Source: Macrostomum hystrix
Lineage: Eukaryota; Animalia; Platyhelminthes
DNA: 64,000 nucleotides
Reading direction: 5' to 3'
NCBI GenBank assembly: GCA_950097015.1
Contig: CATNEN010000011.1
Location: 3,348,001 to 3,412,000, forward strand
Under the pieces are notes generated by a model. The model was not told the DNA's origin and made no database searches. It saw only the letters and a program-made list of their open reading frames with translations. Positions 1 through 64,000 of this stretch are shown one piece after another. The position numbers were made by a program, and so were the translations under genes. The number at the start of each line of letters is the position of its first letter. Position 1 is the stretch's first letter.

Positions 1-115
1 GCTGCGATTCTAGCTACAACTCTTGCTGCGATTCTAGCTACAATTTTTTCTGCGGTTCTTGCTGCCATTCTAGCTACGGCTCCTGCTGCGATTCTATCTA
101 CAGCTTCTGCTTTGC
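1..115. repeat. Degenerate tandem repeat of about 24 bp (GCTGCGATTCTAGCTACA...), cut by the window edge
   Basis: Repeated GCTGCGATTCTAGCTAC motif. A related motif appears in reverse orientation at about 63915-64000. Confidence 0.55.
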
Positions 116-651
116 TTTTAGCTACATCTCATGGTGTATGCGATTCCATCTACAGCTGATACAGACTTCTACAGATATACAAACTACAGATAATACGATT
201 TCAGCAAAGGCATGCACATTGTGATATACACTTGAATCCAAGGACGAACATACATGATCAGAATTTAAAGTCGTATTGAAACCATAGAATTTATGAAAGT
301 ATCGACTCGAAAAAGAGTATTTTATTATTGTTAGTTTATTTTGTCGAATTTTTCTGATCGAATAATTTGTCAGATAGGTAAATTTTAGTTTCAGTAAATC
401 AGTTAGTTAATATAACACACGTAATAAACACAGTGAATTAAATAAAATAAAAATGCTGATATAGGCGATAATTATTCAACAAAATGCTTTTTCATGTTAG
501 TTTTGCACCAGAGATATAGCTAGTATTATATAAACATCGGTATAAAAATAAGTAAATTTTTGTCCACACAAAAATAGGAAAACTAAAAGCCAAATATAGC
601 ATCGCACTTGTAGTTTGTAGCAGAAAAGCGAATAGATTAAGTATGAAATGT

Positions 652-3600
652 TCACTCATTTGGATTCAGCTTATAAGCCACCATTGAGTCCACCTTGTGA
701 ATGGATGTTGTGAATGATTTTAGCTTAACCTCAACCGAGTTGGAGACAAACTGCGGTCCTGTGTCTGCCCACTCACTGTTGGGCAGTTCAATGTTCTTGT
801 CGCAGTAGATCAACAGGTCGAAGCTGCCTGTAAATTGGTTAATAAATAAATCAATCAATTTTTAGTGGCGAAATTTGATTGCTTCAGTTACGAGCATAGC
901 AAGTAGTAGCCTAGTGGTTAGAGCGTCTGACTCAGGGCTTAAAGGTCGATTCGCGATTGCACTGGAACAATTTTTGTCCTTTAGCAAGACACATCACTCT
1001 GCCTTTAGTTAACCCAACCCAACCCAACCTCAGAAGTCCATGGACTGAACTCCTGATAGCTGCGGCTGTGCTGTCTTCATTTTTTTTATTACACCTGCCC
1101 CAATTGGGTCAGATGTGCAGCCGACAGCACAGCCGCAGCTAATGCGCGGCGCATCTGAAGGCTGCGTACAGCTGTTCAGTCCATGGACTGGGGGGACGCC
1201 ACACCCACCCTCAATTATCCCAGCTGATGCTGGTACCCATTTAACAGCTGCTAGGCTAACACTATAACACTAGGCTACAACCTCTAGTTGTAGGCTACAA
1301 TAACAATTATTATTAGTACATATTCTCTTTGTTTCTCTTTGTTTCATACTCTTTGTTTCATATACACCGAAACGAGAGATATTTGCCCGCCAACAAACAT
1401 TGCCTATGGCCCAAGGCGGATACAAAAGCGCCTAGTAACCGGGCGTGAACGGTCATTTCTTCGCCCCGCTGCGATGTCAAACTTAGATTGGCTACAGTAT
1501 ACCAATTTCAACACAGAGACTCACATTGAAAGTCCAAAGCCGGAAGAAAGGTCACGCTGGCCACGATCTGTCTAATGACATCGGCAATGTCCTTCTTCAC
1601 CTGCTTCTCGTCCTTCTCGGCTGGCATTCTGCATTTTTTATTTGAATTAAAAAAATCAAAGCGATTATGTTCGTTCGAAATACGCTACTAACAGTAGAAA
1701 TGAAGCAAATCTTACGGCTCATCCGGTTTGGCACTCTTGTCGCACTTAATGTCGAATTGCCAGCGCTCGATCACTTCCTGTGTGGAGACGCGGCGAATCA
1801 CTAAGACCAGCTTCTCAATAACTAGCTCGGATAGCCATTCTGCGAAATAGAGACAAGGGCAGGATATTGTCTTGATCAGTCCTGGTGAGCTTGGGATGTT
1901 AAGAAAATGTCTTGGAAATATGTCGCGAGGCTCTAGGATTTTAGATCTATCCTGGGGATGTTGAAGGATTCGGATCAGTCCTTAGGCTATGGAAGTATTG
2001 GCGATCTGTCTTAGGGATCCAACATTTTTCGTGTAGGCTATAATTGAAGGATTGGGGATCAGTCCTTAGGCTATAATTGAAGGATTGGGGATCTGTGCTG
2101 GGGATCTTGAAGGATAGGAGATCAGTCCTTAGGCTATAATTGAAGGATTGGGGATCTGTGCTGGGGATCTTGAAGGATAGGAGATCAGTCCTTAGGCTAT
2201 AATTGAAGGATTGGGGATCTGTGCTGGGGATCTTGAAGGATAGGAGATCAGTCCTTAGGCTATAATTGAAGGATTGGGGATCTGTCCTGGGGATCTTGAA
2301 GGATAGGAGATCAGTCCTTAGGCTATAATCGAAGGATTGGGATCTGTCCTGAGGATCTTGAAGGATTGGAGATCAGTCCTTAGGCTATAATCGAAGGATT
2401 GGGGATCAGTCCTTAGGCTATAATCGAAGGATTGGGGATCTGTGCTGGGGATCTTGAAGGATAGGAGATCAGTCCTTAGGCTATAATCGAAGGATTGGGA
2501 TCTGTCCTGAGGATCTTGAAGGATTGGAGATCAGTCCTTAGCTATAATCGAAGGATTGGGATCTGTCCTGAGGATCTTGAAGGATTGGAGATCAGTCCTT
2601 AGCTATAATCGAAGGATTGGGGATCAGTCCTTAGGCAATAATCGAAGGATTGGGGATCTGTCCTTAGGCTATAATCGAAGGATTGGGGATCAGTCCTTAG
2701 GCTATAATTGAAGGATTGGGGATCTGTGCTGGGGATCTTGAAGGATTGGAATTTGGGATTCGTCCTAAGGCTTTATGAGGATTTAGAATTTGTCACGGCG
2801 ATCTTGAATGATTGGGCATTTGTCCTAAGGTTCTAGGAGGACTTGGAATCTGTCAGTAGAATCTTGGGGATAGCAAGAAGATCATTAATTGTAGGAAAAT
2901 GCTTACGTTTCACTTGGTCCAAGATCTTCTTCAAGTAGGCTCTTAGCTTCTCATCGGATGTGACCAGAACTGTGAGACCATATTTCTGCTCAAACTTGAA
3001 CGACTCACTTGGATAGATGCCTCGCTGGTAGAGGATAGAATTAACAGCATAGTCTGTTGGGAGGGCAAAAATTTAGGTAACTTACTAAAACATTAAATGG
3101 ATTATTATAAGTATGCTGGTAGAGAAATAGAGAAACAAATGTATAAGCAATAATCATAAATTTGAGAAAAATGGCGCTCAGGTTATTTATCAAACTTGGA
3201 TCTAAAGCAGTGGTAGGCAAACTTATTTGCTGGCGGGCCAAAGAGAGAACCTAAAAGACGACAACGGGCCGCATTGACTGTATAATATGAGATAGGGGAG
3301 AGATGAGACACGGGAGAGATTAGACAGGAGAGAGATTAGACACGGGAGAGATGAGACACGGGAGAGATCAGACAGGGGAGAGATTAGACACGGGAGAGAT
3401 AAGACAGGGGAGAGATTAGACACGGGAGAGATAAGACAGAGGAGAGATTAGGCACGGGAGAGATAAGACAGGGGAGAGATTAGACACGGGAGAGATAAGA
3501 CACGGGAGAGATAAGACACGAGAGCGATGAGACACAGGAGAGATTACACACGGGAGAGATGAGACACAGGAGAGATTAGACACGGCAGAGATGAGACACA

Positions 3601-6116
3601 GGAGAGATTAGACACGGCAGAGATGAGACCAGGAGAGATAAGACACAGGAGAGATGAGACACAGGAGAGATAAGACACAGGAGAGATAAGACACGGGAGA
3701 GATCTAAGACACGAGAGCGATGAGACACGGGAGAAATTAGACACGAGAGCGATGAGACACAGGAGAGATTAGACACGGGAGAGATAAGACAGGGGAGAGA
3801 TTAGACACGGGAGAGATAAGACACGGGAGAGATAAGACACGAGAGCGATGAGACACAGGAGAGATTACACACGGGAGAGATGAGACACAGGAGAGATTAG
3901 ACACGGCAGAGATGAGACACAGGAGAGATTAGACACGGCAGAGATGAGACCAGGAGAGATAAGACACAGGAGAGATGAGACACAGGAGAGATAAGACACA
4001 GGAGAGATTAGACACGGGAGAGATTAGACACGAGAGACATGAAACAGGACACTGTAGATGTCAGAAGGGGTAATGGGCCGGATTTGGGAGCTTCAAGGGC
4101 CGCATCTGGCCCGCGGGCCGGAGTTTGCCGACCCCTGATCTAAAGCAATGTTTGCATGATAATCCTCATAATTTATATAAGTGTATAGCTATTGACACAT
4201 TTAAATGCAAGACTATTTTGTGTTGATGTTGATGTATGAGTTTATAGCTATATAGCCTACTTTCATTGCATATAGTTTTGCTTGAGCTAAAGCTATAAAA
4301 TTAGGCATTTAAATAATACAAAAAATGTATTTTTTAAAGAAGTCCTTAACTATACAAATATACCAAGTATGCTATTGCATAAAACAAACAATCCCCTTAC
4401 TTCTGTATTGTAATCTCACCCCTTCATTTTTTATACATGATATATACAAATTTGACTTAAAGAGATTGTAATATGACAGTGGCAGACATATTAAGTACTC
4501 TTTTATAAAAATCAAGTATATTGCAGACTATATTCTAGTGGCAAAAAGGAAAAAAAAACAGAATACAATATAATTTAAAATGACATTCATAGTTTTTTTA
4601 AGTCTTTAGGGCAATTCCATACTAGCTTTGTTGCAGCATCATGGCCTACATAAAGAAAGTGGACTGACTTCTATCATAAATGTGCAACACCTGGCCAAAC
4701 CGGCTGGGTGAAACAAGGGCCAAGCAAGGTAAGTCACAAAAACCAATCAAACAAGTGCAAAAAATCAAATGGGGGACCAAGGGACAAAAAAGGAAGGCGT
4801 GAAGAAGAGCAAAAACTAAGTCGCACAGCCAGCTAAGATTTGGGAGGTTGCACATGTATGACTTGTATAGTGCAGATCATGTAAAGTGCACACGAGAAAC
4901 AAGCCAAAACTAATCCCCAAAAGCACACTGACAGCAAGTGAATGCATGCCGATGCACACCAACTGTGGAAACTAAACCAGGACTAGGACTACTAACCACA
5001 GGTAACTTGTCTTAATGTCACTTATGCCTTTACACTGGCTAATTAAGTTTATATGTAAATAAGTCAAAATAGCAAAAAAATGAAACTTTTTTAATTGCAA
5101 CAAAACAAAACAGTAAAACAAAGCAACAAAAGAAGTAAACAAAAATTGTCTTTAAAATGTGTATTTCTCAATGATGCATTTATTTATCAAAAATAAAAAA
5201 ACTTTATTTTGTACTGTTAATATACAGAAGAATTATTTTTTAATTTAAATACCATAATACATATTTTATCAGCATAGCAATGCATTGGCAACATTGCTAG
5301 GCTAGGCACGCCAGAATAATTTCTAATGTAGTGTGCATTATACAATCTGAATGAACGCCACTTACCTATTTGCATGCTACTTTTGAAAATAAATGCGAGA
5401 AAATTCTTGCGTGCACTACATGATCCACACTATGGACTGACTTGCTCTAAATAGCTAGGCCCTAATTCAAAATGAAGTTCAAGTATTTTTTTATCTGTAG
5501 CTATACAGTAAGTATAAAAGCCTATGTATTATTTAAATTGCTAAAATTAGAAAAAATGGAACTACAAAACCATAAGCTAAAATGATCTTATGGTCCTAAC
5601 TACAGCCTACAGGATTGACAAATGAAAAATATATATAAGCATAATTTCTAAGAAATAGTTTTTTTACTAAGGTAAATTGCAACCTTAGTTGTATATTTAT
5701 ATCAATGAAATTTTATTTACTATCATTTCACACATTCCCACAAGGAACTAAATGAATTTATAACCTGCAAATAATGGCCTAGAAAAAGTTGTATTCAACA
5801 ACAAAACTTTCAAATTTGCAATTTACACCAGTCTCAAATTCCTATCAGCTAATGTCTACTTGTAAAGGACTTTTAGGTTATATATACATAGTAGGCCCAA
5901 CATCTACTTCAGCTAGAAAATAAGATTGATAGATATCGAATGTATTTAATAATACTTTAACTTAAATGACAAGTTTAAATACCTACTTATAGTCTAGTAT
6001 TATTATTTTTCGCACTATATTAGCTAGCTACGAAAATACTTACAAAAAAATTCGGAAACAGTCTGTGTAGAGCCTTTTAATGTTATTGCATGCTTTGTCT
6101 TCTGTGCCACTGGCAT
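652..6116 (-). CDS. MAD2L1: Mitotic spindle checkpoint protein MAD2 (HORMA domain), 5 exons, 207 aa
   Basis: Exons 6044-6116, 2907-3053, 1716-1839, 1525-1628, 652-827. All junctions are GT-AG and phases add to 624 nt. Translation MPVAQKTKHAITLKGSTQTVSEFFYYAVNSILYQRGIYPSESF...ERWQFDIKCDK...SFDLLIYCDK...GPQF...LKSFTTSIHKVDSMVAYK matches MAD2 motifs. Confidence 0.96.
905..1250. mobile_element. Two overlapping, oppositely oriented tRNA-derived SINE copies
   Basis: A-box-like TAGCCTAGTGGTTAGAGCG and B-box-like GGTCGATTCGC at 905-955. 1090-1250 is the reverse complement of the SINE body at about 58380-58525 (shared AAATGGGTACCAGC, CAGTCCATGGACTG, TAGCTGCGGCTGTGCTGTC). Confidence 0.7.
1990..2750. 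repeat. Composite minisatellite in MAD2 intron 2 (two related units of about 30-33 bp)
   Basis: GATCAGTCCTTAGGCTATAATCGAAGGATTGGG alternates with ATCTGTGCTGGGGATCTTGAAGGATAGGA. Confidence 0.9.
3208..4137. mobile_element. hAT-type MITE carrying an internal minisatellite of about 16 bp
   Basis: Termini CAGTGGTAGGCAAACT and AGTTTGCCGACCCCTG. Perfect 8-bp TSD ATCTAAAG at 3200-3207 and 4138-4145. Internal GGAGAGAT(T/G/A)AGACAC(G/A) repeats at about 3290-4040. Confidence 0.9.
4675..4860. mobile_element. 186-bp hAT MITE, same family as the element at 60985-62402
   Basis: TIRs CATAAATGTGCAAC and GTTGCACATGTATG. 8-bp TSD ACTTCTAT/ACTTGTAT (1 mismatch). Shares subterminal AGCAAGGTAAGTC and TTTGGGAGGTTGC. 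Confidence 0.8.
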
Positions 6117-7445
6117 TTTTGTAGCTTTTTACAAAGTAGACTCAGAAAAAATAACACTAAATTATTTGCCAGCTATTTTAATTTTCGTGTAGCTAGTTTT
6201 CAGTCGCTTACTATTGCTTGCAATCGTGTAGTGAATAGTGAATTTTTTCACACTTTGAATGTTAGAAGTTTAGAAAGATTTATACTTCCTTAAAGTTTCC
6301 GAATGAAAGAGTTAAAATACTAGATACATTACATTTATGTAAGCAGTAGAACCATGGAAAATCAAGAAGCAGTGCGTGCGCGTGTCCCTTCGTAGTTTTA
6401 AATTATTATGTGTTATTTTAAACAATTTAAATTACTTTCAGGAAAAATAACTTATCCTATAATTGCTTTTATGATTAATTAAATTTTATTTACATATAGA
6501 TTATTGTTTTATTGCCTTGTTTTAACAAATATATTGTGTTTTTGCGCCACGAAAACTAAACCTTTTCTCATTTTAAGTTTCGACAAAGTACTGTGTGCAT
6601 ATTGTACTTAATAAGCATTAGACAGCGGGTGAGTTTGGCATAAAAACCGGATCGAACAACCCGAAAAAAGGCACTCTGGAACTAAACTCTAGCAATTTTG
6701 CAGAATTTGCTGGTGATTTTTTTAAAAGCTAGTTTATTTAAGCCCTGAAACTAAGCAGCAATTTTTTAAACTACACACAATTATTTATCTGCGCTGGATA
6801 AGCTTGGCAAAATATTATCAGAGTTGATTAGTTAATATTAGAACTATCTCTAGTGTTTTAGAAGTATACGTCTAGCCATTCATGAAGCAGAAACACGACA
6901 AGTAAAAAGTTACCAATAACATTTTTAAGAAGCAAAATGTTTTTTGTTTACAGTTTAACTGACTGGTCCTACTGCAGGACTGGACAGCTGTGTACGCATA
7001 AAAGCTTCGCGCAATGGCTCCAGCTATAATGCGACTGGCTGCATATCTCGCCAAATTGGATTAGATTTAGTTCAATTGTTTTCTAAGGTTCTCTCTAAAA
7101 GTGCGAGTTATACGAACACTTTGGAAGTAACACTGATTTTAAAGAAACGTAGGCAACTTGTATGCAACGTGCTGTGCAAACAAAACAACATTCACAAACA
7201 ACATGATGTACATCTGGGCATGTTTTACCAAACGATAGGAAATTTAAATTTCAATTTAGCAGAATCAAGTTTTTTATTGAATTGAGAAAAATGAGGGCTA
7301 TGCAATTTAAGCATTAATAAATTGAGTTACCGAAAAATAGTAAGTTATTGAGTCTTGAGTATTGAGTCTTTTTACCGAAAAAAATAAGTTTTTGTTAATT
7401 TAACTAATTTTGACGATTCATTTTCATTGCTTTTTGAGAACAAAG

Positions 7446-10400
7446 TCATGCAGTCTTTGTCTCATGGCCAAGAATTTTTCCCAGCCTGGTGACAACTTCG
7501 GCTGGTGAAATTCGTTGTGCCGGATCATCCTTGGTGCAGTCAATGATGATGCTGTTGATCTCGTCGTCCGACTCATTGTCCGAATTTTGAGCAGGCGTGA
7601 GCTTGCAGCCGAACCTTTTAGAATTTGAGAATAAATCGTTTTGTTTTTTTAATATGACGGTTTGCGAAAGAAAATATTGCTTGCACGAAATACTGATCAG
7701 AGACAAATCAGAGATTGCGGAAATACAGAGGGCTTTATCTGTACTGAATAGCTGTTATTGAAGTGTGTACTGAATAGCTGTTATTGAAGTGTGTACTGAA
7801 TAGCTGTTATTGAAGTGTGTACTGAATAGCTGTTATTGAAGTTTTTACTCTATAGCGTTTAAGGACGAAGCTTGAGGAAGCTATAGGTCATGCGGGAATG
7901 TTTAAACGAGAAGCGTCAATAACATTCCAATTGACTCACAAAAGAGCCCTCAAAACAATGCCCAAGCTGAACACGTCAATGCTGTTGTAAATCACGGATC
8001 TGACCATGTGTTTAGCACTCGACTGAGGCAGCAGTTCCGGCGGAAATGTGCCATGAAATAGACTCGCCCTCCGGCGCTTTAGCAGCAGACGAACGGACCG
8101 AGCCAGGCCGCAGTCCGTTAGGAGCACTGATCTGCCATCTGGGCAGACCTGCGGAGGCGTGTGAGATCAGACTAGGAAATGAGCAGATTCTGATGGAATT
8201 AGTGGGTAAAAAAATTCCTGTTCTCTACCCTTCCCAGTGAAAGCAGCAGTTGTAAAGCCTTACAAAGATGTTGGCCAAATGCAGATTCGTATGGGGCTGC
8301 CGATCTCGATGCATCTCAACCAGTGCCTCAGCTATGCTCAAACCGATTTTGAGTCTGTCAGAGAGTAGTGAATCTTGGCAAAGTTGGTCTAGTTGCTTCT
8401 GCAAGCTGTTCGACAATCTCTCCGTGACGATTAGTAGCTTCCATAGAACCGGTTCATTATTCAATTTCTCTAGTTTCAGGTACTGAATCCTTTGCAGGAA
8501 CTTGTTGCTTGTGGTGCTGCAAGATGAAATAATCGTCTTTCACCAGCCTGTCACCTCAGAGCGGTCAAGACCTCAAAAAACTTACCAGCTATAATGAAGC
8601 GCAGAAGTCATAGCGCTTAGCTGTTCATCGTCCAGGTAGAGTTTTTTTATCACCATGGCAACCGTTTCAAATTCGGACTTGACGCAATTCACGGCGTACA
8701 GCGGATTGCCCTGACCGCTGACGGCGATGCAGCTGCGATCAGCCCGCAGTATTTCGTTGAAGCTGGCTTCGCCGAGGACTGAGAACATGCGAAGCCACAG
8801 CTTCAGGCACGTCAGGCTGCTGTCTCGCAGACAATTCCAACGACTCTTTAATCCCGCTAGGAGAGCTTCGACCAGAGGCTTGGCTCGCTCGACGGCCTCT
8901 TGAGTGTCCGCTTGGGCCACGTAGATCAGGGTGTTGAGCTGATCGGCCCACTGCTTCAGCGCAGGCAACAGATCTGAGGAGCCTATATTTAAGAGAGCGG
9001 CTGCGAATGAAAATGAACTTTTAACACTCTCTCATTTTAAGACAGTGCACACTCTCTAATTGCATCAAGCCTTAGATGTACCGCCGTGAGAAAATACAAT
9101 TGTTAGTTGCTTCTAGCTTACGCATATAATTTTCGGCCGTATCCAGTCTCCATTTGGGATCCGTCCATTGCTGCTGTTGCTTGGACGATCGATGACGAAA
9201 CGCCTCAGCGGCACTCGAGCTAAACCTACGGCTAAGCGTCCGAGCCATTCCGGTCTTCGTTCTTTCAACCTCCAGTTTGATTGTTAATTTCCGATTAATT
9301 TCGGGAGCGAGGATTTCGTCAAAGTTAACCGCTTGGAATTCGGTCAGCTTAGCGATGACTTCATCAGTTGTTCGAAGTCGATCGGCAGTTATAGCGTCGG
9401 CAAATTGTTGGCAAAATTCAGACTGCAATCCGCGGACAAGGCGGAGGATTTCCTCCTCTGCCCAGTTCTGCTGCCGAATGGCTGGCTCCTTGAACTCCAT
9501 GACCCGAACCGCTTCATTGATTTCCGTTTTTTTTTCTTTGATGATCATTCGCATTTTTTCTGCCATCAGCGCAGAGTTGTAGTTCTCAGCGTTGACGGCT
9601 GATTGTGGATCAGGACTCAAATGGGGGTGACAGAAGCTAATTATAACACCCCTACTCTGCTTAGATTAGAATGTGAAGGGACTGTCTGCACACAGCCCCT
9701 CCTCTGGTTAGATCAGAATATGAGGGGACTGTCTGCACACAACCCCTCCTCTGCTTAGATTAGAATGTGATGGGACTGTCTGCACACAGCCCCTCCTCTG
9801 CTTAGATTAGAATGAGGGGACTGTCTGCACACAGCCCCTCCTCTGCTTAGATTAGAATGTGAGCGGACTGTCTGCACACAGCCCCTCCTCTGCTTATATT
9901 AGAATGTGAGGGGACTGTCTGCACAAACCCCTCCTCTGCTTAGATTAGAATGTGATGGGACTGTCTGCACACAGCCCCTCCTCTGCTTAGATTAGAATGT
10001 GAGGGGACTGACTGCACACAGCCCCTCCTCTGCTTAGATTAGAATGTGATGGGACTGTCTGCACACAGCCCCTCCTCTGCTTAGATTAGAATATGAGGGG
10101 ACTGTCTGCACACAGCCCCTCCTCTGCTTAGATTAGAATGTGAGCGGACTGTCTGCACACAGCCCCTCCTCTGCTTATATTAGAATGTGAGGGGACTGTC
10201 TGCACAAACCCCTCCTCTGCTTAGATTAGAATGTGATGGGACTGTCTGCACACAGCCCCTCCTCTGCTTAGATTAGAATGTGAGGGGACTGACTGCACAC
10301 AGCCCCTCCTCTGCTTAGATTAGAATGTGAGGGGACTGACTGCACCCAGCCCCTCCTCTGCTTAGATTAGAATGTGAGGGGACTGTCTGCACACAGCCCC

Positions 10401-13400
10401 TCCTCTGCTTAGATTAGAATGTGAGGGGACTGTCTGCACACAGCCCCTCCTCTGCTTAGATTAGAATGTGAGGGGACTGACTGCACACAGCCCCTCCTCT
10501 GCTTAGATTAGAATGTGAGGGGACTGACTGCACACAGCCCCTCCTCTGCTTAGATTAGAATGTGAGGGGACTGACTGCACACAGCCCCTCCTCTGCTTAG
10601 ATTAGAATGTGAGCGGACTGTCTGCACACAGCCCCTCCTCTGCTTAGATTAGAATGTGAGGGGACTGACTGCACACAGCCCCTCCTCTGCTTAGATTAGA
10701 ATGTGAGGGGACTGACTGCACACAGCCCCTCCTCTGCTTAGATTAGAATGTGAGGGGACTGACTGCACACAGCCCCTCCTCTGCTTAGATTAGAATGTGA
10801 GCGGACTGTCTGCACACAGCCCCTCCTCTGCTTAGATTAGAATGTGAGGGGACTGACTGCACACAGCCCCTCCTCTGCTTAGATTAGAATGTGAGGGGAC
10901 TGACTGCACACAGCCCCTCCTCTGCTTAGATTAGAATGTGAGGGGACTATCTGCACACAGCCCCTCCTCTGCTTAGATTAGAATGTGAGGGGACTGTCTG
11001 CACACAGCCCCTCCTCTGCTTATATTAGAATGTGAGGGGACTGACTGCACACAGCCCCTCCTCTGCTTAGATTAGAATGTGAGCGGACTGTCTGCACACA
11101 GCCCCTCCTCTGCTTAGATTAGAATGTGAGGGGACTGACTGCACACAGCCCCTCCTCTGCTTAGATTAGAATGTGAGCGGACTGTCTGCACACAGCCCCT
11201 CCTCTGCTTAGATTAGAATGTGAGGGGACTGTCTGCACACAGCCCCTCCTCTGCTTAGATTAGAATGTGAGGGGACTGACTGCACACAGCCCCTCCTCTG
11301 CTTAGATTAGAATGTGAGGGGACTGTCTGCACACAGCCCCTCCTCTGCTTAGATTAGAATGTGAGGGGACTGTCTGCACACAGCCCCTCCTCTGCTTAGA
11401 TTAGAATGTGATGGGACTGTCTGCACACAGCCCCTCCTCTGCTTAGATTAGAATGTGAGGGGACTGTCTGCACACAGCCCCTCCTCTGCTTAGATTAGAA
11501 TGTGATGGGACTGTCTGCACACAGCCCCTCCTCTGCTTAGATTAGAATGTGAGGGGACTGTCTGCACACAGCCCCTCCTCTGCTTAGATTAGAATGTGAG
11601 GGGACTGTCTGCACACAGCCCCTCCTCTGCTTAGATTAGAATGTGAGGGGACTGACTGCACACAGCCCCTCCTCTGCTTAGATTAGAATGTGAGGGGACT
11701 GACTGCACACAGCCCCTCCTCTGCTTAGATTAGAATGTGAGCGGACTGTCTGCACACAGCCCCTCCTCTGCTTAGATTAGAATGTGAGGGGACTGTCTGC
11801 ACACAGCCCCTCCTCTGCTTAGATTAGAATGTGAGGGGACTGACTGCACACAGCCCCTCCTCTGCTTAGATTAGAATGTGAGGGGACTGTCTGCACACAG
11901 CCCCTCCTCTGCTTAGATTAGAATGTGAGGGGACTGTCTGCACACAGCCCCTCCTCTGCTTAGATTAGAATGTGATGGGACTGTCTGCACACAGCCCCTC
12001 CTCTGCTTAGATTAGAATGTGAGGGGACTGTCTGCACACAGCCCCTCCTCTGCTTAGATTAGAATGTGATGGGACTGTCTGCACACAGCCCCTCCTCTGC
12101 TTAGATTAGAATGTGAGGGGACTGTCTGCACACAGCCCCTCCTCTGCTTAGATTAGAATGTGAGGGGACTGTCTGCACACAGCCCCTCCTCTGCTTAGAT
12201 TAGAATGTGAGGGGACTGACTGCACACAGCCCCTCCTCTGCTTAGATTAGAATGTGAGGGGACTGTCTGCACCTAACCCCTCCTCCAGTAACGTCATAGC
12301 ACAAAGATGGATGAAAATCAAAGTAATTTCTCACCTGGAGATCTTCTTTGCCAAATCAAGGATGAAACTCCACGCCAGTCGCTTACTATCACGCATAGCA
12401 ATAGTCCTTACAGCGTGGTTATCGAAAACCTTGCTGGTCTCCTCAAGTAGCGGCATCAAAGTGCGCAGTTGCTTGTCAAGACGGTTGTCGATGCAGGTGA
12501 GAATTGTGGAGCGCAACCTACGAACAATTGTTAGAGTCCGGCTATTAATAAGCAAAAAAATGTGTTTTTGTGTAGCTGGCGACAGAACGTACTGTTAATT
12601 CACCTAATTATTTCATTCACAGAAGTGTCGTTCTGGCCGCTTAAACTTTCAATCTTGGCTGATTGACGCCTGATTGATTTTAGTTGGCGACAGGACAAGC
12701 AGAAGAAATTCTCCGCATTGTCCTCGTCGGGAATGCATCCCAGTTGAAGTAGTTTAGCCAGCACTCGACTGCGAATTGTCGTATTGGTAGCTTCGTCGAA
12801 GCCGGAATCTGACGGTGCTAAGTCGATTTTATTGAGAACAATGATCAGTTGAGAACTCGCGCAACCAAATCTGAGCTGAAGGAGGTCTTCCTCAGTCTGG
12901 AAGATAAAAAGGAAAATAAGGGAATTGATGGGGATGATGGGGTTAACGGGTTTGCCATTGGCACATTTATTTGGGGCGCAGACGCGGAGAGAAGGCTTGG
13001 GGGGCTTGTCGTGCAATTTACGCCCTTGAGGGTCGACCTCCGAGGCACAGTGAAGAAAGTCAGGGCAGATGTACACGCCTGTGTGGGTGTGTGCCTGCGT
13101 ACAGTATCTGTGTGCGTGTGTGCTCAGGATTCAGCGAAATGGGCAGAATTGCTTCCTCGCTAGTTGCGGGTCTAGTTTGGCCAAATGATGTGCCATTGCC
13201 CGCAGCCCTTCTGCAGTAATTGGAAACTATTATTTTTATATTATAAAGGGAATTGATTTTTATTTTTGCTGGCCCATATACAAGTATCGGGATCTAGGGG
13301 TACTAGGCTCGTAGATAATTTGTTCTCAGCGGAATGAGATTCCCAGCGATGAAACAGAACCGGGAACCTCTCGATTAATGCCATCATCGGCATCGATGAT

Positions 13401-14693
13401 GTAGACAATAACAGCTGGTTCGGAGGCTCCAAGAGGCCATTTGGTGACAGGCGGTAGGTCTGGTCCGGCTGGCGAGTCAATGATCTCAATGCCACTGCGC
13501 TCCAGCAAGTCGTTTCTGATCCCCAGCTCGACAATGGACAAGCCCGCTAAAATGGAAGCCGAGTGCTCAATTTCTGAGTCCGGATTGTTTTCCGTGTCAC
13601 TGGAGTGACGCTGGTAGGGAGTTGGCGAATAGCGCAGCTTGCGAAGTTCGCTTAGCGACGACTCATGCGGGCCCTGCGATTGGCTGACGATTGTCTGACC
13701 TTGACGAAAAGTTTTAGGGTCGCAATTTGAAAGCGGTTGATTAAAAATGAACTTGAATACTTAACGCTGAAAATCTGTACTCTGGACTTGAATTAAGAAC
13801 AATTAAGTCATTTCGAATTATCGATTATCGAATTATCGAATGACGCAACACTCTTCATGCCTACTTCACGATACCTCCGAAACCGAATGACCGATTTTCG
13901 TGAAAGTCCATCATATTTATTTAAACTTTCCGCCCTTACTTTCGATGAACTAACTTTCAAAACCGTCCGACGTCAGCATCGTCGAGATATTCAGCGATTC
14001 TCAGGTAGCAATGATAACTAACATTGCTCTGTATGGCAAGTCCATATTTCGGGTAATGATTACTTATTATTAATTACCAATATAATCAGTACGATATAGT
14101 CAAAAAGAACAGCCGACACATGACAAAATTTTGTGAGCAGAAAATTATGCATATATTGGTGGTTTTGCCACCAGACAACCCGTCGACAATCGTTGAATAT
14201 CTCGACGATGTCGATGTTTTGTGATTCTGGAAGTTGTTTCATCGGATAGAGCGGAAAATTTGAGCCCGTGTTCTGCATTTTCACGGCGATTGGTTGAATA
14301 TTTTGGGAGATTTGGGGAAATGGGAAATGTGGCTATTTGACAGCCCCGTGATCATTCTACTGTGTCCCTGTTGCTGTAGCAGGCTGTCTGTCTGTCGCAA
14401 TTACCCAGCATCTCGTTGACCAGGCTGCTTTTGCCACACTTTGGCTGGCCCATCACCAGCAGCTGCGGTCGCCCGTCCGTGCCACCGATGATCAGAGGCT
14501 GGACTGCGTCGCAAGCGGCTTTCAGTCTTCGCCAGGCGTCGCTCAGATTGAAATCGCACGGCATCACAGCGGACTGTGTCTGCCTGTACACAGCTTCGAG
14601 GACATCGCCAGCTTCGGCTAAAATGTCTTTGATAGCGGCTGCATCTAAGGCGGTCTTCGAGTCTGTCGACTTCACGGGTGAATCGTGAGGCAT
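7446..14693 (-). CDS. DSTYK-like protein: N-terminal P-loop GTPase-like (dynamin-like) domain, helical region and C-terminal pseudokinase; 9 exons, 913 aa
   Basis: Exons 14405-14693, 13368-13699, 12604-12896, 12335-12541, 9122-9636, 8586-8982, 8264-8516, 7940-8148, 7446-7692. Phases are consistent and total 2742 nt. Motifs GQPKCGKS, IIDSPAG, NKID; kinase-like MVIKK, LLIVTERL, HTNLHLAN, TDCG, YNSIDVFSLG, DDPAQR. The exon 2 acceptor (AAG) and donor (GTTCCC) are weak, so those junctions are less certain. Confidence 0.78.
7738..7845. repeat. 26-bp tandem repeat, about 4 copies (last intron of the DSTYK-like gene)
   Basis: GTACTGAATAGCTGTTATTGAAGTGT repeated. Confidence 0.9.
9655..12282. repeat. 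47-bp minisatellite, about 56 copies, filling intron 4 of the DSTYK-like gene
   Basis: Unit CTCTGCTTAGATTAGAATGTGAGGGGACTGTCTGCACACAGCCCCTC, highly homogeneous. Confidence 0.97.
12940..13245 (+). mobile_element. Copy of a dispersed repeat (core AAAGTCAGGGCAGATGTACAC), probably a SINE or LINE 3' end
   Basis: The same core occurs at about 30555, 41700, 55640 and 58190. Longer copies share a 3' end followed by TAT-rich sequence and have variable 5' ends. Confidence 0.65.
13920..14272. mobile_element. Foldback/MITE-like element with long imperfect inverted arms
   Basis: CATCGTCGAGATATTCA at about 13978 is inverted at about 14195. A homologous element lies in opposite orientation in JMJD4 intron 2 (about 44890-45165) and its duplicates. 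Confidence 0.6.
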
Positions 14694-14789
14694 TTCCTGG
14701 ATAGTTATGAAATAGGGAATACCGAAATTACGGAAACGGTACTAATTTGCTATCATTGAGTGAGTATTTAGGGCTATTGTATCTCGGTG

Positions 14790-14965
14790 TGGGATAATTG
14801 GGTGTCTACTGTGCATGGTGACATTTCTCGATGAAATGTGTACTTTAGGGACATTGCTCTCTATGGAGGATAATTGGGTGTGTTCTGTGGTGACATTTCT
14901 CGATGGAATGTGTACTTTAGCCACATTGCTCTCGATGGAGGATAATTATGTGTACTTTAGGGACA
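14790..14965. repeat. Degenerate tandem repeat of about 75 bp upstream of the DSTYK-like start codon
   Basis: GATAATTGGGTGT...GGTGACATTTCTCGATG...TGTGTACTTTAG...ACATTGCTCTC repeated about 2.5 times. Confidence 0.7.
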
Positions 14966-17900
14966 TACGAGTATCGACAGAGGATCATTCGGTGTGATCG
15001 TTGTTAATCCAAAGCAGGGATAATTAACATTGTAGCTCTTTTATTTACTATGCACAACTTACCAATTTTTCGTAGGTATCCTGTTGAATCGAACTATTTA
15101 AATTAACAGTCTGTTTAAAAATTCTCCGTGTCTAAATTGTTTGTCTGCAGTTTTGTAGATAAAAATCTTGGCTTGATAGATAAGCAACCCTGAACTGTCT
15201 GCTTTCAGTTGTCTGTCTTATCGTCTACATTTAAAACATTTGCATGGAGGCCGTGTTCCAGGTCATACAGTTGTAGATAAGGCAGCTTTTATTGGTGCGT
15301 TTCGTCTCTTTCTACTAGTACACTAACTGCGAGACAGAGGCAGCAGATATATGAGCGGTGTAAGAGCGGAAACTCGCTGAAACTCGCCCAGGATCGTGTG
15401 AAGAACAATATTTATGTTCTGCGATTTGCGTCTTTAGATTAAAATGGTAATGAACATTCGAAACACAGTCGATTGTATAATTAATTATGCAGCAGTCTTT
15501 TAACTCCACAATATTATGCTGCAAAATTTAGCATTTAGTCTTAATTCTTACTGCTTTGTACATTCTACGGCATAATAAATCAAGCCAGCGGTAATCAAAT
15601 ACTTTACCTTCAATGCTTCCGTGTCGTGCATAGCTATAAAAATGCTGTTTCTTATTTGGCTTCTGCTCACTGCTTTGCAATGCCGCTGAAAAGTGTCGAA
15701 CTTGCTGCATAAGTCAGGGACAACTTAAAACAAGTCAGGACGAACCGCCGAAACAAAGACTAAAGGTCTCAAAGACCTCTGAGAGCTAGGCTGAACGTGT
15801 GGAAGGGTCCAAAGGATCGAAGGTGGCAAACGAGCCGAATCACTGAAGAGTCCAAATGTTGACGGATCCGCCGAAGAGATCCTCGACTTGCTCTATATAG
15901 AGCCAAAGTCACGCACGCACGCCGTGATCGCGTGATCTGCCCGACCTTGACCCGTTTACCACAGAACCCGATCACGTGGTTCGGCTGCTATGCGTTGATT
16001 GGCTAGGATGGGAGTGGGATAGGCGCACGCTCGGAATAAAATAATGATTTATTACCGAAAAACGATGGGACGCCTGATTACATAACATGATTTATGATAT
16101 TGGGGGAACAAACGGAATTATGGAGCTGGGTGCGCGACAAAAAATAGGGATCGGTTTATGAATGTGTGCGTAGTGGGAGCGGGAAGGGGTTGGTGTGCTG
16201 GACAGTTCTGAAGGGTCATAAATCATTAAGAATGCAGGCAGGTGGTTGCATTTTGACAGACGAAAAACCATGATGAATTTTTTACGACCGGGAGGGACTT
16301 GGTAGCTCAAGTTGTCATCGTACAAGGGGAGGAAGGGTACATGGGAAGGGCAGAATATTATTCCTGAAATATTAAAACTCTTCTTAATAATATTAATATT
16401 AAAGCTCGCTGTAACATCAGAATCAATTTTTTAACGAGTTTCTAACTTTTGTCTCACGCGTGTCGGTCATTTGCTTGTCATAATTTTTCACGAGATGAAA
16501 ATTCTGCCTTTATAAGTGGCGATTAAAAGTATTAAATTAATAATACAACGTTATGAGACGACATGCTGATAGTTGTTTAATTTTTTTTGTTTATTCATAA
16601 GCAAGTCACCAAAAGATGATACTAACGCTATGCGACGGACAAAATAGCAAGAATGCCAATGTACATATAGACTTTGGACTTCTATAGCCAGCATCTAGCA
16701 AGTTATAGATGCTAGCAAGTGGAGCAATTAAAAAGCTACAAAGTGTCGTGACAAAGTAATGAAGTAAAAAGTAACGGTTTAAAGCCAGCCAGCATTAGAA
16801 TTAGCATTAGATTAGAATTAGAGCAGAAAAACAAAAGCTAACAGCCAAGCAAACACTTTAGCTGAATATTTTGATAATGCAACGGTTTTTTTAGGACAAG
16901 AAAAAAATTATCCAGACAAAAATTGGCACTTTGCTTGTACATTTCATGCTATGAAACTCCGCGAAAGCTATTAATTGTACAACGGGAAAGTAGAACAGAA
17001 TAATTCGGGAAATTTAATCAATTTAGAAGAAAATATATTTTCACTGACTACTGATAACTTAAAATAAAAATCAAATAACTCTTGAGCAGATAACCAAAAA
17101 ACGTTTAGTCGCTTTTAATTGCAATTATATATTTACTTAATTTTGAAGGAGCAAGTGAACACTTTTAAGTTAACTAAATTAGTGAAAATAATCTTTTTTT
17201 CCATTGATTGTCGATTATTGATTCAGAAAATAAGTAGTCACCGTAGTTGGAACATATTATTTATCTATTGCAAAATTAAGAAGAATGCTTCAATAGATTG
17301 GATTAGTGTACACATAATCTAACTTCAATTTGTTTTCGATCCACACAATACAACAATTTTTATATATTCTAGAAAAAACGTGTTTTTGTGAAACCTGCGT
17401 TTCTAATAGATTTGCAGAGAAGGAAAATTATTCTAGTTCCAGTAGACTATGTACTGCTTGTAAATGATACACAAGTGAGTATATCTACATATTTGTTAAA
17501 AATTTCCCGTACAAGTACGTACGAGTAGCTCTCACTTTTTAAGAATTTTTTCAATATTTTCATATTGCAGTATTTCGAACTTGATTACCACAATCTGATT
17601 GCTATGCTTTAAGACGAATTTAAAATTTACTCCTAAAATTTCCATTTCAGCAGAAAAATTATACAGCACTAAGACGCTTCTAATGAATAGAATATAGAAA
17701 TTTAAATTGCACATTGTAATTTAAATTTGAATTTAAATTCCTTTTAGAATGCGCACGCTGTAAAATTCTAAAATAAATTTAAATTAAAAAATAATGACCA
17801 GTAAATTGTGTACACAATGAAAGTGGCGTACGAAGAAATTGATGACGTCACATTCTCAGTTCTGATGCTATAAACTCATAAAATTTAGACTTGCATTAAA

Positions 17901-17986
17901 CTTTCTGCGTACGCCACTGCTTTATTTTCAGCCTCAATAAATCTCTGATGCAATTAATTTTTATAAGCGAAACACAAAAAGCGAAA

Positions 17987-20066
17987 TCAATAATCCTTAG
18001 CATTTTGACCAGTTGAACCGCGCTCTCGCACCGCAGCTGACGGTTCGATTTCATCGGGTATGGGCAAATCCAGCTGCTTCACCAGCTCGTACTTATGACC
18101 GCCGGGTGCTGCGCTGGCCCTGGCTGCCATGCGCAGCATAATAATGGACGTCAGCAGCGCCAGAAACTTGAAGAACATTAGAAAGCCCTGGATCACAAAG
18201 AAGTAGCGATACTCGTATCTCTCGGCTATCATGGCGGTGACTGACGGTGACAGGGCCATGCCGACTCCCATTCCGGCAAGGCTAAATGGGTAGGCCAGGT
18301 GTCCCGGTAGGGTTGTCATCTCCTCGCCAGCCGGGAACAAGAATGTGATGCTCGGACCCATGCAGAAGCCTGACACGTAGGCTAGGAAATAGCTGAGCGT
18401 CTTGTTTGAAGCGACAACCTCCCAGTAGATGAGTGAGCAGGACATGAAAAATGTTGTAGTGCTCAGAATATATTTGAGTCGATTCTTTAGCAGATTCTTG
18501 GTGAGCACAGCGATGATGGCGGCAATGGCGTATGTTGATGCTTCGCCGGAAGCAAAAAGCAGAGTAAGATGAGAGCTCTTTGTTAAGGAGGCCTCCCTGC
18601 GTCGAACATAGTCTGCCAGGTTAAGTAACATCCCGTAGGTGACGATGCTAGTCATGATGCGATCGAAAAACCACAGTATCAGGTAGGGGATTTTCTCGCG
18701 CTCAACTTCCCAGATGGCGCCGAAACACTTTTTATCGTTGGCGTAGGGCGGCAGATCCTCGCGTTTAGTGAAGAAGACGCTGCCTGTGAGGTTCACGAAG
18801 AAATAAATGACGCCAAGGATGATGAACGCGTTTCTCCAGTTGTACATTTCGATCAGGTACGCGTACAGCTGAACGAACAGGATGGAAGCGATGGAGCCGC
18901 CGCTGACTAGAGTGGTGGCCAGGATGTGATAGGGGTGCTGCTTGTCGAAGTGCTCGTTAACCACCAGGCCGACAACGCTGAGAATGAGAGACGATCCGAT
19001 GCCGTGAAACAGGGTGTGGGTGAGGAACAGCCAGTGCGGACTGGGCACGAATGCGCTGGTGATACACGCGAGCAGTATGGCGAATGTTCCGGCAGCTTGG
19101 AAGAGCCGAAATCGGCGACCGTAGGCCAGGATGGCAGACGTACTCAGTGTCGTGGTCATATAGCCGAACGCTGCGTAGGAATCGCCAATCCAGTTTAGCT
19201 CAGCCAGTGTGATGGTCGAGTTGAACTCAACGTGAAGCTGAGCTACAAAGACGCCAAATGCGCGACGCTTACCACCGAGGAAGATGACATTGATGGCTGC
19301 GAAGGCCAGGATGAGCCACGCCCAGGTCTGCTGACGCTGGCGCTGCTGACTCGGCGGGCTGCGAAAAAGTTTGTTGCCAGTGAGATGAAAGATTTCAGCT
19401 TATATCCTTTGGATAATATAAACCAGGGGTCGGCAAACTCGACTCGCCAGATGCTCCCAAATCCGATCTCCGGTCCAGCTTACGGTCTTTCCCCTGTCTC
19501 ATCTCTCCTCAGTCTCGTCTCTCTTGTGTCTTATCCCTCCCCTGTCTCATCTCTTCCCTGTCTCATCTATCCCATGTCGCATCTTTACCGTGTTTCATCT
19601 CATCTCTGTCTCATCTCTGGCTCATCTCTGGCTCATCTCTGACTCATCTCTGACTCATCTCTGACTCATCTCTCGTGTGTCTTATCGCTCATCTTTACCG
19701 TCTCATCTCTCCCCTAGCTACAGTCTACAGTCAATGCGGCCTGCTATCGTCCTATAGGTTCTCTCTTTGGCCCGCTAGCTGCCGACCCCTGATTTAAACG
19801 ATAAAATCACAGCTATTACGCGGTGCATTCAATGATCTGTTGCTCAGTTCAGCCTCACTGACAAGCACACAAATCGTTTCCCTAAATAAATACAATAGAT
19901 CATAAGATTTGATTGAACAGTCGCAGAGATCACTCAAGTGCGCACTCACATTGTTCCTAGGTAAATATACTATTTAAATATAAAATAAAATGCCTCTGAA
20001 ATAGATTTTTGCTCCTTACCGATCCTCTTCTAAATCCTTGACGCACCTTAAACATGATTCTTTCAT
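17987..20066 (-). CDS. MFS transporter, monocarboxylate transporter (SLC16)-like, about 472 aa
   Basis: The reading frame extends upstream of the listed ORF to an acceptor at 19358 (QTWAWLILAFAAINVIFLGGKRRAFGVFVAQLHVEF...WIG, like the MCT TM1 motif). A phase-matched first exon lies at 20020-20066 (MKESCLRCVKDLEED, donor GTAAG). About 12 hydrophobic segments. The first exon is less certain. Confidence 0.85.
19424..19791. mobile_element. hAT-type MITE (same family as 3208-4137) in the intron of the SLC16-like gene
   Basis: Termini CAGGGGTCGGCAAACT and GCTGCCGACCCCTG. TSD ATATAAAC/ATTTAAAC. Internal TCTCATCTCT repeats. Confidence 0.8.
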
Positions 20067-22019
20067 GAGATCGAAGCGAAAGTTAGACTAACAGCTACAA
20101 TTTACTGTTATCATATATGGTCTGTCGCAAATTATCTTCGAATAATTAATTCTTATCGTCAGCGGGAAATTGTATAGATAAGACAGGTGCTGAAAACAAA
20201 CTTCTACGACTAAAATGTGACAGCGGTACGTATGGCAGGCAGACTATTTTGCTCCATCACTCCAGAATTTGTGTCTGCCTCATTCTTATATGACTTCACC
20301 TCTCTCCCTCTCTCTCTTTGCTGCCTCTTCTCTCCTGCTATGCTGCACCCTCACTTTGAGCAGTTCTGAGTCGTTCTAACCGGTGCAGTGGGGCACAATA
20401 TCGAATGTCTATAGTCTTCGCAAAGGTTGCAGGGTACAAATAAGAATTGTCTGGACTGTACATTGCCACAGTCTCATTGTCATTGTGAGTGGCAATGCAT
20501 AAGTTTCATCATGGTGTTCGCTAGAAGATACACACCACTTTTCAGTACCTTAATTGTCATTCTCTTTATATTTAACAACCGCCACCAGTTGCTTTGTGAA
20601 TTTACAGCAACAATGGCTTTAAAAGCTTCTGGTAACCCAACCCCCACTCACGGGTACTCACGCAGAAATCTATTCATCATACACATGCATAGGACCTAGC
20701 GATCTTTCCAACAGTTCTTAACTTACGTGAGACGCTTTGAGAGCTAACAGTTTTAGAACACTCGCATTCAAGATACTTATAGAGACCGCATGATAAATTG
20801 ACACTTGAATGCGACTTACATTGCAATGGCGGCACACATGGACCGACTAAGTGGGAGTTGGTTCGATATCAAGCAAACACGAAATCTATAGTCAACTTGA
20901 TTCTTTGGAGTTTTAGCAGTCAGATCAGATTGGAATAGTTGCCAAAATATGTATATATGTAGAATCTAGAGTGGGTGATCGAAAAACGGCAAACCTGTAG
21001 TCTCGAACGACCATATTTAAGTTCTGCATACCACTCACTTCTCTCTCTCTCTCCGAATGCAAGCCTAAATCCTCTGTCCCTTCACCCCCCTGCGTGCACG
21101 GGAAGTTTCAACTCATTTCACAATTTGATCCCACTAAGCTAGATCCTTGTCTAGCCTAAAAAATCGTTTCTGTACGCTGTAAAGAGTCACCATGGCTGAA
21201 CTGCTGCAGAGCGACCGCGTGTGCCTCCAAAGTTTAGTCGTGGTGGAAGAAGATCAGGGGAACAGATCGCAAAATCAACAATTTTTATACCGAAAGCAAT
21301 AAATTTATGCTGGAAGTTCTAAGCGGGAAATTATCAATCAACAAGTTTTTTTGGTTCGTTACAAATTTTGTCGATCCCTTACTGTTTAAATAATTGTTTC
21401 ATTTCATTTCATTTTAGATTGAATCTAGATGCAGTTAATAGCATAACCTAGGGTGTACAACTGTTTAGTCCATGGACAGGTGGGGTCAACACGCCCCACT
21501 AAAATATTTAGTTTCAGAGCAGAAGAGAAAATCAATAGAGTGGTCCAGTTTATTTAATGTATAAGATTCTCATTGCGCCTTGCACATAGGGATAAGCTCC
21601 CATACTATTGTGTGAATTCGGTCAAATTGTATACAAATTAGAAACGGCAGAAGACTATTTTTTAACAGCGTGTCTTCAAAGCCAATTTAGTGTCAGCATG
21701 TACAATGGAGCAGTTTGTGAAGAGGGCAACTGCAGAAAAAGAGTTGAGTTGAGAAGGGCCAGTGCAATACATTTATGCACGAAAATTGCAGCTGTTGGCC
21801 AACAAATGTTTTATCCCACGTCTTTCCTAGAAACACCAACAAGTATTTGAGACATGACGCTCCGCTTAAAATTCATTTTAGCTCGCTTCAGCCAAAACTA
21901 ATATGTGGAGTTCAACGCTAAGGAATTTCACATAAATTTTCCACTGTAAAACAGCTGCGGTTTCTCTCTTATAGCCCTTATGCTTTACTATGGAAGCCCT
22001 TGGTTTTAGTTAATGTATG

Positions 22020-23562
22020 GTCGCGATCCCCCGAATCCATGTGGGCGATCCCCCAAATCCATGTGGCGATCCCCCCGAATCCATGGTGGCTTCTCCCCCG
22101 AATCCATGGTGGCTTCTCCCCCGAATCCATGTGGCGATCCCCCCAAATCCATGGTGGCTTCTCCCCGGAATCCATGGTGGCTTCTCCACCGAATCCATGG
22201 TGGCTTCTTCCCCGAATCCATGGTGGCTTCTCCATCAAATCCATGGAGGCTTCTCCATCAAATCCATGGTGGCTTCTATACCGAATCCATGGTGGCTTCT
22301 CTACCGAATCCATGGTGGCTTCTCTACCGAATCCATGGTGGCTTCTCTACCGAATCTATGGTGGCTTCTCCATCAAATCCATGGTGCTTTCTCCCCCGAA
22401 TCCATGGTGGCTTCTCTACCGAATCCATGGTGGCTTCTCTACCGAATCCATGGTGGCTTCTCTACCGAATCCATGTTGGCTTCTCTACCGAATCCATGGT
22501 GGCTTCTCCACCGAATCCATGGTGGCTTCTCCACCGAATCTATGGTGGCTTCTCCACCGAATCCATGGTGGCTTCTCCCCCGAATCCATGGTGGTTTCTC
22601 CATCAAATCCATGGTGGCTTCTCCACCGAATCTATGGTGGCTTCTCCATCAAATCCATGGTGGCTTCTCCATCAAATCCATGGTGGCTTCTCCATCAAAT
22701 CCATGGTGGCTTCTCCATCAAATCCATGGTGGCTTCTCCACCGAATCCATGGTGGCTTCTCCATCAAATCCATGGTGGCTTCTATACCGAATCCATGGTG
22801 GCTTCTCTACCGAATCCATGGTGGCTTCTCTACCGAATCCATGGTGGCTTCTCTACCGAATCTATGGTGGCTTCTCCATCAAATCCATGGTGCTTTCTCC
22901 CCCGAATCCATGGTGGCTTCTCTACCGAATCCATGGTGGCTTCTCTACCGAATCCATGGTGGCTTCTCTACCGAATCCATGTTGGCTTCTCTACCGAATC
23001 CATGGTGGCTTCTCCACCGAATCCATGGTGGCTTCTCCACCGAATCTATGGTGGCTTCTCCACCGAATCCATGGTGGCTTCTCCCCCGAATCCATGGTGG
23101 TTTCTCCATCAAATCCATGGTGGCTTCTCCACCGAATCTATGGTGGCTTCTCCCCCGAATCCATGGTGGCTTCTCCATCAAATCCATGGTGGCTTCTCCA
23201 TCAAATCCATGGTGGCTTCTCCATCAAATCCATGGTGGCTTCTCCACCGAATCCATGGTGGCTTCTCCATCAAATCCATGGTGGCTTCTCCCCCGAATCC
23301 ATGGTGGCTTCTCCATCAAATCCATGGTGGCTTCTCCACCGAATCCATGTTGGCTTCTCCCCCAAATCCATGGTGGTTTCTCCCCCGAATCCATGGTGGC
23401 TTCTCCACCGAATCCATGGTGGCTTCTCCCCCGAATCCATGGTGGCTTCTCTACCGAATCCATGGTGGCGAACCTCTGAATCCATGGTGGCGAACCCCCA
23501 AAATCCATGGTGGCGAAACCCCAAAATCCATGGTGGCGAACCTTCAAAATCCATGGTGGCTC
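22020..23562. repeat. 23-bp minisatellite of about 1.5 kb
   Basis: Unit GAATCCATGGTGGCTTCTC(C/T)ACC with AAAT/CATC variants. Confidence 0.97.
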
Positions 23563-25512
23563 CACCGTGCAAAAATTTATGTAAATTTAATGTGCAGCAT
23601 GTGACATGGTGTCTACTGTGGAATCCAATACCAGATGCTTTAGAATGAAAATAACTGAGAAACCGATAATATATTGTCTATAAATTTACAAAAAATGTGA
23701 ACGTTATTAAACAAATGTTGAATAACAAACGGGCAAGTTTCTCTTTTACTGATTCGGCTTCTTGAACTTAAGCGAAGCTGAAATTTTATCGACAGATTCA
23801 TCAACCCGGTACCACCGGAGCAGATAACGATTTTTCTAGATTAATCGGGCCAAAAAACCGGACATCCAAATATAGTTTTTCCAGAGAAGAATGATAGTTT
23901 CCCCCTTTTTTGCGGTAATCAAACTTTATGAGGGATATTTTTTGGTACACGGTCTCGACATCCGTGATTTGAAATATTTGTCGAAAACGGCCTACCTTTC
24001 AGTTGGTGTTTCCTCTGGTATCATCGTGAATTAAGTACTTTTGCACTGGCCATATCGGATTCTTATCAAACCAGTTTAGATCATATCATGTATGTGAATG
24101 TCCCTGAATGCTACGAAATTAAACAAAAAATGTTTTCCAGCAAAAACGGATGTTTATCTATTCAGAACCAGGCGAGTGTTTTTATAGCCTCGGTGACTAA
24201 TAAAATTAATGCTGCATTCTTTATAATGAACAACGAAATGTCTATGGTTGAAACCATTAGAAAGACTATGGAAAGTCCACGACTGAGGTGCAGCGGGTGT
24301 TATACACGGCATGAAAATAGAATAATCAACATAAAATAACTCCAGTTTATACATTCATCTGCACGGTCGATAAAGCGAATTAGAATTTATTCTTGACTAA
24401 GGAGCAGGCGAGACTCATTTTGATTCAACTAGTCCCAGTTTCTCGAATATTTTACCGCTAAAATGTTGAATATAATAAATCCATCATACAAACGTGTATG
24501 ATTATTTATAGCTTTTGGTCGCAGAAATAAAGCCAGACAATGCACCCTGCTTCCTACATCAGACGCGTCTGTTCGCATTAAGCGATCCATTACATTCGTC
24601 CGCAGAAAGTGTCATATTTGGGTTAAGCCCGAAAAAGTGTGCGTTCTTAGGCCATTACAATTCCTAGTCTCGCGGAATCCTTGAAGAGTCTGGCGCCGCG
24701 GGTGCCAGTGATGGATAAACACAGCCTGAGCGGGCATCAGACATTTTACTATTGCAGGATTTTTGTACGCCTAAACAAATATACTGTCTAACAAAAGTTC
24801 TTGTACGGTTGCTTCTGTTGCCTCTAGTATCCATAATTTCCATCCGTTTCAAATGAAAATTAGTGCAAATGAAAGCTGGGAATCTCTGCAACATTTTCTG
24901 TTTCACCGTACGTATTTTTTTATTCTGGAGTGGCTCGGAACAGCTTGCCGCATAGCACAGACAGGTCGAATAAAAAAAGTGACAGAATGACATAGAGCAA
25001 GCAGTCTATGGCCAACTTTCTTCACGCGCTGACAAACTCCACAGAGTGTCTAGGAAGCCTTCTGTCGATCGATCGCTCTGTGTGTGGGGTTTGCTTTACT
25101 TCTTCACCCCAGGCGACATGTCTATGGCCTAAACTGTCGCACACTGTATAACCCTGTGCTTTGTTTTTGGTTTGTTTTACAAACTTTTGCAAGATTTTAA
25201 CGAACCAGATTTGTCCAGTCTGTTCAGTCCATGGACTGAGCGGAAGGAACCATCCCACTCAGTAACCCCTATTTCTTTCCCCTGTGTTGCAGGAACATGA
25301 CGCGCGCTTTAATATTTTAGGTGATGCAGACAAATGAGCATCGAGCGACGAGAGCTTCCCGCTGGACCACATCTCTTTAACCAATCACGTCAAGGCCAAC
25401 ATTGCGACTGAAGGAATTTCAATTCAGACAGCAAAGGAAGTTCTAAAGTCACAGGTAAAATGCATCAAAAGAACAAATCCTGTACGAAAAGCTTTATAGA
25501 AAATTCGAAGTG

Positions 25513-27651
25513 ATGCAAGCTGATAAAGCTCAAACGAACATCGAAAGCGCTTATACAATGGCCCAGCTTGATAGGCCAAATCAGCATGCATCTTTGCATT
25601 GTGGTCACGGAAGGAAAACATTAAAACCTGATAAACGTCCTCGAAAGCTCACCACCAATACGTTCAAGCTGCTGATCAATGAGTTCAACGACTATGGCCA
25701 CAGAACGACTGTGCACGGACTGGGCCACATGTACCAGTCCACAGATATTCGACGGAAGTTCTTCTGGCTCGTCATCACCATCATCGGCTGCGTGGCCTGC
25801 GGAGTTCACATCTACTTTATCGTGGCCAACTACAATGAGACGCCAGTGAATTCCGTCATTCTGAACGGCGGAGTTCACGTCACATTTCCAGATGTGACGC
25901 TGTGCAACATGTACCCGATCTCAGAGTCCGTGCAGTACCACGGAGCCAAGGATATCCGGAGACATATGCGCAACAAATGGCAGTTCTTCCGCGGCTTCAT
26001 CAACGCCTCCACCGGACAGGAGAACAGCACCATTGACCGATTCAAGATGGCCAGGAAGTTCTTTCAGATCTTCTGGGCCTCCGAGGACACAAGAGACCTC
26101 GCTCACGACGATAATCTTTTCTTAGCGTACTGCCGGTACAAAAGACGCGAATGTACTGACGAGCACTTCAAAATGGTGCAGAATATTCTTTACTGGAACT
26201 GCTACACATTCACGCCAAAGTTCGAAGGTGAAGAAACAGAGGACAGGCGAGTGTACAGTGGTAATGAAGACGAAGGACTAAACCTAATCATTTATACCAA
26301 TTCCCATCTAAGAAGACTTCATGCGGATGACGGCTATACGACAGTCAAAGGCTTTCACTCACACGATAAATTTGGTCATCATAACACGGGTGAAGATCAT
26401 TCGAATTTTCTAGAACGCTACCTGATAAACTACAATCTGTCCCTTAATCAGCTGCTTGCAGGTGATAGGTTGGAGCCCGACGGTATTCGAGTGATTCTGC
26501 ACGAGAAGGGAACCTACCCGCACATGGACATGAACAGCGTGACTGTCGGCAACGGTGACTACTCAAACATCATCTTCTCGATGGAGCGCAAGATCTCGAA
26601 AAACCGGCCCGATCACCCGTGTCGAGAGACGTCCGATGAGTCCGATGAAGACGAGGTGGAGTATGTCTCCTACTACCCCGGGTTCGACATCAGGAACCCC
26701 GGACCGAAGCCGCCGCCCAACTTCAAGAAGTTCAAGCGCGATCGACTCGACTATGTGGTGGCTCGGACCCAGGAGCTGTTCTGGTCTAACTGCGGCTGCT
26801 ACACCCACGTGACGCCCTACCAGCACTTCAACTCCAAGTTGTGCTACTTCTGCAGAAACGGCACGGATCCCGTCGAGATCGATCGCACTCTCAAGCGAGT
26901 CGAATGCCACGACAAAGTCTACGAGAACCAGCTGAAGAAGAAAATCCTCACCTTCTTCACCGACTCGCAACGCTTCCAGCCGTGCACTGGCGACGACTAC
27001 AACGTGAAGATGGGTAGCTCTGCGTGGCCGAGTCAGCGGGACATTCACTTTCTCGTGAACCAGTACGTGATTCCCAAATTTCTAGACGAGAGTGTGGGCA
27101 ACCGATCGTACAACAGCATTCTGAAGAAGACCAGAGTCTTTCCCATTCGCGACATCATCGAGGCGATTCCCGAAAATGTGATCGGCTCAAAATCCAGCTC
27201 AAAGTCGTTCAACTGGACTGCTCAAGAGTTTCTCATTCGCAAGAGCTTCTTGAAGGTGGCCATCCATGCGGACAGTCCGACTGGAGCACTCAACGAGGAG
27301 GTCGAGAGCTACTCGTTCGCCGAGGCTCTCTCCGAGATCGGGGGCATCTTCGGGCTCTACGCCGGCGTGTCGCTGCTGACTTTCTTCGAGTTCGTAGAGC
27401 TCGCCTACCTTATGGCCACGAAGCCGAAGGAAGTCAAGCTGCAGGAGTTGGACGGCAAGTCCAAGTTCGCGATGCTGCAGCAGGCCATGGTCGAGGACGA
27501 GCTGCCGCAGAGCGAACTGCACAAGTACAAGCAGCTGTTCGATCACGGCAACTGCTGCTCGAGGGCCTCTGCGGGCGCGGCGCACCAGTGCAAGAACCTC
27601 ATCCTGGAAGCTGAAAGAGAAGACTCAGAACGAGGACATGCTTTTTTATAG
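25513..27651 (+). CDS. DEG/ENaC (amiloride-sensitive sodium channel family) subunit, intronless CDS, copy A, about 712 aa
   Basis: N-terminal HG motif (TTVHGLGH), TM1, FPDVTLCN, NCYTF, GLNLIIY...GIRVILH, thumb cysteines, and TM2 ALSEIGGIFGLYAGVSLLTFFEF with a GxS filter. The first ATG is 25513 (the ORF track starts at a GTG). Confidence 0.95.
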   Translation: MQADKAQTNIESAYTMAQLDRPNQHASLHCGHGRKTLKPDKRPRKLTTNTFKLLINEFNDYGHRTTVHGLGHMYQSTDIRRKFFWLVITIIGCVACGVHIYFIVANYNETPVNSVILNGGVHVTFPDVTLCNMYPISESVQYHGAKDIRRHMRNKWQFFRGFINASTGQENSTIDRFKMARKFFQIFWASEDTRDLAHDDNLFLAYCRYKRRECTDEHFKMVQNILYWNCYTFTPKFEGEETEDRRVYSGNEDEGLNLIIYTNSHLRRLHADDGYTTVKGFHSHDKFGHHNTGEDHSNFLERYLINYNLSLNQLLAGDRLEPDGIRVILHEKGTYPHMDMNSVTVGNGDYSNIIFSMERKISKNRPDHPCRETSDESDEDEVEYVSYYPGFDIRNPGPKPPPNFKKFKRDRLDYVVARTQELFWSNCGCYTHVTPYQHFNSKLCYFCRNGTDPVEIDRTLKRVECHDKVYENQLKKKILTFFTDSQRFQPCTGDDYNVKMGSSAWPSQRDIHFLVNQYVIPKFLDESVGNRSYNSILKKTRVFPIRDIIEAIPENVIGSKSSSKSFNWTAQEFLIRKSFLKVAIHADSPTGALNEEVESYSFAEALSEIGGIFGLYAGVSLLTFFEFVELAYLMATKPKEVKLQELDGKSKFAMLQQAMVEDELPQSELHKYKQLFDHGNCCSRASAGAAHQCKNLILEAEREDSERGHAFL

Positions 27652-28189
27652 ACCGTATGTCTGGCATTGCTTGGAATATTTTTTTACCAAAATTCACTGT
27701 CGTTGTGATCGTACTGAAGCGGAATTACTGCTGATTTAGGTGGCTAAGTAGCTTAGACGTTTATATCGTGTTATATTTTATTTTCGAAGCAGAACATTTT
27801 ATGCTTGATATAAAAAATTTATTATACATGCTTTTGCCATTTTTTGTGTTGTTGATGAACATTTTTTTTTATTCGAGTTGATTTGCACAGTCTGAAAAGT
27901 GTACTATCAGTAGTACGCAATGAATAAGGCTTAATTCCTACATCGAAATTAGCAATTGGCAATTGGGTAACATAAAGTTAGCCCATAGACCGTACTTATG
28001 GAAATAAAAACAAACTGCTGATGGTCTGCAGTTGGGGATAACCAGTTCCGGTGACTTTCTGAGATGCGTTTCGCCGTTTTGTCACGTGCCACCGATCAGT
28101 AAGGACTCGAGAAAGGTTAGGGCTCGCTTGAAAACAAATCTTTTTGACATGGGTGCTCGCAAAATGCGGACACAATTGAGCAAAACATC

Positions 28190-28375
28190 TCTGTGGCTCT
28201 GTGGTTCTGTGGTTCTGTTCTGTGGCTCTGTCGTTCTGTGATATGTGGCTCTGTGGCTCTGTGGCTCTGTGGCTCTGTAGTTCTGTGGTTCTGTGGTTCT
28301 GTGGTTCGGTGGCTCAGTGGTTCTGGGTTCTGTTTTTCTGTGGCTCTGTGGTTCCGTGGTTCTGTGGTTTTGAGG
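28190..28375. repeat. 8-bp simple repeat (CTGTGGYT)n
   Basis: Tandem CTGTGGCT/CTGTGGTT units. Confidence 0.9.
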
Positions 28376-28984
28376 ATCATTTTGGTTCTGTAATAATTTT
28401 TGGTTCAGACCACATAAAATAATAATTTAGGCTGCTTATAGCTCTTTCTGTGGTCGCTTCTATGCTCATATTGCACCACAGAATATCGGATATTCTGTGC
28501 ATTGGTCTGATGTTTTTTGTACAGAAATAATATCTTACAGTTGAAGGGACGAAGTTACATAAAAAAGTTTTCAGTTGAAAATTCAGCAGCTTACACAGGG
28601 TAAGGCTTACTCCGCATGGAAAACACATTTCAACCTTCTAAACGGGGTCTAGAGTTGATGGAAAACTCAAATAGGCTCTTCCTTGGAAAGCGTGTTCTTT
28701 AATAAGGCCTGTCCATTTTTGCAAGCTTTAAAAAGTCCATAGCTACTACGTTTGAGTTTGTGTTTGGCAACGCAACAGACTGTGAGGAAAATGGCTGTGC
28801 GATTGTTGAGGCAGAATGCTAAATAATTGAATAATTAAACCACGGAGGCCCCACTCAAATTTCTGCAAGCAGGTGACAATTCTCATAATAAAAAGGGGTG
28901 AAAATGTCGTGAAAGCCAAACTTCTGGAAACTCAGCCACTTAAAACTAACAAGGCAGGCAGCAGCCAGGCGACAGGCCAAGACG

Positions 28985-29731
28985 ATGCACCCAATCCTAC
29001 TCTACATTGTGAGCAGTGCCGCAGCCTTCTGTTCTCTGGCCTTTCAAACCAGTCTGAACTTCTCGGAGACGACCGCACCGCTGTGCATTCAGAGCCAGTT
29101 CGTTGAGACTCCTACCGGTGTGCGCAGCGACATGGAATGCGCAGTCCGATGCGCCAGGAACGATCGCTGCCAGGCCTTCAGTCTGCACTTTGGACCCTGC
29201 CAACTGTTCGTGTTCGACAAGTGCAGCAAGAATGTGCGCGACTGTGGCGTCTGCAACCGCTCAGGTCGACTGTACATCAAGCAGCAGGTCGGACTGCCAG
29301 CAGGAGCGCTGTGCCCTAGCGGATTCTCTGACGACCTGTGCGGCGCAAAGTACAAGCTGGTGGCCGGCACGAGCTGGAACGCGTACAAGACTGTCGCCGA
29401 TGCTCAGCCGGGACTCGTCATCATGGCCGACGTGATGGACGCGACCGAGTGGTCTCACCTGCTGAATATTACGATCAGGATGGGTTGGACTCTTGAGATG
29501 TTCGGCGGCATGCAGGCTCCGGGAAGTCCCGAGCCAGCAGAAGGCTGGTACTGGGTGAGCTGCAACATCCCCCTCAGCGGCACCAGCAGCCTCTGGCGGG
29601 GCGGGGAGCCAAACAATGTGGGTGGAAGCGAAAACTACGTGTTAGGAAATCGTGTGAAATTACTGGACGGCACTGAATTTCATTCGTCAGTGAATGGCGG
29701 CTTCTTGGAGTGCGTTTCGCCGTTTGATTAA
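28985..29731 (+). CDS. Secreted PAN/apple + C-type lectin domain protein, intronless, 248 aa
   Basis: Signal-peptide-like N-terminus. PAN-type ECAVRCARNDRCQAFSL...CQLF. CTLD features CPSGF, WYW, and WRGGEPNN (EPN) followed by EN. Confidence 0.8.
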   Translation: MHPILLYIVSSAAAFCSLAFQTSLNFSETTAPLCIQSQFVETPTGVRSDMECAVRCARNDRCQAFSLHFGPCQLFVFDKCSKNVRDCGVCNRSGRLYIKQQVGLPAGALCPSGFSDDLCGAKYKLVAGTSWNAYKTVADAQPGLVIMADVMDATEWSHLLNITIRMGWTLEMFGGMQAPGSPEPAEGWYWVSCNIPLSGTSSLWRGGEPNNVGGSENYVLGNRVKLLDGTEFHSSVNGGFLECVSPFD

Positions 29732-30439
29732 TTGACACTTGATGTTTGACTACTTTACAAATGGAAATATTTCGATTTCCACAGCTTTGCTTCTGCCTTT
29801 GAAAATGCACAAAAATCCACTCTTCTGATCGACAGTCGACTTTAACTTTGTTAAAGTTACGGCTGTCTCTCATGCCTCACACTTAAGATGATAGTTCCTA
29901 ATGTTTTTGTCGACGTTTTAAACTATACTTTACGACAGGCATCGGGAAAAAAACAAAAGAACTTACCTCTTACCTCTTTGCTTGCCAGAATAAATTTTAA
30001 ATGACTAGGTTTCGTCTTTAGATTCTTTAGAGCTATGGTTAAAATATTTTTTTCTTTTCTCATTGTTAGGCAGTGTTCAGTCTCATTGTGCCTTTAAGCT
30101 TGGTTATTTCATGGTTATTATTTCATTTAAAACTACAAGTAAAACTGCTAGCATCATAATTACGCAAATCACTTAAAAGCATCCTCTTGGCAACTCGTAC
30201 CAGCTCATAAAACATCGTATGGTTTTCCCGAAAGGGTCTCGGAAGGGCCCACGCACACGAGTGGCCAATCTGCAGCCCAAAGTCAACAATTGTCAACATC
30301 GTGTTGACAAATGTACTAAGTCTATATCGGGTGTCCTAGGTCTCCCTGCGACTACAAATGTAAATCTGGCAAAGTTTAGTTATGTTCGAAGAGTGTAGCA
30401 TTCTAGAGGTGAGGCATTGAGTGGCAGATCAGTATAACA

Positions 30440-30748
30440 CATTTGCCTCTCGCACCAAGCTCCCTGAACTCGATTCCGTGACGAGGCCACATTAATTTGG
30501 GGCCGCAGTCCAAGGTTCAACTTGCAAGGCACTGCAGTAACTGCCTGACGATGAGAAAGTCAGGGCAGATGTACACACCTGTGTGAACGTGCACAGGTGT
30601 AGATATATTACACATACGGTATCTGTGTGTGTATGCTCAGGAGTCAGCGAAATGGGCAGAATTGCCTCCTCGCTGGCTGCAGGGCAAGTGTAACAAAATA
30701 ATGTGCCATTGCCTGCAGCCCTCCTGCAATTATATTATTATTATTATC
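30440..30748 (+). mobile_element. Dispersed repeat copy (AAAGTCAGGGCAGATGTACAC family) ending in (TAT)n
   Basis: Aligns by eye with 55535-55760 and 13055-13220. 3' tail TATTATTATTATTAT. Confidence 0.65.
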
Positions 30749-31892
30749 ATTCTAAAAGTAAGTTTGGGGTCATATCTCGAATTGTTGTAGCGGGAAGAGC
30801 GATCAACGATAGGAACAAAACAAATCTACTGCCCCACTTCTAACAGGCGCCATGCAGCACACCCTGATTGTTAGTGTAACCTTAATCTGCAACCTAAAAA
30901 CTGTTTGGTGTAACTGGGGGCATAAAAACCTGACTTGCTTCAATCGATTGCATAGTTATATTATCTAGGTCCGTTATCTAGCCCGAATCTCCCAGCACAG
31001 GGAAGTTAGAAGAGGGGGCGCAATGTTGAAAGCAAAGCAACCAGACAGACAGATGGTTACGTATGCTTTATAGACTGAATACTGCAGTGGGAATGTTCAT
31101 GCCCAAAATACCTTGGCCAGGTGAATCACCATGCAGGCCGCAGGTGGAATCCACTGGTGTTTGGCGGGCAACGAAAACAAGTCCAGGGCAGCAACTAACA
31201 GCGGCTTACAGGCCCATTACATAATCGATCAATCACGCGCATGGTCTGACCACACAATATCCCGAAATTCTCTCTTTTCTTCTAGTGCAGCCTCCATTCT
31301 ACATTTGTACGATTTCTCTGTTAAATGCATTTATTCAACCAGGGTAAACCAGCACCTCTCATAGTTATTACCGCTAATTCTACTTGAGAGCTCTCTTATG
31401 TGGCGTCGCGCACTAGCCTGTAGACTGAGTGAGTATTTACTGAGGCCTAAGTTTTTGCAAACTTGGGTCCTAAAATATCAGTTTGTCAGCTAAATTAGAA
31501 AATATTTAGCCTCTTAAACAAAATCATTAGATTTTCTACCTTAACATAAAATTCTTCCAATTTAGTTATTTATGCCTTGAAAAGCTCAGAACATAGACAG
31601 AACACAGAAAAAACTGAATTGATTCCGCATCTTCATGCAAATTACAAGTATTAATCACAATTAAGAAAGTTGGTACACTTGCAGTTTATATAGCAAGTTA
31701 TAGTCAGCAGTTAAAAATCGTGTAACGCAAAGGAAAATATTAGGGCACATGAATATATAGAAGGCACTGTACACTCACAACATGCATTAGATCCAGGAAA
31801 CAACAGTTTAAAAAGGCTGGGAAGATCGCCACTTTATTTTGTTGATTTTCAGTCTTTCAAATAAAAATGATGATTCATTTGTAGAACATCAG

Positions 31893-34127
31893 TCAAGCCA
31901 CAATGACCGGACGTCGAACAGAACCATCCCTTTCAGCTTCCAGGATGAGGTTCTTGCACTGGTGCGCCGCGCCCGCAGAGGCCCTCGAGCAGCAGTTGCC
32001 GTGATCGAACAGCTGCTTGTACTTGTGCAGTTCGCTCTGCGGCAGCTCGTCCTCGACCATGGCCTGCTGCAGCATCGCGAACTTGGACTTGCCGTCCAAC
32101 TCCTGCAGCTTGACTTCCTTCGGCTTCGTGGCCATAAGGTAGGCGAGCTCTACGAACTCGAAGAAAGTCAGCAGCGACACGCCGGCGTAGAGCCCGAAGA
32201 TGCCCCCGATCTCGGAGAGAGCCTCGGCGAACGAGTAGCTCTCGACCTCCTCGTTGAGTGCTCCAGTCGGACTGTCCGCATGGATGGCCACCTTCAAGAA
32301 GCTCTTGCGAATGAGAAACTCTTGAGCAGTCCAGTTGAACGACTTTGAGCTGGATTTTGAGCCGATCACATTTTCGGGAATCGCCTCGATGATGTCGCGA
32401 ATGGGAAAGACTCTGGTCTTCTTCAGAATGCTGTTGTACGATCGGTTGCCCACACTCTCGTCTAGAAATTTGGGAATCACGTACTGGTTCACGAGAAAGT
32501 GAATGTCCCGCTGACTCGGCCACGCAGAGCTACCCATCTTCACGTTGTAGTCGTCGCCAGTGCACGGCTGGAAGCGTTGCGAGTCGGTGAAGAAGGTGAG
32601 GATTTTCTTCTTCAGCTGGTTCTCGTAGACTTTGTCGTGGCATTCGACTCGCTTGAGAGTGCGATCGATCTCGACGGGATCCGTGCCGTTTCTGCAGAAG
32701 TAGCACAACTTGGAGTTGAAGTGCTGGTAGGGCGTCACGTGGGTGTAGCAGCCGCAGTTAGACCAGAACAGCTCCTGGGTCCGAGCCACCACATAGTCGA
32801 GTCGATCGCGCTTGAACTTCTTGAAGTTGGGCGGCGGCTTCGGTCCGGGGTTCCTGATGTCGAACCCGGGGTAGTAGGAGACATACTCCACCTCGTCTTC
32901 ATCGGACTCATCGGACGTCTCTCGACACGGGTGATCGGGCCGGTTTTTCGAGATCTTGCGCTCCATCGAGAAGATGATGTTTGAGTAGTCCCCGTTGCCG
33001 ACAGTCACGCTGTTCATGTCCATGTGCGGGTAGGTTCCCTTCTCGTGCAGAATCACTCGAATACCGTCGGGCTCCATCTTGTCTCCCGCCAGCAACTGGT
33101 TCAATGAGAGATTGTAGTTTATGAGGTAGCGTTCTAGAAAATTCGAACGATATCCACCAGAGTCTTGACCGTCGCGGCGTTGGCTGTAAAAGCCATTAGT
33201 TGTGGTCAAGCCATTGCTCGCATGAATTTTTCTCAGGTGCGAGTTCGTGTACAGGATGAGGTTCAGACCTTCATCCTCGTTGCCACTGTACACTCGCCTG
33301 TCTTCTTCTTCCTCGCCTTCAAATTTGGGCGTAAAGGTATAGCAGTTCCAATAGTCAATGTTCTGCACCATTTTAAACTGCTCATTGGAGCAAACCCTGC
33401 TTTTGTAAGTGCAATCGACAAGGAAAAGATCATCGTCGTGAGCGAGGTCTCTTGTGTCCTCGGAGGCCCAGAAGATCTGAAAGAACTTCCTGGCCATCTT
33501 GAATCGGTCAATGGTGCTGTTCTCCTGTCCGGTGGAGGCGTTGATGAAGCCGCGGAAGAACTGCCATTTGTTGCGCATATGTCTCCGGATATCCTTGGCT
33601 CCGTGGTACTGCACGGACTCTGAGATCGGGTACATGTTGCACAGCGTCACATCTGGAAATGTGACGTGAACTCCGCCGTTCAGAATGACGGAATTCACTG
33701 GCGTCTCATTGTAGTTGGCCACGATAAAGTAGATGTGAACTCCGCAGGCCACGCAGCCGATGATGGTGATGACGAGCCAGAAGAACTTCCGTCGAATATC
33801 TGTGGACTGGTACATGTGGCCCAGTCCGTGCACTGTCGTTCTATGGCCATAGTCGTTGAACTCGTTGATCAGCATCTTTAAAGTTTCTGTGGACTTTTTT
33901 TTCCTTCGATTGGTTTGCTGTTGTCTAGGGAGCATTGTCTGGGCTGGATGATGTGCAGCAGGCTGCTGACCGGACATGTCTGAAGCTAGTGCCGTGGACT
34001 CAGGTGCAGTCGTCTCCATCTGTTGCTTCGCGGTATTGACTCTCGATACTTCTCTTTGATCCCCATTCTCAAGTTTTTCATTTTTGTTGTCATAGTTTAC
34101 AGCACCGACGCCCTGATGCAGCTGCAT
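31893..34127 (-). CDS. DEG/ENaC subunit, intronless CDS, copy B (inverted paralog of copy A), 744 aa
   Basis: Same motifs as copy A. Most of the protein is identical to A. The N-terminus, extreme C-terminus and one extracellular block differ. Confidence 0.95.
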   Translation of the reverse strand: MQLHQGVGAVNYDNKNEKLENGDQREVSRVNTAKQQMETTAPESTALASDMSGQQPAAHHPAQTMLPRQQQTNRRKKKSTETLKMLINEFNDYGHRTTVHGLGHMYQSTDIRRKFFWLVITIIGCVACGVHIYFIVANYNETPVNSVILNGGVHVTFPDVTLCNMYPISESVQYHGAKDIRRHMRNKWQFFRGFINASTGQENSTIDRFKMARKFFQIFWASEDTRDLAHDDDLFLVDCTYKSRVCSNEQFKMVQNIDYWNCYTFTPKFEGEEEEDRRVYSGNEDEGLNLILYTNSHLRKIHASNGLTTTNGFYSQRRDGQDSGGYRSNFLERYLINYNLSLNQLLAGDKMEPDGIRVILHEKGTYPHMDMNSVTVGNGDYSNIIFSMERKISKNRPDHPCRETSDESDEDEVEYVSYYPGFDIRNPGPKPPPNFKKFKRDRLDYVVARTQELFWSNCGCYTHVTPYQHFNSKLCYFCRNGTDPVEIDRTLKRVECHDKVYENQLKKKILTFFTDSQRFQPCTGDDYNVKMGSSAWPSQRDIHFLVNQYVIPKFLDESVGNRSYNSILKKTRVFPIRDIIEAIPENVIGSKSSSKSFNWTAQEFLIRKSFLKVAIHADSPTGALNEEVESYSFAEALSEIGGIFGLYAGVSLLTFFEFVELAYLMATKPKEVKLQELDGKSKFAMLQQAMVEDELPQSELHKYKQLFDHGNCCSRASAGAAHQCKNLILEAERDGSVRRPVIVA

Positions 34128-34883
34128 GTCAATTTTTTGGTGTGCCGCTGTTTGTTTACTGTAGGCGTGGAAATGGTTAATTTTTGCTGCCTTTATTTCG
34201 GGGTTTTCGTCAGCGGTCTAAAATTGTTTCGTTCAGGTGCTTGTTTCATCCCTTATTGAAGTCGTTTTGGCGATGCGTGCATGGACCAATGCGGCTCTAG
34301 GGATCAGATGCGAGCGAGATTCGCTTCTTGGGATTGGTAGGTCAAAGCTTAATTTCACTTGACTGTGCAAATCAAGGTAGAAAAAGCAGACAGTTTCTGA
34401 CATGGCGTCTGCGTACACAATTGCACTTTTACAGTAAAGCTGTCATCAAATTGATAAATGCCTTTAAATATAAATTATTTATAAGTAATTAAACAGCCAA
34501 TTGATATTTGAAGGCAGATTTCCATAAAATTGTAATGCTAGCTCGTTTATCAAGGAGGTCAGAGATGAATAAAAAGTTTTCGAACCTGAAGAAATAATAT
34601 TTTTCAGGCTGAAGTAGGTCATTTTCCCGCTATCTATATAGTTCGTTAAGTAACTTTGTACAGAATCAATTCATTGCGCACAAAAATGTTAGGAAATCTG
34701 TCATTTTCATTTTCCTTTATCTCTGCCTGCAGGGATTAAAGCGCATTTTACTGCACAATGCACTTGAACCAACTGGCTAGGGTTACTATAGAGACTACTA
34801 TACTATAGATTGATAGAAGGTTTGTTTGTCTGGCGAAAAATATTGTTTTGGATCATTAGCATTCAGGGAGAATAAGAATAAGG

Positions 34884-35527
34884 GAGGTAAGTGGCTGATG
34901 CGGCCTGAGGTAAGTGACTGAGCCTGAGGTAAGGGACTGAGCCTGAGGTAAGTGACTGAGCCTGAGGTAAGTGACTGAGCCTGAGGTAAGTGACTGAGCC
35001 TGAGGTAAGTGACTGAGCCTGAGGTAAGTGGCTGAATGAGGCCTGAGGTAAGTGGCTGAATGCGGCCTGAGGTAAGTGACTGAGCCTGAGGTAAGTGGCT
35101 GAATGAGGCCTGAGGTAAGTGGCTGAATGCGGCCTGAGGTAAGTGACTGAGCCTGAGGTAAGTGGCTGAATGAGGCCTGAGGTAAGTGACTGAATGAGGC
35201 CTGAGGTAAGTGGCTGAATGCGGCCTGAGGTAAGTGGCTGAATGAGGCCTGAGGTAAGTGACTGAACCTGAGTTAACTGGCTGAATGAGGCCTGAGGTAA
35301 CTGGCTGAATGCGGCCTGAGGTAAGTGGCTGAATGCGGCCTGAGGTAACTGGCTGAATGAGGCCTGAGGTAAGTGGCTGAATGCGGCCTGAGGTAACTGG
35401 CTGAATGAGGCCTGAGGTAAGTGGCTGAATGCGGCCTGAGGTAACTGGCTGAATGCGGCCTGAGGTAACTGGCTGAATGAGGCCTGAGGTAACTGGCTGA
35501 ATGCGGCCTGAGGTAACTGGCTGAATG
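34884..35527. repeat. 19/24-bp minisatellite, about 29 units, each containing GAGGTAAGT or GAGGTAACT
   Basis: Units CCTGAGGTAAGTGACTGAG and CCTGAGGTAAGTGGCTGAATG(C/A)GG. Confidence 0.95.
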
Positions 35528-36123
35528 AGACCTAATTAAGGGCCACATCAAATTTAGAAATGTAATAGAACGCAAAATGCTAAAAGCGAGTTGTCCCGAT
35601 CAAATCTAAAAAATAAGCTGCCCTACCCAGGCAGACAATGTGGCGCAACGGAAATTCCCCGCTAATTATCTGCAGCTGCAGCAAGTCCTGCCGTAGCAAC
35701 CACTTAAAAGTTGAAAACAACGCAGGGCAGTCATACGTACCCTCTGTTTGCCTCAGGTGCAGTCGCAGCATGGAAACTATTGTTATATGAACTTCATAGT
35801 ACAGAATGCACAGCATACACTACTAGCTTGGTGGCTGCATGGAATTCGTGATCGAAAGAATCAAGGGAAAAAAACTCATTGCGCCATTAGAAAGCGGTGG
35901 AAGCGTTTTCTCCTTCACTCCAACTGTAGGAAATGTCTGATAAAAGTTCAGCGTAGGCCATGGATTTATGGCATCTATCTAGACATAAAAAATTATGGAT
36001 TAGTCTGAACTACGCGCGTAGTTCGCACCGATTTGAATTCCGTGATAAATTTTATTCCGGAAAATTTTAGTTATTTCAATCTCGATTTTGAGGCACAGGT
36101 TTTAGCCAAGAATATAAAACAGC

Positions 36124-36609
36124 TAGGGGTCGTCAAACTCCGGCCCACGGGCCAGATGCGGCCCTCGAAGCAACCTAAATCCGGCCCGTTGCCCCTACCA
36201 ACACCTACAGTTTCCTGTCTATCCTTCCCCTCTCATCTCTGCCGTGTCTCATCTCTCCCGTGTCTCATCTCTCCCGTCTCATCTCTGCCGTGTCTAATCT
36301 CTCCCGTGTCTCATCTCTCCCATGTCTCATCTCTCCCGTGTCTCATCTCTCCTGTGCCTCATCTCTCCTATGTCTCATCTCTCCGATGTCTCATCTCTCC
36401 TGTGTCTCATCTCTCCTATGTCTCATCTCTCCCATGTCTCATCTCTCCCGTGTCTGATCTCTCCCGTGTCTCATCTCACCCCTGTCTCATCTCTCCTGTG
36501 CCTGATCTATCTCCCATGTCCTATTTCTACTGTGAATACGGCCCACTGTCGTCTTTTAGGTTCTGTATTTGGCCCTGCTAGCTAATACATGTAAGTTTGT
36601 TAACCCCTG
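36124..36609. mobile_element. hAT-type MITE (family of 3208-4137, opposite orientation) with internal minisatellite
   Basis: Termini TAGGGGTCGTCAAACTCCGGCCC and AAGTTTGTTAACCCCTG. Internal TCTCATCTCTCCCGTG repeats. No clear TSD. Confidence 0.75.
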
Positions 36610-36914
36610 ATACATAACATAATAATAATTTAACTTAAAAGCAAAATATATGAGGATATGTAATTTTAAGAATGCAATAAAAATGTTTTAGTATATTTGT
36701 ACAACCTTGTTTGTGGATCGTTTGTTTAAATGAATTACTAAATTCCAGTTAACAACATTTTTTTGTCATTTGTACTAGCGCTTGAGTTTCCAAGAATTTC
36801 TAAGAATTTCCGAGAACTGCTGCCTGGGGTGCTTAGAAACATTCTTACCAAGTACAAGTCTCCAGACATTAGTATAGATTTAGTAATTAGTAATTAAATT
36901 CTGTACTTTCTTTC

Positions 36915-37168
36915 TGTCGTGTCGTGGCTGGCTAGCCAAACTTGAGCCGCAAATGGGCGAGAGGTTGTTATTTATTATAGTTGGCATTGCACATAGATGT
37001 ACATGCAGATACGAGTAAAGCATCAGCTAATAGATTAGACGGTTAGGCATAAGCGTACATTGACAGACAGAGCAGGCGGGGAGAGAGCAAGCAGTCCTAA
37101 ACTCAGCGCCAATAACAATTGGGGTGCAGCCCCACACTGCGCACTTCAAGTCAAGTCACGATACAACA
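36915..37168 (-). repeat. 3' LTR
   Basis: Direct repeat of 41010-41263. Confidence 0.95.
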
Positions 37169-37176
37169 TCCCCTCA

Positions 37177-40100
37177 TCACCAACGAGGAGACAGTCGGTC
37201 TGGGGCGACTCCCTTGGTCGACCTGCAGCTTCGTCGGGGCTCCGGTGTAGCTTCAGCGGTCTGCTGCGGTGGTGCCGCTGCGTCTGGCCGCTGGCTATCA
37301 GGTTCCGGGTTCCGGCCGCCTTCGTCAGGGTTCCGGCCGCCGTCGTCAGGGCTCCGACCGGCATCGTCAGGATCCCGGCCGCCGTCGTCAGTGTTGTCCG
37401 TAACTTCCGCCCGGCTTGGACTCGGACACAAACGCAGCTGATCCCGGTGTGCCAGCACAGGCCTGTCGTCCTTGTCCCGGGTGACCACGGCCGTGTTGTG
37501 GCCGGCCTGTACCACAAAGCGGACGGTCTCAGCCGGCACCCCCGGTCGCGACTAGTAGACGAGCGGCGCATCGGTGTCGAATTGGAGGGTCAGCGGACTT
37601 CGCAGCTGTCGCCCCATAAGCGCAGACGGACTGCCACGCCCGTCGCCCCGCGGAGTGGCCCGGTAGTTAAGCAGCAGCTTGGCGAGGTACGCGTCGAACC
37701 TGCCCTGGTGCACGGCGAAGGCCCGCAGCCCCTTCTTGACGGTCTGGACCATGCGCTCGGCGCACCCGTTTGACTGCGGATGATACGGCGGCGAGTGCAT
37801 CGGCGAGCAGCCGATCTTCTTGAGCCACTCGTGCAGCTGCTGGTCACGGAACTCCGGAGCATTGTCCGCCACCAAGGTATGCGGCACACCCAGGCGGGAA
37901 AAAATCAAGCGGAGCACCTTGATGACCGTCATCGCGCTCTTGTCGGCAACAGGCACCGCTTCCGGCCAGCCGGAGAAGGCGTCCACCACAATGAGCAGCA
38001 GGCCGAAGCCGGGAACGTGAGCATGGTCCATGTGCACGCGTCTCCAGGGACCATTTTCCGCCGGCCAGGTGTGGCACGTTCTGGCAGGCATTGGACGGAT
38101 CTCCGCGCATCGCTGGCATTGCTTGACGAAGTTTTCGACGTCCTCGCAGTGACCCGGCCAACAGGCTTCCAGCTTGAGTCGATTTCTTGTCGCTAGGGCA
38201 CCGCAGTGCGAGTCGCCGTGAGCCGCTCGCAGCACGTCTTGCCGCAGCCGGCTAGGCGGGACCACCAGGTCTCTCAGGCAGACGACGCCACTCTCCACTG
38301 AGAGCTGCTGGCGGACGGCTTTATACGGTCGCTCCGCTGCCGAGCAGTTGTTCCACGCATTGCTGCGGATCCTGCGCTTGACGCTGGCGAGCACCGGGTC
38401 ATTGTCAGTGGCGTCTCTGATCTGCTCCAGCTTGAGCACCTCCGTCTCTGTCCAGTGAACGAAGCTTTCCTGGAAGTCGTCTCCATCGCCTTCCTCCTTG
38501 AATTCAATTCGAGACAGCGCGTCGACATGCGGGATGCAACTGCCCTTGATGTACGAGATTTCGTAGTCGAAGGCCGACAGCTGCAACGCCCAGCGCATGA
38601 TCCTTGCCGATGTGACCTTTGGAAGCTCCCGAGACGGACTAAAAATGAACTCCAATGGTTGATGATCGCACTGGAGCACAAACTTGCTGCCGAGAAGAAA
38701 GTGTCTGGCTCTCTGAGTGGCCCACACCACAGCCAGGGCCTCTCGCTCGATATTCGAGTAATTTCTCTCAGCCGGTGTCAGCCGTCTTGACAGGTACATC
38801 ACTGGGTGCTCGTCCTGAGAGAGGATTGCTGCTATGGCCTTCTCGCTGGCGTCAGTAGTCAGAGTTGTGCGCTTTCTTGCATCGAAGATTCGGACCACTG
38901 GGGAAGCTGCAAGCGCCTGCTTGAGCTCGTCAAACGCTTTCTGCTGCCGAGGTCCCCAATGGAACGCGACTTTCTTGCTCCGCAGCTCGGTCAGCGGCTC
39001 GGTCTTTTCCGAGTAGGACTTGATGTAGCGCGAGTAGTACACCGTCATTCCTAGAAACGATTCGAGTTCCTTTTTGCTCGCCGGGGTGCTCACGCCGAGG
39101 ATTTTCTCCACCAGCTTCCGATCAGGGCGCACGCCGTCAGCCGCGATGCGGTAGCCGTGCTGCGGAAAACGCATTTTTTTTCGTTGATCGACATGCCGGC
39201 ATCAGAAAGCGCTCTCAGCAGGTCCCGGACTTTGCTGTCCAATTCGTCCGCTGTGGTGGCGCCAACGCACATGTCGTCTTGGTAGATCACCAGGTTGCTG
39301 ACCGCACCGCCGACCGTTGCCTCCATGGCAGCCTGGAACTGCGCACTGGCCGTCTTCACCCCGAATGGCATGCGCGTCCATCTGAGCAGGCCTAGGGGCG
39401 TGATGATGGTGAGTATTTCTCTGGAGGCCTCGTCTAGCTCAATCTGGTTGTAGGCATTTGTTAAGTCTACAATTGCGAAGTGCTTCATACCTGCCAGGGC
39501 ACTGAAGGCTTGCTCGATGTTGGGCAGTGGGTAGGCGTCAGAGCAGATCTTCGGGTTCACCCCGACCTTGTAGTCGGAGCAGATTCTCAGGTCTCCGTCG
39601 GCCTTGCGCACCACCACAATGGGCGATGCCCAACTGCTGCCGCCTGGCGGCACAGGCTCGAGGATCCCGGCGTCGATCATCGTCCGCAGCTTAGCCACCA
39701 CCAGCGGCTTGAGATGAATCGGGAGCGGCCGGGCATCGAAGAAGCTGGGCTGAGCGTTCTCCCTGAGCAGGACCCGAGCACGGAAACCTTTGAGCTTGCC
39801 TAGCGGTTTGCTGCTGCGCTCCACTTGATTGACAGTCGCTGTGTCCAGCTTGAAGTCCAGCACGTCTGTTCCGATGAGGCCGTGCTCCTTTGTGCACTCA
39901 GTGACCGTCACGTCCGCACAGGCGATTTGTCTCCCGACTTCGATGAGCGCCGTGAAGCATCCTCTAGTTCTGATGACTGTTCCGTCAAATTGTCGCAGTC
40001 TCAACTTGGACTTTCGTAGCTTGGGCTCACCGAGGCTCCTCCAGAAGTTTATCGGAATGATGCTCGCACCGGATCCAGAGTCGAGCTGCATTTTGAACGG

Positions 40101-41009
40101 CTTGCCTTCAATGAGCACAGTTTTTATGCTGCCGCTGCCGCTCTCGTTGCCGACAATGGTGTAGATGCCTGCCTGCTCACACTCGCTCGTGTCGATTTCA
40201 TGGGCATGTGCAACCGACTTGGACTTGGCGCTGCTCCTGCAGACTGCAGCAAAGTGGTTCCTGCGGTGGCATTTGTTACAAGTCTTCCCGAATGCAGGGC
40301 ATTTGCCTGGCTGGTGCTGCAGACCACACAACCTGCACTGAGCACCGCTATTGCGGTTCCTGTCGATGCTGGCAACTGGTGTCGAACTCTCAGCCGTCTC
40401 GGAGCTTCTGCTAGGCTCTCGGGCTTCAGCAGATCGGTCGCTTGAGCTGTAGCTCTGGATGAGCTCTAACTGCTGGATGTACTGCAGACACGTGTCCAGA
40501 GTCACTGGATTCTCAGAGCTCTGAATGTGCTCAAGTGTTTTGGTCCGCTGGCTGCGGTCGCATAAGCCGCTGATCAGCAGTGTTTGGATCAAGTCATCCT
40601 CGGCTGACTGTTTGCAGCCTTGTTCGTTGAGCTTGTCAAACTCACAGTGCTTTGCCGCGTCTCTCAAGCGCTCCGCGAACTGCTGGGCCGACTCTGTTGA
40701 CAGCTGCCGCTGGGACATGAACCTTGTGCGCTCTGCAATCACCAGTTTCTTTTTGGGCTGGAGTCGCCCGATGATCATTTCCTTGATGTCCTTGAAGGTC
40801 ATATCCTCAATGTTTTTCGGCTTTGCCATGATAGAGACGGATCGGACTGCATTGATTCCTGCTCGAGCAAGGAAGAGGTCTGTCACCTGCTTCTCTTCGT
40901 TTGTATCTTGCAGTTTTTTGTGCCTGCACAGTGCTTCAAAACTTTGCAGCCAGGCCTCAGCCATGGCTGGGTCATTGAGAGGTAATTCACTGGCTGCTTG
41001 CGATGCCAT
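37177..41009 (-). pseudogene. Gag-Pol polyprotein broken by a frameshift in RT (about 39160) and an in-frame TAG in the integrase C-terminus (37552-37554)
   Basis: Two Cys-His knuckles (CRLCGLQHQPGKC, CNKCHRRNHFAAVC), protease LDSGS, RT YQDD, RNase H TDAS, integrase HHCC and D,D35E (VHMDH, ADNAPEF, NGCAER). The frame continues past the TAG to AHRDQLR. Confidence 0.9.
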
Positions 41010-41263
41010 TGTCGTGTCGTGGCTGGCTAGCCAAACTTGAGCCGCAAATGGGCGAGAGGTTGTTATTTATTATAGTTGGCATTGCACATAGATGTACATG
41101 CAGATACGAGTAAAGCATCAGCTAATAGATTAGACGGTTAGGCATAAGCGTACATTGACAGACAGAGCAGGCGGGGAGAGAGCAAGCAGTCCTAAACTCA
41201 GCGCCAATAACAATTGGGGTGCAGCCCCACACTGCGCACTTCAAGTCAAGTCACGATACAACA
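41010..41263 (-). repeat. 5' LTR
   Basis: Direct repeat of 36915-37168. Confidence 0.95.
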
Positions 41264-41781
41264 CTTTCTTATTCCTAAAGTTATAAACACAAACAATGTT
41301 TTCGATCATTTTCTCGTTTCACAGCTGCCAGCACTTGCTTTTTCGAAGCAGCGAGTATATATCTAACAGACAGGAACAAAAGTTAAGAGAAAATAAATAG
41401 ATGAAGAAGAAAACTATTTTAACACCCTTAGCACTTATGCGAAAAAGCCAGACTATAGAAATAGGTTGGCAGTTATACTGGTAGAATATTATGTAAACAA
41501 AACACTTGGATAGGTTTTTAAGTAATCCCGAAAATTGCTGAATTTTTTTTATTAAAAACATTCGCTGTTCTGATAAACTTTTTACAAACGGATGTATAGT
41601 CAAAAAATAGTCAGTTAGTGTGTGTAATGCGCATGTATCGATGAAAAACTCACGATGGACCGCAAGGCATAGTGAGAGCGTACACTGCCAGGCGATGAGA
41701 AAGTCAGGGCAGATGTACACACCTGTTTAAGTGTGTGCCTGTGTAAAGCATCAGTGTGCGTGTGCTCAGGGGGTGATGAGA

Positions 41782-44700
41782 TTAGGTAGTAAAACTGGAC
41801 GCAAGGACCCTAGCAACAGCCAGAGCTTGCACCGTTTCATCGGAGTTCAACAGACCAAGCACCTCTGCGACAAGGTCCGCAGCTAAATAGATCGAAAGTT
41901 GACTAGAATCACCCAACAGGTTAGTTAAAAGCTCGCTAGAAATCAACAGGTCGTGAGCAGCCAACCACAATTGTTCAGAACTGTTGCTAGCCGAATTGTT
42001 AACGAATAGTTTTAGACGACGTTGGAAAATCCACGAGACAAGGTCGAACCACTTTGGAATGTTGAGCCCAGTGTGAGCAAGTAGCAGCGACTGTGGGTCG
42101 GATAGAAAATATATCAATCAATATCAATAAACTGATTGATCAACTGATAAAAGAACAACACGAGAGAAACATTCACACCTGAGCAGCATCATTAAATCCG
42201 GGCGTATCGCGGACATCGCTTAGAGAGTCGAGGACATCTTTGAAGTCTTCCAAGAGCCGGTTGTGACAATGTCGAGCATTGCACCCGTTGAACCAGTTGT
42301 GATTTATGCTGACACAGGGCTCCAGATTTGCCACCTGGTGATGCCAGCTGGACGGGACAAACAGGACATCGCCCGGCTCCTGAACCACTCGGATGCCAGC
42401 CACACTGCCCAGTGTTTCGCCGCTGCATTCTCCCAAATCCCAGGGCAGCTTTCCGGATTTCGAGCGCAGCTTGTTCTCTTCTCCGGGCGGAAGAAGGATC
42501 CACAACTTTCTGCCAGCGATGTTCGCCGACCAGCTGAAGGAGCCGAAGACATCGCAGTGAAACGGCGTCCTGTGATAAATTGTTTGCGAATTATCAACAG
42601 CGATTTGAAATGTCATTTAAGAGATTATGATGTCATTCAGGGTCATTGAGAGATTGATTGGAGTCGAATCTCTGGGTTGGTTGGAGGCGATTCTCTGGGT
42701 TGGTTGGAGGCGATTCTCTGAGTTGGTTGGAGGCGATTCTCTGGGTTGGTTGGAGGCGATTCTCTGGGTTGGTTGGAGGCGATTCTCTGGGTTGGTTGGA
42801 GGCGAATCTCTGGGTTGGTTGGAGGCGATTCTCTAGGTTGGTTGGAGGCGAATCTCTGGGTTGGTTGGAGGCGATTCTCTGGGTTGGCTGGAGGCGAATC
42901 TCTGGGTTGGTTGGAGGCGATTCTCTGGGTTGGTTGGAGGCGAATCTCTGGGTTGGTTGGAGGCGATTCTCTGGGTTGGTTGGAGGCGAATCTCTGGGTT
43001 GGTTGGAGGCGAATCTCTGGGTTGGTTGGAGGCGATTCTCTGGGTTGGTTGGAGGCGATTCTCTGGGTTAGTTGGAGGCGATTCTCTGGGTTGGTTGGAG
43101 GCGATTCTCTGGGTTGGTTGGAGGCGATTCTCTGGGTTGGTTGGAGGCGATTCTCTGGGTTGGTTGGAGGCGATTCTCTAGGTTGGTTGGAGGCGATTCT
43201 CTGGGTTGGTTGGAGGCGATTCTCTGGGTTGGTTGGAGGCGATTCTCTGGGTTGGTTGGAGGCGATTCTCTGGGTTGGTTGGAGGCGATTCTCTGGGTTG
43301 GTTGGAGGCGATTCTCTGGGTTGGTTGGAGGCGATTCTCTGGGTTGGTTGCAGGCGATTCTCTGGGTTGGTTGGAGGCGATTCTCTGGGTTGGTTGGAGG
43401 CGATTCTCTGGGTTGGTTGGAGGCGATTCTCTGGGTTGGTTGGAGGCGATTCTCTGAGTTGGTTGGAGGCGATTCTCTGGGTTGGTTGGAGGCGAATCTC
43501 TAGGTTGGTTGGAGGCGATTCTCTGGGTTGGTTGGAGGCGATTCTCTGGGTTGGTTGGAGGCGAATCTCTGGGTTGGTTGGAGGCGATTCTCTGGGTTGG
43601 TTGGAGGCGATTCTCTGGGTTGGTTGGAGGCGAATCTCTAGGTTGGTTGGAGGCGAATCTCTGGGTTGGTTGGAGGCGAATCTCTGGGTTGGTTGGAGGC
43701 GATTCTCTGGGTTGGTTGGAGGCGATTCTCTGGGTTGGTTGGAGGCGAATCTCTGGGTTGGTTGGAGGCGAATCTCTAGGTTGGTTGCAGGCGATTCTCT
43801 GGGTTGGTTGGAGGCGATTCTCTGGGTTGGTTGGAGGCGATTCTCTGGGTTGGTTGGAGGCGAATCTCTGGGTTGGTTGGAGGCGATTCTCTGGGTTGGT
43901 TGGAGGCGAATCTCTAGGTTGGTTGGAGGCGATTCTCTGGGTTGGTTGCAGGCGATTCTCTGGGTTGGTTGCAGGCGATTCTCTGGGCTGGTTGGAGGCG
44001 AATCTCTGGGTTGGTTGGAGGCGATTCTCTGGGTTGGTTGGAGGCGATACTCTGGGTTAGTTGGAGGCGATTCTCTGGGTTGGTTGGAGGCGATTCTCTG
44101 GGTTGGTTGGAGGCGATTCTCTGAGTTGGTTGGAGGCGATTCTCTGCATTGGTTGGAGGCGATTCTCTGGGTTGGTTGCAGGCTAAATACTTGAGCATGA
44201 TTAGCTAGTATTTTTACCAAGAGTGCCTGGGTCCAACGTAGACAAATCGATAATCATTGTCAGTTTTAGCAAGACAATATTCGTTCAGCCAATCAGATGA
44301 GAAATACTGAGGCACTGAGTAGGCATTATAATCTGGATATTGTAGCTGAAAGTGCCAATCCTTCAGGTAGAGAATTTGTCGATTAGCACTGATATCGCCG
44401 TCCGGTTCTGCGTTTTGTAAAAGTCCATTGGGCCAGTAATCACCAAAGTATTCGTCTGCCGGCAGGCATACCACTGGATGACTCGAAAACTCTTGCTCGT
44501 CACAGCGAGACACCGGCAGGTCTTGAGTGCCTAAGTTTTAGGTGGTTCGGTCCGGTATGACGATATTTGAGTTTGAATTTATTTGACTTACGCAACAATC
44601 AACTTGCTCAGCTTAGAAATTAAAGTCTTACGCACACTTGTCGCCTGAGAGGTCAGGAGTTCGACTCCCAGGAAACGAGACAAATTTGTTTCATTTTAAC

Positions 44701-45538
44701 TGTTTTAGTCACATTTTTTTAACTGGGGTTGAAATTTGGGTCGGTGCGGAAGCCTCACCAGTCCACGGACTGAACAGTTTGTACTGAGCTTCCTTTGAAG
44801 CAACTTTTAACAGTAGCAAGAGCACGGGGGTATTTCAAAGTACCCACACCTTTCTCTTCTCTTTAGCTCCTAAAATATTCAACTAATCGCCATGAAAATC
44901 CTCAAAACATGAGCTAAAATTTTCCGCTCTAACCGATTAAACAGCTTTCAAAACCACAGAACATCGGCTTCGTCGAGATATTCAACGGTTCTCGTCGGAG
45001 TGTCTGGTGGCAAGAACCACAAGTAGTAAAGGCACAAGTAAAGTAAATGATCCTTCTCCTCGTCACCAGGGTCTTACACAAGAGTCGCTGAATATCTCGT
45101 CTATGCTGACGTCGAACGGCTTTAAAAGTTAGTTCATCGTAAAGGGTGGAAAATGTTGATCCATGTGGTGGTCTATTGCCTCAAAAGCGAATCTCAGACC
45201 TTTGCATATTCGCCAGAGAAAGTCGGCATTGACGGAGCCATCAGCTCGCGTCCAGTCAGTGCGTGCCGGCCAGTGCTCAGTGACGAAACTTTTGAGTAGC
45301 ACCGGCTTATTGGCCAACAAGTACCTAATTTGGTAAGATCAGTTCTCACTTGTTATGAAAAATTTTCAACGGTTCTGAAAGAATAATTAAACGCAGCAAA
45401 CTTCCACAACCTGCGATAAAAGTCCTTTACATCATGCTGCGCCGTCGAACCAGTCAGGATGTTCAATTCCACCTGGGCTCCCAGATGAAGCTCTTGAAAT
45501 CGTGTCACGCGGGCCGTGGAAGATGAGGCAGTCGACAT
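41782..45538 (-). CDS. JMJD4: 2-oxoglutarate/Fe(II)-dependent oxygenase JMJD4, 5 exons, 421 aa
   Basis: Exons 45411-45538, 45200-45324, 44218-44530, 42179-42569, 41782-42090. Phases 2,1,2,0, total 1266 nt. Motifs LYLKDWH, YFSSDWLNE, DYRFVYVGP, WTPFHCD, FVPSSWHHQV, SINHNW. The HxD...H iron triad is intact. Confidence 0.95.
42650..44182. repeat. 23-bp G-rich satellite array 1 (JMJD4 intron 3)
   Basis: Unit GGTTGGTTGGAGGCGATTCTCTG. Confidence 0.98.
44610..44785 (+). mobile_element. tRNA-SINE head fragment in JMJD4 intron 2 (repeated at about 48035-48210 and 51455-51630)
   Basis: B-box-like GGAGTTCGACTCCC followed by CAGTCCACGGACTGAACAG, as in the SINEs at 905 and 58258. Confidence 0.55.
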
Positions 45539-46107
45539 GCAAAACTAAGTCGTTGCTAGTGTACTTTAAAAATAGCTGCAAGTCAGAGAAATTTAGAAGG
45601 CTGAAAGCATATTTTTGACGTTAGCAAGAAAGCTACAGCCGCCGTCCTTGACTGACGCATGGTTGCACTTTTAACCCGACGACAGATCGAACGAACGTTA
45701 CCGCAAAAGTCAACCAGTTTGTTACAGTGCTACACAGTCTATAGCATTTAGTCTAGTCTGCCAATCAATCAGTCGAATATACTCGTATTTTCTTTGTAAC
45801 ATTTACCAATCACAGAAATGCAAAGCGGAACAATTGAGGGTTTTAACACAGTAGCAGAAGAAACAAGGGAGGGGATCCCGCTAAAAGTCTGGCATTTAAA
45901 ACTTTGCATTCTCCGTTTCTTATCAACGTATTCCATCAAAGCGCACTGGAGAGAGGAGTGCATTCCACAACATGCGGCTCGGTTCTAGCAACGTGTCTAA
46001 ACGACAGTCGCTACGCCAGTCGCTCGTACTTTACTGCCAAACAACAGCCTCCTCGGAAAATAATTCTGCCAAGATAATGCGATTATAAAGCCATCAAATT
46101 TTTAAGC

Positions 46108-47610
46108 ATGCAGGCGATTCTCTGGGTTGGTTAGAGGCGATTCTCTGGGTTGGTTGGAGGCGATTCTCTGGGTTGGTTGCAGGCGATTCTCTGGGTTGGT
46201 TGCAGGCGATTCTCTGGGTTGGTTGGAGGCGATTCTCTGGGTTGGTTGCAGGCGATTCTCTGGGTTGGTTGGAGGCGATTCTCTGGGTTGGTTGGAGGCG
46301 ATTCTCTGGGTTGATTGGAGGCGATTCTCTGGGTTGGTTGGAGGCGATTCTCTGGGTTGGTTGGAGGCGATTCTCTGGGTTGATTGGAGGCGAATCTCTG
46401 GGTTGGTTGGAGGCGATTCTCTGGGTTGGTTGGAGGCGATTCTCTGGGTTGGTTGGAGGCGAATCTCTGGGTTGGTTGGAGGCGATTCTCTGGGTTGGTT
46501 GGAGGCGATTCTCTGGGTTGGTTGCAGGCGATTCTCTGGGTTGGTTGGAGGCGATTCTCTGGGTTGGTTGGAGGCGATTCTCTGGGTTGGTTGGAGGCGA
46601 TTCTCTGGGTTGGTTGCAGGCGATTCTCTGGGTTGGTTGCAGGCGATTCTCTGGGTTGGTTGGAGGCGATTCTCTGGGTTGGTTGGAGGCGATTCTCTGG
46701 GTTGGTTGGAGGCGATTCTCTGGGTTGGTTGGAGGCGATTCTCTGGGTTGATTGGAGGCGATTCTCTGGGTTGGTTGGAGGCGATTCTCTGGGTTGGTTG
46801 GAGGCGATTCTCTGGGTTGATTGGAGGCGAATCTCTGGGTTGGTTGGAGGCGATTCTCTGGGTTGGTTGGAGGCGATTCTCTGGGTTGATTGGAGGCGAA
46901 TCTCTGGGTTGGTTGGAGGCGAATCTCTGGGTTGGTTGGAGGCGAATCTCTGGGTTGGTTGGAGGCGATTCTCTGGGTTGGTTGGAGGCGATTCTCTGGG
47001 TTGGTTGGAGGCGATTCTCTGGGTTGGTTGCAGGCGATTCTCTGGGTTGGTTGCAGGCGATTCTCTGGGTTGGTTGGAGGCGATTCTCTGGGTTGGTTGG
47101 AGGCGATTCTCTGGGTTAGTTGGAGGCGATTCTCTGGGTTGGTTGGAGGCGAATCTCTGGGTTGGTTGGAGGCGATTCTCTGGGTTGGTTGGAGGCGATT
47201 CTCTGGGTTGGTTGGAGGCGATTCTCTGGGTTGGTTGGAGGCGAATCTCTGGGTTGGTTGGAGGCGATTCTCTGGGTTGGTTGGAGGCGATTCTCTGGGT
47301 TAGTTGGAGGCGATTCTCTGGGTTGGTTGGAGGCGAATCTCTGGGTTGGTTGGAGGCGATTCTCTGGGTTGGTTGGAGGCGATTCTCTGGGTTGGTTGGA
47401 GGCGAATCTCTGGGTTGGTTGGAGGCGATTCTCTGGGTTGGTTGGAGGCGATTCTCTGGGTTGGTTGGAGGCGAATCTCTGGGTTGGTTGGAGGCGATTC
47501 TCTGGGTTGGTTGGAGGCGATTCTCTGGGTTGGTTGGAGGCGAATCTCTGGGTTGGTTGGAGGCGATTCTCTGGGTTGGTTGGAGGCGAATCTCTGGGTT
47601 GGTTGCAGGC
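46108..47610. repeat. 23-bp satellite array 2
   Basis: Same unit. Left boundary TTTTAAGCATGCAGGCG, right boundary GCAGGCTAAATAC. Confidence 0.98.
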
Positions 47611-47644
47611 TAAATACTTGAGCATGATTAGCTAGTATTTTTAC

Positions 47645-48964
47645 CAAGAGTGCCTGGGTCCAACGTAGACAAATCGATAATCATTGTCAGTTTTAGCAAG
47701 ACAATATTCGTTCAGCCAATCAGATGAGAAATACTGAGGCACTGAGTAGGCCTTATAATCTGGATATTGTAGCTGAAAGTGCCAATCCTTCAGGTAGAGA
47801 ATTTGTCGATTAGCACTGATATCGCCGTCCGGTTCTGCGTTTTGTAAAAGTCCATTGGGCCAGTAATCACCAAAGTATTCGTCTGCCGGCAGGCATACCA
47901 CTGGATGACTCGAAAACTCTTGCTCGTCACAGCGAGACACCGGCAGGTCTTGAGTGCCTAAGTTTTAGGTGGTTCGGTCCGGTATGACGATATTTGAATT
48001 TGAATTTATTTGACTTACGCAACACTCAACTTGCTCAGCTTAGAAATTAAAGTCTTACGCACACTTGTCGCCTGAGAGGTCAGGAGTTCGACTCCCAGGA
48101 AACGAGACAAATTTGTTTCATTTTAACTGTTTTAGTCATATTTTTTAACTGGGGTTGAAATTTGGGTCGGTGCGGAAGCCTCACCAGTCCACGGACTGAA
48201 CAGTTTGTACTGAGCTTCCTTTGAAGCAACTTTTAACAGTAACAAGAGCACGGGAGTATTTCAAAGTACCCACACCTTTCTCTTCTCTTTAGCTCCAAAA
48301 ATATTCAACTAATCGCCATGAAAATCCACAAGACATGGGCTAAAATTTTCCGCTCTAACCGATTAAACAGCTTTCAAAGCCACAGAGCATCGGCTTCGTC
48401 GAGATATTCAACGGTTCTCGTCGGAGTGTCTGGTGGCAAGAACCGCAAGTAGTAAAGGTACATGTAAAGTAAATGATCCTTGTCCTCGTCACCAGGGTCT
48501 TACACAAGAGTCGCTGAATATCTCGTCGATGCTGACGTCGAACGGCTTTGAAAGTTAGTTCATCGTAAAGGGTGGAAAATGTTGATCCATGTGGTGGTCT
48601 ATTGCCTCAAAAGCGAATCTCAGACCTTTGCATATTCGCCAGAGAAAGTCGGCATTGACGGAGCCATCAGCTCGCGTCCAGTCAGTGCGTGCCGGCCAGT
48701 GCTCAGTGACGAAGCTTTTGAGTAGCACCGGCTTATTGGCCAACAAGTACCTAATTTGGTAAGATCAGTTCTCACTTGTCATGAAAAATTTTCAACGGTT
48801 CTGAAATAATAATTAAACGCAGCAAACTTCCACAACCTGCGATAAAAGTCCTTTACATCATGCTGCGCCGTCGAACCAGTCAGGATGTTCAATTCCACCT
48901 GGGCTCCCAGATGAAGCTCTTGAAATCGTGTCACGCGGGCCGTGGAAGATGAGGCAGTCGACAT
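47645..48964 (-). pseudogene. JMJD4: JMJD4 partial duplicate 2 (exons 1-3 only)
   Basis: Exons 48837-48964, 48626-48750, 47645-47957. Splice sites intact. No private exons 4-5. A few SNPs versus the full copy (for example DYKAY vs DYNAY). Confidence 0.8.
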
Positions 48965-49527
48965 GCAAAACTAAGTCGTTGCTAGTGTACTTTAAAAAAT
49001 AGCTGCAAGTCAGAGAAGTTTAGAAGGCTGAAAGCATATATTTGACGTTAGCAAAAAGCAACAGCCGCCGTCCTTGACTGACGCATGGTTGCACTTTTAA
49101 CCCGACGACAGATCGAACGAACGTTACCGCAAAAGTCAACCAGTTTGTTACAGTGCTACACAGTCTATAGCATTTAGTCTAGTCTGCCAATCAATCAGTC
49201 GACTATATTTTCTTTGTAACATTTACCAATCACAGAAATGCAAAGCGGAACAATTGAGGGTTTTAACACAGTAGCAGAAGAAACAAGGGAGGGGATCCCG
49301 CTAAAAGTCTGGCATTTAAAACTTTGCATTCTCCGTTTCTTATCAACGTATTCCATCAAAGCGCACTGGAGAGAGGAGTGCATTCCACAACATGCGGCTC
49401 GGTTCTAGCAACGTGTCTAAACGACAGTCGCTACGCCAGTCGCTCGTACTTTACTGCCAAACAACAGCCTCCTCGGAAAATAATTCTGCCAAGATAATGC
49501 GATTATAAAGCCATCAAATTTTTAAGC

Positions 49528-51030
49528 ATGCAGGCGATTCTCTGGGTTGGTTGGAGGCGATTCTCTGGGTTGGTTGGAGGCGATTCTCTGGGTTGGTTGC
49601 AGGCGATTCTCTGGGTTGGTTGCAGGCGATTCTCTGGGTTGGTTGGAGGCGATTCTCTGGGTTGGTTGCAGGCGATTCTCTGGGTTGGTTGGAGGCGATT
49701 CTCTGGGTTGGTTGGAGGCGATTCTCTGGGTTGATTGGAGGCGATTCTCTGGGTTGGTTGGAGGCGATTCTCTGGGTTGGTTGGAGGCGATTCTCTGGGT
49801 TGATTGGAGGCGAATCTCTGGGTTGGTTGGAGGCGATTCTCTGGGTTGGTTGGAGGCGATTCTCTGGGTTGGTTGGAGGCGAATCTCTGGGTTGGTTGGA
49901 GGCGATTCTCTGGGTTGGTTGGAGGCGATTCTCTGGGTTGGTTGCAGGCGATTCTCTGGGTTGGTTGGAGGCGATTCTCTGGGTTGGTTGGAGGCGATTC
50001 TCTGGGTTGGTTGGAGGCGATTCTCTGGGTTGGTTGCAGGCGATTCTCTGGGTTGGTTGCAGGCGATTCTCTGGGTTGGTTGGAGGCGATTCTCTGGGTT
50101 GGTTGGAGGCGATTCTCTGGGTTGGTTGGAGGCGATTCTCTGGGTTGGTTGGAGGCGATTCTCTGGGTTGATTGGAGGCGATTCTCTGGGTTGGTTGGAG
50201 GCGATTCTCTGGGTTGGTTGGAGGCGATTCTCTGGGTTGATTGGAGGCGAATCTCTGGGTTGGTTGGAGGCGATTCTCTGGGTTGGTTGGAGGCGATTCT
50301 CTGGGTTGATTGGAGGCGAATCTCTGGGTTGGTTGGAGGCGAATCTCTGGGTTGGTTGGAGGCGAATCTCTGGGTTGGTTGGAGGCGATTCTCTGGGTTG
50401 GTTGGAGGCGATTCTCTGGGTTGGTTGGAGGCGATTCTCTGGGTTGGTTGCAGGCGATTCTCTGGGTTGGTTGCAGGCGATTCTCTGGGTTGGTTGGAGG
50501 CGATTCTCTGGGTTGGTTGGAGGCGATTCTCTGGGTTAGTTGGAGGCGATTCTCTGGGTTGGTTGGAGGCGAATCTCTGGGTTGGTTGGAGGCGATTCTC
50601 TGGGTTGGTTGGAGGCGATTCTCTGGGTTGGTTGGAGGCGATTCTCTGGGTTGGTTGGAGGCGAATCTCTGGGTTGGTTGGAGGCGATTCTCTGGGTTGG
50701 TTGGAGGCGATTCTCTGGGTTAGTTGGAGGCGATTCTCTGGGTTGGTTGGAGGCGAATCTCTGGGTTGGTTGGAGGCGATTCTCTGGGTTGGTTGGAGGC
50801 GATTCTCTGGGTTGGTTGGAGGCGAATCTCTGGGTTGGTTGGAGGCGATTCTCTGGGTTGGTTGGAGGCGATTCTCTGGGTTGGTTGGAGGCGAATCTCT
50901 GGGTTGGTTGGAGGCGATTCTCTGGGTTGGTTGGAGGCGATTCTCTGGGTTGGTTGGAGGCGAATCTCTGGGTTGGTTGGAGGCGATTCTCTGGGTTGGT
51001 TGGAGGCGAATCTCTGGGTTGGTTGCAGGC
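49528..51030. repeat. 23-bp satellite array 3
   Basis: Variant pattern nearly identical to array 2 at +3420 bp. Confidence 0.98.
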
Positions 51031-51064
51031 TAAATACTTGAGCATGATTAGCTAGTATTTTTAC

Positions 51065-52384
51065 CAAGAGTGCCTGGGTCCAACGTAGACAAATCGATAA
51101 TCATTGTCAGTTTTAGCAAGACAATATTCGTTCAGCCAATCAGATGAGAAATACTGAGGCACTGAGTAGGCCTTATAATCTGGATATTGTAGCTGAAAGT
51201 GCCAATCCTTCAGGTAGAGAATTTGTCGATTAGCACTGATATCGCCGTCCGGTTCTGCGTTTTGTAAAAGTCCATTGGGCCAGTAATCACCAAAGTATTC
51301 GTCTGCCGGCAGGCATACCACTGGATGACTCGAAAACTCTTGCTCGTCACAGCGAGACACCGGCAGGTCTTGAGTGCCTAAGTTTTAGGTGGTTCGGTCC
51401 GGTATGACGATATTTGAATTTGAATTTATTTGACTTACGCAACACTCAACTTGCTCAGCTTAGAAATTAAAGTCTTACGCACACTTGTCGCCTGAGAGGT
51501 CAGGAGTTCGACTCCCAGGAAACGAGACAAATTTGTTTCATTTTAACTGTTTTAGTCATATTTTTTAACTGGGGTTGAAATTTGGGTCGGTGCGGAAGCC
51601 TCACCAGTCCACGGACTGAACAGTTTGTACTGAGCTTCCTTTGAAGCAACTTTTAACAGTAACAAGAGCACGGGAGTATTTCAAAGTACCCACACCTTTC
51701 TCTTCTCTTTAGCTCCAAAAATATTCAACTAATCGCCATGAAAATCCACAAGACATGGGCTAAAATTTTCCGCTCTAACCGATTAAACAGCTTTCAAAGC
51801 CACAGAGCATCGGCTTCGTCGAGATATTCAACGGTTCTCGTCGGAGTGTCTGGTGGCAAGAACCGCAAGTAGTAAAGGTACATGTAAAGTAAATGATCCT
51901 TGTCCTCGTCACCAGGGTCTTACACAAGAGTCGCTGAATATCTCGTCGATGCTGACGTCGAACGGCTTTGAAAGTTAGTTCATCGTAAAGGGTGGAAAAT
52001 GTTGATCCATGTGGTGGTCTATTGCCTCAAAAGCGAATCTCAGACCTTTGCATATTCGCCAGAGAAAGTCGGCATTGACGGAGCCATCAGCTCGCGTCCA
52101 GTCAGTGCGTGCCGGCCAGTGCTCAGTGACGAAGCTTTTGAGTAGCACCGGCTTATTGGCCAACAAGTACCTAATTTGGTAAGATCAGTTCTCACTTGTC
52201 ATGAAAAATTTTCAACGGTTCTGAAATAATAATTAAACGCAGCAAACTTCCACAACCTGCGATAAAAGTCCTTTACATCATGCTGCGCCGTCGAACCAGT
52301 CAGGATGTTCAATTCCACCTGGGCTCCCAGATGAAGCTCTTGAAATCGTGTCACGCGGGCCGTGGAAGATGAGGCAGTCGACAT
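51065..52384 (-). pseudogene. JMJD4: JMJD4 partial duplicate 3 (exons 1-3 only)
   Basis: Exons 52257-52384, 52046-52170, 51065-51377, at +3420 bp from duplicate 2 and almost identical to it. Confidence 0.8.
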
Positions 52385-52947
52385 GCAAAACTAAGTCGTT
52401 GCTAGTGTACTTTAAAAAATAGCTGCAAGTCAGAGAAGTTTAGAAGGCTGAAAGCATATATTTGACGTTAGCAAAAAGCAACAGCCGCCGTCCTTGACTG
52501 ACGCATGGTTGCACTTTTAACCCGACGACAGATCGAACGAACGTTACCGCAAAAGTCAACCAGTTTGTTACAGTGCTACACAGTCTATAGCATTTAGTCT
52601 AGTCTGCCAATCAATCAGTCGACTATATTTTCTTTGTAACATTTACCAATCACAGAAATGCAAAGCGGAACAATTGAGGGTTTTAACACAGTAGCAGAAG
52701 AAACAAGGGAGGGGATACCGCTAAAAGTCTGGCATTTAAAACTTTGCATTCTCCGTTTCTTATCAACGTATTCCATCAAAGCGCACTGGAGAGAGGAGTG
52801 CATTCCACAACATGCGGCTCGGTTCTAGCAACGTGTCTAAACGACAGTCGCTACGCCAGTCGCTCGTACTTTACTGCCAAACAACAGCCTCCTCGGAAAA
52901 TAATTCTGCCAAGATAATGCGATTATAAAGCCATCAAATTTTTAAGC

Positions 52948-54303
52948 ATGCAGGCGATTCTCTGGGTTGGTTGGAGGCGATTCTCTGGGTTGGTTGGAGG
53001 CGATTCTCTGGGTTGGTTGGAGGCGATTCTCTGGGTTGGTTGCAGGCGATTCTCTGGGTTGGTTGCAGGCGATTCTCTGGGTTGGTTGGAGGCGATTCTC
53101 TGGGTTGGTTGCAGGCGATTCTCTGGGTTGGTTGGAGGCGATTCTCTGGGTTGGTTGGAGGCGATTCTCTGGGTTGATTGGAGGCGATTCTCTGGGTTGG
53201 TTGGAGGCGATTCTCTGGGTTGGTTGGAGGCGATTCTCTGGGTTGATTGGAGGCGAATCTCTGGGTTGGTTGGAGGCGATTCTCTGGGTTGGTTGGAGGC
53301 GATTCTCTGGGTTGGTTGGAGGCGAATCTCTGGGTTGGTTGGAGGCGATTCTCTGGGTTGGTTGGAGGCGATTCTCTGGGTTGGTTGCAGGCGATTCTCT
53401 GGGTTGGTTGGAGGCGATTCTCTGGGTTGGTTGGAGGCGATTCTCTGGGTTGGTTGGAGGCGATTCTCTGGGTTGATTGGAGGCGATTCTCTGGGTTGGT
53501 TGGAGGCGATTCTCTGGGTTGGTTGGAGGCGATTCTCTGGGTTGATTGGAGGCGAATCTCTGGGTTGGTTGGAGGCGATTCTCTGGGTTGGTTGGAGGCG
53601 ATTCTCTGGGTTGATTGGAGGCGAATCTCTGGGTTGGTTGGAGGCGAATCTCTGGGTTGATTGGAGGCGAATCTCTGGGTTGGTTGGAGGCGATTCTCTG
53701 GGTTGGTTGGAGGCGATTCTCTGGGTTGGTTGGAGGCGATTCTCTGGGTTGGTTGGAGGCGATTCTCTGGGTTGGTTGCAGGCGATTCTCTGGGTTGGTT
53801 GGAGGCGATTCTCTGGGTTGGTTGGAGGCGATTCTCTGGGTTGGTTGGAGGCGAATCTCTGGGTTGGTTGGAGGCGATTCTCTGGGTTGGTTGGAGGCGA
53901 TTCTCTGGGTTGGTTGCAGGCGATTCTCTGGGTTGGTTGGAGGCGAATCTCTGGGTTGGTTGGAGGCGATTCTCTGGGTTGGTTGGAGGCGATTCTCTGG
54001 GTTGGTTGGAGGCGATTCTATGGGTTGGTTGCAGGCGATTCTCTGGGTTGGTTGGAGGCGATTCTCTGGGTTGGTTGGAGGCGATTCTATGGGTTGGTTG
54101 CAGGCGATTCTCTGGGTTGGTTGGAGGCGATACTCTGGGTTGGTTGGAGGCGATTCTCTGGGTTGGTTGGAGGCGATTCTCTGGGTTGGTTGCAGGCGAT
54201 TCTCTGGGTTGGTTGGAGGCGATTCTCTGGGTTGGTTGGAGGCGATTCTCTGGGTTGGTTGGAGGCGATTCTCTGGGTTGGTTGCAGGCTATTCTCTGGG
54301 TTG
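52948..54303. repeat. 23-bp satellite array 4 (between NUDT8 and the JMJD4 blocks)
   Basis: Same unit. Unique right flank CCTTGTCAGC. Confidence 0.98.
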
Positions 54304-54805
54304 GCCTTGTCAGCTATTGGAAAACTATGTTACCTTCTGAAAGCAAAAAAACTGGAAAAGCTAAAAGTTGTAGTGCATGTCATAATCACTTTTAACTACA
54401 ATTATTCAATGTTTTTACTCAAAACAGATTTACTTAACGCAGCACAGGTAAATTATTCAATTAGCAAACAAATTTGACAATGAAATCTAAATTTTCGCGG
54501 ACAAGCAAACAAAAAGCAATTAAATAGAAAAATCAAAATGCTAAAATATAATTCATAGCATTTAACATATTTTATCATAAACCAATATTGCTACTGATAG
54601 TAATATACAACATATATTTTACCACTAAAGGAAGTCCCAGAAGGTCACCCACCTGATAGAGACGAAAGGTGATCCAAGTGTTAGAGACGAAAAGTCACCC
54701 GCCTGTTAGTGTAATCTAAGAACCTAATCAATGACAATACACCAATGAAATCATCGATTTATTTAACTACAAGTGATAAATAGACAAATTACGATTCCAA
54801 AAAAA

Positions 54806-56184
54806 CTACCTTTCAGCAGTTTTTCTAAACTGAGCTAAAAGTGCATCGCTCTCCTGCAAAATTCTGTTCAAATGTAGCGGACATTGTTGGCCAAGCAGGA
54901 GACGCAAAGCAACAAATGTAAACACCGCGGTCACACCCCAGATTCTCGGCAGTTGATCCCGCATCACAGGAATGCTATAGCGACCCAATTTGGGATTTTC
55001 AAACAATGTATATCCCCAAGCTGTGGGATTATCAACCAGTTCATCCAAGGAGCGGAACAGTACCAGACTCACTTCCGCTGGATTGGGTTTGAGTTGGTCA
55101 AGGTTGGATAGCTCACCGCAATAGCCAATCACTGGTGTGACTGTGAATTTGGCCGAAGTCTGCAAATGACATGAAGATTTTGAGAGGTACAGAAATAAGA
55201 AATATGTGGGTACGCTAATTACTCCCGTGCTGTTTCAACTGTTAATTAATCACACAATATATGCAACTCACAATATGAGACTTATCCGCGCCCCAGACGT
55301 CCACTTGATCTGGCGTCAAGCCGATTTCCTCTTCAGCCTCTCGCAGAGCCGTGTCCGCCGCCCAGTCCAGTTGGTCTGTCGAATCGCTCTGCAAATTCTT
55401 AGCTGGTTCTTGACCAGACGTTGGTTCGCGAACACCGCCAGGAAAGCTGACCTACAGGCGAGGAAATACATTTCGAGCCTCTTTAAATTGTAGGAAGCTA
55501 GTAGGGTGAGTAGCAGAACTGTCAAATGCGTCGAAGGTCCCTGAGCTCGATTCCGCGGCAAGGCTACATTCATTTGGGGCGCAGCCCTTGAAGGCCAACC
55601 TCCAAGGGCGCTGTGAAAGTGCACACTGCCTGACGATGAGAAAGTTCAGGGCAGATGTACACACATGTATGCGTGTGTGCTCAGGAGTAAGCGAGATGAG
55701 CAGAATTGCCTCCTGCGAGTCTACTGTCACCAAAATGTGAGTCATTGCCCTGCAATTATTTTTATTTTTTTGTTATCAACATGGGAGCCCCTTCTACCCC
55801 AGTATAAGTTTAAGCTTCGGACTTTAGATGAAGAGGTCGAGAGTTCTAATCTTATAACCCGAGAGAATGGACTGAGTAACTGTTATGTTTATTCTAGATC
55901 CAGACTGAACACAATGAAGTCGCTGGTTGATAAACAAAACGAAATTTCCAGCCACCAACCTGCCCACTGTGACTTCTTAGCTGGCTTGATCTCAATGTGT
56001 ACAGTAGACCCGGACCAACACCGGCCAAATGGCAGAACGGCACCAGTACGCTGGCCTGTCTATGGCCGGAAGCTCCGGAAGCAAGCGAAGCCGGATGTGG
56101 AATCAAGTTCTTGGAGTTCCGTTTTCGCAACGCCTCGATACAGCGAAGACGATTGGCGCCCTCAAACAGATGACGACGGTTCAT
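54806..56184 (-). CDS. NUDT8: Nudix hydrolase 8 (CoA diphosphatase family), 3 exons, 252 aa
   Basis: Exons 55960-56184, 55272-55451, 54806-55159, all phase 0. ASVLVPF...LLYTLRSSQLRSHSGQVSFPGG...TALREAEEEIGL...RIWGVTA. NUDT7 is the alternative name. Confidence 0.88.
55530..55765 (+). mobile_element. Dispersed repeat copy (AAAGTCAGGGCAGATGTACAC family) in NUDT8 intron 1
   Basis: Similar to 30465-30730. Confidence 0.6.
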
Positions 56185-56344
56185 TGTGTGAAGCTGAAAA
56201 TGTTTTTTAAAGTGCAGCGAAAACATTAGGCGATATTATATTACTATATTTCAAGATCAAATTTGACTCATCCCCGATTTTTTGCACTGAAACATTACAT
56301 GAATCTCAGAAAACATGCTTATCCTCAAATTTAGCACCTCAGTT

Positions 56345-56937
56345 TCAGTAACTCCACTATGAGATTTCACTCTCCAGTTTCAGTCACTCCACCGGAGCTT
56401 GCTTCCTGAGATTTCACTCTCCAGTTTCAGTCACTCCACTCTGAGATTTCACTCTCCAGTTTCAGTCACTCCACTCTGAGATTTCACTCTCCAGTTTCAG
56501 TCACTCCACTCTGAGATTTCACTCTCCAGTTTCAGTCACTCCACTATGAGATTTCACTCTCCAGTTTCAGTCACTCCACTATGAGATTTCACTCTCCAGT
56601 TTCAGTCACTCCATTCTGAGATTTCACTCTCCAGTTTCAGTCACTCCACTATGAGATTTCACTCTCCAGTTTCAGTAACTCCACTATGAGATTTCACTCT
56701 CCAGTTTCAGTAACTCCACTATGAGATTTCACTCTCCAGTTTCAGTCACTCCACTATGAGATTTCACTCTCCAGTTTCAGTCACTCCACTATGAGATTTC
56801 ACTCTCCAGTTTCAGTCACTCCACTATGAGATTTCACTCTCCAGTTTCAGTAACTCCACTATGAGATTTCACTCTCCAGTTTCAGTCACTCCACTCTGAG
56901 ATTTCACTCTCCAGTTTCAGTCACTCCACTCTGAGAT
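56345..56937. repeat. 35-bp minisatellite, about 16 copies
   Basis: Unit GAGATTTCACTCTCCAGTTTCAGTCACTCCACT(A/C)T. Confidence 0.96.
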
Positions 56938-57052
56938 ATCGATAAAGAAAAGAGAAAGTAAAAAAGGCGATTTTGTATCTACCATGGGCACTGCTTATAA
57001 TTATGTTGAACGTATAATTTAATAACGAAAGTCAATTTGAAACAGAGTAACT

Positions 57053-57322
57053 TGATCACTCAATCTAAACTTGAGTCACTGCTCCAATCTAAACTTGAGT
57101 CACTGCTCCAATCTAAACTTGAGTCACTGCTCCAATCTAAACTTGAGTCACTGCTCCAATCTAAACTTGAGTCACTGCTCACATCTAAACTTGAGTCACT
57201 GCTCCAAGCTAAACTTGAGTCACTGCTCCAATCTAAACTTGAGTCACTGCTCCAATCTTAACTTAAGCCACTGCTCCAATCTAAACTTGAATCACTGCTC
57301 CAATCTTAACTTGAGTCACTGC
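57053..57322. repeat. 24-bp minisatellite, about 11 copies, immediately 3' of the RPE stop codon
   Basis: Unit CAATCTAAACTTGAGTCACTGCTC. Confidence 0.96.
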
Positions 57323-57338
57323 ATAAACGTTCACAGTA

Positions 57339-58967
57339 CTATTTCTGATAAGCGGATTTCAATTTGGCAACCACAGCGGCCGGATGGGTGCTTTTAGTCA
57401 GGGCGGTTCCAGACACCAGCACGTTGGCGCCGGCAGCCGCGCATTCCGCCACGGTGGCCGGACTCACTCCGCCATCGACTTCGATGTCAAGCGTTGCGTA
57501 GCGCTCGCGCAGTGTGCGAACCTTCTGCATCATGTCCGACATGAAGGCCTGGCCTCCGAAACCTGGGCGAACAGTCATCACCAGGATCTGTGGTGGTTTG
57601 ATGGTGAGCTGATGAGGATTGCAATGAGTGAATGAGTATTTGGGAGGAGTTGATGAGGTTTTGGGATGATTTGATGAGCTTTTGAGATTATTTCATGAGG
57701 TTTTTGGATGCGTTGATGAGGTTTTGGAATGAGTTGATGAGGATTTGACGAATTCAATGGATTGATAAGATCTTTGAGGTCCGGGTGAGCTGATGAAGTA
57801 GCTACATGGGGTCCGGCATGAATTTTACCTGGTCAACGCTGTCAACAAACGGAAACACGAGCTGCACAGGTGTGTCCGGGCTGATTCCCAGGCCGACCCG
57901 CATTCCGGCCTCACGAATTTTTCTAATGCATTCCGAACAGGCGTCGGCATCGACGTTGCCGATGCCTGTACTACTGCTGCTGCTGTTGTTGCTGAGACAG
58001 AATGGTTCCAGATGAAAGGTATACTGATTAGCGCCTGCGCTAGACATAGGCTGAATCCATTGGCCCGGATTGGACACCATCATGTGTACCTATGATGGCA
58101 AATTTTATCAACTGCAGATTAATGTTTGATAACCCACTAAGAGACGGTGGGCAGTGAACACTGTCTGACAATGAGAAAGCCAGATGAGAAAGCAGATGTA
58201 CACACCTGCGTGCAAATCAGTCTATTTTCTCAGTGCTCACTCGCCAAATAATTCCGGGAATTGTGTTCAATTCAGAGCGTCGGACTTCACGAAGGTCGGG
58301 GATTCGATTCCCGACTCGACAAAAAATCGGTACCATTTAGCAGGGCAATAAACTGTGCGTTGCTTCAGTTCACATAACTATTAAATGGGTACCAGCATTA
58401 GCTGGGGTAATTAAGGCTGGGTGTGGCGTTCCTCCAGTCCATGGACTGAACAGCCGTACGCAGCCCTCATATGCCCCGCGCAATAGCTGCGGCTGTGCTG
58501 TCGATTGCACATCTGCCCAATTCCCGCAGGTTTAATTAAATATTATTAAAATTTATCATTAAATTAAAAAAAGAAGAATATATAAATTATAATTAACCTA
58601 GCAGTTGGTCCGTGGACTGGATTCTATAATTTTACAGACTTGAATCAGAGTTATGTAATATGGATCTAGATTCGAACTTCAGACCTTTTTGTTAATAGTC
58701 TAAAGCTCTTCTAAAGCTAAAGGAACCTCTACAGACCTCTAACAGTACGCCAGGCAGTCGAGGCCGTAGGCACTGAACCACAGGATGTCCAATAGTCAGA
58801 TTTGGAACAAAGTGGCCATCCATGACATCCAGATGCAAGAAGTCTGAGCCAGCACTCAATAGGCGGCTGCACTCAGAGTACAGTTCAGCTAAATCTGAGT
58901 TTAATATAGAAGCTGCCACTTTCACAGTTGGTGCGTGAGTTTGGCACTGTGGCTTTGGTTGATCCAT
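57339..58967 (-). CDS. RPE: Ribulose-5-phosphate 3-epimerase, 3 exons, 246 aa
   Basis: Exons 58737-58967, 57829-58089, 57339-57587, all phase 0. [43 protein letters not shown]. Confidence 0.96.
58258..58530 (+). mobile_element. tRNA-derived SINE in RPE intron 1
   Basis: B-box-like GGATTCGATTCCC. Body TAAATGGGTACCAGC...CAGTCCATGGACTGAACAG...TAGCTGCGGCTGTGCTGTC is shared with 905-1250. Confidence 0.7.
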
Positions 58968-60763
58968 TATTCAATAATTAATGGATGGCAATGGAAGCTG
59001 AAAGTTCGACTAAGAATCAAGTAATAAGAAACTGATGCCATTTTTAAAGTAGCTAGGGGCCTACCTTACATTGATTCAAAATTTAACTAAATTCTATAGC
59101 CAGTGAACTTAAGTGAAACCAATAGTGAGTTAAATGTTAATAAAATGATACTAAATGGTTACTCTATGTTAAAAATAAAACTCATACAGTTTTAAGCAAA
59201 GAATAGCTAGCAAGCTTAAAAATCTGTCTATAAATAATATCATCTTTCATTTTTATTTTAATCAATATGTATTGTAAGCATAAAATATGTATAGGCTCTA
59301 GCATTTTGAGAATATAACTAACAAATTTAACTTGAAGTTATAGAAAAAATTAGTTTAACAGTGAAAAACTGATTTGCAGCAGATAGTCAATTAATCAAAG
59401 TTTTATATTGCTAGCCAGATGACACAATATCAGAATTTCTAAACTAGGCTATCAATTCTTAAAATTGAAAATATTTTATTCGACCCTAGAGGCTAGCTAT
59501 TTTCAACTTTCTAAACAATAGTCTGGCCTGCCAACTTCAGAACGACCACAATTAAAAACTAGACCTAGCTAAAGCAGAAAAAATATAACTAGCATTCTGT
59601 GTGAAGAACCAAAATCTGATACTTGAGTGACACACTAAAGTTGACAGAAAAGGCTTAGTAAAGTATTCAAAAGGGTTCAAATACATGTACTATAAAATTT
59701 AATGTTTATTCAAATAGATGATTACTCATTTGGTATTGCAAATGTTTGTAGCTGTCTAGCAACTGGTTAGGCAGAGGTAACATATAGTGAGTCCCAGTGA
59801 ATTATCATTCACATTTTGATCATTGCCAACCTAGCTAGGTTTATAATCGCGACCTTGAACTACCACAGTTTTGTTAAATTGAGTTCAAACCTATAATTCA
59901 TTTAGGGTATAGAATATTTTATATTAATAGGTTGTTTAAGTTTCAGCTTAAGCTTTAAAGTAATTAACTATATTATAATTGAAACTTTATCTGTAGTCTA
60001 AAGTATAAAAATGTTGAAGAAAACTAAAATTTCTTCGATATGAATGTTAAAAGTACAAATCGCAAAAAAAGTTGATTGCTTTTGGGCACACTAAAAACAC
60101 CACTTTAAACTTTTGTTTCTTGGAATGACACACTTTTAAAATGTGTAGTAGATTAATAGGTTAACAAATAATCGCATTTTTCTACTTCTATACGTTTTTA
60201 AATACCTAACATTATGTAGTCAAGAGAATAGATTATTATTTAGCCCTAAGAGAATTCCATATATTTTAACTTGAATGTGCTTTTATCTTAAATGTGCGAA
60301 CGTCTTCTAAGAACTCACTTATTGCCTGAGCCCTTTGCATCAGCATTTAGCATCAGCATTAAGGTATTGTTTGCCTTTCCTTTTTTGAAGTCCTCGCTCG
60401 GCGGTTAGATAAAAAAGCATTTGTCTAGCTCTAAACCATCTGACTAACAGATCTTTGACTTTGACGATTTGCTAAAATCGATTCAAGTATATGGCATGCC
60501 AAATACTAGGCCTATAAGTAATAGCTGATTACCTTGTCTGCCCAGATTTTCCATAGGCTTAGGCATAATATTTTACTCACAGAACTTCTATTACTCCATT
60601 TAAATTTAACCTTTCTTTAGCTAGCTAATCGGCCCCAGCTTAGGCTCCAGGCCTAGCCTAAGTAGCAATTTCTACATAGCTACATAGATCTTTGTCTTTT
60701 CTGGGTTGTTAGCAAGCATTGTTGGATTTTTATGTGGAATGCATATATGTCTATTTAAAAAAT

Positions 60764-63700
60764 ATGTCTCTTTTTGACTTTCAATCACGAGAAGTTGTTC
60801 ATGTCAAAGTAAAGGTGAGTTAACAATGCTGTCAATGTTGTCAATGCAAAAATCATATATTTGCACTATATTAATTTAATAAAGAAAAAAAATTATTTAA
60901 GTGCACTTAGGCCTATTTTTTCATTTTTTACTAAAGCCAGTATTCATTGCCAGAAGTTTAGACAACAATCATAGGAGACATGAGCATACATGCGCAACAC
61001 CCGGCCGACCCGGCCGATCCAGCCAGGTGACGAGCGGCCGAGCAAGGTAAGTCGCAAAAATGGCCACCCGAGAAAAAAATCGGACAGAAAAAAACAAGTG
61101 GAAAAAAAGAAAAGAAGGCAGGAAAAGGAGGAAAGCAGAGAAAGGAAAGAAGAAAGGAAGGAAAGCAAATGGGGAAAGAAGCAAAAACGTGACAAAATCT
61201 GCAATCAGAGGCAACTTAGTCGCATTCCAAGGGAAGTAAGTTGCATTCAGAGGGAAGTAAGTCGCAATCAGAGGGAAGTAAGTCGCATTCAGAGGGGGCT
61301 AAGTCGCATTCAGAGGGAAGTAAGTCGCAATCAGAGGGAAGTAAGTCGCATTCCAAGGTAAGTAAGTCGCATTCAGAGGGGGCTAAGTTGCATTCAGAGG
61401 GAAGTAAGTCGCAATCAGAGGGAAGTAAGTCGTATTCAGAGGGAAGTAAGTCACATTCAGGGGGAGGTAAGTCGCAATCAGATTTATTACAGTGCATTAA
61501 ACTTATAGGGATAGGAACTGAAGTTACTGAACTCAAAAAAGTCCACTCTGCAAGTCCGAATGTGAGTCTTCTATATTCTCCGCATCAGAAGTTGCAGTAG
61601 GTTGCTGTTGACGACCTCCAGGAGCATCAGATCGCCAGTGACTCTTAAGCCAGTCATTTGCATATTGATCTGGTTTAAACTTTCTCAATGGTGGTCCATT
61701 AATGCGAATTCGCAGTAAATGTTCCAGAGTCTTGGGCATTAGACGTGTTCTTCTATCGTAAGCTATGTGTTTATAAATTGAAAAGCCACGCTCAGCCTCA
61801 GCAGATGATATAGGCAACGTCAGTACCACCAAAATTAGGTGCTTTATTATTTTAGGCAGCCAGTCGACGGTCCTTTTCTCCAAAAAGTTTTTTGGTGCAA
61901 AAATATTTCATTTTTGTAATGACCACAGACCACATAGTTTTATAAAAAAATAGGCATACAGTTAAAATTTCTCTCTGGCGTACATTTTATGGGCTACAGT
62001 TTGCTTCCCGGCGTACATTTGAAATTTGAATTTCTGGCACACAAGACCATTTTTCTGGCATACAGTATGACACATTCGTGAGTATGGTGATGGTGATGTT
62101 GAGCCTCATGGTCTCCGGCACCACCTGGAAGATCCGATTGGACAAGCAGGGAAGCAGCTTGACGGGCGACGCCACGCAGCTGACGTCACCAATTTCATTC
62201 ACGCCGACGATCGAGTCGCCTGAGTGCACTCTGCTGCCAGCGGAAGACTAATTAGATGACGAGGCATTTTACTATTGCAACACAGTCATGGTTACCCCTG
62301 CCGTTTACCCAGATAAAAAAATATTTGGGCATAGGTATGTCGGATTTTTTTTAAAAACAAAGTCGCACGGCCGGTGTAAATTTGGGAGGTTGCGCATGTA
62401 TGGACATGAGTTAACATGAATTATTTTACCATTCTAGTGCTAAATTTGTAAAAGAATGCCAAAGCTCAAAGTATAGTATATAAGCATAAGCTTTAGGCCC
62501 TAGTGATTGATTTTTCTTTAAAAGTTTAGGAAACTTGAAATTTTGGCTTTATTATGTAGAATAGGTTTCCCAAAGTATACATTTTTATTGACTCTTGTCT
62601 CTTGATTGCCAGCTATTTTCTATTCTTTGTCCACTAGACTTTATCCAACTCTAAAATTGTTACAGATAAGCCAAAAGCAAAGAAATGAAATAGTACTTAT
62701 TACTCAAAATTGTTTCAACTTTGGAACTGCCTATTTAATATTCTTAATATTATGGTAATATATTCCAACCTGATATTTTCCTGACTTTAGATTATTTCAA
62801 TCATATAGAAATTTTCTATATTTTCTCTCTGTATTAAATATACATTTGCTAGGTTAGAAAAATATCTTTTTTTTTGACAAAAAGTTTGCCTTAACTAGCT
62901 AATGTTTAACATTTATTATTTAATTAATTAAAATAAACCCTAAACTAATCCCTAAACTTATAATAGATAAGGCCTTTAAGAATTTTAGGAAGGTTTATAA
63001 GAAGTAAAATTAATGTATTCAAATAAATTAAAAATGCTTAAGTACTCAAACTAGAAAAACAAAAAAGTTTTTTTCTAAAATATTTTTTAAATAGTCAATT
63101 AGTAGTAGTATACATTGATAGGCATTCTATTGATTTGTGGAATATTTAGGATAATGTAAAACAAAATGCCATCTGTTAAATAATGTTAAATAATGCCTAA
63201 GCTTAAATTTATTTTGATGAATAAAATATTTTTGAAATTTTAGTTTAGTAAGAATACTTGCCTAGCCTATATAGTGAGGATTTTCATAGCTATCACAAAA
63301 ATATTTCACATGTAAGCAAATGAATAAACATTTTAAGTAGCGAATATTTATTACATAGTAACTAAGATTTATTACCTATTATCTACTCACCATTTAGGTA
63401 AATTGACTTGAAAAACACCATTTAACTCTTTTATCTACCATTTATCACTTCATGTTTAGTTGTGCAATGGAGCCAACAGTACAGAGGACCCAGTCTACAA
63501 GAAGTTTAGCATTGATCCTGGCATTACAACATTTGAAGTACTGCAAAGACTACTGGCTAGAGCATTTGAGATTAAATGGTTTGGCTTCTCTTTTTTACTA
63601 CCAAGTTAAATAAGTATCGTTTGAATGTAGGCTAGCTTATAATGTAGATTGCATCCTCATTAATATTTTACAGTGACTTTACCATATCCTACTTGGTCAC

Positions 63701-63822
63701 CGACGATATTGGAGAAAAGGTCTACTTATCAATGCTATCTGACTGGGATTTGGATGCTGCGATACTAAGCGCTTCAGATCCCATCTTGAGGCTGAAGATT
63801 ATGTTAAGAAATTTTGACAATG
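60764..63822 (+). CDS. TBC1D25: TBC1 domain family member 25 (Rab-GAP), first three exons; the gene continues beyond the window
   Basis: Exons 60764-60814, 63460-63578, 63674-63822. MSLFDFQSREVVHVKVK|...KFSIDPGITTFEVLQRLLARAFEI...FTISYL...EKVYLSMLSDWDLDAA...LRL matches the TBC1D25 N-terminal ubiquitin-like region. The TBC domain is not in the window. Confidence 0.85.
60985..62402 (-). mobile_element. Non-autonomous hAT DNA transposon in TBC1D25 intron 1
   Basis: Perfect 14-bp TIRs CATACATGCGCAAC and GTTGCGCATGTATG. Perfect 8-bp TSD GACATGAG. Residual hAT C-terminal dimerisation domain at 61533-61883 (LPISSAEAERGFS...RTRL...LEHLLRI). Confidence 0.92.
61222..61482. repeat. 21-bp subterminal tandem repeat inside the hAT element
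   Basis: Unit GAGGGAAGTAAGTCGCATTCA. Confidence 0.9.
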
Positions 63823-64000
63823 GTAAGTTATAGTTATGAAATTAATGCTGTCGATGTTAACTATAACGCAAATATTATATTTCTTTATTGCTTTGTAATG
63901 ATCGATTGATAAAATTGAAGCTAGAATCGTAGCAGGATCGGCAGCAAAAATCTTATCAAGATCCGCAGCCAGAATATTATCGAGATCCGCAGCAAGAATC

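What the first reader, a model, noticed from the sequence alone, without database searches (positions are those of the whole stretch)
25513..34127. Inverted DEG/ENaC pair homogenised except for one extracellular block covering the beta6-beta7 loop
Seen: copies A (+) and B (-) face each other across a 4.2-kb spacer. They look identical at the DNA level over about 25711-26111 and about 26473-27614; even the off-frame ORFs (161 aa and 196 aa) are identical, and I saw only one synonymous change near the boundary. The block between them (A about 26112-26470, B about 33075-33435) carries many amino-acid changes. These are densest between beta6 GLNLI(I/L)Y and beta7 GIRVILH: RLHADDGYTTVKGFHSHDKFGHHNTGEDH versus KIHASNGLTTTNGFYSQRRDGQDSGGYR. 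Known: inverted repeats are homogenised by intrachromosomal gene conversion, and in peptide-gated FaNaC channels the finger domain and beta6-beta7 loop shape the ligand pocket. Inference: these are two subunits with an identical pore but different ligand specificity, with conversion selected against only in the sensing block.
Basis: partly seen in the sequence, partly recalled or inferred. Interest (0 to 1): 0.75.

Follow-up and report, generated by a model that had tools for sequence, protein, structure and literature searches.

The report
Flatworm channel gene pair, partly homogenised
Two facing copies of a FaNaC-like sodium-channel gene in a Macrostomum flatworm keep overwriting each other by gene conversion, except for an old 360-base extracellular block. 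The same pair with the same boundary occurs in a second species, so this is a real but familiar kind of "divergence island", and its functional meaning is untested.

Summary
Observation confirmed. Copy A (25513-27651, +) and copy B (31893-34127, -) are intact, intronless DEG/ENaC genes. They are identical over 402 nt and over 1143 nt (one synonymous difference). Between these tracts lies a 360-nt block that is 72% identical at DNA level and 73% at protein level, with silent sites near saturation.

New evidence: Macrostomum lignano carries the same convergent pair in conserved synteny. Its copies are homogenised independently. In tract 2, 199 sites group by species and none by copy type. The 5' edge of that tract falls at the same codon (321/322) in both species. 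This is long-running concerted evolution around an old island. It is not an assembly artefact or a recent duplication.

Interpretation partly supported. B keeps the ancestral block. A and its M. lignano counterpart share derived residues and evolve about 2.5 times faster there. However:
- The finger helices are identical between A and B.
- The hypervariable loop is not conserved within a copy type.
- Loop dN/dS is about 0.85.
- The type-grouping tree is not significantly better than the species tree.
- The cytoplasmic tails also differ.

Selection and a passive divergence barrier cannot be told apart here. Ligand specificity is untested.

The parts
25513..27651 (+). Copy A: intronless DEG/ENaC (FaNaC-like) gene, 712-713 aa. 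It is the derived, faster-evolving copy type.
   Evidence: ORF. Pfam ASC full length, E 2.5e-50. HG motif at 25711-25728, TM1 at 25759-25833, GVS filter at 27364-27372. AlphaFold pLDDT 82.8.
31893..34127 (-). Copy B: intronless DEG/ENaC gene, 744 aa. It is the ancestral-like copy and the orthologue of M. lignano P0001.
   Evidence: ORF. Pfam ASC, E 2.3e-52. N- and C-termini and block resemble P0001. Upstream synteny with the M. lignano locus.
25513..25650 (+). Type-specific N-terminal cytoplasmic tail of A. It does not align with B's tail (33894-34127, minus strand).
25711..26112 (+). Homogenised tract 1 in A (402 nt, 100% identical to B 33432-33833). It covers the HG motif, TM1, beta1-beta2 and finger helices alpha1-alpha3.
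33432..33833 (-). Homogenised tract 1 in B.
26113..26472 (+). Divergence island in A (codons 202-321). It covers beta3-beta5 (beta-ball), the beta5-beta6 loop, beta6 and nearly all of a 62-residue beta6-beta7 insertion.
33075..33431 (-). Divergence island in B (codons 233-351).
26311..26403 (+). Hypervariable core of the island in A (codons 268-298; B 33144-33233). It is 40% identical in amino acids, with dN 0.53 and dS 0.62, and model confidence is low here.
26473..27615 (+). Homogenised tract 2 in A (1143 nt, 1 synonymous difference at 26556). It runs from beta7 through palm, thumb, knuckle and TM2 to the proximal C-tail.
31932..33074 (-). Homogenised tract 2 in B.
27616..27651 (+). Type-specific C-terminal tip of A (EREDS-type, shared with MlA). 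B's tip (31893-31931) is GSVRRPVIV-type, shared with MlB.
27652..31892 (.). Unique 4.2-kb spacer between the convergent 3' ends. It is not conserved with the 3.4-kb M. lignano spacer.

Best explanation
A and B are an old, convergently oriented pair of FaNaC-like DEG/ENaC paralogues in a Macrostomum genome. The genome's size and contig count match the published M. hystrix assembly.

The duplication and the inverted arrangement predate the split from M. lignano. Since then, repeated arm-to-arm (interlocus) gene conversion has kept most of the coding sequence identical within each species while it diverged between species. This is concerted evolution.

Three modules escape conversion and carry the copy-type identity:
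- the N-terminal cytoplasmic tail;
- the last ~11 codons;
- a 360-nt extracellular island (beta-ball strands, beta6 and a family-specific 62-residue beta6-beta7 insertion).

Shown: the conversion mosaic, its independence in two lineages, the shared boundary at codon 321/322, the ancestral state of B, and the faster, shared-derived evolution of the A type.

Inferred: the island was first established because differences there were favoured in the A-type subunit, an extracellular sensing or assembly surface next to the site that binds peptide in FaNaCs. It is now also protected passively, because 28% divergence blocks heteroduplex formation. The stated confidence (0.85) is for the conversion-plus-ancient-island history. 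I put only about 50-55% on selection having created the island, rather than a neutral barrier alone.
For: - Identity profile and codon map.
- Permutation test, 0 of 10,000.
- The same convergent pair in M. lignano L021, and again in L030.
- Tract 2: 199 nt and 76 aa sites with A=B differing from MlA=MlB, against 0 grouping by type. Within-species dS is about 0-0.01 and between-species dS is 0.62.
- The last differences fall at codons 320-321 in both species, and identity starts at 322.
- Island amino-acid sites group 5 by type, 2 by species and 0 crosswise: T/S216, H/Q219, V/T279, R/K320, L/M321. Outgroup C carries the B state at 216, 219 and 320. Both A types also depart from a residue conserved in B, MlB and C at 212, 217, 227 and 273.
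- The ML amino-acid tree groups by type. A-type branches are 0.32-0.36 plus a 0.13 stem. B-type branches are 0.13-0.14 plus a 0.02 stem.
- C-terminal tips are type-specific across species.
- Synteny upstream of B and MlB is conserved.
- No other donor for A's block exists in the genome.
- Purifying selection acts inside the island: codons 228-267 have dN 0.04 with silent sites saturated. A is therefore functional and not a decaying copy.
- GC3 is 0.76-0.86 in converted tracts and 0.35-0.64 in unconverted parts, which is compatible with GC-biased conversion.
- A peak of divergence within converting duplicates is a recognised signature of selection (PMC3924837, PMC3728101).
Against: - The AU test does not reject a by-species tree for the island (p = 0.41). 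At nucleotide level the island is saturated and uninformative: 8, 10 and 9 sites for the type, species and cross patterns.
- Loop dN/dS is about 0.85, not above 1.
- The hypervariable loop is less alike within the A type (29%) than between A and B (40%).
- In M. lignano tract 1 also escapes full homogenisation, so the island is not uniquely protected.
- Silent divergence in the island is saturated even between the presumed orthologues B and MlB (4-fold sites 0.76 against 0.43 in tract 2). This is not explained.
- The single-copy paralogue C has high GC3 everywhere, so the GC3 contrast is not proof of biased conversion.
- Only two species could be compared.
- The exact 100% identity could be slightly inflated by short-read polishing (PMC10468722).
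Confidence: 0.85

Rival explanations
1. Passive barrier only. The conversion history is the same, but the island persists merely because it is too diverged (about 72% identity, with an indel) for heteroduplex formation. Its amino-acid differences reflect relaxed constraint on a surface insertion, not selection for different function. This rivals only the selection component of the best explanation.
For: - Loop omega is about 0.85 and the model confidence there is low.
- The loop is variable in every comparison and not conserved within a type.
- Conversion also stops at the non-homologous C-terminal tips, so tract ends coincide with ends of usable homology.
- An inherited barrier explains the shared boundary in both species without ongoing selection.
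- In M. lignano other 5' segments also remain unconverted.
Against: - A 360-nt segment flanked by actively converting sequence should have been co-converted while divergence was still low. Something had to let it diverge first.
- A and MlA share derived residues at otherwise conserved beta-ball positions.
- There is a consistent 2.5-fold rate asymmetry between the types.
- Strong purifying selection acts on parts of the island.
Confidence: 0.4
2. Imported block. A and B were fully homogenised, and then A's block was replaced in one step by ectopic conversion from a third, more distant paralogue. That would create an instant island with no selection.
For: It would explain saturated silent sites beside perfect identity. 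The genome holds many DEG/ENaC paralogues.
Against: - No donor exists in the assembly. The best non-self matches to A's block are B (73%) and paralogue C (74%).
- The A-type signature is shared with MlA, so any import would have to predate the species split.
- A's block is not closer to C than B's is (64% against 71% amino-acid identity).
Confidence: 0.06
3. Assembly or polishing artefact. The identical tracts would arise from collapse, palindromic chimeric reads, or Pilon polishing with cross-mapped short reads.
For: The assembly matching this genome was built with canu from PacBio reads and polished with Arrow and Pilon (PMC10468722). Polishing can erase a few real differences between near-identical paralogues.
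Against: - The arms have unique flanks, different termini and a unique 4.2-kb spacer.
- An independently assembled genome of another species shows the same pair, the same orientation and the same mosaic.
- 199 species-specific substitutions are shared by both arms in tract 2, which polishing cannot produce.
Confidence: 0.03
4. Recent duplication followed by very rapid adaptive divergence or hypermutation of the block.
For: There is a high density of replacements in the loop.
Against: - Silent sites in the island are near saturation while adjacent tracts have none.
- The pair exists in M. lignano with type-specific termini.
Confidence: 0.02

Closest known systems
Divergence peaks in duplicates undergoing gene conversion: human red/green opsin exon 5, RHD/RHCE, GOT1 paralogues of Tigriopus (Teshima and Innan model; PMC3924837, PMC3728101)
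   Same: Paralogues are kept near-identical by interlocus conversion except for a short segment of high divergence that holds the functionally distinguishing residues. The pattern persists across speciation.
   Different: Here the copies are a convergent inverted pair of intronless ion-channel genes in a flatworm. The island is larger (360 nt) and silent-site saturated. No functional difference is known. Formal support for selection (omega, topology test) is lacking.
Arm-to-arm gene conversion in palindromes and inverted repeats (for example the primate Y-chromosome palindromes; my own knowledge)
   Same: Inverted arms separated by a short unique spacer are homogenised intrachromosomally and evolve in concert in separate lineages.
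   Different: The arms here are only about 2 kb and lie wholly inside coding sequence. They are interrupted by an internal island and bounded by non-homologous gene termini. They are not long non-coding arms.
FMRFamide-gated sodium channels (FaNaC; Aplysia 7yvb/7yvc, Malacoceros FaNaC1 8on7-8ona)
   Same: This is the best sequence match among solved structures (7yvb, E 3.7e-26, against ASICs at about 1e-13). It is also the best structural match (8on8, E 2.8e-27). The DEG/ENaC architecture is shared: HG motif, two TM helices and a GxS filter.
   Different: Identity is only 15-18%. The beta6-beta7 connection is about 62 residues here, against 8 (D234-G241) in FaNaC1 (PMC11026163). No evidence of peptide gating exists. 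Three M. lignano channels from the FaNaC-sister branch did not respond to FMRFa, YMRFa or two Wamides (PMC9234716). Whether those three include this pair's orthologues could not be established.

Membership tests
DEG/ENaC superfamily (Pfam ASC, PF00858) | Full-length match to the family profile above the curated threshold | tested here: met
   A scores 172 bits and B 179 bits against a cut-off of 23.6, covering profile positions 1-455 of 455.
DEG/ENaC superfamily (Pfam ASC, PF00858) | Two transmembrane helices flanking a large cysteine-rich extracellular domain, a pre-TM1 HG motif and a TM2 GxS filter | tested here: met
   HG at A 69-70, TM1 at 84-108, GVS at 619-621, TM2 at 610-636. The AlphaFold model has the expected helices and strands. 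Conserved cysteines appear in the family alignment.
DEG/ENaC superfamily (Pfam ASC, PF00858) | Fold similarity to solved DEG/ENaC subunits | tested here: met
   Foldseek gives FaNaC1 8on8 at E 2.8e-27 (TM 0.69 on target) and ASIC1 at about 1e-22.
DEG/ENaC superfamily (Pfam ASC, PF00858) | Trimeric Na+-selective channel activity | not testable with these tools
   Needs expression and electrophysiology.
FaNaC (neuropeptide-gated) family | Closest relationship to FaNaCs among characterised channels | tested here: met
   FaNaC is the top hit by sequence and by structure. No phylogeny against the whole superfamily was built here. The literature places M. lignano genes in a sister branch, not inside FaNaC (PMC9234716).
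FaNaC (neuropeptide-gated) family | Compact pocket formed by alpha1-alpha3, a short beta6-beta7 loop and the neighbour's alpha6 | tested here: not met
   The beta6-beta7 connection is 61-63 residues in this clade, against a median of 22 in 112 homologues and 8 in FaNaC1 (PMC11026163).
FaNaC (neuropeptide-gated) family | Activation by FMRFamide or related peptides | not testable with these tools
   There is only indirect literature: three M. lignano relatives were unresponsive (PMC9234716).
Concerted evolution by interlocus gene conversion | Paralogues more alike within a species than orthologues are between species, although the duplication is older than the speciation | tested here: met
   In tract 2, within-species dS is 0-0.01 and between-species dS is 0.62, with 199 species-pattern sites and 0 type-pattern sites. 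The arrangement, termini and synteny are shared.
Concerted evolution by interlocus gene conversion | Mosaic with abrupt tract boundaries beyond chance | tested here: met
   Identical runs of 1061 and 402 nt, with 0 of 10,000 permutations matching.
Concerted evolution by interlocus gene conversion | GC enrichment of converted tracts (biased conversion) | tested here: inconclusive
   GC3 is 0.76-0.86 in the tracts and 0.35-0.64 in the island and tails. Single-copy paralogue C is 0.71-0.87 throughout.
Selection-maintained divergence island (Teshima-Innan type) | Peak of divergence flanked by homogenised sequence | tested here: met
Selection-maintained divergence island (Teshima-Innan type) | Island groups by paralogue type across species | tested here: inconclusive
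   Amino-acid sites split 5 type, 2 species and 0 cross. The ML tree groups by type, but the AU p for the species tree is 0.41.
Selection-maintained divergence island (Teshima-Innan type) | Excess of replacement over silent change at the target | tested here: not met
   In the loop dN is 0.53 and dS 0.62. Across the whole island dN is 0.19 with silent sites saturated.
Selection-maintained divergence island (Teshima-Innan type) | Demonstrated functional difference mapping to the island | not testable with these tools
   Needs chimeras and electrophysiology.

The most novel reading that the evidence does not exclude
The island is a selection-protected specificity module. The A-type and B-type subunits of an orphan FaNaC-sister channel share the pore and most of the ectodomain. 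They differ in a beta-ball plus beta6-beta7 insertion surface that sets ligand recognition or heteromer assembly. Gene conversion has, in effect, produced a clean domain-swap pair in at least two species. That pair would point directly to the determinant of gating in a channel clade whose activator is unknown.
Probability: 0.3. Interest if true: 0.65.

Novelty: new member of a known kind. Interest (0 to 1): 0.45.

Why it matters
This is a clean, twice-replicated example of concerted evolution with an internal divergence island, found in an ion-channel family where this has not been described as far as my searches showed. Flatworm channels of the FaNaC-sister branch are orphans: no activator is known (PMC9234716). 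Here nature provides two subunits that are identical except for a defined extracellular block and the cytoplasmic tips. That tells an electrophysiologist which chimeras to make. For evolutionary genetics, the conserved boundary across a deep split in the genus allows a test of selection against a passive divergence barrier, if more Macrostomum species and population data are added. The process itself, gene conversion with a divergence peak, is well known.

Tried and rejected
- A third-paralogue donor for A's block was sought in the whole genome by DNA and protein search. None is closer than 74%.
- Nucleotide-level topology tests on the island were uninformative because of saturation. A first attempt with bootstraps failed or timed out. 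The sub-alignment without the loop was never written, so it was not tested.
- Dating the island by dS was abandoned. Silent sites in the island are saturated in every comparison, including the presumed orthologues.
- The A-type M. lignano protein is not on record as an annotated gene. Orthologues therefore had to be read directly from the locus.
- The second and third M. lignano contigs (L030, L031) are 95-98% identical to L021 or truncated, so they are not independent replicates.
- Conservation of the spacer between species was tested and none was found.
- Model coordinates are not exposed, so the spatial clustering of type-specific residues relative to the finger could not be computed.
- The identifiers of the three M. 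lignano genes tested by Dandamudi et al. could not be mapped to P0001 or MlA.
- The large ORFs upstream of B (42.6-54.5 kb) are translations of satellite repeats with spurious Pfam hits.

Full report
**What is there**

The window is G000:C11:3,348,001-3,412,000 of a 220,453,370-base genome in 42 contigs. The nearest public proteins are from Macrostomum lignano. The size and contig number equal those published for the Macrostomum hystrix assembly, which was built with canu from PacBio reads and polished with Arrow and Pilon (PMC10468722).

Copy A (25510/25513-27651, +, 713 aa) and copy B (31893-34127, -, 744 aa) are uninterrupted ORFs. Both match Pfam ASC PF00858 over its full length. Both carry the HG motif, TM1, a GVS filter and TM2. 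Their 3' ends face each other across a unique 4.2-kb spacer.

**Check of the observation**

The repeat finder reports the two inverted arms. A codon-level alignment gives the following:
- A 25711-26112 is identical to B 33432-33833 (402 nt).
- A 26473-27615 matches B 31932-33074 (1143 nt) with one synonymous difference, at 26556.
- The island at A 26113-26472 / B 33075-33431 has 119 aligned codons plus one indel. It is 73% identical in amino acids and about 72% in DNA.
- In the island, 40 of 87 codons that encode the same amino acid differ at silent positions.

Across 1995 aligned nt there are 128 differences, yet identical runs of 1061 and 402 nt. None of 10,000 permutations reached that.

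The N-terminal tails and the last 11 codons also differ. A 60-nt zone of 83% identity precedes tract 1.

**Fine structure of the island**

| Codons | Amino-acid identity, A vs B | Other measures | Structural element |
|---|---|---|---|
| 202-227 | 62% | — | beta3-beta4 and start of beta5 |
| 228-267 | 95% | 23 of 38 conserved codons differ silently; dN 0.04 | beta5, beta5-beta6 loop, beta6 |
| 268-298 | 40% | dN 0.53, dS 0.62 | first half of the beta6-beta7 insertion |
| 299-321 | 91% | silent sites again diverged | second half of the insertion |

The island is therefore old and partly under strong purifying selection, so copy A is a working gene.

**Comparative evidence (new)**

M. lignano contig NIVC01001178.1 (L021) carries P0001 (10001-12220, +). 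A second, convergent 699-aa ORF lies at 15608-17707 (-), across a 3.4-kb spacer. I call these MlB and MlA. MlA is not on record as an annotated gene. The pair recurs on a second contig, L030.

Orthology rests on three observations:
- B and MlB share N-terminal motifs and a GSVRRPVIV-type C-terminus.
- A and MlA share an EREDS-type C-terminus.
- The genes upstream of MlB (a NUDIX-like gene and a JmjC gene, L031) match the region upstream of B in the same relative orientation.

The duplication and the inverted arrangement therefore predate the split of the two species.

**Concerted evolution**

In tract 2 (codons 322-702) the copies are identical within each species: A/B have 1 difference and MlA/MlB have 4 scattered differences. 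Between species they are 82% identical in DNA, with dS 0.62. There are 199 nucleotide and 76 amino-acid sites with A=B differing from MlA=MlB, and none grouping by type.

In both species the last differences are at codons 320-321 (R-L in the A types, K-M in the B types), and identity begins at codon 322. Two independent random tract ends would coincide to within a codon in roughly 1% of cases. The edge is therefore a stable, inherited barrier.

In M. lignano tract 1 is only patchily homogenised (86% DNA identity), with differences in TM1 and the finger.

**Which copy is derived**

In the island, B agrees with MlB, with paralogue C (G000:C30, L003, 69% identical overall) and with P0002. A departs from them.

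| Position | A types | B types | Outgroup C |
|---|---|---|---|
| 216 | T | S | S |
| 219 | H | Q | Q |
| 279 | V | T | I |
| 320 | R | K | K |
| 321 | L | M | L |

Type-pattern amino-acid sites thus number 5, against 2 species-pattern and 0 cross-pattern sites. In addition, both A types abandon a residue conserved in B, MlB and C at positions 212, 217, 227 and 273.

The ML amino-acid tree groups by type. A-type branches are about 2.5 times longer than B-type branches. However, the AU test does not reject the by-species tree (p = 0.41), and the nucleotide data are saturated.

No other sequence in the genome could have donated A's block.

**Structural placement**

The closest solved relative by sequence is Aplysia FaNaC (7yvb, E 3.7e-26). 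ASICs score about 1e-13.

An AlphaFold model of A, built from a 112-sequence alignment, has pLDDT 82.8 and pTM 0.77. It is most similar to Malacoceros FaNaC1 (8on8, E 2.8e-27), then to ASIC1.

In the model (numbering = A minus 1), beta6 is residues 256-261 (GLNLI...) and beta7 is 324-330 (GIRVILH).

The connection between beta6 and beta7 is 62 residues long, with short predicted helices and low confidence at 270-300. Among 112 homologues the median connection length is 22. Only the closest 13 or so have 50 or more. In FaNaC1 the loop is D234-G241. Together with alpha1-alpha3 and the neighbouring subunit's alpha6, it forms the FMRFamide pocket (PMC11026163).

The finger helices of A and B (model 138-190) lie in tract 1 and are identical.

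**Interpretation**

The conversion mosaic and its age are well supported. The island marks where the A type differs extracellularly from the ancestral B type, near the region that binds peptide in FaNaCs.

Theory and precedents treat such a divergence peak as a signature of selection against conversion (PMC3924837, PMC3728101). The need for the segment to diverge initially, despite converting flanks, argues the same way.

Against this stand several points:
- Loop omega is about 0.85.
- The hypervariable loop is not conserved within the A type across species.
- The topology test is weak.
- At 28% divergence, heteroduplex formation would fail with or without selection.

I therefore keep selection and a passive barrier at roughly even odds.

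Functional claims about ligand specificity remain untested. The only relevant experiments report no peptide response from three M. lignano channels of the FaNaC-sister branch, and their correspondence to this pair is unknown (PMC9234716).

**Unexplained**

Silent divergence in the island is saturated even between B and MlB: 4-fold sites 0.76, against 0.43 in tract 2.

| Segment | GC3 |
|---|---|
| Converted tracts | 0.76-0.86 |
| M. lignano's patchy tract 1 | 0.61-0.65 |
| Island | 0.46-0.64 |
| Loop | 0.35-0.44 |
| Tails | 0.09-0.52 |
| Single-copy paralogue C | 0.71-0.87 throughout |

GC-biased conversion in the tracts, with AT-ward decay of unconverted parts, would fit this gradient but is not shown.

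**Artefact rival**

Unique flanks and a unique spacer, an independent assembly of another species with the same mosaic, and 199 species-specific substitutions shared by both arms together exclude collapse or chimeric reads. Short-read polishing could at most have erased a few residual differences.

**Verdict**

This is a real feature. It is a new example of a known evolutionary pattern, in an orphan flatworm channel clade. It is of moderate interest as a natural domain-swap pair and as a test case for selection against a passive barrier. A neighbouring LTR-retrotransposon ORF pair was only observed.

Noticed in passing
L021:15608-17707 (-) (M. lignano NIVC01001178.1); also L030:15768-17860: The A-type partner gene of P0001 is an intact 699-aa ORF, but no gene with this product is on record for the public M. 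lignano annotation. In the second contig (L030) the tblastn match is split near residue 148-150. That suggests a frame break or a long-read indel error.
   Followed up: partly
window 37552-41009 (-): Two overlapping long ORFs carry aspartyl protease, reverse transcriptase, RNase H and integrase domains (Ty3/gypsy-like LTR retrotransposon pol). They lie about 3.4 kb upstream of copy B. Observed only.
   Followed up: partly
window 28985-29731 (+): A 248-aa cysteine-rich ORF lies inside the spacer. It has only sub-threshold PAN-domain hits (E about 0.05) and a C-terminal stretch reminiscent of a C-type lectin EPN motif. It has no counterpart in the M. lignano spacer.
   Followed up: partly
window 44433-55168 (-) versus L031:1-10000: Exons similar to the JmjC/Cupin_8 gene upstream of MlB occur three times in the window (for example 45198-45327, 48624-48753, 52044-52173). 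A NUDIX-like exon occurs once (54836-55162). The long ORFs there are satellite translations with spurious Lambda_Kil hits.
   Followed up: partly
window 23000-23574; 28201-28390; 34884-35590; 36186-36537: Minisatellite arrays with periods of 23, 8, 19/24 and 16 nt flank the channel pair and sit in its spacer. The 19/24-nt array begins about 750 nt upstream of B's start codon.
   Followed up: no
window 17987-19159 (-): A 390-aa ORF matches the Major Facilitator Superfamily (MFS_1, E 4.6e-18).
   Followed up: no
window 25510-27651 and 31893-34127; L021; L003: Third-codon-position GC tracks the degree of homogenisation: 0.81-0.86 in tract 2, 0.35-0.64 in unconverted parts, and intermediate in M. 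lignano's patchily converted tract 1. The unpaired paralogue C is GC3-rich throughout. This may be a footprint of GC-biased interlocus conversion.
   Followed up: partly
G000:C10:3165217-3165474 / C33:5188977-5189234, and C10:297522-298394 / C41:378107-378979: Other DEG/ENaC fragments give identical scores on different contigs. They are either further recent duplicates or residual haplotigs in the assembly.
   Followed up: no
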